Assembly (NCBI GenBank): GCA_963744145.1
Contig: CAVUSO010000001.1
Coordinates: 5,344,001 to 5,408,000, forward strand
Direction: 5' to 3'
DNA from: an uncultured cyanobacterium
Lineage (GTDB): Bacteria; Cyanobacteriota; Cyanobacteriia; Cyanobacteriales; CAWUOF01
DNA: 64,000 nucleotides
Part shown: positions 1 through 64,000 of the stretch, in pieces
Layout of the letters: every line of letters starts with the position of its first letter
Position numbering within the stretch: the stretch's first letter is position 1
The notes under the pieces: generated by a model
Databases searched by the model: none
Told to the model about the DNA's origin: nothing
The model's input: only the letters and a program-made list of their open reading frames with translations
Position numbers and translations under genes: made by a program

Positions 1-2097
1 GTTTGGAAATTAAGTGCTAAAGTCTGAGCCCCACGCAGAAAACTGAGATAACGGACAGGCAGATAATAACTATAACTACCTCTGAGACGGGTTAGCAAGA
101 TACTTCCTGATCCGACTGGAACAGATTGTTCTGTACTAAAACGGAGAAAATCACCTCGAGTTGGTCGGAGCGGATCGTTACGGCGATCGCGTACTGCTGC
201 TAATTCAAACACCAGCAGGTCGTCACGTCCTGTATGACTAAAACTGAGGTTATTCCCACGTTGATCTCGAGGTCTGAGTACACCATTACTATCAATAATG
301 GAAACTCTCTGATATTCAAATCCCACAGATCCTCTCCATTCGGAAGTTAGGGGATTTGCGCCGAGCGGACGAGTAAAAGTCACCCCCGCACCCAGACGAT
401 CTACGCGAGGTTCATCACCATTAGGAAGATAGATGTGGTGTCTGGTGCTGGTAAAAATATTCGATATTGCTCTGCGATCGAACGCATCGACGGTATAGGA
501 GGTGTGGTGAACATCGCCAGCAATCCAAGGATCAGTAAAACTGACATTATACAAAGCACCCCGTTGGGCAATTTGGACTTCTCCTCCCAATTTTTGATTA
601 TTACCACCTAAGTTTTGTTGTTGGTAACTTAAAGTCCCAAATAGTCCAGTTGAGGAACTAACCCCAGCACCTGCGGCTAAAGATCCGTTATTTTTTTCAA
701 TTACATTCAATACTGCTACTACTTTGCGGGGATCTTGACCTGGATTTAAAGACAATCGGACATCTTCAAAAATCCCCAACCCAAAGATGCGCTGTAAATC
801 TTTCTCCACCACAGCCCGATTGAACACTTGCCCTGGTTTTAATTGTACTTCGCGGGTGATAATAAATTGGCGAGTATGGCCTTTAATCGGCTCTCCTTTA
901 GCATCTGTTTCTTCTCCATCTTTATTTAAAAAGTGGACTTGAATATCTTCCACCACCCCTTCAGCTACGATTAACGTTACTGTCCCATCATCAGCAATTT
1001 TCGGTGCTTCCGCATTGATCACCTGGGCTAAAACATAGCCTTTATCTTGATACCACTGATTGAGTTTTTTAATTCCTTGTTGCAAGCTTTTCAAGTTCAG
1101 TGGTTTACCATACTGATCTTTGAAGCTATCGGTAATCACACTGTCAGGTAGAACTTGCTTTCCTTCTACTTTAACTGTACTTAGTGGGGCGAAAGGTGTG
1201 ACTTCAAAAGTTACCCTTACACCTAATGGAGTATCTTCCGGTACTGCTCGCACATTAGCAAAATATCCTGTAGCTAAAATTGCTTGAGTATCTGCTTGTA
1301 ATTGAGAGCGAGTAGCTGTACGTCCTGGTTGAGTCCGAATCTTTTGAAAAACTAGAATCTTCTAGTTCTCCAGTTACACCTTTTACCACTACTTCAGCCA
1401 CTAAAACGTTTGGTTCTACCCGATCAGATGGTGTTGATGATGGGTTTGAGGTTGGTGGGAAAATCGGGGTTGAGTTATCTGGAATATTTATTGGTAAAGA
1501 TCCAGGATTACTTCCTGGTGTAACAGGTTGAGGACTAGGTGTGGTTGATGAAGCTCCAGGATTATTTCCTGGTGTGACCGGTTGGGGACTAGGTGTAGTT
1601 GATGAAGTTCCAGAATTATTTCCTGGTGTAACCGGTGGGGAACTAGGTGTGGTTGATGAACTTCCAGGATTATTTCCTGGTGTAACAGGTTGGGGACTAG
1701 GTGTGGTTGATGAACTTCCAGGATTATTTCCTGGTGTAACAGGTTGGGGACTAGATGGTTCAGATTCTAAATTCGCTGGTGTAACAGGTTGGGGACTAGG
1801 TGTGGTTGGTTGAGGTTGAGACTTTGGGACATTCTCATTCAGAACCGGTGTAGCTATTTTTGCGGGTAATAAGGGCAATTTTGCTTTAGCTGAGTGTTCT
1901 GGAGAGTTAGGTAAGATTTCTGTTGGTAGGATGGGCTGGACGGATGGTAATCCTGGGAGGGACGCATCTATATGTCCATTGCCTGATGGGACTCTGTGAT
2001 TAACATTGTCCTCATTTGTTTGTCCATAAGCAGGATGAGACGGATTTAGTGTTGCTGATGTGGCCAGAACCAACATCAATATTGGAGATAAGCGCAT
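1..2097 (-). CDS. bamA: Omp85/BamA outer-membrane assembly factor; 3' end beyond the window edge; single +1 frameshift at ~1356
   Basis: MRLSPILMLVL signal-like start, Pro-rich linker, POTRA start VLVAEVVVKG. Removing one T at ~1356 continues the frame (ELEDLVFQKIRTQPGRTATRSQLQAD...TGYFANVRAVPEDTPLGVRVTFEV). Further downstream are beta-barrel motifs (GLFGTLSYQQQNLGGNNQKLG, FTDPWIAG). Adjacent to purC as in many cyanobacteria. Confidence 0.9.
1500..1810 (-). repeat. 54-bp coding tandem repeat (PVTPGNNPGSSSTTPSPQ, ~5 copies) in the BamA N-terminal linker
   Basis: Visible in the DNA (ttccaggattatttcctggtgtaacaggttggggactaggtgtggttgatgaa) and in the translation. Confidence 0.9.
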
Positions 2098-2303
2098 CTT
2101 GTTAAGATATTTCAACACTTCCACACACCATAAAGAGCGGTTAGCCCTTGAGATTTTAACTGTTAGATTTTAGGGTTTAGATTGAAAATTTCCAAATCCT
2201 ATATTTTCCTTTAGAATTGCACAAGGCAAATCAAGGAAATCATCTCACGGCATAGGGAGAAATCTTACCGCATTGATGGAAAAGAAGCGATTAATATCTG
2301 GCT

Positions 2304-3038
2304 TTAATTTGAGCCAGTTTGTGCCAAAACTCTTTCTAATACTTCCTGGTAGGCTTTTTCGATATTTCCCAGATCCCGGCGAAATCGATCTTTGTCCATC
2401 ACCCGCTGATTGGGATCGCTTTCTCCACTATCCCACAATCGGCAAGTATCGGGGCTGATTTCATCCGCAAGAATAATTTTTCTTTGCGAGTCCAGCCCAA
2501 ATTCGAGTTTGAAGTCTACTAAAATAATGCGGCACCGCCGGAAAAATTCTGAGAGGATTTGGTTAATTTGCAATGCCTGCTGTTTTAATTCTTCTAATTG
2601 CTCTTTAGTCGCGAGTTCTAGCAATAATAGGCGATCGCTTGTCAATAGGGGATCTCCTAGTTGATCATTTTTATAAAAAAATTCTACTAAGGGAAATTTT
2701 AGGACTGTCCCTACTCCTAGTCCGGTTTGTTGACATAAACTCCCAGCAGCAATATTTCTGACAATGACTTCGATTGGGAATATTTTTACTGCTTTGACTC
2801 TCATTTGGTTAGCTGTCGGACAGTCGATCAAGTGCGTTGCTATTCCTCTTGCTTCTAACCACTGAAATAGCTTTTCTGAAATCTTGCAGTTGATTTCTCC
2901 TTTACCCGTTATACTCCCTTTTTTTTGAGCGTTAAATGCCGTTGCATCATCTTTGAAATGAGTCAGCAAAATTTCGGGATCGTCTGTAGTATAGAGAATT
3001 TTGGCTTTGCCTTCGTAGATTTTTTGGTGAGCAGACAT
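2304..3038 (-). CDS. purC: SAICAR synthase
   Basis: YEGKAK, FKDDATAFNA, LVDFKLEFG, LADEISPDTCRLWD, DKDRFR motifs; likely start MSAHQKIY. Confidence 0.97.
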   Translation of the reverse strand: MSAHQKIYEGKAKILYTTDDPEILLTHFKDDATAFNAQKKGSITGKGEINCKISEKLFQWLEARGIATHLIDCPTANQMRVKAVKIFPIEVIVRNIAAGSLCQQTGLGVGTVLKFPLVEFFYKNDQLGDPLLTSDRLLLLELATKEQLEELKQQALQINQILSEFFRRCRIILVDFKLEFGLDSQRKIILADEISPDTCRLWDSGESDPNQRVMDKDRFRRDLGNIEKAYQEVLERVLAQTGSN

Positions 3039-3262
3039 AGTGATGTTTGGTTTTTGGTTGACTTTGGGTCTGATCCGCGATCGCATGTGATCACATTTGA
3101 TTAAATTTAGGTTAATATCAGATTAAAACCGATTCCCAGTTTCCTTTAATATTACTTACCCGTTTTTGGGTCTAGTTTTTTATTGGTGGAAACCAAAATT
3201 TTGATCGGGACATTTTCAGAAACTTTTAATTTGGCATAAGCATTTTATTCCAGGAGACAATT

Positions 3263-3514
3263 ATGACAGACAAATTTGAATTTTTTCACCCTCGTAGTCG
3301 TTACTATGGCAAATTTCAACCTGAAGCTTTATTATTTAATGCCAATTTACAGGAATTTGCCCAACGGATTAGCTATATTTGTAATCTAGAAACTAATGGT
3401 AAACTATCCCCAGCCGAATCATATCAACAAATTAAAATGCTCTGGAAACAGCTAAAACGTAGTAAAAAAGAGCTGGGGATTGGGCGTGATTCCTCCTCTG
3501 ATGAAACAGGTTAG
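3263..3514 (+). CDS. Small conserved cyanobacterial hypothetical protein (83 aa)
   Basis: AGGAG RBS upstream; FNANLQEFAQRISYICNLETNGKLSP resembles a widespread cyanobacterial small-protein family. Confidence 0.8.
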   Translation: MTDKFEFFHPRSRYYGKFQPEALLFNANLQEFAQRISYICNLETNGKLSPAESYQQIKMLWKQLKRSKKELGIGRDSSSDETG

Positions 3515-3529
3515 TTTTTTTCTATCCTT

Positions 3530-6130
3530 TTATTTTGTAGTCATAGTATGAACTCCATCCCAGGACTCAGGTGGAGGATTTTCGAGATATTTTTTAGAGC
3601 GTTTAAGATAAATTTCTACAGCTCGATCTCGAGAATTTAGTTGTTCGGCTTCTTGAAAATTATTTAAAGCTGATTTAAAGTCTCTTAACATATAGGCTTT
3701 ACGTCCAGCACTATAATAATGCAAGAATGCGGCAATATTTGGCTCTAACCCATCGTTGCGATCGCCAATTAATTCATAAATACTCACTGCTTCATGTTTA
3801 CCTTTGACGCGAATTTTATCTAATTCCCGCACCCAAATGCGATCGCCACATAAATCATAAGTAAATTGACTCAAAATAATATCACACCCATACTCTTTAG
3901 TCACACCTTCCAAGCGTGAAGAAAGATTAACCCCATCACCAATCACGGTATAATCCATCCGTTTTTGGGAACCAATATTACCAGAAACTACTTCACCAGA
4001 ACTAATCCCGATCCCAATCCGAATCAGAGGTTGAGCTTCAATAATTCGACTTTGATTAAACTCTTTTAAACGTCGGCGCATATCTAGGGCTGATTTAACC
4101 GCCATCCAAGCGTGATTTTGAGTCAGGGGGAGGGGGGCACCAAAAACTGCCATAATCGCATCTCCAATAAACTTATCGAGAGTACCTTCATGGTTAAAAA
4201 TTGCCTCTACCATTGTTTCAAAATATTGATTAAGCAACTCTACCACTTGAGTAGCTTCCAGTTTTTCAGTTAGGGTGGTATAACCGCGAATATCAGAAAA
4301 TAAAATGGTAACTTCCTTGCGTTCACCTACCATTAACGCATCATCACCGAGAGCCATAACTCGTTCCGCTACCCCAGGAGTCATGTAGCGATACATGGTA
4401 GTTTTCATCCGCTTTTCTCGACTAATATCTTCTAATACCACTAACCCACCACGGACCCCACCTTCTGGATTAGTTAAAGGATTTACTGTTAAATTAATAC
4501 TCCGCTCCAGTAGTTGTAGTTGATTTCTTAAAATCGGAGCATTGTCTTTCAATTGACTATTTTTTTCAGCTTTTTGGCTGATCGATTCAGCCCAAGGAAT
4601 AAAAAGATCAGGCTGATATTGATCAGGAATTGCGAGAATATATTCGTCACCTTGATCTTCTTCTAATCCAGAATGATCAGAATTTTTTGGTTTCAGATAC
4701 AAACCAACCGTTAAACTTTGTTCAGGCACAAAATGTTTAGCTGCGTTGCTAAGACTATCTTCTAATCGGAACCGCAGATTGTCGATCGGCACAATTTCCC
4801 AAACCGAGCGACCAATAATTTTTTGCTCCCACATTTGCAAATTATATTTACCGTTCGCTTTTTGCAGAGGACAACCTAGCAAAGCTAATGCAGCTTCATT
4901 AATGGTGACAATCTGTCCTTGCATATCGGTAGAAATAACTGCATCTGATAAACTTTGCAGGATATCTTTTTGATACTGTCTTTCGACTAAGACATTTTGA
5001 AACAACTGAGCATTTTCTAAAGCAATACCAGCTTGAATATTAAATGCTCGCATGAACTCTTCATCGGAACTGGTAAAACTCCCTTGATTTTTATTAATTA
5101 ACTGCGTAACTCCAATTAATTCTCCAGCCGAATTAAACACGGGCATACATAAAATATTGCGGGTATTATAACCGGTTTGTTGATCAGGAGCCGGATTAAA
5201 ACGAGGATCTTGATAAGCATCAGTAATATTCAGGGATTTACCAGTAGAAGCGACATAACCAGCGATCCCTTTATTAGCAGGAATCCGGATTTCCATTTGG
5301 GTTTTGCCATCTGCTTTAGCAACTTTAGTCCACAGTTCACCGGTTTCCTTGCTAAGTAAAAATAGGGTGCTGCGATCGGCTTGCATTAAATCTCGGGCTT
5401 GATCCATCACTGATCGGAGTGTGGCTTCTAAATCAAGACTTTGACCAAGCAATTTGGTTGCTTGTAAAAGTGCAGCAGCACCACGTTGATTCCGAGCCGC
5501 AGTATAAAAAGATTGACAACTTTCTAGAATAATGCCAATTGAAGCAGCGAAATCACGAAAATGTTGTTCATCTTCTTGATCAAAAGGCGATTCTCCAGCT
5601 TTATTTAACAATTGTGCTACAGCTACCACCTGGTTTTTGCTACTAAAAATTGGCATACACAGGAGGTTATGAGTGCGATAGCCGATTTGCTCATCAACTT
5701 CTTGATTAAATAAAGGATGACTATAGGCATCAGTAATATTGAGACAAGCCCCAGTATTGGCCACATGACCAACAATTCCCATACCGATAGGAATTCGGAT
5801 TTCTCTGGGTTTTTCGTCTTCACCTTTGGCAAGTTGAGACCACAACAGACCTTTTTCCTTGTCAACTAAAAAAATAGTTGTGCGATCGGCTTGGAGAATT
5901 TGGCCAACTTTTAAGGTAATTGCTTCTAAAACCTGTTCCAGCATACTTTCGAGAGCTTCATTGTTAATTAAGTCAAGGGCTCTCAAAAATTGCTGGAATT
6001 CAGCAGTAATAAAGTCGAGCAAGCAGATAAATTCTGGCACAGGCAGATATTTGACACGATGGGTCAATGCCCCCATCCGATTGACTTGAGTCAATGTTGC
6101 CAGAACACTACCGACGTTAGAGAATGTCAT
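3530..6130 (-). CDS. cyaB: GAF-GAF-PAS class III adenylate cyclase (CyaB-type)
   Basis: Two GAF domains with NK-F-DE motifs, PAS, catalytic ILFSDIRGYT, DKFIGDAIMA, DYTVIGDGVNLSSRLE, C-terminal TPR-like tail. Confidence 0.92.
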   Translation of the reverse strand: MTFSNVGSVLATLTQVNRMGALTHRVKYLPVPEFICLLDFITAEFQQFLRALDLINNEALESMLEQVLEAITLKVGQILQADRTTIFLVDKEKGLLWSQLAKGEDEKPREIRIPIGMGIVGHVANTGACLNITDAYSHPLFNQEVDEQIGYRTHNLLCMPIFSSKNQVVAVAQLLNKAGESPFDQEDEQHFRDFAASIGIILESCQSFYTAARNQRGAAALLQATKLLGQSLDLEATLRSVMDQARDLMQADRSTLFLLSKETGELWTKVAKADGKTQMEIRIPANKGIAGYVASTGKSLNITDAYQDPRFNPAPDQQTGYNTRNILCMPVFNSAGELIGVTQLINKNQGSFTSSDEEFMRAFNIQAGIALENAQLFQNVLVERQYQKDILQSLSDAVISTDMQGQIVTINEAALALLGCPLQKANGKYNLQMWEQKIIGRSVWEIVPIDNLRFRLEDSLSNAAKHFVPEQSLTVGLYLKPKNSDHSGLEEDQGDEYILAIPDQYQPDLFIPWAESISQKAEKNSQLKDNAPILRNQLQLLERSINLTVNPLTNPEGGVRGGLVVLEDISREKRMKTTMYRYMTPGVAERVMALGDDALMVGERKEVTILFSDIRGYTTLTEKLEATQVVELLNQYFETMVEAIFNHEGTLDKFIGDAIMAVFGAPLPLTQNHAWMAVKSALDMRRRLKEFNQSRIIEAQPLIRIGIGISSGEVVSGNIGSQKRMDYTVIGDGVNLSSRLEGVTKEYGCDIILSQFTYDLCGDRIWVRELDKIRVKGKHEAVSIYELIGDRNDGLEPNIAAFLHYYSAGRKAYMLRDFKSALNNFQEAEQLNSRDRAVEIYLKRSKKYLENPPPESWDGVHTMTTK

Positions 6131-6352
6131 GGTGGTATATAACCGGAGGCAATGCTAGACGGCTTACACTCTTCTAAATGGATTGCTCCATATCAAGGGT
6201 ATCTCGTAGCGAAGCGTTTGGCTAAGGTTGGCTAAATTAGATCCGCATACAATACTGTTATAACTTGGGGAATAGATAGTTGGATAATTAAAGGCAATAT
6301 AATTGGCTGTCAGTTGATCTTTGAGTAATTTAGTCTAAGTGGGATAAATTTT

Positions 6353-6380
6353 GTAGGGGCGTATGGCAATACGCCCCTAC
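6353..6380. repeat. GTAG-type REP-like palindrome GTAGGGGCGTAT-GGCA-ATACGCCCCTAC just downstream of sqdX
   Basis: 12-bp inverted repeat; same family as 33241-33336. Confidence 0.8.
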
Positions 6381-6395
6381 GACATATGGTCAAGA

Positions 6396-7529
6396 TTAGG
6401 CGGCTGATGGCATTTGTTTAGAGCAGAGGACAGCTTCATAGTAACGACGTAATTGGCGAGTCGCTGCGGGCCACCCCCATCGTTCGGCTTCTAGACGCGC
6501 ATGATCGCGCAGGTTTTCCCTTTCTTCTGGATGTGCTAAGAGTCTTTGGGTCGCGGCGATCGCTCCTTTGGGATCATTTGGGTCAAATAAATAGCCATTC
6601 ACCCCATCGGTGACGATATCTGGTATTCCTCCTGAGCGAGCGGCTACAACCGGACAACCAGCTGCCATAGCTTCGAGCAGAACTAATCCCAGGGTTTCAG
6701 TGCGAGAAGGAAAAATAAAAGCATCAGCTGAAGCATAAGCACTAGCTAATTCTCGACCACGGAGATAACCCACAAAATTAGTAGGTGTATCTGCAAAGTG
6801 TTCGATTAAAGCTTGACGATGGGGACCATCTCCGACGAGAGCTAATCTCGCGTTGGGAATAGCTGCTAAAACGGGTTTAATTTGATCAATTTCTTTTTCA
6901 GCGCCTAAACGTCCGACATAAAGTAATAGAGGACTGTCTGGGTGACCTTGACTTAGACGCGATCGCATTTCTAAACTAGCAAACTCTGGTTGAAAAAATT
7001 CTGTATCGACTCCACGTTGCCAGAGGTTAACCCTTTCGATCCCATGAGCTGTCAATTCCTCTACCATTGCGGTGGAGGTACAGAGGTTTAATTCAGCCTG
7101 ATTATGTCCTGCTCTGAGGAGACTCCATAGCACTTCCTCGAACATTCCCCACCCATAATGATGCAAATATTGTGGTAAGTGAGTGTGATATGATGCGACG
7201 ATGGGAATATTTAAGGTTTTGCCATAATACAAACCCCCGACCCCTAAAACTGCGGGATTAACGACATGAACAAGATCTGGATCAAATTCAGCTAAGATGT
7301 CACCAATCGAGGGACGGGGTAAGGCTAGTTTTAATTCAGGATACATAGGTAAGGGAAATCCAGGAATCCCGTGGATTTTTGCCCCCTCATATTCAGGTAT
7401 CCCTCCTTCCGGGGCAAAAATTATTACTTGATCGCCAAATCTTTGCAGATATTTAATGGTGTGACATAGACGGGTGACAATCCCATCTACTTTAGGTAAA
7501 AAAGTTTCTGTGAATAGAGCGATTCGCAT
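6396..7529 (-). CDS. sqdX: Sulfoquinovosyltransferase (GT4), sulfolipid synthesis
   Basis: MRIALFTETFLPKVDGIVTRL, ETLGLVLLEAMA; immediately downstream of sqdB. Confidence 0.93.
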   Translation of the reverse strand: MRIALFTETFLPKVDGIVTRLCHTIKYLQRFGDQVIIFAPEGGIPEYEGAKIHGIPGFPLPMYPELKLALPRPSIGDILAEFDPDLVHVVNPAVLGVGGLYYGKTLNIPIVASYHTHLPQYLHHYGWGMFEEVLWSLLRAGHNQAELNLCTSTAMVEELTAHGIERVNLWQRGVDTEFFQPEFASLEMRSRLSQGHPDSPLLLYVGRLGAEKEIDQIKPVLAAIPNARLALVGDGPHRQALIEHFADTPTNFVGYLRGRELASAYASADAFIFPSRTETLGLVLLEAMAAGCPVVAARSGGIPDIVTDGVNGYLFDPNDPKGAIAATQRLLAHPEERENLRDHARLEAERWGWPAATRQLRRYYEAVLCSKQMPSAA

Positions 7530-7604
7530 AGGAAAGTGGAAATTACAAAACTGATTAATCCTAATTTTTTTACAGATGGCAAATTGGAGAATGAAAAATA
7601 AATA

Positions 7605-7772
7605 GGTTCGTAGTAAGCGATTAGCGAGCTAAAGCGCTTATTAAAAGCTAGTTATTTAATTTCTATTCCTGAGACATTAGACCAGAAAGCAAAAGTCAAA
7701 AACTTCTGTTCGTGGTAAGATATCTGCTCCTTGATGATTGAGTATTGGGGGACTTTAGTCCCTACTACAAAC
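7605..7772. repeat. Degenerate inverted pair of cyanobacterial GTTxGTAGT-type short repeats between sqdB and sqdX
   Basis: gttcgtagtaagcg...cgcttatta near 7606 and the inverted gggactttagtccctactacaaac near 7749. Confidence 0.5.
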
Positions 7773-7913
7773 ATTTTTGCCAGAAGTCTAATTATCTGCA
7801 AAATTGCCACAAAACTCTGAAAAACCATCAGTTTTACTCCTGGGTTTTCCTTGTGGGTAAAATTAAAAGGCAATCAATAAAAATATTTTACCGATTGCCT
7901 TGGTTGCTTTTGC

Positions 7914-9167
<1,254 letters not shown>

Positions 9168-9345
9168 TCAATTACCTGGGACAATCAGGGGATGGCGATC
9201 GGTAAATATACAATATCGTTTTTGGTTAATCCCTAGCATAAGCTACTCTGGCTCAAGATTTGTGTTAATTTCTTTCTCCCTCAAATCTATCAATTAGTCC
9301 ACCGGAATCGGGCGATCGCTGATAAAAATCTTAATAATCCTAAAT

Positions 9346-12264
9346 CTAACTTGATAAATGTGGTGAGAGTAAATTTAAAATTTCTTGATCATCAAAGGTT
9401 TCCGCTAAAGCTAAAATCCTCTGGGCAAAAGGAGTGTATTGAGGTTCCATCTGTTGTAACTGTTGAGTAACAGTTTCGATCGCGGTAATATCACCGATTT
9501 TGGCAGCAGCATAAATCGGAGCTAGTTTTTCGGCATGAGGGATGATTAAATCTTGATCTAATGTCGATTCTGTGGTTAATAGTTGTACATCGGATGATTC
9601 ATAGAGCCATTCTAATTTTAGGTAGGTTTGCAGATAGATAAATAGTTTTTCAATTTCAATTGGTTTGGGAAGAAAGTCATTACAACCAGCTCCGATACTA
9701 CTAATTTGGTATTCGGCTAACACACTAGCACTTGAAGCAATAATCACCACTTGCTTACCCTCCGGTAATTGACGAACCCGACGGGTAAATTCAAACCCAT
9801 CTAGAATGGGCATCACTAGATCTGTAATTACTAAATCTGGCTGAAATTGTGATACTAAAGCTAATGCTTCTTCTCCATTAGTAGCACAGATACATCGAAA
9901 ACCCAGCGGTTCCAGAATCTCGATCACAATGGAACGGTTAACTTCTTTATCATCCGCAATTAGAACGGTACGTTGTTTCCCTTGGTAACCAATAATTTTA
10001 CCTGGTTTTTCTGGGCTAACTACACTGGTCAATTGGGTGGCGATCGCTAAGTCTAAATCAAACCAAAAGTTACTTCCCTTACCAGGAATACTACGAACTT
10101 GGATAGTGCTACCCATTAAGTTAATGATTTTTTGACTAATCGCAAGTCCTAAACCTGTTCCTTCTGCACGATGGGATTTTGTTCCTACTTGTTCAAAAGG
10201 TAAGAAAATTTTTTCTAACTGTTCAGAAGTCATTCCTGCTCCTGTATCTTGAATAGAAAAGCGAATTTTTACATGGGAATCGAATGATTGATTGTCCGAT
10301 ATATTTAAATTTGACTCTAAACATAATACTTCTAGGGTTACACTCCCAACATCGGTAAATTTAATCGCATTTCCGAGGAGATTAATTAGCACTTGACGAA
10401 GGCGCTTATCGTCGCTATAAATAGTATTGGGGAGATTACCGCTAGGATGGTAAAATAATTCTATTCCTTTTTGTTGAGCCTTAATCCGTAATAGTTCGGT
10501 GATATTATTGAGAAAATAGGGGAGATGGAAATCTTGACAATCAAGCTCCATTTTTTGAGCCTCTATTTTGGAAAGATCAAGGATATCATTAATTAAATCT
10601 AACAGATGAGAAGCACATTGGTGAATGACATTAAGACTATTTTTATGTTTGTTTAAATCCTGGGAACGGTGCATGATTTGGGTATAACCAAGAATGCCAT
10701 TTAAAGGAGTTCTTAATTCGTGACTCATATTAGCTAAAAATTCACTTTTAGCTAAACTGGCGATTTCTGCTACTTCCTTAGCTTTATATAGCTCTTCCTC
10801 GGCTTTTTTACGTTTAGTAATATCCTCAATTGTCCCTTCATAGTATAGGACATTACCCCGATGGTCATAGATCGCTTGGACGGTTTCTGAAATCCAAATT
10901 ATCCTACCATCTTGACGGTAGACTTGGGCTTCAAATTCCAAGGCACTACTATGATAGTGAATTTGTTTTAGGAATTGTTTACGATTTTGCCGATCCACAT
11001 AAAGCTGTTCACTAATATTGGTAACTTTCTGGATCATCTCCACAGGTGATTCATACCCATAGATCCTTGCTAAGGCGGGGTTGACACTAATATAACGCTC
11101 GCTCTCATCAAATTGAAAAATCCCATTAATAGCATTTTCAAAAATACTACGATATTTTTTTTCTGCTTCATTTAAAGCTTGTTCAAATTGATGTCTTTTG
11201 CGGAGATTTTTTAGAAAAACTAGCAGCACATACACAACCGTCATGATCACAAATATAGTGAATATTTGTACAGTATAATTTTTATCTTTGAATTCATTAA
11301 TTCTTTTTTGTAGTAAAATATGTAATCTCGGTAAGATGGCGTCATAAAGATTTATTTGTGCCCGGAGGGATTGCTGTCCTACATTTATATATTCTGGCAA
11401 ATTGGTTTGATTATTGTTATTTTTGATAAAATAATCATAGATCAGATTAGCAAAGTTATTTGTAGCACGAATACTAACTTCCGTAGTGAATTTTAGTTGG
11501 GAATCATAGTTTTTTATATTACTAGAAATAGCTTCAATATTATGTTCAATTAATTCATTATTAGATTTGATCGAGCCATATAAAGCATTTAAGTCTTTTT
11601 CTTCTAGATTTAGATTATTGCTAAGATCATATTTTAAAATATTGTTTCCTAAATATAAAGAGCGACTAATACTTTCTATTATTACTGGTAAATAGCTAAT
11701 CGAGACATTGATCAAATGATAGCTCTCCAGGGTAGGATCAAGAATTAAATTAGTATCATCTCCCACTTGAGCAATTAACAGCAAAACTTCCATAATTATA
11801 TCTGTATATGCAGATAAATCGTGATTTTGAGAAAATTTTAAATTAAGGAAATTGCTTTTTAAAACCTGCCATTTTTGGTTTAATTCAATTTTAATCGATC
11901 GCCATTTATTACTAGTTAAATCAAAGGCTTTATTCAATTTTATTTCCGCAATGGTCAATTTTTGAAGATTTTGGTCTATTTTAGTTTGAAGTAAATTTAT
12001 ATCTCCAGATAAACTGTTATTATTAGGCTCGAATAAATATTGATTTACTTCACTACGATATTCAACCAGATTTTCTAAAACATCTTTCAGTAGATAATTA
12101 TATTCAATTCCTAATTTTTCTTTTTCAATAAAATCTTTTCCTAAATTAATTTCATAAGTTAGCTGATTAATAACTACTATAAAAGCAACTACAAAAATTA
12201 TTAAAATAATTATTAAATTAATTGATTCTGTTTTAATAAGTCGATTAAAAAAATTAATTTTCAT
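9346..12264 (-). CDS. Hybrid sensor histidine kinase: 2 TM, helical extracytoplasmic sensor, PAS, HisKA, HATPase, REC
   Basis: [43 protein letters not shown]; sensor motif [11 protein letters not shown]. Confidence 0.93.
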
Positions 12265-12486
12265 ATACCTGCGTAACTGTTTCTGCTCAGAGAAAAATGA
12301 ATTGATGACATGGTTTAATTAATCTATTTGCCAGAATAGCTAAAATTTCTATGTCTATCCCAGACATCATAATCAGATTTTTCTAAAAATTTATGTATTC
12401 TATTTAACAGTTTTTAGTAAAAAAATATAATTTTTGTACTTTAACATTTTTACCGCTCCATCAGGTTAAGCTAAATTTAAAGTTTT

Positions 12487-15400
12487 TTAGCTTGATAAAT
12501 GGGATGTGACTAAATTCAAAATTTCATGATCATCAAAAGCTTCAGCTAAAGCGAGAATTCTCTTCACAAATGGAGTATATTTAGGTTCCATCTGTTGTAA
12601 CTGTTTAGCAGCAATTTCGATCGCAGTAATATCACCAATTTTGGCAGCAGCATAAATAGGATCAAGTTCCTCAGCAGAGGGAATTATATAAGGTTGATCT
12701 GGGTCAGATTCAGTGAGAGATGCTTGTAAGTCTGACGATTCATAGAGCCATTCTATTTTTAGATATTTTTGCAGATACATAAATAGTTTTTCAATTTCAA
12801 TTGGTTTAGTTAGAAAGTCATTACAACCAGCTTCAATACTACTAAGTTGGTCTTCAGCTAAAACACTAGCACTTGACGCAATAATTATCACTTGGTTTCC
12901 CTCCGGTAATTGACGAACCCGACGGGTAAATTCAAACCCATCTAAAATGGGCATCACTAAATCTGTAATCACTAAATCTGGTTGAAATTGTGATACTAAA
13001 GCTAATGCTTCTTCTCCATTAGTCGCGGTAATACATGAAAAACCTAGCGGTGTCAGAATATCGATAATAATAGCACGGTTAACTTCTTTATCATCCGCAA
13101 TCAAGATAGTATGCTGTTTACCTTTATAACCAATAATTTGACCTTGTTTTTCTTGGGTAACGGAACTAGTCCATTGGGTGGCGATCGCTAATTCTAAATC
13201 AAACCAAAAGGTACTACCAGCACCAATCACACTATCGACTTGAATCTGGCTACCCATTATATTGATGATCTGTTGACTAATTGCTAGTCCCAGTCCTGTT
13301 CCTTCCGCACGACGGGCAGTATTTCCTACTTGTTCAAAGGGTTTAAATAGTTTATGAATTTGTTCTGGGCTAATCCCCACTCCTGTATCTTGGATGGCAA
13401 AACGTACTTTAACTGAAGTAGGTATTGATATATTTGGAGATGCTAAGTCTAAAACAATTACTTGAAAAGTAACCTGACCAACATCTGTAAACTTAATGGC
13501 ATTTCCTAATAGATTTAGCAGCACTTGACGTAACCGTTTATCATCGACCTGAACTGCTTGAGGAAGACTTGGATCAAATTGATAAATTAAATTAATTCCT
13601 TTTTGTTCTGCCCGAATTCGCGATAATTCTGTAATATTACTGAGAAAATAGAGAAAATGGATATCTTTCTGATATAGTTCCATTTTCCTGGCTTCAATTT
13701 TCGACAGGTCAAGAATATCATTAATTAAATCCAACAGATGACTACCGCATTGATAGACAATATTCACATTATGTTTATGGGAATTTAAGTCCACTGCCCG
13801 TTGCATAATTTGGGCATAACCGAGAATTCCATTCAGGGGAGTTCTTAATTCGTGACTCATCGCAGCAAGAAATTCACTTTTAGCTTGGTTCGCTACTTCA
13901 GCAGCAATTTTTGCCTGTTCTAGATGAGCTTCTAATTGTTTCCGTTCCGTAATATCCCGGAGAATCACAATATATTGCTGAAAATGCTCTCGTTTTCGTT
14001 GGGAAATGGTAGCTTCAATAATTGGTTGATGATCAAGCTGAGAGTGTCGGAGTTTTAAAATTTGTTCACTTCGTCCAGGAAATTCGGCTGGTTGAGCTGG
14101 TAAATTGGGGAAAAATTCATTGAGATGATAACCAATTAGTTGGGGTGATGGTCGTTTAAATAGATCAGTTGCTGCTAAATTGATTTGATTGATAATTCCT
14201 TCTTCATCTAGCACTAAAACTGTATCTAAAACTGTATCTAAAGCAGTAATAAAAAGATTTTCGGCTTGTTCTTTAGCTGCGGCGATCGCGGTCACTTGTG
14301 GTAAACTGGTCCAACAGGCGATCGCGACACTAATAAAGGCAATACTTAATAGTAACACGACCAAGATATTAGCATTAATCAGATTAGAAACTTGATCAAC
14401 ATTAGCTCTAATAAACCACCCAATGGTAGTTGCTCCACATACTAACAGCAGCAAAATAATAATTTGATATTCGACAAAATAGTCAGGCTGATCTGATGTC
14501 TGATTTTTCTTGAATTTTAACCACCAACGGGGCTGACAAACAGCAAAAGGTAATCTTCTGATAATTTGATCGGCAGTAAGAATAAAAATAGGACATAAAA
14601 TTCCCAAAACAAAATTTTGTTTATTCCATGCTGATGCGGTGATTAATAGAACAAAAATTTCCCCAATAAAAATACCGCCAGAAATCCAGGGCCAACGCAC
14701 TTCTTCTCGATTTCTATTGAGCCAAAGTCCGAGACGAAAGATCATAATAGTTACTAAATAGCTCGTCCCAGTGACAATAACTATTTGATCGACATTTCCC
14801 CAAATTAAACAAATAATACTTAAAGTAAAACTCAAAATAATGGCAGGTTGCAAAACTCCTTGATTAGAAACTACCCTAAACACGGTCGATAGATTTCCAT
14901 CTAAAGCCATCTGATAAAATACCCGGGGGGTATTAGAAACTGCGGTGGCAGAAATTAATAAACATCCAGAGGCAATCAAAAAAGTTATTAAAATGGCAGC
15001 ATAAGGTCCCCAGAAATGATTAGCACTTGCTAGTAATTGGGCAAAACTACCATCTGAGGTTTGAATGCTTAAACGACTAATCACCCAAGAACCACCAACA
15101 AATATGGGGATAATAAACCAGGTTACAAATTTTAAACAGCGTAAAGTAAAATCAGGGTAACGGCTATCTGCGACAAAGGAAGAAGCAGTATCAAACGCAT
15201 ACATGGCATAAGAAGCAAAAAAATACCATTTAGCCCAAATTGGCAAACTGATCCCAGAGAAGTTGGTCGGGAAAAATCCAGGACTATCATGAGCAAAAGC
15301 TAACCAACCTAATCCTTGGAGACAAAAGGTCAATAGAAAACCTAAAGCTGGTAGAATAAAACATAAATGCAAAATCGCTAAAGATCTCGTACCGCTAAAA

Positions 15401-15834
15401 GCAACTATATAGGGTAATACAGTAAATAAGACTTTTAGTGGTAGTTCTGGAGGATGTATTCCTAAAGGAGATAAATTAGCAGTAATTAGATCCGTGAGAA
15501 CGATCGCATTTAAAGTTGGTACTGCTGACCAACTAAAAGCATAGCCGATCGCTGCATAACGAGCTAACCAGGGATATTTACTTAATAAACGAGTGAGATA
15601 AATTGGTGTTCCACCGGATAAATCAGGCCATTTTTCTCCTAAACGTTTGACCTGGAGGTTAAACATAATGGCTATAATAGTTCCAGGTAGCAGCACTAAA
15701 ATAGCACTTTCTTTTAGGGCTGTATTCAAGTCTGGTGCAATATATAACCAGCCAATGAAATTGCTTAAACTAAAACCTAATGCTTCTATCGGACTCAGGA
15801 CTCGGGGCAGTCGTCTTTGTAGTTGATCAAGCAT
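12487..15834 (-). CDS. APC-family (amino-acid permease-like) domain fused to PAS-HisKA-HATPase-REC hybrid kinase, copy A
   Basis: About 14 hydrophobic segments with APC hallmarks (LPRVL..., WPDLSGGTPIY, SNTPRVFYQMALDG), followed by [10 protein letters not shown] and a receiver domain. Confidence 0.9.
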   Translation of the reverse strand: MLDQLQRRLPRVLSPIEALGFSLSNFIGWLYIAPDLNTALKESAILVLLPGTIIAIMFNLQVKRLGEKWPDLSGGTPIYLTRLLSKYPWLARYAAIGYAFSWSAVPTLNAIVLTDLITANLSPLGIHPPELPLKVLFTVLPYIVAFSGTRSLAILHLCFILPALGFLLTFCLQGLGWLAFAHDSPGFFPTNFSGISLPIWAKWYFFASYAMYAFDTASSFVADSRYPDFTLRCLKFVTWFIIPIFVGGSWVISRLSIQTSDGSFAQLLASANHFWGPYAAILITFLIASGCLLISATAVSNTPRVFYQMALDGNLSTVFRVVSNQGVLQPAIILSFTLSIICLIWGNVDQIVIVTGTSYLVTIMIFRLGLWLNRNREEVRWPWISGGIFIGEIFVLLITASAWNKQNFVLGILCPIFILTADQIIRRLPFAVCQPRWWLKFKKNQTSDQPDYFVEYQIIILLLLVCGATTIGWFIRANVDQVSNLINANILVVLLLSIAFISVAIACWTSLPQVTAIAAAKEQAENLFITALDTVLDTVLVLDEEGIINQINLAATDLFKRPSPQLIGYHLNEFFPNLPAQPAEFPGRSEQILKLRHSQLDHQPIIEATISQRKREHFQQYIVILRDITERKQLEAHLEQAKIAAEVANQAKSEFLAAMSHELRTPLNGILGYAQIMQRAVDLNSHKHNVNIVYQCGSHLLDLINDILDLSKIEARKMELYQKDIHFLYFLSNITELSRIRAEQKGINLIYQFDPSLPQAVQVDDKRLRQVLLNLLGNAIKFTDVGQVTFQVIVLDLASPNISIPTSVKVRFAIQDTGVGISPEQIHKLFKPFEQVGNTARRAEGTGLGLAISQQIINIMGSQIQVDSVIGAGSTFWFDLELAIATQWTSSVTQEKQGQIIGYKGKQHTILIADDKEVNRAIIIDILTPLGFSCITATNGEEALALVSQFQPDLVITDLVMPILDGFEFTRRVRQLPEGNQVIIIASSASVLAEDQLSSIEAGCNDFLTKPIEIEKLFMYLQKYLKIEWLYESSDLQASLTESDPDQPYIIPSAEELDPIYAAAKIGDITAIEIAAKQLQQMEPKYTPFVKRILALAEAFDDHEILNLVTSHLSS

Positions 15835-15850
15835 ATAATTATTAATTGTT

Positions 15851-18800
15851 CTAAATTGATAGATGGGAGGTAACTAAATTCAAAATTTCCCTGTCTTCAA
15901 AAGCTTCAGCTAAAGCCAGAATTTTTTTGACAAAGGGAGTATATTTAGGTTCCATCTGTTGTAATTGTTTAGCGGCAATTTCGATCGCGCTAATATCACC
16001 GATTTTCGCTGCATCATAAATGGCAGTGAGTTCCTCTGCACTAGGTATTATATCAGGTTGATCTTGAGGAAATTCTGTGGTTAATAATTGCACATTAGAT
16101 GATTCATATAACCATTCTAGTTTTAGATATTTTTGCAGATACATAAATAGTTTTTCGATTTCAATTGGTTTAGTTAGAAAGTCATTACAACCAGCTTCGA
16201 TACTACTAATTTGGTCTTCAGCTAAAACACTAGCACTTGACGCAATAATTATCACTTGGTTTCCCTCCGGTAATTGACGAACCCGACGAGTAAATTCAAA
16301 CCCATCCAGAATGGGCATCACTAAATCAGTAATCACTAAATCAGGCTGAATTTGTGATACTAAAGCTAATGCTTCTTCTCCATTAGTCGCAGTAATACAT
16401 GAAAAACCTAGCGGTGTCAGAATATCGATCACAATGGAACGGTTAACTTCTTTATCATCCGCAATCAAGATAGTACGCTGTTTACCTTTATAACCAATAA
16501 TTTGACCTTGTTTTTCTTGGGTAACGGAACTGGTCCATTGGGTGGCGATCGCTAGTTCTAAATCAAACCAAAAGGTACTACCAACACCGATCACACTATC
16601 TATTTGAATCTGACTACCCATCATATTGATGATCTGTTGACTAATTGCTAGTCCCAGTCCTGTTCCTTCCGCACGACGGGCTGCATTTCCTACTTGTTCA
16701 AAGGGTTTAAATAGTTTATGAATTTGTTCTGGACTAATTCCCACTCCTGTATCTTGGATGGCAAAACGGATTTTTGTAGTGGTTGCAGTTACTGGACTTA
16801 TCAACTCTGAATCTAGCACTATTACTCGAAAAGTAACACTACCAACATCAGTAAACTTAATCGCATTTCCTAATAGATTCAGTAGCACTTGACGTAACCT
16901 TTTGTCATCTACTTTAACCGCTTGAGGAAGACGCGGATCAAATTGATAAACTAAATTAATTCCTTTTTGTTCTGCCCGAATTCGCGATAATTCGGTAATA
17001 TTACTGAGAAAATAGAGCAAATGGATATCCTTCCGATACAGTTCCATTTTCCTAGCTTCAATTTTCGACAGGTCAAGAATATCATTAATTAAATCTAGCA
17101 AATGACTACCACATTGATAAATAACATTCACATTCTGCTTATGGGAATTTAAGTCCACTGCTCGTTGCATAATTTGGGCATAACCGAGAATTCCATTCAG
17201 GGGAGTTCTTAATTCATGACTCATGGAAGCGAGAAATTCACTTTTAGCTTGGTTCGCTACTTCAGCAGCAATTTTTGCTTGTTCTAGATGAGCTTCTAAT
17301 TGTTTCCGTTCCGTAATATCCCGGAGAATCACAATATATTGCTGAAAATGATCTCTTTTGCGTTCGGAAATTGTTGCTTCAATAATTGGTTGCTGATAAA
17401 TCTGGGAGTGTCGGAGTTTTAAGATTTGTTCACTCCGAGTCGGAAATTCGGCTGGTTGGGCTGGTAAATTGGGGAAAAATTCGTTGAGATGATAGCCAAT
17501 CAGTTGGAGCGATGGTAGTTTAAATAGGTCGGTTGCGGCTAAATTGATTTGACTGATAATTCCTTCTTCATCTAGCACTAAAACTGTATCTAAAACTGTA
17601 TCTAAAGCAGTAATAAAAAGATTTTCGGCTTGTTCTTTAGCTTCAGCGATCGCTGTTACTTGTGGTAAACTTGTCCAACAGGCGATCGCGACACTAATAA
17701 AAGCAATACTTAAAACTAATACCACCAAAATATTAGCATTAACTATCCCAGAAGCATGATCTATTTTGGCCCGGAGAACCCAACCAATTGTAGTGGCACT
17801 AACTACTAAAAAGAGGAGAATGATAATTTGATATTCAACAAAATGTTTAGGCTGGTTAACAGTCTGACTTTTCCGATGCTTCAACCACCAACTGGGATGA
17901 CAAATCGCTAAAGGCAAATTACGGATCATTAAATCTGCGATTAAAATAAAAATTGGCAAAAGGAGTCCGATCGCAAAATTATATCGATCCCAAGCTGTTC
18001 CTCCAACGATCAGAATCATAAATTCAACTATACCAACCACCCCAGAAATCCAGGGCCAACGCACCTCCGGTCTATTTCTACTCAGCCATAATCCGATATG
18101 GAATACTATAATTGTGACGACATAGCTAGTTCCAGTTACCATCACAATTTGAGTAGTATCTCCCCAAATTAAGCAAATAATACTCAGTAAAAAACTCAAC
18201 AAAATAGCTGGTTGTAAAACACCTTGCCGAGAAACTACTCCAAATACGGGAGATATATGTCCATCTAGAGCCATTTGATAAAATATCCGAGGACAGTTAC
18301 AAACAGCAGTTGCTGCAATTAGTAAACATCCAGATGCCATCAGAAAGGTAACTAAAATTGCCGCAGGCGGTCCCCAAAAATGATTAGCAGTTGCAACTAA
18401 CTGTAAAAAATCATTATCTGATCGATCCAGCGATAAACGACCAATTAGCCAAGAACCACCCACGAATATGGGGATAATGAACCAAGCTGTGAATTTTAAA
18501 CAACGTAAAGTAAAATCAGGATTACGACTATCTGCGACAAAGGAAGAAGCTGTGTCGAAACTATAAATAGCATAGACTGCAAAAAAATACCATTTTGCCC
18601 ACAGTGGTAAATCGATCGCGGGCACACTGGTAGGTAAAAATCCCGGACTATCACTAGCCAAAGTTAACCATCCTAAACCTTGCACACAAAATGTTAATAA
18701 AAACCCTAATGCAGGTAAGACAAAACATAAGTGTAAGATGGCTAAAGTTCTGGTGCCACTAAAGGCAACTATATAAGGTAATGCTGTAAATAAGATTTTT

Positions 18801-19201
18801 AGGAATGTGGCTGGAGTATGTATTCCTAAAGGCTCAAGATTGGCAGTAATTAAATCAGTGAGAATAATGGCATTTAGAGGTGGTACTGATACCCAGTCTA
18901 AGATATAGCCGATCGCTGCATAGCGTGCTAACCAAGGATATTGACTCAATAAACGAGTGATATAAATTGGTGTACCACCAGCTAAATCGGGCCAATGTTC
19001 TCCTAAGCGTTTAATCTGGAGGTTAAACATGATACCCATGATTGCTCCAGGTAACATGACGAAAATGGCATTTTCTTGGAGTGCCGTATTCAAATCTGGT
19101 GCAATATATAGCCATCCAATTAAACCACTGAGACTAAAACCTAATGCTTCTAAAGGACCAAGAATGCGGGGCAGACTTCTGGAAAATTGTTGATTTATCA
19201 T
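15851..19201 (-). CDS. APC permease-hybrid histidine kinase fusion, copy B
   Basis: Full-length paralogue of copy A with intact H-box, G-boxes and receiver Asp/Lys. Confidence 0.9.
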   Translation of the reverse strand: MINQQFSRSLPRILGPLEALGFSLSGLIGWLYIAPDLNTALQENAIFVMLPGAIMGIMFNLQIKRLGEHWPDLAGGTPIYITRLLSQYPWLARYAAIGYILDWVSVPPLNAIILTDLITANLEPLGIHTPATFLKILFTALPYIVAFSGTRTLAILHLCFVLPALGFLLTFCVQGLGWLTLASDSPGFLPTSVPAIDLPLWAKWYFFAVYAIYSFDTASSFVADSRNPDFTLRCLKFTAWFIIPIFVGGSWLIGRLSLDRSDNDFLQLVATANHFWGPPAAILVTFLMASGCLLIAATAVCNCPRIFYQMALDGHISPVFGVVSRQGVLQPAILLSFLLSIICLIWGDTTQIVMVTGTSYVVTIIVFHIGLWLSRNRPEVRWPWISGVVGIVEFMILIVGGTAWDRYNFAIGLLLPIFILIADLMIRNLPLAICHPSWWLKHRKSQTVNQPKHFVEYQIIILLFLVVSATTIGWVLRAKIDHASGIVNANILVVLVLSIAFISVAIACWTSLPQVTAIAEAKEQAENLFITALDTVLDTVLVLDEEGIISQINLAATDLFKLPSLQLIGYHLNEFFPNLPAQPAEFPTRSEQILKLRHSQIYQQPIIEATISERKRDHFQQYIVILRDITERKQLEAHLEQAKIAAEVANQAKSEFLASMSHELRTPLNGILGYAQIMQRAVDLNSHKQNVNVIYQCGSHLLDLINDILDLSKIEARKMELYRKDIHLLYFLSNITELSRIRAEQKGINLVYQFDPRLPQAVKVDDKRLRQVLLNLLGNAIKFTDVGSVTFRVIVLDSELISPVTATTTKIRFAIQDTGVGISPEQIHKLFKPFEQVGNAARRAEGTGLGLAISQQIINMMGSQIQIDSVIGVGSTFWFDLELAIATQWTSSVTQEKQGQIIGYKGKQRTILIADDKEVNRSIVIDILTPLGFSCITATNGEEALALVSQIQPDLVITDLVMPILDGFEFTRRVRQLPEGNQVIIIASSASVLAEDQISSIEAGCNDFLTKPIEIEKLFMYLQKYLKLEWLYESSNVQLLTTEFPQDQPDIIPSAEELTAIYDAAKIGDISAIEIAAKQLQQMEPKYTPFVKKILALAEAFEDREILNLVTSHLSI

Positions 19202-19219
19202 ATAATCATGAGTGCTTTA

Positions 19220-22200
19220 CTAAGTTGATAAATGAGCGGATACTAAATTCAAAATTTCCTTATCTTCAAAAGCTTCAGCTAGAGCGAGAATGCGATGCAC
19301 AAAGGGAGTATATTGAGGCTCAATCTGTTGTAAATGTTTAGCCGTACTTTCAATGGCTGCAATATCACCAATTTTAGCTGCTTCATAAATAGGGGCTAGT
19401 TCCTCCGCACTAGGAATGATATAAGGTTGATCTGGTTGGGATTCTGTCGTCAATAGTTGCACCGTTGCTGATTCATACAGCCATTCGATTTGGAGATATT
19501 TTTGCAGACTGAAAAATAGTTTTTCAATTTCCATCGGTTTGGGGAGAAAATCATTACAACCTGCTTCAATACTGCTAACTTGATCCTCGGCTAAGACACT
19601 GGCACTCGAAGCAATTATTACCACTTGATTCCCCTTCGGTAATTGACGGACTCGACGGGTAAACTCAAACCCATCCAGAATGGGCATCACTAAATCTGTA
19701 ATCACTAAATCAGGCTGAATTTGTGATACTAATGTTAATGCTTCTTCCCCATTAGTAGCTGGGATACACTTAAAACCCAGAGGTGCAAGAATATCGATCA
19801 CAATCGCGCGGTTGATTTCTTTATCATCAGCAATCAGAATGGTACGTTGTTTACCTTTGTAACCGATAATTTGTCCTTGCTTTTCCTGGGTAATTTGATT
19901 TGTCCATTGGGTGGCGATCGCTAGTTCTAAATCAAACCAAAAGGTACTACCAACACCAAGAATACTATCTACTTGAATTTGACTACCCATGAGATTAATC
20001 ATTCGTTGACTAATCGCAAGTCCCAGTCCTGTTCCTTCCCCACGACGGGATTTATTTCCTACTTGTTCAAAAGGTTGAAATAGTTTGTAAATTTGCTTAG
20101 AGCTAATCCCCACTCCTGTATCTTGAATAGAAAAGCGAATTTTAACTAGATGACTTTCTGATTCGGCGGTCGGTATTTTCAGTTCTGAGTCTAACATGAT
20201 CACCTGAAAAGTAACACTACCTTGATCAGTAAATTTAATTGCATTGCCCAGTAAATTAATTAGCACTTGACGCAGACGTTTTTCATCGGCTTTGATCACC
20301 TTGGGAAGGTTTGGACTTACTTGGTAATAAAAATTAATTCCCTTTTGTTCAGACCGAATCCGGAATATTTCGGTAATATTAGTCAGAAAATAAATTAAAT
20401 GAACATCTTTAAAATAAAGCTCCATTTTCCGGGCTTCTATTTTAGAAAGGTCAAGAATATCATTAATTAAATCTAGAAGATGGGTCCCACACTGATGAAT
20501 AATATTCACATTGTTTTTATGAGAATTTAAGTCCTTAGTACGTTGCATGATTTGGGTATAACCCAGAATTCCATTCAAGGGAGTTCTTAACTCATGACTC
20601 ATGGAAGCTAGAAATTCACTTTTAGCTTGATTTGCTGTTTCCGCTGTAACTTTTGCTTCTTGGAGACGTAATTCTAGTCTTTTGCGTTCTGTAATATCCC
20701 GCAGAATCACTATATATTGTTGAAGCTGAGTTTTTTTTCGTTGCGAAATTGTTGCTTCAATAATTTGTTGAGATGGGTTTCGCTTCAAACTACAATATAA
20801 CTGTGGATTTAAGGTTTGTTCACTCCGAGCCGGAAATGCTTCTGGTTGATTTGGTAAATCTGGAAAAAACCGATTGAGATGATAACCAATTAAATGTTCA
20901 GCATTGACTCCAAAAAGTTCAGTAGCTGCGAGATTAGTTTGTTCAATAATTCCATCAGTATCTAAAACTAAAACAGTATCTAAAACTGTATCGAGAGCAG
21001 TAACAAATAAATTTTCTGCTTGCTCTCTAGCTTCGGCGATCGCGGTCACTTGTGGTAAACTAGTCCAACAGGCGATCGCGACGCTAATAAAAGCTATACT
21101 CAGTAGCAAAACTACAAAAATATTGGCATTAACACTACTCGAAATTTTATCGATTGTAGCCCGCAGAAACCAGCCAATTGTGGTGGCGCTACAAACTAAT
21201 AACAGCAGAACAATGACCTGATACTCGACAAAACTGTTGAAACTACTAATTGCTCGATTTTTCTGAATTGTTAGCCACCAAGTCGGATGGCAGATGGCGA
21301 AAGGAAGATGTCGGATCACTGAATCTGCCATTAAAATAATCATGGGCAGGAAGAGTCCAATTATAAAATCTTGCCGATTCCATGCTAATCCACCTACTAC
21401 TAAAATTGCCAATTCAACTACACAAATTAATCCGGTAATTTGAGGCCAAAGAACTTCTGATCGATGTTTACCTAGCCATAGCCCTAGATGTAAGATCATG
21501 ATCGTTAATAGGTAGCTAGTACCTGTGATCATCACAATCTGAGTAACATTTCCCCAAATTAAACAGATTATACTTAAAGTAAAACTGGCCAGAATTGCCG
21601 GTTGCAGGACACCTTGACGAGAAACTACTGTTAATACGGGAGATAGGTGTTGATCGAGAGCTAGTTGATAAAAGATCCTGGGACAGTTAGACACCGCAGT
21701 TGCCGAAATTAGCAAGCATCCAGACGCCATCAGAAAAGTGACCAGAATTGGAGCTGAAGGTCCCCAAAAATATTGAGCTGTTGCTAAGAGATGGGCAAAA
21801 TCATTGTTTTCTAGGTTAGGGTTAGTAGCTAAACGACTCATTAACCAAGAACCGCCCACAAATATTGGTATAATTAACCAAGCCGTAAATTTTAAACAGC
21901 GTAAAGTAAAATCAGGACGACGACTATCTGCCACAAAAGATGAGGCTGTATCACAGGAATAAACGGAGTAGCTAGCAAAAAAATACCACTTTGCCCATTG
22001 TTCAAAAGTTAACTGTGGTAAATGAGTCGGAAAAAAATTCGGGCTATCAGTGGCAAAAGTTAACCATCCCAATCCTTGCACGCAAAATGTGAGTAAAAAG
22101 CCAATTGCAGGTAGGATAAAACATAAGTGTAAAATTGCTAAAGCGCGGGTGCCGCTAAAAGCAACAATATAAGGTATTACTGTAAAGATAATTTCTAGGA

Positions 22201-22597
22201 AAGTTTGTGGGCTAGATATTTCTAAAGAGCCAAGATTTGCTTGGATCAGATCAGTGAGGATAATAGCATTTATTGGTGGTATTGAGACCCAGGCTAAGAT
22301 ATAGCCGATCGCTGCATAACGCACTAACCAAGGATATTGACTTAATAATCGAGTAATATAAATTGGTGTACCACCAGCTAAATCAGGCCATCTTTCTCCT
22401 AAACGTTTCACTTGGAGGTTGAGCATAATACTAACTATGCTGGCAGGTAACATGATGAAAATTACGTTTTCTTGCAGGGCTGCATTCAAGTCTGGTGCAA
22501 TATAAAGCCACCCAATTAACCCACTTAAACTAAAACCTAATGCTTCTAATGGACTGAGAATTCGCGGTAGATGTCTTGGCAATTGTTGATCAAGCAT
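19220..22597 (-). CDS. APC permease-hybrid histidine kinase fusion, copy C
   Basis: Start moved to MLDQQLPRHLPR (22597) by alignment with copies A and B; intact kinase and receiver motifs. Confidence 0.9.
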   Translation of the reverse strand: MLDQQLPRHLPRILSPLEALGFSLSGLIGWLYIAPDLNAALQENVIFIMLPASIVSIMLNLQVKRLGERWPDLAGGTPIYITRLLSQYPWLVRYAAIGYILAWVSIPPINAIILTDLIQANLGSLEISSPQTFLEIIFTVIPYIVAFSGTRALAILHLCFILPAIGFLLTFCVQGLGWLTFATDSPNFFPTHLPQLTFEQWAKWYFFASYSVYSCDTASSFVADSRRPDFTLRCLKFTAWLIIPIFVGGSWLMSRLATNPNLENNDFAHLLATAQYFWGPSAPILVTFLMASGCLLISATAVSNCPRIFYQLALDQHLSPVLTVVSRQGVLQPAILASFTLSIICLIWGNVTQIVMITGTSYLLTIMILHLGLWLGKHRSEVLWPQITGLICVVELAILVVGGLAWNRQDFIIGLFLPMIILMADSVIRHLPFAICHPTWWLTIQKNRAISSFNSFVEYQVIVLLLLVCSATTIGWFLRATIDKISSSVNANIFVVLLLSIAFISVAIACWTSLPQVTAIAEAREQAENLFVTALDTVLDTVLVLDTDGIIEQTNLAATELFGVNAEHLIGYHLNRFFPDLPNQPEAFPARSEQTLNPQLYCSLKRNPSQQIIEATISQRKKTQLQQYIVILRDITERKRLELRLQEAKVTAETANQAKSEFLASMSHELRTPLNGILGYTQIMQRTKDLNSHKNNVNIIHQCGTHLLDLINDILDLSKIEARKMELYFKDVHLIYFLTNITEIFRIRSEQKGINFYYQVSPNLPKVIKADEKRLRQVLINLLGNAIKFTDQGSVTFQVIMLDSELKIPTAESESHLVKIRFSIQDTGVGISSKQIYKLFQPFEQVGNKSRRGEGTGLGLAISQRMINLMGSQIQVDSILGVGSTFWFDLELAIATQWTNQITQEKQGQIIGYKGKQRTILIADDKEINRAIVIDILAPLGFKCIPATNGEEALTLVSQIQPDLVITDLVMPILDGFEFTRRVRQLPKGNQVVIIASSASVLAEDQVSSIEAGCNDFLPKPMEIEKLFFSLQKYLQIEWLYESATVQLLTTESQPDQPYIIPSAEELAPIYEAAKIGDIAAIESTAKHLQQIEPQYTPFVHRILALAEAFEDKEILNLVSAHLST

Positions 22598-23008
22598 ATA
22601 TTTTTTCCCTGGTAAAAGTGTAGGTGAAAATACTCTGAAAATATTGGCAAGTAGATTGACTAAAAATGCCAGTTTTTTGATCAAATATGATCCTAATTTT
22701 TTCCCAAAATAATTGAGATTATTTGTCGTTACATGAATCTTATCATAGTAATTAGAACGGGTAAATTTGCCGATGGTTCCAGCCAATAGAATTAGATTAC
22801 CCTAGGGCGATCGGAAAATAACTATTTTCTGACTGGTACAATCAAGCTACTAGAACCTTGACCTAGCAAGGATATTAAAAATATTTCAGAATTTGTAATC
22901 TAGGAAACATCTTTTTTTTTAAAAGTATAGTATTAGGTAAGAAATGAAAGGAAAACAGCTAAGATCAGGCGTAAAGATAGTTTTCTTTTTTAATAGCACC
23001 TGCTCCCT

Positions 23009-25532
23009 TTAGATTGATACATAGGATTCTACTAAATTTAGAATTTCTTTATCTTCAAAAGAATCAGCTAACGCTAGAATGCGATTGACAAAAGGAATAT
23101 ATTTAGTATCAATCTCTTGTAAGCGTTTAGCTTCTTCTTCGATCGCTGTAATATCACCGATTTTTGCCGCGGCATAGATTTGAGCTAATTCTAGAGCAGG
23201 TGGTACAATTAGGGTGGTGTTTTCCAGGACTGATGCTAAACTGGTTGATTGATGATCTAGGGGCAATGTTGATTCATAAACCCATTCAATTTTGAGATAT
23301 TTCTGAAAATAAAAGAATAATTTTTTGATATCAATCGGTTGGAAAATAAAATCATTAAAATTAGCTTTGATCCGATTAACTTGCTCAGGGGATAAACCCT
23401 GATTAGTAGCAGCAATAATCACGATATGATTAAATTTCGATAATTTCCGTAAACTCTGGGCAAATTGAAAACCATCAAGAATTGGTATTTCTAAATCTGT
23501 GATAATTAAATCGGGACTAAAGTATTTTACTTGAGTTAATGCTTCTTCCCCATTAGTTGCTTCCATGCACTCAAACCCAATGGGTTTAAGAATATCGAGG
23601 AGAATTAAACGATTTTCTGGGTTGGGATCAACAATTAATATTTTGCGTCGTTGACCTTGATAACCAACAATTTTTCCTTGATCCGCAATAGGGGCAGTAT
23701 TTTTCCATTCAGTTGCGATCGGAAATTCCAGTTCAAACCAGAAGGTACTTCCAAATCCAGGAGTGCTACTAACTTCAATCTTACTCCCCAGGATATTCAC
23801 AATTTTTTGGCTGAGTGCCAGTCCTAATCCCGTACCTTTTTGTCGTCGATAAACACTACTAACTTGTTCAAAGGGTAAAAAGATTGTTTCAATTTTTTCC
23901 GGAACAATACCTAACCCTGTATCTTGAATAGAAAAGCGAATCTTAACGTGAGAATCTCTTAATTCTAAAATAGTTACGTCGAAGGTAATACTACCTATCT
24001 CTGTAAACTTTACCGCATTATCCAGGAGATTCATTAACACTTGTCGCAGATGTTTATCATCAACTTGGATCGCAGTAGGTAGATTTGAGCTTACTTGATA
24101 ATGAAAATTAATCCCTTTTTTCTGGGCATGAGTGCGGGACAGTTCAATAATATTACTGAGAAAATAGGGTAAATGAACATCTTTGGGTTCTAGCTCCATT
24201 TTTTGAGTTTCGATTTTAGAAAGATCGAGAATATCATTAATTAAACCCAGCAGATAGGTGCCACATTGATAAATAATATTCACATTATTCTTATGCAGAT
24301 TTAGGTCATTAGCGTGTTGCATCAGTTGTGCTGCACCCAAAATTCCATTCAAAGGAGTTCTTAATCCATCACTGATCGATGCAATAAAATCGCTTTTAGC
24401 TTGATTAGCGACTTCTACTGCTACTCTTGCTTCATCCAGATGTACTTCTAATTTTTTCCGATCGCTCAGATCGCGCAAAATCACGATATATTGGGGAAGC
24501 GCATCTTTTTTTACTTCCGCAATTGTTACTTCAATAATTCTTGAGGGCTGAGGTAGAGATAGATTGCTAAAAACCCCTAAGTGTAGAGTTTGCTCACTCC
24601 GAGTCGAGAAAAATTCTGGTTGATTTGGTAAATCGGGAAAAAACTGATTGAGATGATAACCAATTAACTGCTCCGCATTGAGTCCAACCATTTCAGTAGT
24701 GGCTGGATTAATTCGACAAATAATTCCAGTTTCATCTAACAATAAAATTGGCTCGTTCACTAGATTTAAAGTTTTGATCAACAGAGTTTCAGCTTGGTCT
24801 TTAGCCGCAGCGATCGCCGTAATTTGGGGTAAAATAGTCCCGCAGGCGATCGCCACACTAATCAAAGCAATACTTAGCAATAAAATTACAAAAATATTGG
24901 TGTTTATACTACTATAAAAATGATCTAGTCGGCCTCTGAGCAACCAACTGATTGTAGTTGCACCACCAACTAATAACAGCAGCATGATGACTTGATACTG
25001 GATCAAATGAGAAAAATGGCTCATTGTTTGATTTTTCTGAGGACGGAACCACCAATCAGCAAGAAAGATTGCCAAGGGGAGACGACGAATAAATAGATCG
25101 ATCATTAAAATTACCATCGGCAAGAGAAGTCCAATCACAAAATTTTGCCGATTCCAAGCTAACCCACATACTACTAAAATGACACATTCAGCGACAAAAA
25201 TGCCACCAGAAAGCCAAGGCCAACGCACTTCGGTGCGATCTTTACCTAACCATAGTCCCATGTGTAAGATCATCATGGTTAACAGGTAGCCCGGACCTGT
25301 AATCATCACAATCTTAACCAGAATTGATGCAGACGGCGGGATAATGCCCTAACCAAGGATCGGGGCTGAACAGTCGAGTGATATAAATTGGCGTTCCACC
25401 AGCTAAATCCGGCCATTTTTCGCCCAAGCGTTTCACTTGTAAGTTGAGCAGAATGCCGACGATGGTAGCAGGTAAGATGACTAAGGGACTAAGAATGCGG
25501 GGCAGACGCCTGGGTAATGGTTGATTGAGCAT
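23009..25532 (-). pseudogene. Internally deleted fourth APC-kinase paralogue: 5' fragment 25314-25532 plus 766-aa ORF 23009-25309 with a His-less H-box
   Basis: The fragment matches paralogue N-termini with gaps; frameshift near 25340. H-box reads SDGLRTPL instead of SHELRTPL; receiver has IVDP (not ADD) and QP (not KP). Confidence 0.75.
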
Positions 25533-25664
25533 GATGATGGTGAATTTTATCTAGAGCTTGAAAATAAATCTTTTGCCCTGAACAAAAGATTTATTCGTAG
25601 CAAAATTGCCAGCTATAATTCAATTGTAATTGATCGCCATCCCCAGACTATAATTAAATTAGGA

Positions 25665-26684
25665 TTAAGGGCGATCGCTTGCTGGCCAAGGAATACTGAC
25701 AGCGCGTAAAAATGCAGCGCTTTCTTCAGGTAAAGTAGTATTAATAAACATTCCCGTTCCTAATTCAAATCCAGCCGCCACAGAAGTTCTGGGTATCAGT
25801 GCTAAATACCAATGAAAATATGAAGCACTTTCATCTGCTGTCGGGATCGAGCGAATGGTATAGTTATAATCGGGATTATTTAAGCCATAGAAAAGTTTTC
25901 CTAGTAAAATTTTCAACATTTTTGCTAAGTCAGTAATTTCCACATCAGTAATTTCATCAAAAGAAGATGTATGGCGGCGCGGAAAAATCCAGAGATGAAA
26001 GGGAGAAAGGGCAGCGTAAGGGATAAAAGCAACAAAATGTTCTCCTGCAACCACAATTCTTTCACCAATGGCGATTTCCTCTTGTAAGGTCTGGCAAAAA
26101 ATACATTCACCTGTATCATCAAAATAGCGAATCGCTTCTTGAGCCCGAATTCGCAATTGATAGGGTACGATTGGTGTTCCCGCTAGTTGGGAATGTGGAT
26201 GTTCCAAAGAAGTTCCAGCCGCTTTCCCATGATTTTTAAAAATAATGATGGTCTCTACCCTTGGATCTAGTTTGAGGGTGCTGTATCTTTGACGATAAAC
26301 TTGCAAAATATTAGCGATATCCTCTAGATCCATCAATGCGATCGTCAAATCATGTCGGGGATGTTCGATAATAACTTCGTGAACCCCAACTCCTGATAAG
26401 CACCGATTCATCCCTTTTACTTGTCTGACTCGTTCTCCCACATTAGAGAGTGCTGGAAATTTATTAGCTACAGCACGCACCCTCCAGCTATTTCCATCGC
26501 TGATCCGCAATGATTCTGGTCCTGTAATTAGTTCGTTTCCCAAACAAAACGGACAATCTGACCGATACTGGGGCATTTCAATCGCTTTGGTAAAAGCTGA
26601 GGCAAATTCGTCGGGTCTTTTCGACCTTTCTGTCGCGATGATTACCCAGTCTCTGGTAATGGCATTTAACCTAATTTCTGACAT
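25665..26684 (-). CDS. galT: Galactose-1-phosphate uridylyltransferase family protein
   Basis: WVIIATERSKRP, CPFC, NKFPAL, HEVIIE, SLEHPHSQ active site, AGFELG. Confidence 0.92.
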   Translation of the reverse strand: MSEIRLNAITRDWVIIATERSKRPDEFASAFTKAIEMPQYRSDCPFCLGNELITGPESLRISDGNSWRVRAVANKFPALSNVGERVRQVKGMNRCLSGVGVHEVIIEHPRHDLTIALMDLEDIANILQVYRQRYSTLKLDPRVETIIIFKNHGKAAGTSLEHPHSQLAGTPIVPYQLRIRAQEAIRYFDDTGECIFCQTLQEEIAIGERIVVAGEHFVAFIPYAALSPFHLWIFPRRHTSSFDEITDVEITDLAKMLKILLGKLFYGLNNPDYNYTIRSIPTADESASYFHWYLALIPRTSVAAGFELGTGMFINTTLPEESAAFLRAVSIPWPASDRP

Positions 26685-26909
26685 TACTATCCTCTCTGTA
26701 AATATATATGTACGGTTTGGCAATCAATTTTCTAAAATTTCTTGCCTTTGCTGGAATTTAGTGCTAGGATATACTTACTTAGTACGCTTAAGATAATGAT
26801 ATTTTAGATATATTAATAAAAAGCGATCGCGATCAGTAATGTGATCGCGATCAGTAGACCAGAAAGCCAAAATAACTAGGACGGATATCTTACCGATCCA
26901 ATAACTTGT

Positions 26910-27257
26910 TTAAGTCTGCGTGAGCTTATGAAACAACCAAGTCACAAAAGATAAAACAATCGAGCCAAAAAAAGCAGGCCAAAACCCATGTATGCTAAAA
27001 CCATAACGTGCTGTGACGAATCCGACTAGAGACAGGGTAATCGCATTCACCACTAATAGAAAGAATCCCAAAGTAAGAACAGTCAGGGGCAAGGTAAAAA
27101 ATACCAATATGGGTCTGACTACAGCATTAGCTAGCCCCAAAATGATGGCAGCAATCAGCGCACCACCAATGCTCTTAACATCAAAACCTGGTACTATATA
27201 GGATGTAATTACCAGGGAGATCGCGGTGATTAGCCAAGTTAATAAAAAGTGTGGCAT
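26910..27257 (-). CDS. 4-TM YvlD/DUF360 (holin superfamily IV-like) membrane protein
   Basis: LANAVVRPILVFFTLPLTVLTLGFFLLVVNA signature. Confidence 0.85.
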   Translation of the reverse strand: MPHFLLTWLITAISLVITSYIVPGFDVKSIGGALIAAIILGLANAVVRPILVFFTLPLTVLTLGFFLLVVNAITLSLVGFVTARYGFSIHGFWPAFFGSIVLSFVTWLFHKLTQT

Positions 27258-27463
27258 AAGTGCTTAAAAAAACGTCTATATATAAGTATAAGCGATCTGA
27301 TGGGTAGCTTCTGACCAATCAAAAAGCTGGTGAGGCTAGTGGGACATTTGGCTGTACTACTATGGTTTTCTTGATTATTTTTGGGAGTGAATATTTTAAT
27401 CTGATTTTAATTAAAAAAGTCAAGTAAATCATGTAATAATATAACATAGTTTACCTAAAATTA

Positions 27464-27955
27464 ATGATGATTCGCCAACTAACTGCTTTTGTAATAGCAC
27501 TATTTTTGTTGATTTTGTCTTTACCAGCGATCGCTTTAGATCATCCAAGTTTCACCTCCTTTAATAGTGTCGAGCTGACCAATCGTGACTTTTCTGGACA
27601 AGATTTACATACAGCTGAATTTGCTAGTGCAACGATCGAGAAAAGCAATTTTGCCAATACTAATTTAACCGGATCGGTTTTCAGCACCTCAGTAATAAAT
27701 CAGGTAAATTTGCATGGTGCAAATCTCACTTATTCCATGATTGATCAAGTAAAATTTATCAACAGTGATTTAAGTGATGCAATTTTGGTAGAAACAATTT
27801 TATTGCGAACTATTTTCACCAATGTTGATATTACTGGAGCTGATTTCACGGATGCGATTTTAGACGGTCTCCAAGTGAAGATTTTATGTGAGCAAGCATC
27901 TGGAGTAAATTCAATCACTGGTGTATCAACTCGTGATTCCCTTGGTTGTGATTGA
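27464..27955 (+). CDS. Exported (probably lumenal) pentapeptide repeat protein
   Basis: Signal peptide, A(N/D)LT repeats, C-terminal LC..ASGVN..TG.STRDSLGC. Confidence 0.88.
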   Translation: MMIRQLTAFVIALFLLILSLPAIALDHPSFTSFNSVELTNRDFSGQDLHTAEFASATIEKSNFANTNLTGSVFSTSVINQVNLHGANLTYSMIDQVKFINSDLSDAILVETILLRTIFTNVDITGADFTDAILDGLQVKILCEQASGVNSITGVSTRDSLGCD

Positions 27956-27969
27956 CTTGGTTGTGATGA

Positions 27970-29325
27970 CTATTTTAGTATTTCTAAACATAAATGACGA
28001 AAATGATCACCGCGCTGTTCAAAGTTTTGATATTGATCAAAACTAGCACAAGCAGGAGAAAGTAAAACCACACGAGCATTGAGGATTTGAGCCATTTCCC
28101 GCGCTTTTAATACTGCTTGTTCCATTGTTTCGACAATTTCGTAACGAGAATGATGGATATCTTCTAAGCGTTTGGCAAAAACTCCAGCCGCATCACCAAT
28201 TAATAATACAGCGGCAGTTTTAGTTTGGATCGTATTGATCCAAGCGGTATCATCTCCAGCTTTTGCTTCTCCACCAGCAATTAAAATTACTGGTGCATTA
28301 ACAGCAGCTAATCCAACTTGAGCAGCATCATAATTAGTGGCTTTGCTATCATTAATAAAATCTACTCCTTGCCAAGTACAGATATATTCAAGACGATGGG
28401 GAACTCCGGGGAAAGTATCAATCGCTTGGGCGATCGCTTCTTTTTCTATTCCTGCTAATTTCGCTGTAGCTACAGCCATTAATAAATTTTGTAAATTATG
28501 TTCACCCACCATTTTTAAAGTTGATGCGGGTACTACTTTTTCTCCCAGAGCAATCACCCAATCATCCTCAAGATAGATCCCCCAGTTGGGATCACCTAAC
28601 AGATGCGCTTTCCCTTTCACACTGGTCCAGAAAGCATCGGGCCATTGTTCTAAGCCGAGATTACGGAGATAAGCATCATCACCATTAAATACCTGCAACT
28701 CTGATTGTTTGAGGAGATGAGCTTTAATATTGTAATAATTTTCTAGAGTTTGATGACGGTTGAGGTGATCGGGGGTGAAGGTTGTCCAGACACCGATTCT
28801 TGGTGCCACATTCGGAGATGATTCAATTTGATAGCTACTAATTTCGGCAATTACCCAATTAGGAGGAGTTTTGCGTAGAGCTACCTCACAAATAGCATAA
28901 CCAATATTACCACAAGCAGGAGCATCAAAACCAGCAGCTTGGAATATCGCTGAAACTAAAGCAGTGGTAGTAGTTTTACCATTAGTCCCAGTAATTCCTA
29001 CCCAAGGACGAGTTTGGAGATGACGCCATGCTAGTTCAACTTCGCCAATGGTGTCAATCCCTAATTCCCTAGCACGAACTAATGGGGGTAAATCCCAAGG
29101 AACACCAGGACTAACGACAATTAACTGAGGAGGATCGGGAATATCTGGGTGAAAAGAATAACCCAATTGCACATTAATGTCTTCTGTAACCAGTTGTTGT
29201 TGATATTGGTGCAGGGTTTCCGAGTCAGTGCGATCGCTCACCGTCACTTTCCACCCTTTTTGTTTCAGCAATCTTGCGGCTGTGATCCCTGATTTTCCCA
29301 GCCCGATAACATGAGCATTAGACAT
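27970..29325 (-). CDS. murD: UDP-MurNAc-L-Ala:D-Glu ligase
   Basis: [42 protein letters not shown]. Confidence 0.97.
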
Positions 29326-29380
29326 ATTGATAGATATCCCTGGGTTAGCTTTTTAATGTTATCAGACTATGGGATATTTT

Positions 29381-31516
29381 TTAAGTTTTAACAATCGGAC
29401 CAAAATCGGCTAAAACGCGAGCGTGATTGCGTAAGAGTCCGAGTAGATTTAAACGATTACGTTTGATCTCTGGATCTGAGTCCATCACTAAAACGCTATC
29501 TGGACCATCAAAAAAATTGCTAACCGTGGGGGCAATTTGAGTTAACGCTGTCACTAATTGTTGGTAATTGCGTGATGCTTGAGCAGCTTGGGTTTGGGGT
29601 AATAACTCAATCAGTGCATCATAGAAATCTTGTTCACAGGATTTTTGGAATCGGGCTGGATTTACTGCTATTTTAGCATCAAGTTGGCGAGAATCTAAGT
29701 TTCCTTGAGCCGCTAGACGAGTGGAACGATTCACCGTTTCATAAATCTGGTCTAAACTATTATTAATGCGGATATTTTGGAGGAATAGAGCGCGATCGCG
29801 GGTATCGAGTAAATCTGTTAATGCTCTTTCTGCATATTCCGGATCATTTTCTCCTAATACTGCACTAACTAGATCATAATCAATTCCTTTTTCTTCTTGT
29901 AATAAGGTGCGTAGACGTTGGGAAAAGAATTCTTGCAGTTGGTTAAATAATTCTGGGGAAGCTTTAGGATGATTGGCGATAATTTGCTGAATTAATTCAT
30001 ATAAATTAAGGGATAAATCAGCACTCCAGATCATATTAATAATCCCATTCGCAGCACGACGCAAAGCAAAGGGATCAGAAGAACCGGTCGGGAGCATTCC
30101 TAAACCGAAGATACTAATCAGAGTATCGATTTTATCAGCGATCGCAATAACTTGACCGACAATAGTTTGGGGTAAGCGATCTCCTGCACCTCTGGGTAAA
30201 TAATGCTCAAAAATCCCCGTCGCAACTGCTTCTGATTCCCCACTAGCAAGAGCATATTTTTCTCCCATAATTCCTTGTAGCTCTGGGAATTCATAGACCA
30301 TCTGGGTAACTAAATCAGCTTTACAGAGCAAAGCAGCACGATTAATATTAGTGCGATCGCTTGCTTCTATCTGTAGCTGTTGACTAATTAATTCTGCATT
30401 TTTTGCTAATCGGTCTACCTTCGCTCCCATTGACCCTAATGCTTCTTGAAATGTCACTTTTTCGAGTAAGGGTAAATATGCTTCTAAAGGTTTAGCTAAG
30501 TCAGTTTGATAGAAAAAATTTCCATCCGCTAATCGGGCACGAATCACTCTTTCATTACCAGCAGCGATCGCCGCTGATTTCTGGGGATCGCCATTGGAAA
30601 TAGTAATAAAATAGGGTAATAATTCCGGAGAGTCTTGACTTTTATAGATGGGAAAATAACGCTGATGGGTTACCATCACAGTTTTAATGACTTCCGATGG
30701 CAAATTCAGAAATTCTACATCAAATTTACCAACTACAGCCGTGGGAAATTCAACTAAGTTAGTCACTTCCGCTAGTAATTGCGCTGGAATTTCTGCCCAA
30801 CCACCAATTTGAGTAGCAGCATCGCTAATTGCTTGTCTAATCTTAGTTTGACGTACTTCTGGAGCAACATCGACATACCCACTAGCTAGAAGTTCTACAT
30901 AATTTTCTGCATGACTAATAATAATCGGTTGGGGATGTAAAACTCGATGTACTTGGGATCTGCGATCGCTTGTTACTGTCTCACATCCATTGACTAATTC
31001 GATTGGTAATAGAGTATCATCTAATAAGGCAACCAACCAACGGATCGGACGCGGGAATTTTAGATCCCCATCAGACCAGCGCATTAACCGTTTACCTTCT
31101 AATTTAAAGATCCATTCGGGAATTAATTGGGTCAGAATCGCAGCGGTAGGATGTCCAGGGATATGTTTACGGATAAAGACAAAATCACCTTTGTCCGTGG
31201 GACGAATTTCCAGGGTATCTAATTCTACCCCCTGTTTTTTGGCAAATCCAACTGCGGCTGGTGTTGGTTTACCATTTTTGAAAGCAGTGGTAGCAGGTGG
31301 ACCTTTGATTTCTTCTTGTCGATCGGGTTGTTGGAGGGGTAAACCCTTGATTAATATCGCCAGACGACGTGGTGTAGCGTATATATTAATAGTATCGTTA
31401 GTTAATGAGTGTTCAGCCAGACTAGCGGGAAGACGAGATTGCCATTGGGCGATCGCTTCATCAATAAAGGTCGCGGGTAATTCTTCTGTACCGACTTCTA
31501 ATAAAAACGTAGCCAT
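29381..31516 (-). CDS. glyS: Glycine--tRNA ligase beta subunit
   Basis: [41 protein letters not shown]. Confidence 0.97.
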
Positions 31517-31614
31517 ATATTACGGTGATTTACTGCTGGACTGGACATAAAAAGCTGGTTTAAGTAGTTTACAATATTTTCTCTGCTCACAACCCGACCT
31601 CTCAAATAAGTGGG

Positions 31615-31650
31615 ATAACTCTTGTGGGACAGACATCTTGTCTGTCCTAT
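31615..31650. repeat. Short palindromic repeat GGACAGACA-TCT-TGTCTGTCC
   Basis: Same family as the inverted pair at 45909-45976. Confidence 0.75.
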
Positions 31651-31686
31651 TTACCAATTTAAGACAAAACTCACCAATTAAAGGTC

Positions 31687-31714
31687 TGGACTTTGGCAAA
31701 ATTTCAGCTATAAT
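31687..31714 (+). promoter_or_regulatory. Putative sigma70-type promoter (TGGACT-16-TATAAT) upstream of the structured leader and GNAT gene
   Basis: Perfect TATAAT at 31709-31714 and a 4/6 -35 match. Confidence 0.5.
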
Positions 31715-31720
31715 ACATAA

Positions 31721-32130
31721 CATGATAGTTTATACATTGTTAATCATCCGTCCCTACCCACCTGGGTGAGCCAGCTAGAGGAAGCAAGTCTACCATCAAA
31801 GGGTGTAGTTTGATACAAACCAGAAGTTAAATTGTGATAGCTTACTGGGGGTGAGATACTTCTTTACCTAGCTGTAATAACGCTTTTATATTCTCAGAAA
31901 CATAATTGTAAAATTGTCCATTGCCAAGGTGACAAGCACAAACAAAACCGCTCTACTGTGCTTGTTTAAATAAAATTCTGGCGTAAATAACCCAAAGGGG
32001 TGAAACTACCTTCCAAAAGCTTGAAAAAGCGAGGAGAACCTCGTTTAAATAAAGAGGTTCCAGACTTATTGAAATCATTTTTAATTTTGACTAACCGCGA
32101 TCGCACGGGGGTTAGTTAATTTTGTTTATT
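31721..32130 (+). ncRNA. Candidate structured ncRNA or 5' leader ending in an intrinsic terminator
   Basis: No ORF of 60 aa or more; several stems (CAGCTAG/CTAGCTG, ATCAAA/TTTGAT, ACAAGCACA/TGTGCTTGT, GAACCTC/GAGGTTC); terminal hairpin TTGACTAACC/GGTTAGTTAA followed by a T-tract. Confidence 0.45.
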
Positions 32131-32253
32131 TATTGACACTCTTTAGGAGTGTTAAGAGAGGTTTTTGTTGTTTTTTAAACAACTACCATTCAACGGAATT
32201 GTCAATTAATTAGGAGTAGGAACAGTCTGGGTCGACCAGGTTGGATTTTTTGT

Positions 32254-33231
32254 ATGAAAACCATAAAAAGAAGACCCTATTTGGGTGAAACAGATCGAAA
32301 AGCGATCGCAGATTTTCTCAATGCTTATGAAGCTCATAGTCAACTGGAGCAAGATCAATCTGTTTCACAAATTCATCGAGAAATAGATGCTCCAGGGGTA
32401 GATAAGACTCAAAATTTGCGTTTGTGGGAAGATGAAGATGGTAAATTAATGGGTTTTGGATATTTATATATGCTCAATCCCAGCCCAGTAATTGATGCTT
32501 ATCTTTCCCTCTGTGTAGAAAGACCAGAGATCGGAGAAAATGACTTTAGTGCCCATGATTTAGCAAGAGATATTATTAACTGGGGTGAAGAGCGGTTACG
32601 AGAAGTGGGCAAAAAAGTAGATTTACCAGTTAATCTACGTTTCTGTGTTCATGAGGATCGGAAGGATCGGATTTCCTTGTTAACGGAAAGAGGATTTAAA
32701 GTTGATCGTTACTATTTGACCATGAAGCGATCGCTAAATCTAGATATTCCCTTACCACAATTTCCGGCTGGGTTTAGATTATCTCATCGCACTAAAAAAG
32801 GAGATTTACAAGCTTGGGTGGAGCTATTTAATGAGTCATTTATTGACCATTGGAATCACCATGACTTAAATATTGCAACTTTAAAACATTGGTTAAATGA
32901 TCCCAACTATAATCCTGAACTGGATTTAATTGCGATCGCACCGAATGGCAAATTTGCAGCTTTTTGTTACTGTAATATTAATCCCATTGAAAATTTGCGG
33001 TATGGACATAACGAAGGTTGGATTGAATGGTTAGGAACACAGCGTAATTTCCGGAAACTGGGTTTAGGAAAAGCCATGTTGTTAGCTGGGTTACACTGTT
33101 TAAAAAAAGCTGGTGTTGCTACAGCAAAATTAAGTGTGGATGCGGACAGTTTGACGGGTGCTACTAGACTCTACGAATCGGTTGGGTTTAGACCGGTTGA
33201 AACTTGGGTAGACTATGTGAAAGCGATTTAA
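32254..33231 (+). CDS. Tandem-GNAT acetyltransferase (MshD-like architecture)
   Basis: C-terminal acetyl-CoA motif GTQRNFRKLGLGKAML and ATRLYESVGF. Confidence 0.88.
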   Translation: MKTIKRRPYLGETDRKAIADFLNAYEAHSQLEQDQSVSQIHREIDAPGVDKTQNLRLWEDEDGKLMGFGYLYMLNPSPVIDAYLSLCVERPEIGENDFSAHDLARDIINWGEERLREVGKKVDLPVNLRFCVHEDRKDRISLLTERGFKVDRYYLTMKRSLNLDIPLPQFPAGFRLSHRTKKGDLQAWVELFNESFIDHWNHHDLNIATLKHWLNDPNYNPELDLIAIAPNGKFAAFCYCNINPIENLRYGHNEGWIEWLGTQRNFRKLGLGKAMLLAGLHCLKKAGVATAKLSVDADSLTGATRLYESVGFRPVETWVDYVKAI

Positions 33232-33240
33232 AAACTCGCG

Positions 33241-33336
33241 GTAGGGGCGTATTGCAATACGCCCCTACAGTTAATACGCCCCTACAGTTAATACGCCCCT
33301 ACAGTTAATACGCCCCTACAGTTAATACGCCCCTAC
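33241..33336. repeat. GTAG-type REP-like palindrome followed by a 17-bp tandem expansion of its right arm (5 x AATACGCCCCTAC)
   Basis: Copies start at 33256, 33273, 33290, 33307 and 33324; lies between convergent genes. Confidence 0.9.
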
Positions 33337-35345
33337 AAAGCAGATCTAATTGGTAATTCGATCGTAAATTCTGTACCTTTACCAGGAGTAGAATCTACCT
33401 GTAACTTTCCACGATGCTTTTCCACCACAATTTGATAACTAATCGATAACCCTAACCCAGTACCTTTACCGACTGGTTTGGTGGTAAAAAATGGGTCAAA
33501 TAACTTTTGATGGACTTCCGGAGTTATCCCTGACCCATTATCACCAATCCGAATTGCTACCTTATCGTCATCAATTACTTCTGTCCGAATCCATAAGGTA
33601 GGTACTAAGTCTGACCCCCAATCCTTTTTCCCTGTTTCCAAAGCATCGATCGCATTGGCTAAAATATTCATAAATACCTGGTTGATTTGACTAGCATAGC
33701 AATCAACTTCCGGTAAATTTCCGTATTCTTTTACTAATTCAATTCGGGGAAAGTCTGATTTTGCTTTCAAGCGATGTTGTAAAATTAACAAGGTACTATC
33801 GAGACCTTGATGAAGATTGACTGACTTAATCACACTTTCATCAAGACGTGAAAAATTACGGAGAGATAGAACTATTTCCCGAATGCGATCGGCACCTAAT
33901 TTCATAGAAGAAAGTAAATTTGGTAAGTCTTCAATTAGGAAATCTAATTCGATCGCATCGATTTCGGCTTGAATTTCTGCAACTGGAGCAGGATAATACT
34001 GCTGATAGATATTGACTAGACTAAGTAAATCTTCTAGATATTGAGTAACATGAGTAATATTCCCATAGATAAAATTGATGGGATTATTAATTTCATGGGC
34101 AACTCCAGCAACTAGCTGTCCTAAAGAAGACATTTTTTCAGTTTGAATTAGTTGCGATTGGGTAGCTTGTAATTCGTGCAGTAATTTTTTTAGCTCTGTT
34201 GCTTGTTGACGATAGCGTTCCTCACTTTCTCTTAGTGCTGTTTCTTCTATGGTTAATCTCTCATTAGCTTGTTGCAATTGGAGCGTTCGTTCTAAAACTC
34301 GATTCTCTAATTGATTATTAATTTCTTTGAGAGCTATTTCTGCTTGATATCTCTGCCCATCAATTCGGCTCATTGTCTTGGCGCTAGACCAAATTAAAAT
34401 CGAAAAAAATATCATATTTAACATTCCCAGTAGGGATATTCCCATGTCAGAGGTGTAGATTTCTGTGCGATAACCTAATAAGATTAACCACCCACTCAAT
34501 GGTGGAAATATTAGGGCTGGTAGCAATAATTTTCTCGCCATTATTCCCCCAGCATCATTACTAGCGATCGCCCTCATTAAACCGCGTTCTGGAGAGCAAA
34601 ACAAAATTCCCAAACTCATAACAATAAACGCTAATGCTGTATGTAACGCCATGGCTGTATAGCTTTTACCAAAATGATAAAAATAGGCATTACCGTAGAC
34701 ATAACCTAACAATCCCAGACAAGAAATTAAAAATCCTCCTAAAGTAAATAATTGCGCTGGAAGATAATTTGGTCGAGGTAGATGCAATAACAATAGAGCC
34801 GAACCAAATAATAAAAAAGTTAGGGCTGTATTGGGAGCCATTCTCCCAGGAGCTGCTGTACTAACTGCATTTACTCGATCTTGGAAAAATATTTCATCAA
34901 TTCCTAAGTTAAGGTTAAAACTATACTGAATCAGGGTTAATAAGCTGATTAAAATAACTAAACTAGGCAAAAGATAAGTAATAAAGTTAATTGAAAAGAT
35001 TTTTCTTTTATTGGTTTGGTTCTTTCTGCTCAAATGTTGTTGATGGTAGGACCACAAAGATAAACTTCCCAGAATAAAACAAATGGCAGTATTAGCTTTC
35101 ATGCTTACCAGTCCTGGTAAGATACTTTTGAAAGTTGTAATATCAAAAATCCAACCGCAAATAACTATACAACCAATTAATGTTACTGCGATACTAGCTT
35201 TTCTGGAGATAGCTTGTAAAGTTAGTATTACCCTTGACGGCACAACTACTTGCTTGCTTGCCAAGGGGATATTGATCGTTGATAATAACGTTTCCATTGG
35301 GTTGAATACCAAATTTATTTTTGCTGTTGATAATCTTACAAACAA
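33333..35345 (-). CDS. Multi-TM membrane sensor histidine kinase (NtrB-like kinase core)
   Basis: About 8 TM with MKANTA/MAPNTA/MALHTA repeats; SSLGQLVAGVAHEINNP, DPFFTTKPVGKGTGLGLS. True start may be the Met at 35297. Confidence 0.9.
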   Translation of the reverse strand: MFVRLSTAKINLVFNPMETLLSTINIPLASKQVVVPSRVILTLQAISRKASIAVTLIGCIVICGWIFDITTFKSILPGLVSMKANTAICFILGSLSLWSYHQQHLSRKNQTNKRKIFSINFITYLLPSLVILISLLTLIQYSFNLNLGIDEIFFQDRVNAVSTAAPGRMAPNTALTFLLFGSALLLLHLPRPNYLPAQLFTLGGFLISCLGLLGYVYGNAYFYHFGKSYTAMALHTALAFIVMSLGILFCSPERGLMRAIASNDAGGIMARKLLLPALIFPPLSGWLILLGYRTEIYTSDMGISLLGMLNMIFFSILIWSSAKTMSRIDGQRYQAEIALKEINNQLENRVLERTLQLQQANERLTIEETALRESEERYRQQATELKKLLHELQATQSQLIQTEKMSSLGQLVAGVAHEINNPINFIYGNITHVTQYLEDLLSLVNIYQQYYPAPVAEIQAEIDAIELDFLIEDLPNLLSSMKLGADRIREIVLSLRNFSRLDESVIKSVNLHQGLDSTLLILQHRLKAKSDFPRIELVKEYGNLPEVDCYASQINQVFMNILANAIDALETGKKDWGSDLVPTLWIRTEVIDDDKVAIRIGDNGSGITPEVHQKLFDPFFTTKPVGKGTGLGLSISYQIVVEKHRGKLQVDSTPGKGTEFTIELPIRSAL

Positions 35346-35728
35346 ACTAATTATCAGAAGTGTTTTATAAGTTACAATTTAGCGCAATTAGATAATGATA
35401 ATTTTTTTTAATTTCTCTCTATAAAAAAAAGGATAAAATTTTATTAATTATTAATAGGTTCAGTTACTTGCTACTATAAAAATAGGATATTTATCCAAAT
35501 CAAGTCCTAATTCTAGCTGAGGCGATCGCAGTTCTGAACAAAGTTAATGATGAATATAATCGAATTTTGGCAAGTAATAACCTAGTGAGACGAAATGGAT
35601 TGAGAAAATGTTCCCGATCAAAATTAAAACGGGGTGACAATTTTTACATCTCTAGAAACTTAAGCGCCAAAACCATTCATCATGATTTTTTCTAGTTGAG
35701 CGTCACTCCGTTAATATTACCAATTTAG

Positions 35729-35905
35729 TTAGTCTTGGAGTACCCAATGGGCAACTAGACGTGACCGATCGCCATCAGGTTCTAGTAACCAAATCATGGA
35801 CAGTCTAGCTTGGGCCGTTGCTTTTTGAGATTTTAACGATTTTTCTGAAGATAATGCTGCTTGCACAATTGCATCAGAAGTAGTAGAATCACTTACGAGA
35901 TACAT
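35729..35905 (-). CDS. Unlisted 58-aa small protein MYLVSDSTTSDAIVQAALSSEKSLKSQKATAQARLSMIWLLEPDGDRSRLVAHWVLQD
   Basis: AAAGGAGG Shine-Dalgarno just upstream of the ATG; below the 60-aa cutoff of the ORF track. Confidence 0.65.
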   Translation of the reverse strand: MYLVSDSTTSDAIVQAALSSEKSLKSQKATAQARLSMIWLLEPDGDRSRLVAHWVLQD

Positions 35906-36141
35906 ATTAAACCCTCCTTTAAAAAGTTCTTAAACTCTCCTTAATCAATTTCATACTTATAATATGCAACATGGGAGATGCAATTGGTGTGATTTGAAAT
36001 ACCATTTACCTGTAATTGAAAGCAGAGTAAACAGTGATTGATCGCACAAAAGATTCTGGAAGTAACTTAATTAAGTTTTATTAACAAAAAAAGCGATCGA
36101 GCGATTAAAATTAAAACAAACCGGAGACGAAAAAAGTAACT

Positions 36142-37260
36142 ATGAATTCTGGCAAATCAAAAAGCAAAAATGCGCCCACTGCAACCGCATTGCTCCGAGA
36201 ACACGCAGAACACCAATTTGCTGAGGAATTTCAAGCATTGGCAAAAGTAGATACTAAACAGCGTCCTCCCAATTGGCAACTTTCACCTTGGGCAGTAGCT
36301 AAATATCTTTTGGGGGGAAAATTAGAAAATGGCTTTGAGATTACACCAAAGTATATTGGCGATCGCCGTCTGATGGAAATCGCGATCGCGACTCTGACCA
36401 CAGATCGAGCTTTATTACTAATTGGAGTCCCCGGAACTGCTAAATCATGGGTTTCTGAACATCTAGCAGCAGCAATTAGTGGTAATTCTACCCTATTGAT
36501 TCAAGGTACAGCCGGAACCAGTGAAGAATCAATTCGCTATGGTTGGAATTATGCCAAACTCTTAGCAGATGGACCATCTCTTGATGCGTTAGTCGCAAGT
36601 CCCTTAATGCGGGCTATGCGCGAGGGAAAAATTGCCCGTGTTGAAGAATTAACTCGGATTCCAGCGGATGTCCAAGATACACTGATTACCATTTTATCAG
36701 AAAAAACCTTACCAATCCCAGAACTAAATAACGAAGTTCAAGCAAATAAAGGATTTAGTGTGATTGCGACAGCTAATGATCGAGATAAGGGAGTAAATGA
36801 ACTATCTAGTGCTTTAAAACGAAGATTTAATACAGTAGTTTTACCCTTACCGAAAACTGTAGAAGAAGAAGTAGAAATTGTACAACGTCGAGTCGAAAGT
36901 CTGGGACGTGCTTTAGAATTACCAGCAGAAACCCCTGCGATCGAAGAAGTCCGTCGCATTGTGACGATTTTTCGAGAATTGCGGAGTGGTTTAACGACAG
37001 ATGGGAAAACTAAGTTGAAATCTCCTAGTAGTACCTTGAGTACAGCAGAAGCTATTTCTGTGGTGAATAATGGTTTAGCTTTAGCAGCTCATTTCGGAGA
37101 TGGGGTGATTAGTGCTAGTGATGTTGCATCGGGATTGATTGGTGCTGTGATTAAAGATCCAGTTCAAGATCAAATTGTGTGGCGCGAGTATTTGGAAACT
37201 GTGATTAAAGAAAGAAATGATTGGAAAGACTTATATCGTGCTTGTCGTGATTTATCTTAG
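36142..37260 (+). CDS. MoxR-family AAA+ ATPase, YehL-like
   Basis: GVPGTAKSWVSEHL Walker A, RVEELTR, ATANDRDKGVNELSSALKRRF. Confidence 0.9.
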   Translation: MNSGKSKSKNAPTATALLREHAEHQFAEEFQALAKVDTKQRPPNWQLSPWAVAKYLLGGKLENGFEITPKYIGDRRLMEIAIATLTTDRALLLIGVPGTAKSWVSEHLAAAISGNSTLLIQGTAGTSEESIRYGWNYAKLLADGPSLDALVASPLMRAMREGKIARVEELTRIPADVQDTLITILSEKTLPIPELNNEVQANKGFSVIATANDRDKGVNELSSALKRRFNTVVLPLPKTVEEEVEIVQRRVESLGRALELPAETPAIEEVRRIVTIFRELRSGLTTDGKTKLKSPSSTLSTAEAISVVNNGLALAAHFGDGVISASDVASGLIGAVIKDPVQDQIVWREYLETVIKERNDWKDLYRACRDLS

Positions 37261-37277
37261 CAGCCACTAATCAAAGT

Positions 37278-39521
37278 ATGAGCATACATCTTTTTGGGAT
37301 TAGACATCATGGTCCTGGTTCAGCTCGCAGTTTAAAGAGAGCTTTAGAGTCTTTACAACCAGATACAATTTTAGTAGAAGGACCACCAGAAGCTGATCAA
37401 ATGTTACCATTAATGCTTCATCCAGACATGGAGCCTCCGGTAGCTTTACTAATTTATGCACCAGATCAGCCGCGTTTATCGGTATATTATCCTTTTGCAA
37501 TTTTTTCGCCAGAATGGCAAGCAATTCGTTATGGTTTAACTAATCAGATTCCGGTGCGGTTTATGGATTTACCCCAAACCCATCGGTTAGCAAAAGAAAG
37601 CGATCGCGAAGCTGAACAAACAACAGAAGTAATTCCCCAAACAGAAGAGATTCATCGTGATCCGTTAGGTTGGTTAGCCCAAGCAGCTGGTTATAGTGAC
37701 GGAGAACGGTGGTGGGAACATTTTATTGAACATCGACGCGATCGCGAAAACCAATTTGATGCAGTATTAGAAGCTATGACAGCTTTACGTGAAGCAGCTC
37801 CTCCTAGTTCGGATTTACAGGAAGCAAAACGGGAAGCTTATATGCGAAATACAATTCGCGCTGCTCAAAAAGAAGGTTTTCAAAAGATTGCTGTGGTTTG
37901 TGGGGCGTGGCACACTCCAGCATTAGCTAAAATGCCACCTGTTAAAGAAGATAATAGCTTACTTAAAGGGTTATCTAAAACTAAAGTAGAAGCAACTTGG
38001 GTTCCTTGGACTTATGGGAGACTTGCTTATCGTAGTGGTTATGGTGCTGGGATTGAATCTCCTGGTTGGTATGATCATTTATGGAGGGTAGACTCGGAAC
38101 AATCTGATCTTCATCAAGCCAAAAGTGAAGTAGTGATTCGCTGGATTACTAAAGTTGCTCGATTACTAAGAGCAGAAGATTTAGATGCTTCCTCTGCTCA
38201 TATTATTGAAGCAGTCAGATTAGCAGAAGCTTTAGCAGCACTTCGCGATCGCACTCTTCCGGGATTATTAGAATTAAATGAAGCAATTCAGTCTGTGCTT
38301 TGTTTCGGTAGTGACATTCAAATGAAATTAATCCATGAGAAATTAATCGTGGGAGAAAGACTGGGAAAAGTCCCCGATGAAACTCCCATGGTGCCGTTAC
38401 AACAGGACTTAAGAAGTTTACAAAAAAAATTGCGACTTCCACCTGAACCTACTAAAAAAACCTATGATCTTGATCAACGTAAACCTAATGATCTACAACG
38501 TAGTCAATTATTGTATAGATTAGACTTACTGGAAATTCCCTGGGGAAAAAGAGAAAAAGAAAGTAAAAATGTCAAAGGTACATTTCACGAAATTTGGAGT
38601 TTACAATGGCAACCTGAATTTGAAGTGATGGTGATTGAAAAAGGGATTTGGGGAAATACTATTGATCATGCTGCTGCTAATTATGCGATCGATATTGCTC
38701 AAAAAATTACTGAATTACCAAAACTAGCAGAACTTTTAGATAAATTATTACTAGCAGATTTGCCGAATGGATGTAGTTTCTTAATGAAACGTCTAGAATC
38801 AGAAGCAGCAGTTGCTAGTGATATCGGACATTTAATGGAAACATTACCAGCATTAGCGAGAATTATGCGTTATGGTAATATTCGGAAAACTGATACTGAA
38901 ACTATTAGTGAGATTGTCAATGGGTTAATCACCCGAATTTGCATCGGATTACCAAATGCTTGTGCTTCTTTAGATGATGATGCTGCTAGGATTATGTATG
39001 AGCGGATTAATCAAGTAAATAGTGCGATCGCTTTAATTCAAAATCAGGAATATCAAACAGTTTGGCACAATCTGCTCGTGGAATTGACAGAAAAACCCAA
39101 TTTACACGGATTATTAGGGGGAAGATGTTGTCGTTTACTACTAGATGCAGGTATATTTGTCATTGATGAAGCAGCTCGAAGGATGGGACTAGCATTATCT
39201 ACAGCAATTGAACCACATCAAGCCGCAGTTTGGGTAGAAGGATTTATTAAAGGTAGTGGTTTATTGCTACTCCATGATGATAAATTATGGGAAGTGCTAG
39301 ATCGTTGGGTAACTCAGCTTAATGGGGATACATTTACAGCTTTACTACCATTATTACGTCGGACGTTCTCCTCATTTTCTGCACCAGAACGTCGTCAAAT
39401 GGGAGAAAAAGTCAGAGGTGGTAAGAAAATCACCATGATTGCTGCTAATATAAGTAACGATTTTGACGAAGAACGGGCTAATTCTGTATTACCCTTACTC
39501 GGACAAATATTAGGATTATAA
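37278..39521 (+). CDS. YehM-like (DUF5682) protein
   Basis: GIRHHGPGSARS, VEGPPE, VVCGAWH, GYGAGIESPGWY; follows the YehL-like ATPase. Confidence 0.85.
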   Translation: MSIHLFGIRHHGPGSARSLKRALESLQPDTILVEGPPEADQMLPLMLHPDMEPPVALLIYAPDQPRLSVYYPFAIFSPEWQAIRYGLTNQIPVRFMDLPQTHRLAKESDREAEQTTEVIPQTEEIHRDPLGWLAQAAGYSDGERWWEHFIEHRRDRENQFDAVLEAMTALREAAPPSSDLQEAKREAYMRNTIRAAQKEGFQKIAVVCGAWHTPALAKMPPVKEDNSLLKGLSKTKVEATWVPWTYGRLAYRSGYGAGIESPGWYDHLWRVDSEQSDLHQAKSEVVIRWITKVARLLRAEDLDASSAHIIEAVRLAEALAALRDRTLPGLLELNEAIQSVLCFGSDIQMKLIHEKLIVGERLGKVPDETPMVPLQQDLRSLQKKLRLPPEPTKKTYDLDQRKPNDLQRSQLLYRLDLLEIPWGKREKESKNVKGTFHEIWSLQWQPEFEVMVIEKGIWGNTIDHAAANYAIDIAQKITELPKLAELLDKLLLADLPNGCSFLMKRLESEAAVASDIGHLMETLPALARIMRYGNIRKTDTETISEIVNGLITRICIGLPNACASLDDDAARIMYERINQVNSAIALIQNQEYQTVWHNLLVELTEKPNLHGLLGGRCCRLLLDAGIFVIDEAARRMGLALSTAIEPHQAAVWVEGFIKGSGLLLLHDDKLWEVLDRWVTQLNGDTFTALLPLLRRTFSSFSAPERRQMGEKVRGGKKITMIAANISNDFDEERANSVLPLLGQILGL

Positions 39522-39530
39522 ATTGATTTA

Positions 39531-41312
39531 ATGAAATTTGCGATCGCATCCCCACTGAACAAATTTAATCTGCTTCTGCTCCTGCTCTGGGTCATCATCG
39601 GGACAGGGTTACGCTTTACTCTCCTAGAAGAAAAACCACCCTGGACTGATGAAATTGCTACCATGGTATTTAGTTTAGGTCACAGTTTTCAGACAATCCC
39701 TCTTGATCAAGCAATCACGATCGACACTATTTTACAGCCACTCCAATTCGATGTCAATTCTAGCATTAGTGATGTTACCCACAATTTAATGACCGAAAGC
39801 ACTCATCCTCCGATTTATTTTGTGCTAACACATCTCTGGTTAAAACTATTTTCCCATCCCGGTGAAATAATTTCACTTTGGGTGCTACGTTCTTTGAGTG
39901 CTTTATTAGGAGTTCTCTCAATTCCCGCGATATTTGGACTTGCTTGGATCGGATTTGAATCTCAGGTAGTAGCTCAAATTGCAGCGGGAATTATGTCGGT
40001 TTCTCCCTATGGAATCTACCTCGCTCAAGAAGCACGTCACTATACTTTAGCGATCTTATTTATTATCGCTTCTCTTAGTTGTTTAATTATTACTATTCGG
40101 GCTTTACAAAATCATCATTCCCTACCTATTTGGCTCGTTCCTACCTGGATTGTAGTTAACAGTTTAGGTGTCGCTATCCATTATTTTTTAGCAGTTACTC
40201 TCTTAGCTGAAGGATTAGTAGTATTAAAATATTGGTGGGTAAATATAATTTTATCCGACGGTCAAACAGTCGAAAAAATTACTAATAGGTTATTGGCTAA
40301 ACCTTGGCTCCAAATCTATACTATAGCGATAGGAACTCTAGTGGGATGTTTAGTTTGGGTGCCTTTTTTAGGTGGAATTTCCTCAAGTAAATTAACCGAA
40401 TGGATTTACTATCATAGCGATAATGTTAATAAATTTATTGCTCCTTTTGCTAGAGTTATAGCTTGGATATTAACCATGCTATCCTTATTACCAGTAGAAA
40501 GACAACCGCTAGCGATCGTCATTATATCTGGATTGGTGATGGTGATTTTTATAGTTTGGTTATTGCCAATTATCGGACGGGGTATAAAAATTCAAATGCA
40601 GCGATCGCCCCATCGTCTCAGTCTCCAAGTATTAGGAGAATTTATGATGGTAGCTCTCGGTTTAATTTTCGCCATTACATTTATTTTAGGAACAGATTTA
40701 ACATTAGCTGCCCGCTATCAATTTATCTATTTTCCTGCTTGCGTCGTTTTATTAGCAAGTGCGATCGCTCCTAGCTGGGAAAGTGATACTTCAGGAACAA
40801 AAAACCTCCAAAAATATTCTTTACCGATCAAGGGAAAGAAAGCAGTTGTCATTATTTTGATCATGGGATTAATGGGAGGATTGACAGTAGCACTACATCT
40901 AGGATATCAAAAAGGCGATCGCCCAGACTTAGTTGCACCTGTAATGATCGCAAGACAAAATGATTTAGTCACTCCCATTCCAGCATTAATCGCTAATGTC
41001 CAAAAAACCCATGAACAAACGGGAGAAATAATCGGATTAGCTTGGGAATTAAAATTTCTTCAGAATTCCTTATCTTCAGTCAATCAAACATCACCCAATT
41101 TTCCTCAATTTCTCTTAGCACATAAACAGGAAGGTCCCAAACACCTGACCGACTTACTGCACCAAACCATGACTAACTTTTCCCGTCCTTTAGATTTATG
41201 GACAGTCAATTTTTCTGTACCGATTCCAGCTGAAGCAGAAAATTGTGAAAATAAATCTGGACCTGTGCAAAAAGTAGCAGGGTATAATTATCGACTTTAT
41301 CATTGTCGATAA
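39531..41312 (+). CDS. GT-C fold (family 39/PMT-like) integral membrane glycosyltransferase
   Basis: PPWTDE, THPPIYF, AQEARHY motifs and multiple TMs. Confidence 0.8.
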   Translation: MKFAIASPLNKFNLLLLLLWVIIGTGLRFTLLEEKPPWTDEIATMVFSLGHSFQTIPLDQAITIDTILQPLQFDVNSSISDVTHNLMTESTHPPIYFVLTHLWLKLFSHPGEIISLWVLRSLSALLGVLSIPAIFGLAWIGFESQVVAQIAAGIMSVSPYGIYLAQEARHYTLAILFIIASLSCLIITIRALQNHHSLPIWLVPTWIVVNSLGVAIHYFLAVTLLAEGLVVLKYWWVNIILSDGQTVEKITNRLLAKPWLQIYTIAIGTLVGCLVWVPFLGGISSSKLTEWIYYHSDNVNKFIAPFARVIAWILTMLSLLPVERQPLAIVIISGLVMVIFIVWLLPIIGRGIKIQMQRSPHRLSLQVLGEFMMVALGLIFAITFILGTDLTLAARYQFIYFPACVVLLASAIAPSWESDTSGTKNLQKYSLPIKGKKAVVIILIMGLMGGLTVALHLGYQKGDRPDLVAPVMIARQNDLVTPIPALIANVQKTHEQTGEIIGLAWELKFLQNSLSSVNQTSPNFPQFLLAHKQEGPKHLTDLLHQTMTNFSRPLDLWTVNFSVPIPAEAENCENKSGPVQKVAGYNYRLYHCR

Positions 41313-41574
41313 ATTGTGCTGTATTCCTCATTATCCAAGCTAAATAATCAAGTCAGTTCAGGTTAAAGTTCTTAGTTCAGACTACCTCTGGTTAATTTTA
41401 ATGCTCAAAACAGATTAATACCTATGCTACAGTTATACTCTATCAATAAACCGGATCAACAGCCCAATGCTTTTTCACCGATCTAACCAGCAATATTTCT
41501 TAGGAGGTCGATCGCTGTAAACCTATGAACACAAAGTATTTAAAAGATCACTGAGTATCAGCGATAACCAGAAT

Positions 41575-43509
41575 ATGGAAACCCATTTTGATATAACACT
41601 GCTGATAGTTCTCACAGTCATTGCAGGGATTGGTGCCCAAGTTTTGGCTGACTATCTCAAAGTCCCTGCGATCGTATTTTTGCTGCTATTTGGCATTCTT
41701 CTGGGTCCCGATGGCTTTGGTTTACTACATCCCCACCTGTTGGGTACTGGTTTGGAAGTGATGGTTTCCCTGTCTGTCGCACTAATTTTATTTGAGGGAG
41801 GTCTTAATCTAGAGCTAAAAGAACTGGGCAAGGTTTCTGGTAGTTTGCGAAATCTAGTCACTTTTGGCACTCTCATTACTTTAATGGGAGGTAGTATCGC
41901 AGCTCACTGGCTCGGTGAATTTCCCTGGTCTCTAGCTTTTCTCTATGCTTCTTTAGTCGTGGTCACTGGTCCAACAGTTATTGGTCCACTACTCAAACAA
42001 GTACAGGTAGATCGGCAAGTAACAGCTTTACTAGAAGGGGAAGGTGTTTTAATCGATCCAGTTGGAGCAATTTTAGCAGTTTTAGTGCTAAATATCATTT
42101 TAAACGGGGGTGCTGATCCGATCGGGTTACTGACGGATTTAATTATTCGTTTAGGTATTGGTGTTGTTATTGGTGGGATTGGTAGTTGGTTGTTAGGCTT
42201 TTTTCTCAAACGAGCCCAATTTCTTTCGGAAGATTTAAAAAGTTTAGTAGTTTTAGCCGGATTGTGGGGTTTATTTGGTTTAGCCCAATTAATTCGCTCA
42301 GAAGCAGGATTAATGGCCACAGTAGTTGGTGGGATGGTGTTAAGAGCATCCTCTGTACCCGAAGAGCGATTATTGCGACGATTTAAAGGAAAGCTAACGA
42401 TTCTGGCTATTTCGGTCTTATTTATCCTTTTGTCAGCAGATCTATCGATCGCGAGTATTATCGCTTTAGGCTGGGGTAGTGTTTTTACTGTTTTGGCGTT
42501 AATGTTTATTGTCCGTCCGTTAAATATCGGGTTTTGTACCTGGAATAGCGGATTTAATTGGAGACAAAAATTATTTTTATGTTGGGTCGCTCCACGGGGC
42601 ATAGTTTCAGCGTCTGTCGCGTCTTTATTTTCGATTTTGCTCACCCAGCGCGGTATTACTGGTGGAGATTCCATTAAAGCACTTGTTTTCTTGACGATTA
42701 TTTTAACTGTTTTTATCCAAGGACCAACTGCTAAATTATTAGCCCATTGGTTGCAAATCACCTCAACTCAAGCAACTGGAGTGGTAATTGTTGGCAGTAA
42801 TCCTTTAAGTCGATTAATTGCACGGTTATTTCAAGAGCGTGAAGAATCAGTAGTTGTAATTGATACAGATGCGGAAGCTAGTCGTTTAGCAGAACAAGAA
42901 AATATTAAAGTTTTTGTTAGCAGTGGTTTAGATACTGCGGTATTAGAAGAAGCGGGATTAGCATCGGTTGGCACTTTTCTCGCCATGACCAATAATGGTG
43001 AAGTAAATTTAGTCTTAGCCCAAAGAGCGGCTGAAGAATTTAAACCTCCCAGAGTATTAGCTGTATTCCCTCGTGATCCTCAAGTAAATACAGTCAATCA
43101 TAGCCTCAAAATTGATCAGGCTTTTCTTCCCGATATCGTGATTAAAATTTGGAATCAATATTTGATTGATGGTGATGTTAAGTTAGGAGAAACGATTCTC
43201 AAAGAATTAGAATTTGAATTTCAAGAAATTCATTTACAAGCATTGATTCGTTCTGGAGAATTAATGCCCTTGTTAATTGAACGGGATGAGCATTTAATGG
43301 TAATTCCAGCTACTGAAACCTGGGAACCGGGCGATCGAATTATTTATTTGTTCCATGATCCCAAACCGAAAATATTAAAACTTCTATCTGGTACTAGTCA
43401 AGCTAAACTGATTTTGGAAAAACAACCAGCTGTAGAAGAAGTCCCAATTCCAGTTTCTGCTCGAGAAAATTCCCTAGCAGAAACCGAAGCATCTCTCCCT
43501 CAGCCCTAA
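41575..43509 (+). CDS. CPA1 cation:proton antiporter with C-terminal TrkA-N/RCK domain
   Basis: LFEGGLNL, VTGPTVI, EGVLIDPVG, APRGIVSAS; soluble nucleotide-binding-like tail. Confidence 0.9.
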   Translation: METHFDITLLIVLTVIAGIGAQVLADYLKVPAIVFLLLFGILLGPDGFGLLHPHLLGTGLEVMVSLSVALILFEGGLNLELKELGKVSGSLRNLVTFGTLITLMGGSIAAHWLGEFPWSLAFLYASLVVVTGPTVIGPLLKQVQVDRQVTALLEGEGVLIDPVGAILAVLVLNIILNGGADPIGLLTDLIIRLGIGVVIGGIGSWLLGFFLKRAQFLSEDLKSLVVLAGLWGLFGLAQLIRSEAGLMATVVGGMVLRASSVPEERLLRRFKGKLTILAISVLFILLSADLSIASIIALGWGSVFTVLALMFIVRPLNIGFCTWNSGFNWRQKLFLCWVAPRGIVSASVASLFSILLTQRGITGGDSIKALVFLTIILTVFIQGPTAKLLAHWLQITSTQATGVVIVGSNPLSRLIARLFQEREESVVVIDTDAEASRLAEQENIKVFVSSGLDTAVLEEAGLASVGTFLAMTNNGEVNLVLAQRAAEEFKPPRVLAVFPRDPQVNTVNHSLKIDQAFLPDIVIKIWNQYLIDGDVKLGETILKELEFEFQEIHLQALIRSGELMPLLIERDEHLMVIPATETWEPGDRIIYLFHDPKPKILKLLSGTSQAKLILEKQPAVEEVPIPVSARENSLAETEASLPQP

Positions 43510-43542
43510 TCAAAAAGCTCAACCGCTCCATAAATGGAAAAA

Positions 43543-43559
43543 GGGTGTTGTTACACCCT
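43543..43559. terminator. Short hairpin GGGTGT-TGTT-ACACCC between the convergent antiporter and sigF genes
   Basis: Inverted repeat with a flanking A-run. Confidence 0.5.
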
Positions 43560-43584
43560 CTGTTACCTGATGCGAGTTTAGAAC

Positions 43585-44373
43585 TTAAATTTCTACATCA
43601 GAGTTAGTCATTAACTGTTTCAGAGAATCTAAGCCTTTTTTAACTCGACGGGAAACGGTGACAGCACTGATCCCTAACCGATCGGCTGTTTCTTTCTGGG
43701 TCAGATCGTGAAGAAACACGAATTCTAAAATGTCACGAGTCCGCTCTTCTAATTTAGCCAGAGCTTGTTGGAGACGCATGACATCTTCTTGCGCTAGTTG
43801 AAAACTACGATAATTATGATCCGGAACCAAATCCCCTAGGGAAGTAGCATCATCATCATCATCACCATCCTTAAGTGGGGCATCAAGACTTAAGGGAACC
43901 CGATTCCGACAAGCCAATTTAATTTCCTGCCATTCTGAGACTGTAATTCCCAGAGCCGCAGATATTTCTTTATCTGTAGGTTGTCTATTTAGCTGTAAAT
44001 GTAGATTTTGAATTACGACCGCGGCTTGACGTTCCAAATCAAGCCAATGTCTGGGAATCCGCACCGATGGACTTTTATCTCGTAAGTAATGTTGAATCTC
44101 TCCGCGAATATACGGAATCGCGAAGGAACTAAAAGCATGGCCTTTAGAAATATCAAATCTTTCGATCGCCCGGATTAATCCTAAACTACCTACCTGAAGC
44201 AAATCATCATAGCTTTCAGTACATTGATTAATCCAGTGGTGTGCTTCTTTTCTAACCAGTCCAAAGTTTAATTTAACTAACTGGTTACGGATTTGAGTTG
44301 AAGGAGAGCGATGATACTCCGCCAACAATTCTAAATTTTCGTTTCTGAGTTCGTTGATGACTGGGGTAATCAT
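43585..44373 (-). CDS. sigF: Group 3 RNA polymerase sigma factor, SigF-type
   Basis: RNQLVKLNFGLVRK, DLLQVGSLGLIRAIERFD, PYIRGEIQHYLRD, region 4 TQKETADRLGISAVTVSR; downstream of psbO. Confidence 0.85.
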   Translation of the reverse strand: MITPVINELRNENLELLAEYHRSPSTQIRNQLVKLNFGLVRKEAHHWINQCTESYDDLLQVGSLGLIRAIERFDISKGHAFSSFAIPYIRGEIQHYLRDKSPSVRIPRHWLDLERQAAVVIQNLHLQLNRQPTDKEISAALGITVSEWQEIKLACRNRVPLSLDAPLKDGDDDDDATSLGDLVPDHNYRSFQLAQEDVMRLQQALAKLEERTRDILEFVFLHDLTQKETADRLGISAVTVSRRVKKGLDSLKQLMTNSDVEI

Positions 44374-44736
44374 GGCAACATTCAGCTGGTGAGGAAACCT
44401 AAGTAGTAATTTGTTATACTTAAGTCTTAATTTATTTTCGAGAGCTTTGTCGTGATTTGCGACACATTTCTTCAACAAAAAGGCCAGATAAACTTTGATC
44501 TACAAGATTTGCTTGCAAATAACCATATTAGAGGGAAAACTTGATCAATTTATGGCCAGAGTTAGAACTTTGATGATCTACCTGGGCAGCCCTAAATTAG
44601 CGGCCTTCTCTTTTATATTATATTTATCTGCCGATCCGATCCAAAACAGTAGTTATACTAAAATTACACCCAAAAACCGGATCAATTGATTAAGATTCAT
44701 AACTCTGATTAACACTTAATCCGAATTATGGCAAAT

Positions 44737-44768
44737 TACCTGCCTCAGACGGGTCCTGAGGGAGGTAA
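44737..44768 (-). terminator. psbO terminator-like hairpin
   Basis: tacctgcctcag...ctgagggaggta imperfect inverted repeat just after the stop. Confidence 0.55.
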
Positions 44769-44781
44769 AAGCCAATATTAT

Positions 44782-45615
44782 TTAGGACTGTGCTGGTTGG
44801 ATGCGAGCATAAAACGTACCACTAATCTTAACTTCGAGAGCTTCTTTCGCTCCTAAGTCAGTATCAGAAGGCTGTTCACTCAGAAAAGTTCCGGCAATTT
44901 CGCCAGTGTTGCTGTCAACTTGAGCGACTTGCAGAGAGATTTTACCTTTTGTGGTTTCAAAACGCTTGCTGTTAGAACGAGTTAGTTCTTCGCTATCTGC
45001 ATGGGATGGAAGAGCAACTGCATTATCATATCCTGTGGCTAATCCACGACCTTTGGGATCAAGGAAATTAGAAGTCCGATAAGATGGGACTTTAAATTCT
45101 CCACTAAAGTCAGTTGAAGTAGTAATGCTCGATGTGTCGGGTTTGCTGCTTGCTACTAAACCTTTAATTGAGAAGAGGAAAGGTACACGCTCACCTCCAG
45201 GTAATTGAACTGTGATGGCTTGATAGTCAAATCCATCTTTTTCAAAAAAAGTTAGACTACCATCAGCTTGAGGTTTTAAATCACCTTGGACTTGAGCAAT
45301 GGTCGTAGTATATCTGGTCATCAATTTCCCAGGTACAAATTCCGCTTCTAAGCGTTTGCTCGAACTTTCTTCTTTGACCTGATAGCTAGTGGGCTGTAAA
45401 CACAATTCGCTCAAAGTGTAGGATTGGCTAGGATCAATGGGAATTGCTCCTCGAGTTGTTTCTTGAAGTTCAGGACATTTATTGGCTATTCCTGTTCCGA
45501 GAATATCATCGTAGGTCAGTTTAGCCGGATTGGCTGATGCCGGTCCTTCGCTACAAGCGGTTAATATACTTAAGCAAAATGCTAAAAAAGCAACAATTAA
45601 AGCGCGATATTTCAT
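44782..45615 (-). CDS. psbO: Photosystem II manganese-stabilising protein
   Basis: GTGIANKCP, QLPGGERVPFLF, VPSYRTSNFLDPKGRG, QPSDTDLG. Confidence 0.98.
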   Translation of the reverse strand: MKYRALIVAFLAFCLSILTACSEGPASANPAKLTYDDILGTGIANKCPELQETTRGAIPIDPSQSYTLSELCLQPTSYQVKEESSSKRLEAEFVPGKLMTRYTTTIAQVQGDLKPQADGSLTFFEKDGFDYQAITVQLPGGERVPFLFSIKGLVASSKPDTSSITTSTDFSGEFKVPSYRTSNFLDPKGRGLATGYDNAVALPSHADSEELTRSNSKRFETTKGKISLQVAQVDSNTGEIAGTFLSEQPSDTDLGAKEALEVKISGTFYARIQPAQS

Positions 45616-45908
45616 TGTAAACCTCTATCCAAAATGGGCTAAGATTCGGGGCCAGTGAAATTGTGAATCGGGGCGAAAGAGCTGATCCCTAGAGGAGACC
45701 GTGATTGGAAATGAGCGAATCACCTGAATTTGGCGATCGCTAGCTGCTCCTCATGGTCCATTAAACTGCTGCCAGATGTAGGTCTATTATTAAGAATTTC
45801 TGGAATTTTTCGGCCCGATCCCGTAAAGCATTTTACAGAAAAAAGTAACCTTATGCACAATTCATTTTTAATAGTGGATAATTGCTACTTTAGATTTCTG
45901 GTAATTTA

Positions 45909-45976
45909 TGGGACAGACAAGATGTCCGTCCCACCAGAAAAAAAAACTCTTGTGGGACAGTCATCTTGACTGTCCT
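45909..45976. repeat. Inverted pair of GGACAG-type palindromic repeats
   Basis: tgggacagacaagatgtccgtccca ... tgtgggacagtcatcttgactgtcc; homologous to 31615-31650. Confidence 0.75.
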
Positions 45977-46031
45977 AGTTATTTTTGCAAGAGATTTTTT
46001 GACTAATGAGATTTACCACTCCAGTTTGAGG

Positions 46032-46286
46032 TTAGGTATTTAATTGCTGTAACAACCAGTCATCTACGGGTTGACCATCTCGACGTTTGAGTTCAACTTC
46101 TACTACTTTGACTAAGTTTGACCCAGGTGGTGCAGGTTTTTCACGAAAATTAATCTCATACAATGCTGGATCTTGATTTCTTTCACGTAACCAATCTTGT
46201 ACCTTCATGGTGGCAAAAAATGATTGTCCTTCTGCAAACATGCGGGTAATTTGCATTTGTAAATTATAGGGCTCAAACCGAGGCAT
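46032..46286 (-). CDS. Small hypothetical protein (84 aa)
   Basis: AGGAG RBS upstream, protein-like composition, co-oriented downstream of alaS. Confidence 0.75.
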   Translation of the reverse strand: MPRFEPYNLQMQITRMFAEGQSFFATMKVQDWLRERNQDPALYEINFREKPAPPGSNLVKVVEVELKRRDGQPVDDWLLQQLNT

Positions 46287-46343
46287 ACATAACTCCTGGA
46301 TCTGATTATCTATCTTTGGGCAGAGTTGGGTCTGCCCAATTTC

Positions 46344-48992
46344 TTAATGACTTAAAGCTGACTTTAACTGACTATAGGCATATTTCAGTGCTTCTGATAA
46401 TTTGCTTGGGTCACGTCCCCCCGCTTGGGCTAAATTGGGTTTTCCCCCACCACTACCTCCACAAATTTTGGCGATCGCCCCAATAAATTTCCCAGCTTGT
46501 AATCCTGTACTATTGACACTGGGACTAAAAGCTGCGACCAAACGCACTTTATCTGGTTCAGGAATTGACCCCAAAATTACCGCTCCCTGACTACCCAATT
46601 TTTGTAACAATCGTTCAGCGACAATTTTTAAGGATTCAGGGTCAACATCAGCTAAATCAGCGACAATGATTTGGAAATCACCGATAGTTTCCACTTGATT
46701 AAGTAATTGGTCAGATTTAGCGATCGCTAAATCAGTTTTCAAGACTTCTAAATGCTTCTGAGTAGTTTTCAGTTCTCCCTGTAAAGCACTGACCCGTTCT
46801 GGTAATTCTTCTGGTTTAACCTTAAAGCGATCGCACAGTTCCCGGACTACTTGATCGCGCACTTGCAGATACTCTAACACCGATAGACCAGCCACAGCTT
46901 CAATCCGTCGCACTCCAGCCGCTACACCAGACTCAGATATAATCTTAAACAACCCAATTTCCGCTGTATTACTAACATGTGTTCCTCCGCACAATTCCAT
47001 TGATACACCAGGAAAATCCAATACTCGGACAGTTTCACCGTATTTTTCCCCAAACATCGCGATCGCACCTTGAGCTTTTGCTTGTGCTAAGGACATTTGC
47101 GTAATTTGAGCCAGATGAGCTTCACTAATCCAGGTATTTACCTGTGCTTCAATTTTTTGTAAGTCGGTTGTATTCACAGGTTTAGAACTATTAAAATCAA
47201 ACCTCAGTCGCTCAACCGTTACCAATGAACCAGCTTGAGATATATTCGGATCAACTATTTTCTTCAAAGCTGCTTGTAATAGATGGGTTGCTGTATGATG
47301 AGCTTGAATTCGACGACGACTAGCTTGATCAATCTGAGCCGTTACTACATCATTGACTCCTAATGTACCACGTTCAATCCGACCAAAATGAATAAAAAAA
47401 TCGGCTTCTTTTTGTACATCTTCAATCTGCACTAAAACATCCGCACCAGTTAGATAACCTCGATCACCAATTTGCCCTCCCGATTCAGCATAAAAAGGTG
47501 TACGATCTAAGATAATTTGCACCTGATTTCCCGCTGATACAACTGGTTCAGATTTACCATCAATCAGGATCATTTCTACTTTTGCGATCGCTTGGGTGTG
47601 ATCATATCCTACAAACTCAGTAGCTGACATATTTTCGGCTAACTGAGCTAAGGAACCTTGCACAGTCAGATCAATAGTTTCGTGAGCTGCTTGCGATCGC
47701 TGAGTTTGTGCTTCCATTGCTGTTTCATACCCAGTCACATCAACCGTAAATCCTTGTTCCTGGGCAATTTCCTGAGTTAATTCTAAAGGAAAACCGTAGG
47801 TATCATAGAGAGTAAAAGCATCCCGACCATCAATTTGACTGGTTCCTGCTTGCTTGACTCGCTCTAAAATTTCTGATAGTAATTTTTCACCTCTTTCTAA
47901 AGTTTTCAGAAATTGAGATTCTTCTCGTTGCAATTCTGCTTTAATCGCTGTTTCTTTTTGACGAACTTGGGGATAAGCGCTTTCTGACAACTCGATCGCT
48001 GTTTCTGCTACTTGAGTAGTAAATTCCTCGGAAATCCCAATCAATCTACCATGACGTACTACTCGACGAATTAATCGACGTAACACATAACCTCTGCCCA
48101 CATTAGATGCCCGAATTTCATCCGCAATCATGTGGACGATCGCTCGAATATGGTCTCCAATTACTTTCAGTGAAACTTTCGTTTTATCGTCGGCTTTAGT
48201 ATAGTCAATCTGAGCAATTTCCGCTGCGGTTTTGATAATTGGTAAAATTAGATCGGTTTCATAATTATTCGGCACTTTTTGGAGAATTTGTGCCATCCGT
48301 TCTAATCCCATTCCCGTATCAATATTTTTGCTTTGGAGGGGAGTTAAGTTTCCTTCGCTATCACGATTATATTGCATGAACACCAGATTATAAAATTCGA
48401 TAAATCTGGTGTCATCTTCTAGATCAATATCAGCGTTACCTTGTTCTGGGTGAAAATCATAGTAGATTTCTGAACATGGACCACAAGGACCAGTGGGACC
48501 AGAGACCCAGAAATTATCTGCTTCTCCCATCCGTTTAATTCTTTCTGGGACTACCCCAATGCGATCGCGCCAAATTGCATAAGCTTCATCATCTTCAACA
48601 AAAACACTCACTACCAGATTGTCTGGGGATAAACCAAATATTTTGGTCGATAGTTCCCAACCCCAAATAATTGCTTGTTCTTTGAAATAGTCTCCAAAAC
48701 TAAAGTTACCGAGCATTTCAAAGAAAGTATGATGTCTGGCTGTGTGCCCGACATTTTCGATATCATTAGTACGAATACATTTTTGGGAAGTAGTAGCGCG
48801 TTTAAATTCACTAATTCTCTGTCCAAGGAAAATTGGTTTAAATGGCAACATTCCGGCAATTGTTAATAGTACCGTCGGATCTTCAGGTACTAAGGATGCA
48901 CTCGGCAGAATTTGGTGTCCTCGCTCGGCAAAAAAGTCGAGAAATTTTTGTCGAATGTCACTACCGCTAAGAAATTGGGGAGAGGAAGGCAT
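46344..48992 (-). CDS. alaS: Alanine--tRNA ligase
   Basis: [64 protein letters not shown]. Confidence 0.98.
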
Positions 48993-49128
48993 AGTTTAGA
49001 TCAGCAATGTTGGTCAACTAGACATCTATTTTCACATTTTGGTTCAAGTTCCAGCCACTTGATTTATGTCAAATTTTCACTCAATGTAAACATAAATTAA
49101 GGTAGCGCCAACTAGCCAGCAAAAAGTT

Positions 49129-49177
49129 TAAATTAATGTAAATAACTATTGTAGTTTCAGAGATGGTCTGTTAGGTT
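49129..49177 (+). promoter_or_regulatory. Promoter 1 of the alaS-mutL spacer (TTGTAG-17-TAGGTT with extended TG) and a partial HLR1 box
   Basis: Shares the identical 19-mer TAAATTAATGTAAATAACT and identical spacing with promoter 2. Confidence 0.6.
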
Positions 49178-49183
49178 AATAAT

Positions 49184-49468
49184 TATAGATAAGAGGGCAA
49201 GAAAAAAGGAGGAAAAACCAAGGCTGTTGCAGTTTAATGTCCATGATCACGAACCTAATCGCAGTATTCGCGCTAGCATAGTGGGTAATGGCAAAAAGCC
49301 TTGAGTGTCTAGGGCATAGTCAAACCAAAGTCCAGAAAGACTTAACTATGCACAATCTGATCAAGTTATAGCTGCGAAGTAAGTTCACTTGTTGATGGTT
49401 AATTTTGGAAAAATCTCAATTCTTACCTAATCGCCAGCCCAGTCCAACTTGACTGGGCTTGAGTTTTT
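49184..49468 (+). ncRNA. Candidate sRNA 1
   Basis: Promoter upstream; stems CAAGGC/GCCTTG and GCATAGT/ACTATGC; terminator AGCCCAGTC/GACTGGGCT plus T-rich tail; no substantial ORF. Confidence 0.5.
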
Positions 49469-49493
49469 GGGGAGAAATTCGGGGCGATCGCCA

Positions 49494-49546
49494 AATGTAA
49501 ATTAATGTAAATAACTCTTGGCAATAATTAGCGATAGTGCTAAGTT
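49494..49546 (+). promoter_or_regulatory. Promoter 2 with a perfect HLR1 (RpaB) box
   Basis: Minus strand 49494-49511 reads TTTACATT-AA-TTTACATT; then TTGGCA-17-TAAGTT with extended TG. Confidence 0.65.
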
Positions 49547-49552
49547 AATAGT

Positions 49553-49865
49553 AGAGATCAATCAGCTCGAAAGAAAAAACGAGCAACCCAAAAGGTCTAG
49601 GCGTGGTCTCTCCGGTCTAAGACCAGATCGTAACAGCAATGAAAGTAAAGTGGAAAAGGCTAAAGACCCCTAGTTAGATAGGGCGAGGCGATCAGTCCGA
49701 TTAGGACATCACTTGTAAGAATGTTATAGTTGCCAAGTTGCGATAATTTGTAAACCCTTAGCAAGCTGACCGTTAACAAATCTCTGGTATTGTCTCCAAT
49801 TGAACAATTTTGTCATTGATTTTCCACCGGGCTTAGTTACCGTTAACTAAGCCCGTTGAGTGTTG
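49553..49865 (+). ncRNA. Candidate sRNA 2
   Basis: Hairpins GCTCG/CGAGC, TGGTCT/AGACCA, CCCTA/TAGGG; 12-bp terminal stem CGGGCTTAGTTA/TAACTAAGCCCG. Confidence 0.5.
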
Positions 49866-49895
49866 GCGGCAATAATTAATTATCAGATCAAGTAA

Positions 49896-51632
49896 ATGGG
49901 CTCTACCATCCAACCCTTACCCGTAGAAGTAGTAAATCTGATTGCTGCGGGTGAAGTAATTGATTCTTTAGCCGCAGTAGTACGAGAATTAGTAGAAAAT
50001 GCGATCGATGCAGGTGCCACCAGAATAGTTGTTTCTGTGTGGCCCGAGCTTTGGCGGGTCAGAGTAGCTGATAATGGAATGGGAATGGATTTAGCAGATT
50101 TACAGCAAGCGGCGATCGCCCATAGTACCAGCAAAATTCATCATCGTGAAGATTTATGGAAAATTACCAGTTTAGGATTTCGGGGTGAAGCTTTACATAG
50201 TTTAACTCAATTAGCAGAACTGGAGATAATTAGCCGGAAAATTAACAGTCCGGAAGCTTGGCGGGTCGTTTATAATGCCCAAGGAGAGACAATTGAGGTA
50301 GAACCAGCAGCGATCGCACCTGGGACGATCGTCACAATCTCAAATTTATTCGGTAGTTGGACAATTCGTCGTCAAGGATTACCAACACCAGCACAACAAC
50401 TGCGAACAGTTCAAGCGACAATTAATCAAATTGCCATTTGTCATCCGCAGATTACTTGGAAAATTCAACAGGAATTTCGTGATTGGTTTACAATTAGTCC
50501 TGGGATTACCGCTCAACATATTCTCCCACAAATTATTCGTGATGTTAGCTTTAGTGACTTGCAACAGTTAAAAATTAAAGTTCCAAGTGGGCATGAGAAT
50601 CAATTATTAACCGATGATTTTATTACTGAATCGACCAGCACTACAGAACCAAAGTCTGATGCAGAAATTGAAGTAATTCTAGGTTTACCAGATCGATGTC
50701 ATCGACGCAGACCGGATTGGGTAAAAGTAGCAGTGAATAAAAGGATTGTGCGATCGCCAGAGTTAGAACAAATTTTAATTAATGGGTTTGCTCGGACCTT
50801 ACCGCGCGATCGCTATCCCCTCTGTTTTCTCCATCTGGAAATTTGCCCAAGTCAAATTGATTGGAATCGACATCCAGCTAAAACCGAAATCTACCTACAT
50901 CACCTTAGTTATTGGCAAACCCAAATAGCGAGTGTAATTGAACAAGCTTTACGCTTAAATCAAGAAACCATTACGGAAACAGCTCTAACTGGGCAAGTAA
51001 GTAAATTAATCAAAGCTGCCGAAGCCAAGAGCGGTTATCATGTCAACCGTACTATCACTAATACTAGCACAGATCGTCAGGGTTGGCCAGGGATAGAACT
51101 ACGTGCGATCGCCCAAGTTCGCCAGACCTATATTTTAGCAGAATATCCGGATGGAGCCTGGTTAGTAGAGCAACATATTGCACATGAGCGCGTCTTATAT
51201 GAACAGTTATGCGATCGCTGGCAATTAGTCTCTCTCGAACCACCGATAATTTTGAATCAACTATCTCCAGCTCAATTAGATCAACTACAACGAATTGGAA
51301 TCGAAGTGGAACCCTTTGGGGAACAACTTTGGGCAGTACGCAATGCTCCGGAGAGTCTGGTCCGCAGAGCCGATTGTTCACCAGCGCTATTAGAACTAAG
51401 TTTAGGAGGTGACTTACAAACCGCTCAAGTAGCTACAGCTTGTCGTACTGCCATTCGTAATGGTACTAAGCTTAACCTAGAAGAAATGCAAACTTTATTA
51501 AACCAATGGCAACAGACACGGAATCCGCGGACTTGTCCCCATGGACGTCCAATTTATTTATCATTAGCAGAGTCCCATCTTGCTCGTTTTTTTCGCCGAC
51601 ATTGGGTAATTGGCAAAAGTCATGGTATTTAA
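49896..51632 (+). CDS. mutL: DNA mismatch repair endonuclease MutL
   Basis: IAAGEVI, ELVENAIDAGA, SLGFRGEAL, EQHIAHERVLYE, ACR, CPHGRP. Confidence 0.97.
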   Translation: MGSTIQPLPVEVVNLIAAGEVIDSLAAVVRELVENAIDAGATRIVVSVWPELWRVRVADNGMGMDLADLQQAAIAHSTSKIHHREDLWKITSLGFRGEALHSLTQLAELEIISRKINSPEAWRVVYNAQGETIEVEPAAIAPGTIVTISNLFGSWTIRRQGLPTPAQQLRTVQATINQIAICHPQITWKIQQEFRDWFTISPGITAQHILPQIIRDVSFSDLQQLKIKVPSGHENQLLTDDFITESTSTTEPKSDAEIEVILGLPDRCHRRRPDWVKVAVNKRIVRSPELEQILINGFARTLPRDRYPLCFLHLEICPSQIDWNRHPAKTEIYLHHLSYWQTQIASVIEQALRLNQETITETALTGQVSKLIKAAEAKSGYHVNRTITNTSTDRQGWPGIELRAIAQVRQTYILAEYPDGAWLVEQHIAHERVLYEQLCDRWQLVSLEPPIILNQLSPAQLDQLQRIGIEVEPFGEQLWAVRNAPESLVRRADCSPALLELSLGGDLQTAQVATACRTAIRNGTKLNLEEMQTLLNQWQQTRNPRTCPHGRPIYLSLAESHLARFFRRHWVIGKSHGI

Positions 51633-51682
51633 TTAGTGGTTAGTTGTTGTGTTAGTTTTGCAAAAAAAAGGTAAATAGACAA

Positions 51683-52474
51683 ATGACCAAAGCTCTAGCA
51701 TCTCTCAAGAATAACATTTGGTTTCGGATTTCTATTTATGTCAATATTTTTCTCATTTATGCTATTGGTTACTCGGCTTATAAGCTCGGTCTGATCGACC
51801 AGTTTGTATCTAATGTGATGCAGATGAATCCTCAAATAGTTAATAGTATGGCTGCGTACTTAGTACCAGGAGATAATCTCAGCTCTACTCCCTGGTGGCA
51901 AGATGAAGTCAAAAATCAAGTTTTAATCACGCAAACTAAAAAATATAATGCCTGTTTATTTGGAGATTCAATCTCTTCGATGTTGGGAAATACCCTGGGG
52001 AATAATAATTTTAATTTTTCCTTATCAGGGATGAGTACGGTTTCTCTAATTGAACAACTAAAAATTTTAAATAATGCTCAGGTAAAATGCGATCGGGCTA
52101 TTATTGCGATCGGTACTAATGATGCTGCTTATGCGATCGAAGATGAGCCATTTGTGAATAATATGAAAGATATAATTGCCAAAGTGAGACAGATGGGGGC
52201 AAGCCGAATCACTCTAATTCCTGCGTTTTATTCAACCCTAGAAGCTAGCTTCAATCCAGGTCTTGCGGGAACAATTACTAGAGTAGAAGAAATTAATGCT
52301 CTGATTCGTCAGGTAGCAGTGAGTGAAAATGTTTTGGTATCGGTCGAAACAATTAAACCTTTATTTAAGGAACAAGAGTTAAAATCAAATTTGACCATAG
52401 ACGGAGTTCATCTGAATGCTGATGGTAGAGATATTTATCGAAAATCGTTATTAAAAATAATTGGTGGTTCATAA
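51683..52474 (+). CDS. SGNH/GDSL hydrolase, copy 1 (N-terminal TM anchor)
   Basis: FGDS, IAIGTND, DGVH blocks. Confidence 0.88.
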   Translation: MTKALASLKNNIWFRISIYVNIFLIYAIGYSAYKLGLIDQFVSNVMQMNPQIVNSMAAYLVPGDNLSSTPWWQDEVKNQVLITQTKKYNACLFGDSISSMLGNTLGNNNFNFSLSGMSTVSLIEQLKILNNAQVKCDRAIIAIGTNDAAYAIEDEPFVNNMKDIIAKVRQMGASRITLIPAFYSTLEASFNPGLAGTITRVEEINALIRQVAVSENVLVSVETIKPLFKEQELKSNLTIDGVHLNADGRDIYRKSLLKIIGGS

Positions 52475-52625
52475 AATGATCGGAGGGTAATCAAGTTAGA
52501 GTCGGAGTAAATCAGCATAAAATTATCTAGCTAAATGCTACTAATCTGGTAAACTAGTATAGATTTATGGTATTTAATTAAGTATTAGTGCTATTACTTT
52601 CGCATCTAAAAAGGTAAATTAGCCC

Positions 52626-53414
52626 ATGACAAAATGTCGAAAACCAATCAAAACTAACATCTGGGTCAAGATTTCAGTGCATTTGCATATTTTTCTGATC
52701 TATATGATTGGTTACTCAGCTAATCGACTCGGTATTCTGGATGCTAACTTATCTAAGGTATTTCCGCTCAACCTAGAAATAGTTAGTAGTGCTGTTGCGT
52801 CCTCAGTACCAGGAGATCATCTCACTGATGACCCAGCGTGGCAAGATCAAGTCCAATATGAAGTTTTCCTAACTCAAAATAAAAAATATAATGCTTGCTT
52901 GTTTGGAGACTCTATCTCTTTTACACTTGGTAATAACTTGGGAGATCATAATTTCAACTTTGCCCTCCCATCAGCGATGAGTACCGTTTCTCTAATTGAA
53001 CAACTCAAAATCTTAAATAATGGTAACTTAAAATGTGATCATGCGATTATTGCGATCGGCACCAATGATGCTGCTGATGCGATCGAAGATCAGCAATTTA
53101 TCAGCAATATGCAGAATGTAATTAGCCAAGTAAGACAGATGGGGGCAAATCGAATCACTCTGATTCCAGCTTTTTACTCAACTTTAGCAGCAATCAACAA
53201 CCATCAAGCCGGAACCATCAGTAGAGTAGAACAAATTAACACTTTGATTGGTTATATAGCAGCCAAGGAAAAGGTAAAAGTTGCCGCAGCAGTAATTCAA
53301 CCTTTATTTACTCAACAAACATTAAATCCAAATTTCACTATAGATGGATTTAATCTAAATGTAGATGGTCGAAAAATCTATCGAGCATCCTTATTAAACA
53401 TGATCGCAGAGTGA
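52626..53414 (+). CDS. SGNH/GDSL hydrolase, copy 2 (catalytic His replaced: DGFN)
   Basis: FGDS and IAIGTND present; block V reads DGFNL. Confidence 0.85.
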   Translation: MTKCRKPIKTNIWVKISVHLHIFLIYMIGYSANRLGILDANLSKVFPLNLEIVSSAVASSVPGDHLTDDPAWQDQVQYEVFLTQNKKYNACLFGDSISFTLGNNLGDHNFNFALPSAMSTVSLIEQLKILNNGNLKCDHAIIAIGTNDAADAIEDQQFISNMQNVISQVRQMGANRITLIPAFYSTLAAINNHQAGTISRVEQINTLIGYIAAKEKVKVAAAVIQPLFTQQTLNPNFTIDGFNLNVDGRKIYRASLLNMIAE

Positions 53415-53466
53415 GCAAATTAGAGTCAGAATGAAAAGATGATATTAAACCTAGTAAGATAGAACT

Positions 53467-54186
53467 ATGAAAAGAAAACTTTTAGCGATCGCTCTGAGTC
53501 CGGTACTAATATCTTCATTAGTTACCCCAGTTAAAGCTGCAAATAGGCTCGAACTTAAACAATCACGAGAAATATTAGTCGCACATCTATCTCTCATTGA
53601 GACTCCTTGGTGGCAAGATGAAGTCAAATATCAAGTTTTTCTGACTCAAAATCAACAATTAAATGCCTGTTTATTTGGAGACTCTCTTTCTTCCTGGTTA
53701 TGGAATACCCTGGGAAAGAATAATTTTAATTTTTCCTTATCGGAAATGAGTACCATTTCTCTTACTGAACAACTAAAAATATTACATAACGCTAAGGTAA
53801 GATGCAATCACGCGATCATTGCGATCGGCACCAATGATGCTTCTTATCCGACGATGACAGGTGAACAATTTTTCCTGAATCTGAAAAATATTATCATGCA
53901 AGTGAGGAGTATGGGGGCAACCCGAATCACTCTAATTCCAGCTTTTTACTCAACCTTAGCAGCAATCAACAAGCATTATGCAGGAACAGTTGCCAGAATA
54001 GAAGAAATGAACTATCTGATTCGTCTGATCGGAGTCAGTGAAAATGTCATAGTTGCCGAAACAGCAATTCAACCCTTATTTACCCAACAATCATTAAAAT
54101 CAAATTTCACACTTGATGGAGTTCATCTCAATGCTGATGGGAAAAAACTCTATCGAGAATCCTTGTTAAAAATTATTGGGGAATAA
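53467..54186 (+). CDS. SGNH/GDSL hydrolase, copy 3 (cleavable-type signal peptide)
   Basis: FGDS, IAIGTND, DGVH; N-terminus homologous to the downstream pentapeptide protein leader. Confidence 0.88.
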   Translation: MKRKLLAIALSPVLISSLVTPVKAANRLELKQSREILVAHLSLIETPWWQDEVKYQVFLTQNQQLNACLFGDSLSSWLWNTLGKNNFNFSLSEMSTISLTEQLKILHNAKVRCNHAIIAIGTNDASYPTMTGEQFFLNLKNIIMQVRSMGATRITLIPAFYSTLAAINKHYAGTVARIEEMNYLIRLIGVSENVIVAETAIQPLFTQQSLKSNFTLDGVHLNADGKKLYRESLLKIIGE

Positions 54187-54237
54187 GCAAATTTGGGGAA
54201 GAGTAGAATAGTCTTAAATCTAGTAATATGTAGGTAT

Positions 54238-55357
54238 ATGCAAAGAAAATTTTTAGCGATCGCTGCTAGTTCAGTCCTAATCTGCTGGTTAGCTACCCCA
54301 GCTCAAGGAGCAAATAGTCTCCAGGTTAAACAGTTACGGGATACCAATAAATGTCCAAGATGTGATTTAAGTAGTGCCCATCTGGGTGGACTGGATCTGA
54401 GTGGAGCAGATTTAACCGAAGCTAATCTAAGTGATGCTGATTTAGTAGGAACTAATTTAACCGGTGCTAAACTATGGAATGCTAACTTAGTCAAAGCTGA
54501 TTTAAGAGGTGCTATTTTAGCAGTAGCAAATTTAGAAAGAGCTCAACTAGGAAGTGCCAAATTCTGGGGTGCTGATCTGAGAGGAATTAACCTCAATTAC
54601 GCTAAATTAGGAAGAGCGAACCTTAAGGGTGTCGATCTCAGAGAAGCGAAATTAATTAATGCTAAGTTAACTTTTACTAATTTAATCGAAGCTAACCTCA
54701 AAGGTGCCCAGCTAAATGCGGCTGATTTAAGTAATGCTAACCTGAATATGGCTGACTTAGAAAGTACCGATTTGGATGGTGCTAATCTCACTGGTGCAGA
54801 TTTAAGACAAACTTATTTAGGTGATAGTAATTTACGTGGTGCCACTCTGATCGGTGCCAAACTTCAGGGTGCAACTTTAGTAGCAGCTAGTTTAGCTTCA
54901 ACTAAGTTAAATTTAGCAGATTCTGAGTTTAGCAAAATTAGCAGATGCGAATCTCAGTGGTGCTGATTTAACTGGAGCAAATTTAGCAAATGCAGACTTA
55001 AGAAAAGCGATTTTAAGTAAAGCCAATCTCACGGGGGCTAATTTGACTGGTGCTAAACTTATTAAGGCTTATTTATATACGGCTAATTTATTGACAGCAA
55101 ACTTAAATAAAGCCGATCTCAGTGGTGCTAATTTAACTCAAGCAATTTTGAAATTAGCAAACTTAAAAGGTGCAAATTTAGCAGGTGCTGATTTAACTCA
55201 GGCTGATTTAACTCAAGCAAATTTAAGGTTAGCTAATTTAAACGAAGCTAATCTCACTAATGCTAATCTAACCAATGCTAATTTGAGGGATACGGATTTT
55301 ACCTCAACTAACTTAACTGGTACTAATGTCACTGGGACACTTTTAAGCGATCGCTAG
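54238..55357 (+). CDS. Exported pentapeptide repeat protein; one +1 frameshift at ~54921 splits it into two ORFs
   Basis: Signal peptide, CPRCDL, A(D/N)Lxx repeats; removing one T in GCAGATTCTG restores LADLSLAKLADANLSGAD and joins ORF 55043-55357. Confidence 0.85.
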
Positions 55358-55503
55358 TTTTCCCAGATTGATTGAGACTAACAAGCAGCGATTATCCGGA
55401 CAGAAAGAGGACTTCAGCAATTAAATCCTGTGGGACAACAGACGGAGTAAAAATTATGGGTAAGTTGGCAAAACGCGAGATTAGTTAATTCTAAACCTGA
55501 TTT

Positions 55504-55779
55504 ATGGAATTTGAATGGAATCCAGATAAAGCAACGCGAAACTTTGAGAAGCATGCTGTTTCATTTCAGGAAGCAGCAACTGTATTTAATGACCCCCTAT
55601 CTGTCACATTTCTCGATCCTCAGCATTCCATCAGAGAGCATCGCTATGTTATAATTGGCAGATCTGTTTTTGGGCAACTTTTAATTGTTGCACATACTGA
55701 TCGAAAAGAAAAAATACGAATTATCAGCGCCCGAAAAGCTACTCGCCAAGAGCAGAGGTTTTATGAAGAAGGATATTGA
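55504..55779 (+). CDS. BrnT-family toxin
   Basis: MEFEWNPDK..NFEKHAVSF, RIISARKAT. Confidence 0.9.
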   Translation: MEFEWNPDKATRNFEKHAVSFQEAATVFNDPLSVTFLDPQHSIREHRYVIIGRSVFGQLLIVAHTDRKEKIRIISARKATRQEQRFYEEGY

Positions 55780-56008
55780 GAACGAAATGGAAGATGAATT
55801 ACTTTCTGAGTATAACTTTGCTCAGATGTCAGGAGGTGTTAGAGGTAAGTATGTTGAACGATATCGTGCAGGGACAAACTTAGTGCTTTTAGATCCCGAT
55901 GTTGCCCAAGCTTTTCCCAATGAGACAGCAGTAAATGACGCACTGAGGATGTTAATCCAGATTGCACAGCGTCAACAATTAAATCCTGTGGTGCAACAGA
56001 CGGAATAA
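55763..56008 (+). CDS. BrnA-like antitoxin
   Basis: Overlaps the toxin stop; EYNF...GVRGKY, LDPDVAQAFP...VNDALR. Confidence 0.8.
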   Translation: MKKDIENEMEDELLSEYNFAQMSGGVRGKYVERYRAGTNLVLLDPDVAQAFPNETAVNDALRMLIQIAQRQQLNPVVQQTE

Positions 56009-56024
56009 AAATTATCAGTGAGAT

Positions 56025-56053
56025 GCGTAGGTGTAGCCAGCCGCAGGCATCGC
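56025..56053. repeat. SDR5-like 21-nt element inserted in a HIP1 site (GCG-21nt-ATCGC)
   Basis: GCG|TAGGTGTAGCCAGCCGCAGGC|ATCGC. Confidence 0.65.
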
Positions 56054-56115
56054 AATTCCGGGACTTCCGAATAATCAGGTAGTAATATAGAGATAATTTC
56101 TAGAAGGCAATAAAT

Positions 56116-56490
56116 ATGACAACCCTAACCAACGAACAAACAGCGATTATCCGGACAGAAAGAGGACTGGCGATCGCAGGTACACGCATCACGATCTACG
56201 ACATTATGGACTATGTGACGGCTCAATATCCGCCGAAGTTTATCAGGGGATTATTTGACCTGACAGAGGAACAAATTAACGCGGCTTTAGCTTATATTGA
56301 TGTCAATCGTGCCAGTGTTGAAGCCGAGTATCAAATGGTTCTTAAGGAAGCAGAAGAACTGCGACTGTACTATGAAGAAAAAAATCGCGATCTCATTGCT
56401 CGACTTGCAGCCCAACCACCACAACCAGGAACCGAAGCTGCATGGGAAAAACTGCGAGCAGCCAAGGCAAAACGTGAGGCTAAAGCATGA
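56116..56490 (+). CDS. DUF433-family antitoxin-like protein
   Basis: IAGTRITIYDI...LTEEQINAALAY. Confidence 0.85.
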   Translation: MTTLTNEQTAIIRTERGLAIAGTRITIYDIMDYVTAQYPPKFIRGLFDLTEEQINAALAYIDVNRASVEAEYQMVLKEAEELRLYYEEKNRDLIARLAAQPPQPGTEAAWEKLRAAKAKREAKA

Positions 56491-56883
56491 TTTTTTTTGA
56501 TCGATCATAATCTCAATGGACAGGCCCTAATTTTCTTTGGCTCTATTGCTAATCAAGGTTGGCTTGATATCATTCCAATTCGTTTTGTTACCTTTGCACA
56601 AATGGAATTGCCAATCAATAGCGATGACAGAGTAGTTTGGCGACTTGCTCAAGCAAATCAAATGATTTTACTTACAGCTAGTCGCAGTATGAAAGGTAAG
56701 GATTCTTTAGAACAAATAATGCGCGAAGAAAATACTCCTAATTCATTACCTGTGATTACTATTGGAAACGCGGATCGATTACTGAATGATTCGGAATATC
56801 GAGAACGTTGTGTGGAAAGTCTAATTGAGATTGTGCTTAATATTAATAGCTATATAGGTGTAAGTAGGCTTTTGATCCCATAA
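56487..56883 (+). CDS. DUF5615/PIN-like toxin partner; ATG at 56487 is out of frame by one T in a T8 run
   Basis: IDHNL, SDDRVVW..AQ....LLT motifs; ATGA overlap with the DUF433 stop. Confidence 0.75.
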
Positions 56884-57167
56884 TGTGGGGTCGGGAGATT
56901 GTAGAAATAGTGCGATCGCCCTCAGTTTTTATGAGAACCGCAAAGATGCAGAGGGAAAGATAATTGTAAATTTTTGAGGCGATCGCACTTTACTTTTTTC
57001 CGGGTTCTGAAGTGAGAGGAGAGATGAATTTATGGAAGCAATCTTAACCCCGATTTGGTTTTAGCGATCGCCATAATTGACTATCCAGTTTCTAGCGATC
57101 GCAATTTTCATCTCCAAATAAGGATTAATTAGTTAAACTAGAGGGATCAAAATGGAGGAAACGCCGG

Positions 57168-57989
57168 ATGGTACAAAAATTACCAACCCCAACTCAACCA
57201 GAGGTCATTTACCCGGATGATGATGGTCTACCCATGTCAAATAATACTGAACAATTTCGTTGGATCGTCATTATTAAAGAAAATTTAGAGCTGTTATTTG
57301 CTAAATCGACGGAAGTATTTGTCGCGGGAGACTTGCTCTGGTATCCGGTAGAAGGAGATAACACAATTCGTCAAGCACCAGATGTGATGGTTGTGTTTGG
57401 CAGACCAAAAGGAAGAAGAGGTTCCTATCAACAATGGTTAGAAAATCACATCGTACCCCAGGTGGTATTTGAAATTTTATCTCCAGGAAATCGCCGACTA
57501 GAGATGGCCAAAAAGTTCGAGTTTTATGACCAGTATGGAGTGGAGGAATATTATATTTATGATCCTCAGAAGGTAAAATTAACAGGATTAATTCGTACTC
57601 AAACCAAATTAGCAGCAATCAGAGAAATGAATGGTTGGGTCAGTCCGCGATTGGGGATCAGGTTTGAGTTAACATCAGATACCTTGGTAATTAGGCGTCC
57701 GGATGGGGGGCGATTTCTGAGTACCTTAGAATTAGATGCGGTTCGAGAACAGGAATATCTGCGGGCCGAACAGGAACGTCTTCGTGCTGAACAGGAACAT
57801 CTTCATGCCCAACAGGAACGTCAACGCGCTCAAGAACAGACCCAATTAGCTGAACAAGAGCGTTTGCGGGCCGAACAGGAACGTCTGAGGGCTGAACAAG
57901 AACGTCTTCGTGCTGATCAAAATTATCAACAATATCAAGATTTGTTACAAAAATTGCAAGAAAAAGGAATTAATCCCGAACAATTATAA
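57168..57989 (+). CDS. Uma2-family (DUF820) endonuclease-like protein with an RAEQERL coiled-coil tail
   Basis: APDVMV, PQVVFEILSPGN, YGVEEYYIYDP; heptad repeats at ~57760-57920. Confidence 0.9.
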   Translation: MVQKLPTPTQPEVIYPDDDGLPMSNNTEQFRWIVIIKENLELLFAKSTEVFVAGDLLWYPVEGDNTIRQAPDVMVVFGRPKGRRGSYQQWLENHIVPQVVFEILSPGNRRLEMAKKFEFYDQYGVEEYYIYDPQKVKLTGLIRTQTKLAAIREMNGWVSPRLGIRFELTSDTLVIRRPDGGRFLSTLELDAVREQEYLRAEQERLRAEQEHLHAQQERQRAQEQTQLAEQERLRAEQERLRAEQERLRADQNYQQYQDLLQKLQEKGINPEQL

Positions 57990-58205
57990 GCTATTAGCGC
58001 GATCGCTTCTTAGCTATTTAGATCAGGCGCGATCGCACTTTAAATGGATGAGCGCTAGGTTTTGATTAGCCTCAGAACCAACAGCGATTATCCGGATAGA
58101 AAAAGGACTCGCGATCGCCATGTGATTACCAACAAATATACAGTGTTCTAACTACTATAATTTACCTGTTTGACTGAAAATTAATCTAAAGGTTAGGACA
58201 TCCTC

Positions 58206-58520
58206 TTAGGAAGACTTATTATTAATTAACTTTTTATCAAATTCAATAATATCAGCAATAGCTTCTAAATTATCAACTCTAGTTTGTAAAGTTTTAAATT
58301 TTTGATCGTTTTCTAGGTTTTTAGAATTTCCAAAAAACCAAATAGATGCAGTGCTTATAGCAACAGAAATAAGCACTGCAAAAGGCAGCCAAATGCCATT
58401 TTCTGTAAGAGCTAGGATTGGCACACAAGCTAAGAGTAAAAAAATCGATAAAACCCAAATCCAAATAGTTGCTACTAGACGAATATCTTTTTTTTGTTCG
58501 CCATACTCTAACTTAGCCAT
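58206..58520 (-). CDS. Small 2-TM membrane protein with a C-terminal coiled coil
   Basis: Two hydrophobic helices, LQTRVDNLEAI; AAGG RBS upstream. Confidence 0.7.
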   Translation of the reverse strand: MAKLEYGEQKKDIRLVATIWIWVLSIFLLLACVPILALTENGIWLPFAVLISVAISTASIWFFGNSKNLENDQKFKTLQTRVDNLEAIADIIEFDKKLINNKSS

Positions 58521-58565
58521 CAGATTTTACCTTTTCTACTGTATGAACTCAAGTGCTTGCTATTC

Positions 58566-59117
58566 CTAGTTAGAAGAATAAAGCGAAGTAGCAGTTTCCT
58601 GTGATGAAATATTAGGTTTCTGTGATTCTTTAAAAGGATTAATCCAGTCCCAAGCGTTCTTGGCAACAAAACCAACACCAACAGCAGTTGCTACAGGAAC
58701 CGCAGCTGAGACTGCTAATCCAGCAACCATTCCACCACCTACAATGCTACCAATTGCCGCTAAACCCGAAGTTACTCCAGCAGCACTTAGTCCAATTACT
58801 GAACCCGTACCTGAAACTGCTGTAATCGTAGCCATAGCTCCACCTACAGCTCCACCTACAGCTCCAATTCCAGCAGCTATAAGGTTACTATTGTCCGTTA
58901 CAGGAGGATCAACGTGTTTAACTGGTGTGGAAGAATTATTAATAGTCACATTAGTCACATTAACTTGCGTACATTCCGTGTGACTCATTTTGTCAGAAGA
59001 ACAGTTAAGAGTTTCAGCCCAAGCATCGCTATAGGGTAAGGTAAACTGAATAGTTACCAAAAATATAGTCAGAGTCATAACTGCAACTAACCGATGCCAA
59101 AAGCTTTTTGATTGCAT
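58566..59117 (-). CDS. Exported Gly/Ala-rich (glycine-zipper-like) protein
   Basis: Signal peptide ending AWA; GAVGGAVGG, GLSAAGVTSGLAAIG..VGGGMVAG hydrophobic hairpin. Confidence 0.75.
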   Translation of the reverse strand: MQSKSFWHRLVAVMTLTIFLVTIQFTLPYSDAWAETLNCSSDKMSHTECTQVNVTNVTINNSSTPVKHVDPPVTDNSNLIAAGIGAVGGAVGGAMATITAVSGTGSVIGLSAAGVTSGLAAIGSIVGGGMVAGLAVSAAVPVATAVGVGFVAKNAWDWINPFKESQKPNISSQETATSLYSSN

Positions 59118-59242
59118 AACTTTTTCCTGTTATTTGCTAATACGAATTACTTAGTTTACTGATAATTTTATTATATAAAATTTAGTTTTGACAACTCAAA
59201 ATAGTCTGATTTAGTACCCAATTTTTTTTAAATCCTAAACCA

Positions 59243-59296
59243 ATTTAGTAGAATTTGGTAGAATTTGGTTGACAAGATAGGATTTGGTAGGATATA
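59243..59296 (+). promoter_or_regulatory. 10-bp-periodic direct repeats (TTTGGTAGAA-like) overlapping the NB-ARC gene promoter
   Basis: tttagtagaa tttggtagaa tttggttgac aagataggat ttggtaggat; includes TTGACA. Confidence 0.6.
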
Positions 59297-59325
59297 GTTC
59301 AATAAATCTCACTCAACGCTGACCC

Positions 59326-60708
59326 ATGAATATTGAAGATATTTTACAATGGGCTGACAATTTGATTGTTGAAAAAACGGGAGAAAATCTCACACCCATA
59401 CATGAAGCAATACTAACGGGTGTTTGGCAAAGACAAAAATATTCTCAAATTGCTCAAGATTTCCATTGTAGTGAATCTCACATTAAAAAAGAAGCGGCTA
59501 AGTTATGGGAAAAGCTGGGTGAGGAATTAGGAGAAGATCTCAATAAATATAATTTTCTTTCCAAGTTAGAGAAAAAGCATAGGGTTTCGCAAGGATCTAA
59601 TTTTGGTTACTGCGTACAAATTAATGAGGGAAGTATTAATATTTGTGGTGAATGTTTACATTCTTTGAACAATTTACAAACGCGATCGCCCTCTCCCCCT
59701 GATTCTCCCCAAACCAAAAATGAATTTCCGCTCATCGATTTAACAGAAGCACCCGAATTAAATTGCCATGCCGATCGCACCTCAGAACTCTCCACCCTCA
59801 AACAATGGATTTTACAACACACTCGTCTAATTACTATCTACGGTTTAAGTGGAATTGGCAAAAGCGCGATCGCTCTCAAACTGATCGAACAAATCCAAAC
59901 TGAATTTGATTATATCATCTGGCAAAGTCTCAATAACACACCTACCCTTTTAACTCTCCAAACCAAACTCAAACAATTTTTTTCCCAATCCCAACCAACT
60001 CCATTACCCACATTTATCGATTATTTTCGCACCTCACGCTGTTTAGTAATTCTTGATGATTTGCAAAACATCTTTAAATCTGGTGAATTAGCTGGTCAAT
60101 ATTTAACGGACTATGAAGACTATGGCAAATTTTTTCAACAAATTGCCACATCATCTCACCCAAGTTGTTTAATTCTCCTCAGTTGGGAAAAACCCAGAGA
60201 AATTACTGCTTTAGAAGCAGTGAACAGTTCCACCCAAACTTTACAGCTCAAAGGTTTAGGGGAACAATCCACAGAAATTTTAGCGAGAAAAGGATTAACA
60301 GATCAGGAAAAATGGTCAGAATTAATTACTCTTTATCAAGGTCATCCTTTCTGGCTAAATATCATCGCTGCCACAATTTGGGAATTATTTGATGGGAGTG
60401 TATCTCTATTTTTAGCCGATGGAACTGATTTATTTTTAGGTGATTTATCACCAATTTTAGCAGCTCAATTAGAGCGGTTATCAACATCAGAAAAACAGGC
60501 GCTGTACTGGTTAGCTAGTCAAATTGAATCTATCGATATTTCTCAAAAATTTGCTGATTGCAATTTATCCAAACCTGAATTATGGTCAGCTATCCAATCT
60601 TTATCCAGACGTAGTTTAGTTGAAAAAGTGTCAGGAGAAGGGCGATCGATGTTTCACGTTAATTCCGTATTCAAAGCCTATATTCAGTCCCAAATAAATC
60701 TGATCTAA
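59326..60708 (+). CDS. N-terminal wHTH plus NB-ARC/STAND ATPase without C-terminal repeats
   Basis: LT...EAILTGVW..QKYSQIA HTH; GLSGIGKS, LVILDD, SWEKP, YQGHP. Confidence 0.88.
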   Translation: MNIEDILQWADNLIVEKTGENLTPIHEAILTGVWQRQKYSQIAQDFHCSESHIKKEAAKLWEKLGEELGEDLNKYNFLSKLEKKHRVSQGSNFGYCVQINEGSINICGECLHSLNNLQTRSPSPPDSPQTKNEFPLIDLTEAPELNCHADRTSELSTLKQWILQHTRLITIYGLSGIGKSAIALKLIEQIQTEFDYIIWQSLNNTPTLLTLQTKLKQFFSQSQPTPLPTFIDYFRTSRCLVILDDLQNIFKSGELAGQYLTDYEDYGKFFQQIATSSHPSCLILLSWEKPREITALEAVNSSTQTLQLKGLGEQSTEILARKGLTDQEKWSELITLYQGHPFWLNIIAATIWELFDGSVSLFLADGTDLFLGDLSPILAAQLERLSTSEKQALYWLASQIESIDISQKFADCNLSKPELWSAIQSLSRRSLVEKVSGEGRSMFHVNSVFKAYIQSQINLI

Positions 60709-60767
60709 CCTCTGGATAGTTGCACGACATTGAAAAGCAATTAAACTATAGAATTACTTTTTTCAAT

Positions 60768-61352
60768 TTATGACATCAACAATTTCATCAAATCATTCAC
60801 GGCATCATATTGATCAGACATCCGCGAATAAAATTCGATCAATCTCAAATCTAACTCTGGCAAAAGTTCACTCTTACTTACCAATTCATATCCGGTAGAA
60901 CGCAAACAATAAACTGAAATCACTCCATCTTCCCAGAACCAAACTTCCCCTACTCCCACTCGTCGATAAATTTCTAGTGTATCAATTCCACCACTAGTTA
61001 CTACTATCTCGATCGCCAAATCTGGAATTGACTTCTTTCTATCCAAACAATAAGACTCATCAGGTTCTTTCCTTGCCCCCAATTCCTTCATTCCAATCGT
61101 TGTACTACCACTTGCATAAAAACGAATGTTTTTTATTCGCATATATATTTCTAAAAGCTGACATAAAGTCTTTTTTGGTTCTTCATGAGCATCAGATAAG
61201 GGAGCCATAATTTCTAAATATCCATCTAAATAAGTTAAACGTGCGCCTGTTTTTGCTAACTCTACATCCAGCTTTTCCAAAGTCTCCCAGGTCAGATTTG
61301 ACAGTAATGCTCCACTTTGACCTAATTCTATTTGAGAAGTTGCAATAACCAT
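60768..61352 (-). CDS. Uma2-family endonuclease-like protein
   Basis: RLTYLDGYLEIMAP, EPDESY, PDLAIEIVVTS, GVGEVWFW. Confidence 0.9.
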   Translation of the reverse strand: MVIATSQIELGQSGALLSNLTWETLEKLDVELAKTGARLTYLDGYLEIMAPLSDAHEEPKKTLCQLLEIYMRIKNIRFYASGSTTIGMKELGARKEPDESYCLDRKKSIPDLAIEIVVTSGGIDTLEIYRRVGVGEVWFWEDGVISVYCLRSTGYELVSKSELLPELDLRLIEFYSRMSDQYDAVNDLMKLLMS

Positions 61353-61472
61353 CTGATTTACCGTTGATAATCATTTTTTCAGTATAGCTAATTTTTGGTA
61401 CGATCGCACATCTTAACCCCAAATAAGGATTAATTAGTTAAACTAGAGTAATCAAAATAGAGGAAACGCAGG

Positions 61473-62000
61473 ATGGTACAAAAATTACCAACCCCAACTC
61501 AACCAGAGGTCATTTACCCGGATGATGATGGTCTACCCATGTCAAATCATACTGAACAATTTCGTTGGATCGTCATTATTAAGGAAAATTTAGAGCTGTT
61601 ATTTGCTAAATCGACGGAAGTATTTGTCGCGGGAGACTTGCTCTGGTATCCGGTAGAAGGAGATAACACAATTCGTCAAGCACCAGATGTGATGGTCGTG
61701 TTTGGGAGACCAAAAGGAAGAAGAGGTTCCTATCAACAATGGTTAGAAAATCACATCGTGCCCCAGGTGGTATTTGAAATTTTATCTCCAGGAAATCGCC
61801 GACTAGAGATGGTCAATCGCGCTGATGTTGAAGCTGAGTATCAAATCGTGCTTAAGGAAGCTGAAGAACTGCGGCTGTATTATGAAAAAAAGAATCGCGA
61901 TTTGATTGCGAGAATTGCGGCGCAATCACCACAACCAGGAACCGAGGCTGCATGGGAAAAACTGCGAGCAGCTAAGGCTAAGTTTAAGTCTGAACTATAG
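61473..62000 (+). pseudogene. In-frame chimera: Uma2 5' half (copy of 57168) fused to a DUF433 3' half
   Basis: First ~113 aa near-identical to ORF 57168; after RRLEM it continues VNRADVEAEYQ...AAWEKLRAAKAK, matching ORF 56116. Confidence 0.8.
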
Positions 62001-62053
62001 TTTTTTATCCCAAAGTATGATAGAGTTAGTGTGTCAAAAAATAATTAAATACT

Positions 62054-62494
62054 ATGACTATTGAAAATCTGGAAGCTGAGGTTCTTGCACTTCCACAAGA
62101 CTCTCAAGTAATATTGCTCTCGCGACTCCTAAAACACTTGGGACAAAGTAGGGAAATTGATCCAGAAGTTGCATCTAGCTGGGGTGAGGAAGCCCAAAGA
62201 CGCGATCGCGAAATGGATAGTGGTGAAGTTACTGGCATTCCGGCTGAACAAGTCTTTGATAAACGGGGTAAAGAACTTTATGAAAATGTGATCCGCGCTC
62301 AAGTAGAAACACCGGAGAATATTGGCAAGATTGTTTCAATTAATGTGGAGACGGGTGAATATGAAATTGGTGAAGACTTGGTAGTAACGAGTCGCAAATT
62401 ACAGGCTAAACAGGCTAATGCAATAATTTGGGCGGAACGGATTGGTTTTGATGCGGTTTATGCTGTTGGTGGTACATTGGTCAGGACTGCATAA
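62054..62494 (+). CDS. Probable chimera: addiction-module antitoxin-like N half fused to the small protein that usually precedes clan AA proteases
   Basis: EVLALP...W.EEAQRRD....SGEV..IPAEQVF followed by RGKELYE..IR.QVE...GKIVSINVETGEY. Confidence 0.6.
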   Translation: MTIENLEAEVLALPQDSQVILLSRLLKHLGQSREIDPEVASSWGEEAQRRDREMDSGEVTGIPAEQVFDKRGKELYENVIRAQVETPENIGKIVSINVETGEYEIGEDLVVTSRKLQAKQANAIIWAERIGFDAVYAVGGTLVRTA

Positions 62495-62869
62495 ATGATG
62501 CAAGGAAATGTAGTTGGGCGACAAGCTAGAATTAGTTTAACTTTGCGTCTGCCAGAAAATTCAGATATAGAAATTGAGTGTGTTGTTGATACAGGTTTTG
62601 AAGGTTTCTTGACTTTGCCATCGACTGCGATTGCTAAACTTGCGTTGCCTGATCTTGGACAAATTAATGCAAAGTTAGCTGATCATTCTAATGTGGCAAC
62701 TAACGTTTATTTGGCAACGATTTTGTGGAATGGTGTAGAAAAAGATGTTGCAGTGCTAGGAATGGGTCGTCGTCCGCTCATTGGGACTGCACTACTTGAA
62801 GATTATCATCTCAGTATAGACTTCTGTGATGGTGGTACGGTTCTTGTCGATGATATTTTGCGATCGTGA
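62495..62869 (+). CDS. Clan AA (retropepsin-like) aspartic protease
   Basis: VVDTGFEGFLTLP and PLIGTALL motifs. Confidence 0.85.
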   Translation: MMQGNVVGRQARISLTLRLPENSDIEIECVVDTGFEGFLTLPSTAIAKLALPDLGQINAKLADHSNVATNVYLATILWNGVEKDVAVLGMGRRPLIGTALLEDYHLSIDFCDGGTVLVDDILRS

Positions 62870-63038
62870 GTGAGGAGGAATTTGATTGTAATTTTGGGTG
62901 CGATCGCAATTTGATTACCAACAGATATAGGGTGTGTCACCTGCGATAATTAATCGTATTAGTCAAAAATTGCCAGGTGACATACCCTACTACTAATTGC
63001 CAAAACATTAGTATTTTCATCTTTCATCTTTCATCTCA

Positions 63039-63767
63039 TCAAACTAGAGCTAAGAGAGCACCAATATTTTTTTTGACTTTATTTTCCTCTTCTAATCGTT
63101 TTTGTCTCTCTTTTCTTTCCGCTTCTTCTCTTTCTAATCTCTCTTTCCTTTTTCTTTCGTCTTTAGTTACTTCACGATAAATCAAATAACCAGCGCCACC
63201 AACAGCAGCCGCTCCAATTACCCAAGGTGCAGCAGCTCTTGGTGCTGCTCCTAAACCAGCAGCACCAAGAGCACCTTCACCCGAATTATGTCTATGAGGT
63301 GCATGATAGTGAGGCTGATGGGAATGTTTGTGATTAGATAAGTGACTGGAAGTTGAAGGTGCATATACCCTCTGCCAAAAGTACCATCCACAGTAAGGTA
63401 AGTGTCCTCTTGGTCCATTACCTTCCCAAAAAAAGATATCGTCATAGCTTAACCAAGAATCTCCTTTATACCATCCTACATTGGTAATAAACTGTTGATA
63501 ATTTTCCCGGTTATAGATGTCTTTTTGTGTGCTAAAGCCAAAGTGAGAACTACGATCTAGCCATAGCTGGTCGATTTCTTTAATTTCTTTGTCCAGGCAG
63601 TTATCAATATCTAAATATAAATAACTACCATCTTTTCGAGAAGATATTTTGAGCATCAAAACTTTGGTCAGTTGATCAGCTTCTTTCCACAGATTTGCTG
63701 CTAGTTTTTCCTTTAGCAAAGTCATTAATTGCGCTTGACCTTGATCGGCATATTCACTATAAGACAT
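63039..63767 (-). CDS. GUN4-like domain protein with a His-rich linker, one TM and a charged coiled coil
   Basis: L...LAANLWKEADQLT, IDQLW...S.HFGFSTQKDIY, VGW, PRGHLP. Confidence 0.75.
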   Translation of the reverse strand: MSYSEYADQGQAQLMTLLKEKLAANLWKEADQLTKVLMLKISSRKDGSYLYLDIDNCLDKEIKEIDQLWLDRSSHFGFSTQKDIYNRENYQQFITNVGWYKGDSWLSYDDIFFWEGNGPRGHLPYCGWYFWQRVYAPSTSSHLSNHKHSHQPHYHAPHRHNSGEGALGAAGLGAAPRAAAPWVIGAAAVGGAGYLIYREVTKDERKRKERLEREEAERKERQKRLEEENKVKKNIGALLALV

Positions 63768-63851
63768 AAAAAATCCCCCAATTTAGTCAAGCCCACTGGT
63801 GTTGTATTCACTAATTTTATTTTGTGCGTTTTAGCTTTGACAACTCCAAAC

Positions 63852-64000
63852 CGTGCAATATTAATATTTGTAATGAATTTGTACAAACTATTGAAGATAC
63901 AAAAACGCGCTCGCTATCTCCCCCAAACTCTCCCCAAACCCAAAATCAATCCCCCATAATCGACTTAACAGACGCGCCCGACTTCCCTGACTACTACGAT
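63852..64000 (+). pseudogene. 5'-deleted second copy of the wHTH-NB-ARC gene; continues beyond the window
   Basis: NINICNEFVQTIEDTKTRSLSPPNSPQTQNQSPIIDLTDAP aligns with SINICGECL...TRSPSPPDSPQTKNEFPLIDLTEAP of ORF 59326. Confidence 0.75.

Follow-up and report, generated by a model that had tools for sequence, protein, structure and literature searches.

Three adjacent genes on the minus strand of a soil cyanobacterium were each found to encode a predicted transporter-fold membrane domain joined to a signalling kinase (Table 1). The window, i.e., the whole stretch of DNA that was analyzed, comprises 64,000 nucleotides. The products are three hybrid histidine kinases, and we hold with about even confidence that their APC-fold membrane domain, which would stem from an amine-permease clade, is a receptor for small amines.

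Table 1. Features of the kinase array and its flanks (positions in the window).
Feature	Position	Strand	Description
Fifth hybrid kinase	9346..12264	(-)	972 aa; helical periplasmic domain flanked by two TM helices, then PAS and kinase/REC
Copy 1	12487..15834	(-)	1115 aa; APC-fold sensor + TM13-14 + PAS + HisKA + HATPase + REC hybrid kinase
Copy 1, cytoplasmic PAS-HisKA(H661)-HATPase-REC(D958)	12778..14241	(-)	Pfam and motif check
Copy 1, two extra helices	14218..14484	(-)	aa 451-480 and 485-539, predicted model
Copy 1, APC/LeuT-fold domain	14506..15816	(-)	aa 7-443, 12 predicted helices; TM1 break at G28
Copy 2	15851..19201	(-)	1116 aa, intact; position 101 of the TM3 pocket is Asp
Copy 3	19220..22597	(-)	1125 aa from ATG, intact; frame open to TTG at 22786
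Copy 4, 3' part	23009..25309	(-)	766-aa ORF, TM10 to end; Asp in place of phospho-His; REC without DD and Lys
Copy 4, 5' remnant	25314..25532	(-)	72 codons; TM1 deleted, then stop, deletion of about TM3-TM9, frame change

The sequence-only reading had described three adjacent genes of about 1115 aa with intact PAS-HisKA-HATPase-REC modules. This is borne out by the three ORFs, which are separated by 16 and 18 bp, and by the PAS, HisKA, HATPase_c and REC domains, all of which score above the Pfam cut-offs. In copies 1-3 the H-box (H661 in copy 1), the N, G1 and G2 boxes and the DD, D958 and K residues of REC are intact. The features of a hybrid histidine kinase are likewise present in the fifth kinase and absent from copy 4. 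The region was divided into 30 bins, and short-read contigs from one public run span all of them, for the most part with identities of 99% or more; this run may derive from the source sample. The promoter and terminator scan of the region gave results at chance level only. Regulation by NtcA was considered and rejected; GTA-N8-TAC, which we take to be an NtcA-like motif, was matched three times in 18 kb, below the approximately six matches expected by chance from a hand estimate.

The array is flanked by the decayed fourth copy (23009-25532) and the fifth hybrid kinase (9346-12264), neither of which had been noticed before. An assembly artefact as the origin of copy 4 was not supported: both junctions are found without differences in short-read contigs, the second with a borderline side of 30 bases. 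In its kinase/REC part, the fifth kinase is the nearest paralogue of the array; its sensor is a different one. Its periplasmic domain resembled NIT in the Atlas (0.94) but had no match in Pfam or the PDB, so that this identity is a lead only.

For copy 1, structure prediction gave a 12-helix APC/LeuT fold for residues 7-443 (pLDDT 94), with the 5+5 inverted-repeat core and TM11-12 of the APC superfamily. The best structural matches of the model belong to SLC7/APC/CCC, among them y+LAT1 (Z 36.6, 432 residues aligned) and AdiC (Z 35.6, 393 residues), with an rmsd to APC carriers of 3.2-3.5 Å. The APC assignment made earlier thus holds by structure prediction, whereas Pfam alone was weak (E 3e-3 and 4e-5, below the cut-off, and no match for copy 3). 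For the membrane domain, the matches that Pfam and NCBIfam returned were to APC families only, and an SLC5/SSS domain was not found. LysP was matched by the family profile (E 9e-8), and ESM Atlas leads to APC clusters reached only 0.89. The membrane part searched against the PDB as a single sequence gave no match, and the full-length alignment gave kinase domains only among the 60 matches listed. The homodimer prediction for residues 41-540 scored 0.07.

Beyond the APC fold, two hydrophobic helices, overlooked before, run directly to the PAS domain. The second was modelled as a single helix entering the start of PAS, from which we infer that it would act as a signalling helix.

The most frequent NCBIfam match was the TMAO permease (25 of 31 aligned members), in every case far under the cut-off: for NF053774 (TmoP) this is 690 bits, compared to 23 bits for copy 1 and E 1e-15 for the best member. 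Profile comparison of the family with the TmoP-like clade gave E 4.7e-31. In the single-sequence comparison, P0264 reached 1.2e-25 and a canonical APC of the same genome 4.7e-4. With the family HMM, scores were 41-173 bits for six members of the clade and 4-40 bits for four own-genome APCs, the last clade row being about equal to the best canonical APC (40.8 vs. 40.0 bits). Sequence identity to these permeases is low, about 20%, and a long branch joins them to the family in a tree without canonical APC outgroups. As judged from these comparisons, the TMAO/methylamine-permease clade is the nearest transporter group of the family.

The 26 pocket positions were mapped by alignment from residues taken as pocket-lining, and were anchored on conserved motifs rather than read from coordinates. 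Relative to other TM positions, the pocket was closer to the family consensus in seven of the seven clade rows shown and in none of four canonical APCs; in an example clade row, 15 of 26 pocket and 42 of 220 other TM positions matched (p=6e-5). By this alignment, the family retains the pocket residues of the TMAO/methylamine-permease clade. The array itself has drifted from the common pocket of the family (15-17 of 26 positions agree), so its ligand may differ. Since the closest transporter relatives import methylated amines, small amines are a likelier cue for the sensors than amino acids.

In APC/SLC7 permeases that carry amino acids, the G-S/T-G of TM1 is the carboxylate-binding motif, and an unwound TM6 is typical. 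In the array, W29-L30-Y31 stands in place of GSG, the TM1 W being conserved in 99% of the family. TM6 (197-220) is an unbroken helix in the model (DSSP), likewise in a modelled TmoP-like permease used as control. With GSG replaced and amine permeases as the nearest transporters, amino acids are the less likely ligand class of the two in the earlier proposal (amino acids or amines).

The TM1 and TM6 segments quoted in the sequence-only reading as variable are present, but the pocket is no hot spot of variation: among copies 1-3, 20 of 26 pocket and 154 of 220 other TM positions are invariant (p=0.65). Within the membrane half, TM11-12 (47-57% identity) and the loops vary most. Different ligands within the array are therefore weakly supported at best, though six pocket positions differ (25, 26, 101, 105, 210 and 213). 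That the copies form a bank of amino-acid sensors, one amino acid each, would fit these six positions, including Ser/Asp/Ala at 101, the differences at 10-15 of 26 pocket positions in Microcoleus tandem pairs, and amino-acid carriers as the best structural matches. We regard it as distinctly unlikely given the replaced GSG, the lack of enrichment of pocket variation and the closer kinship to amine permeases, a clade from which no structure was found among the PDB matches.

A cue other than a small organic molecule, such as an ion or proton gradient, the membrane state or a partner protein, seems quite unlikely. The model does match the cation transporters KimA and NKCC1 (Z 30-34), bulky W29 and Y31 could fill the pocket, and a response to ionic strength is reported for some SLC5 kinases in the source sections available. 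The selective likeness of the pocket to that of amine permeases argues against it, as does one pocket type that is unchanged in 8 of 83 rows spanning several families.

In a survey across cyanobacteria, which the sequence-only reading had suggested, the membrane module family was present in 51 of 401 genomes, commonly in Nostoc, Microcoleus and relatives, and tandem arrays were found to have arisen separately in other lineages. Outside the array, a dispersed copy lies at genome positions 5632082-5634934. Among 47 representatives the output partner was a kinase (37), GGDEF (7; GGDEF-EAL fusions), PP2C (1) or PAS only (2), and in 14 the sensor is the sole input domain, with no PAS or GAF before the output. 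At least 100 aa follow the domain in 264 of 271 full-domain proteins, and a domain-only protein was not found among the best 120 matches (277-968 aa). The plasmid search with the sensor domain gave no match.

In the TmoP-like clade, methylamine clusters were found at four of five plasmid loci examined and gmaS/mgs-like genes at 26 of 41 metagenome loci of at least 6 kb. A Nostoc member lies tail-to-tail with a histidine decarboxylase gene in 34 of 80 loci; this gene is rare (10 of 401 cyanobacterial genomes) and adjoins the sensor in 8 of those 10. The linkage concerns a single lineage and was spotted after the fact. The 93 other neighbours showed no amine theme. It also counts against the amine-receptor reading that no gmaS/mgs pathway, no stand-alone TmoP-like permease and no histidine decarboxylase above the cut-off were found in the genome of the array.

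The membrane domain could instead still import its solute, with PAS or a partner controlling the kinase, as in a bifunctional CbrA-like protein. All 12 APC helices are kept at high model confidence, and CbrA is itself a precedent, its kinase function not needing the transporter domain in the parts of the paper available (PMC7918813), which counts against the amine-receptor reading. The missing GSG and the continuous TM6 are also seen in the stand-alone permease control and thus do not prove loss of transport. The fusion could supply uptake, since a search of 401 cyanobacterial genomes at E 1e-25 (up to three candidates scored per genome) found a stand-alone TmoP-like protein in none. We nevertheless consider this unlikely, as PAS/GAF is absent from 14 of 47 representatives, the domain has been combined with three types of output, and no amine-catabolism pathway was found in the genome of the array.

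The kinase/receiver halves, described earlier as nearly identical, are so for copies 1 and 2 (92%) and not for copy 3 (79-81% to either); TM1-10 is 72-78% identical. Copies 1 and 2 show low synonymous divergence across about codons 481-1020, a tract over which their outputs were apparently homogenised by gene conversion. A shared output is favoured, on stronger grounds than first argued, because the output halves are homogenised at synonymous sites and the neighbouring kinase with a different sensor shares the receiver. The sensor halves have a dS of 0.9-1.1 and an APC dN/dS of about 0.2; all three copies were therefore long retained. The array combines local duplication, purifying selection and homogenised outputs. 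Redundant recent duplicates of a birth-and-death array, functionally alike, would fit the lineage-specific clade formed by copies 1-3 in the tree, the decaying fourth copy and the converted outputs. The long retention under selection and the separate origins of tandem arrays in other lineages make this improbable.

Under the amine-receptor reading, an amine would bind in the central TM1/3/6/8/10 predicted pocket (W29, Y98, W102, N109, Y209, Y212, D215 and Y359), where aromatic side chains and the acid of TM6 would hold it. Movement would reach the kinase via the added helix pair and PAS and alter autophosphorylation of His661. Phosphate could then move to Asp958 of REC, from where a regulator or phosphotransfer protein with its gene outside the locus would receive it. 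The copies would probably differ in affinity or serve related amines and, together with the fifth kinase, may report into one pathway.

A LeuT-fold membrane domain fused to PAS-DHp-CA is likewise described for the SLC5-STAC kinases CbrA and CrbS (MxtR), and CrbS/MxtR also carry REC as the array kinases do (PMC13022988, PMC7918813, sections available). By these sections, their domain is SLC5 and that of the array APC-family, with two added helices where CbrA has the four-helix STAC domain; unlike CbrA/CrbS, the array is tandem, cyanobacterial and has no cognate regulator in the locus. In the accessible parts of the sources, the ammonium receptors Ks-Amt5 and Sd-Amt1 are nitrogen-solute transporters reused as receptors and wired to a kinase or diguanylate cyclase (PMC5764959, PMC11152129). 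As an analogy of function they are the best for the array, although they have the Amt fold and a measured ligand, Ks-Amt5 without transport, whereas the APC fold of the array is predicted from sequence and model. By this analogy with Ks-Amt5, transport by the array domains is probably reduced or lost. The 5TMR/S-component receptors also use a transporter-derived fold as input of kinases and other outputs, but the fold is unrelated (PMC11109136, in the part available). The nearest characterised transporter family is TmoP (NF053774), which shares with the array family the TM3 YxxxW, TM6 Y-[AG]-x-E-T-A and TM10 GY motifs and lacks GSG; it is about 20% identical, stand-alone and found in methylamine clusters. 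TmoP is reportedly the TMAO permease that Zhu and co-workers described in Methylocella silvestris in 2014. No study of the APC-permease sensor-kinase family was found in the literature search, in line with the sequence-only reading, to which no characterised hybrid kinase of this kind was known.

To our knowledge, no signal has been assigned to most cyanobacterial sensor kinases. Here, amine-permease ancestry narrows the candidate ligands to a few: methylamines, TMAO, ethanolamine, histamine and choline-type amines. It is possible, though tentative, that filamentous cyanobacteria hold an undescribed family of amine receptors derived from a methylamine/TMAO-type permease and shuffled onto kinases, diguanylate cyclases and phosphatases, with pockets diversifying in tandem arrays, outputs homogenised and biogenic amines sensed. 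If so, receptors would have evolved from transporters of the APC family too, independently of the SLC5-STAC and Amt cases. Symbiotic and soil-crust cyanobacteria would then be candidates for amine signalling, in which biogenic amines from neighbours, hosts or the cell itself may be sensed; for Nostoc, this could be what the neighbouring decarboxylase makes.

The three adjacent open reading frames claimed by the sequence-only reading (copies 1 to 3, the array) were present on the minus strand with spacings of 16 and 18 bp, and PAS-HisKA-HATPase-REC domains with intact catalytic motifs were found in all three. The contig holding them is 7.6 Mb long (genome 96% complete), and the region is covered by short-read contigs of a public soil-metagenome run, which may be the source sample. 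The array was found to be larger than first reported, with a decayed copy 4 upstream and a fifth hybrid kinase downstream.

Coordinates of the array, its flanks and two related loci
Feature	Coordinates	Strand	Description
Copy 1	12487-15834	-	APC-fold sensor hybrid kinase
Copy 2	15851-19201	-	APC-fold sensor hybrid kinase
Copy 3	19220-22597	-	APC-fold sensor hybrid kinase
Copy 4	23009-25532	-	decayed array paralogue
Copy 4, 3′ part	23009-25309	-	766-aa open frame; phospho-His and REC residues gone
Fifth hybrid kinase	9346-12264	-	periplasmic sensor unlike that of the array
Flanks	3530-9071, 25665-26723	-	GAF-GAF-PAS adenylate cyclase, GalT-like gene, sulfolipid genes (presumably sqdX/sqdB); no evident link to array
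Microcoleus sp. N3A4 (L038)	9902-21547		at least four tandem sensor kinases
Nostoc type (L078)	8415-14559		ParA-like gene, sensor (~1127 aa), convergent histidine decarboxylase

The dN/dS of the 766-aa frame is below 1 although the phospho-His is gone. The 5′ remnant of copy 4 consists of 72 codons without TM1, with a stop at the end, followed by a deletion of approximately TM3 to TM9; both junctions are present in the short-read contigs. Copy 4 may be a pseudogene of recent origin or, alternatively, a pseudokinase that modulates the other copies. The kinase/REC part of the fifth kinase is 73% identical to the array, compared to 54% for P0007, the nearest outside relative of the array. The periplasmic domain of the fifth kinase gave a NIT-like lead (Atlas 0.94), which was unconfirmed by Pfam and PDB searches (no Pfam match). 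The C-terminal tail of the array had no Pfam match, and no regulator gene was found adjoining the array. A dispersed member of the sensor family (the membrane module of the array and its homologues), located 270 kb away, carries a non-hybrid kinase.

For residues 1-540 of copy 1, the AlphaFold2 model (86-row alignment) reached a pLDDT of 94.1 and a pTM of 0.92. The proposed APC/LeuT-type fold was recovered in this predicted model, with residues 7-443 matching APC carriers (y+LAT1, Z 36.6; AdiC, Z 35.6). Beyond this fold, two added helices are predicted, the last one continuous into PAS. TM1 is predicted to break at G28 and TM6 to be continuous, and W29-L30-Y31 occupies the position of G-T-G in GkApcT, a carboxylate-binding TM1 motif of amino-acid carriers. 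The model of a member of the TmoP-like clade (stand-alone TMAO/methylamine-type permeases) likewise has this TM1 break and an uninterrupted TM6, so these traits alone are no proof of lost transport.

Among the 150 matches listed, P0264 alone was clearly a stand-alone permease; it belongs to this clade, and the family it fits best is that of the TMAO permease TmoP. The TmoP model was matched by 25 of 31 sensor-family members, all far below its cut-off. The sensor profile matched the clade profile with an E-value of 4.7e-31 and no gap across TM1; in single-sequence comparison to the sensor family, P0264 scored 1.2e-25 versus 4.7e-4 for a canonical APC. Through the GkApcT and LysP alignments and the AdiC pocket residues, 26 pocket positions were mapped. 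Pocket positions common to the sensor family and the clade were well above background (7 of 7 clade rows shown, 0 of 4 canonical APCs).

The kinase/receiver halves had been described as nearly identical, which holds for copies 1 and 2 (92%, kinase and REC) but not for copy 3 (79-81%). Between copies 1 and 2, dS was 0.87 in the APC domain but only 0.14-0.34 from PAS to REC, which indicates homogenisation of the latter region by gene conversion. The receiver of the fifth kinase is likewise homogenised with copies 1 and 2 (REC dS 0.35). In pairs with copy 3, the APC dN (0.18-0.23) was similar to that of PAS and HATPase (0.16-0.24), and APC dN/dS was about 0.2 throughout. Contrary to the initial proposal, variation was not concentrated at the pocket (20 of 26 positions invariant versus 154 of 220 elsewhere, p = 0.65). 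The array copies keep 15-17 of the 26 consensus pocket residues, the dispersed copy 24, and the single-copy sister P0008 has the common pocket; by these comparisons the larger pocket change is on the stem of the array lineage. Tandem pairs elsewhere differ more, with 11, 16 and 11 of 26 pocket positions identical. Given the stem shift and the smaller differences within the array, a single change of ligand, followed by tuning, is the probable history of the array. A bank of sensors with distinct ligands, as suggested earlier, fits the Microcoleus arrays better than this one. In Microcoleus sp. N3A4 the pockets differ strongly (6 of 26 positions invariant); in related arrays, a single REC and two more kinases follow the sensor genes.

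Five of 119 plasmid matches of the clade were examined: four lie near dimethylamine monooxygenase-type genes or TMAO demethylase, one near a Rieske oxygenase. gmaS/mgs-like genes were found at 28 of 80 clade metagenome loci (26 of 41 long loci). These 80 loci (L126-L205) represent a large unnamed TmoP-like permease clade of soil metagenomes adjoining gmaS/mgs genes; 38 encode a ~600-aa protein without NCBIfam match, which we take to resemble cNMP-CBS. One Nostoc sensor type adjoins histidine decarboxylase, an enzyme rare in cyanobacteria (10 of 401 genomes); eight of these are of one genus, all adjacent to the sensor, and two are in genomes without a sensor match, the linkage being one of a single lineage noticed post hoc. 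The arrangement of L078 recurs in 33 other Nostoc-type loci; 14 loci also have a homospermidine-biosynthesis gene upstream. The amine theme was absent among 93 other sensor neighbours examined, and no gmaS/mgs, stand-alone TmoP-like permease or decarboxylase was found in this genome. Amines may be the ligand class of the sensor family, a hypothesis drawn from homology and gene context.

The region search (7,993 candidates scored) yielded 684 proteins; 176 clusters (50% identity level) came from a full HMMER scan. All named homologues are from cyanobacteria. The proposed copy-number survey, with at most three candidates scored per genome, recovered the sensor domain from 51 of 401 genomes, which belong to 29 of the 156 genera in the phylum. 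The outputs of 47 representatives were kinase (37), GGDEF (7), PP2C (1) and PAS only (2); 14 have no other input domain, and HAMP was not among the families listed. At least 100 aa follow the sensor domain in 264 of 271 full-domain proteins, the other seven appearing truncated. Sensor genes stand in tandem at 4 of 80 loci and in genomes G156, G396, G020 and G410; G396 and locus L044 are probably the same contig. In a quick tree, copies 1-3 form their own clade with P0007, separate from the Microcoleus arrays.

Excerpts of published work describe the SLC5 domain with STAC as the sensor build of CbrA/CrbS (PMC13022988, PMC7918813), the Amt-derived receptors Ks-Amt5 and Sd-Amt1 (PMC5764959, PMC11152129) and 5TMR receptors (PMC11109136), and cite TmoP, with a figure legend (PMC4543880, PMC5520151). 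Some members are already named "amino acid permease" in some sources; the architecture thus carries an annotation but apparently no dedicated study. No study of the family was found in the literature covered, which lay mostly outside subscription journals; the family may appear in older surveys of the domains of cyanobacterial two-component proteins.

In the mechanism we propose, an amine would bind the central pocket of the APC-fold domain, the added helices would transmit the resulting change to the kinase via PAS, and phosphate would pass from His661 to Asp958 and on to an unlinked partner. The sensor family is real, transporter-derived and apparently unstudied, with a testable amine-ligand hypothesis. 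Should the NIT-like reading of the fifth kinase hold, signals from nitrogen compounds would be pooled at the locus.
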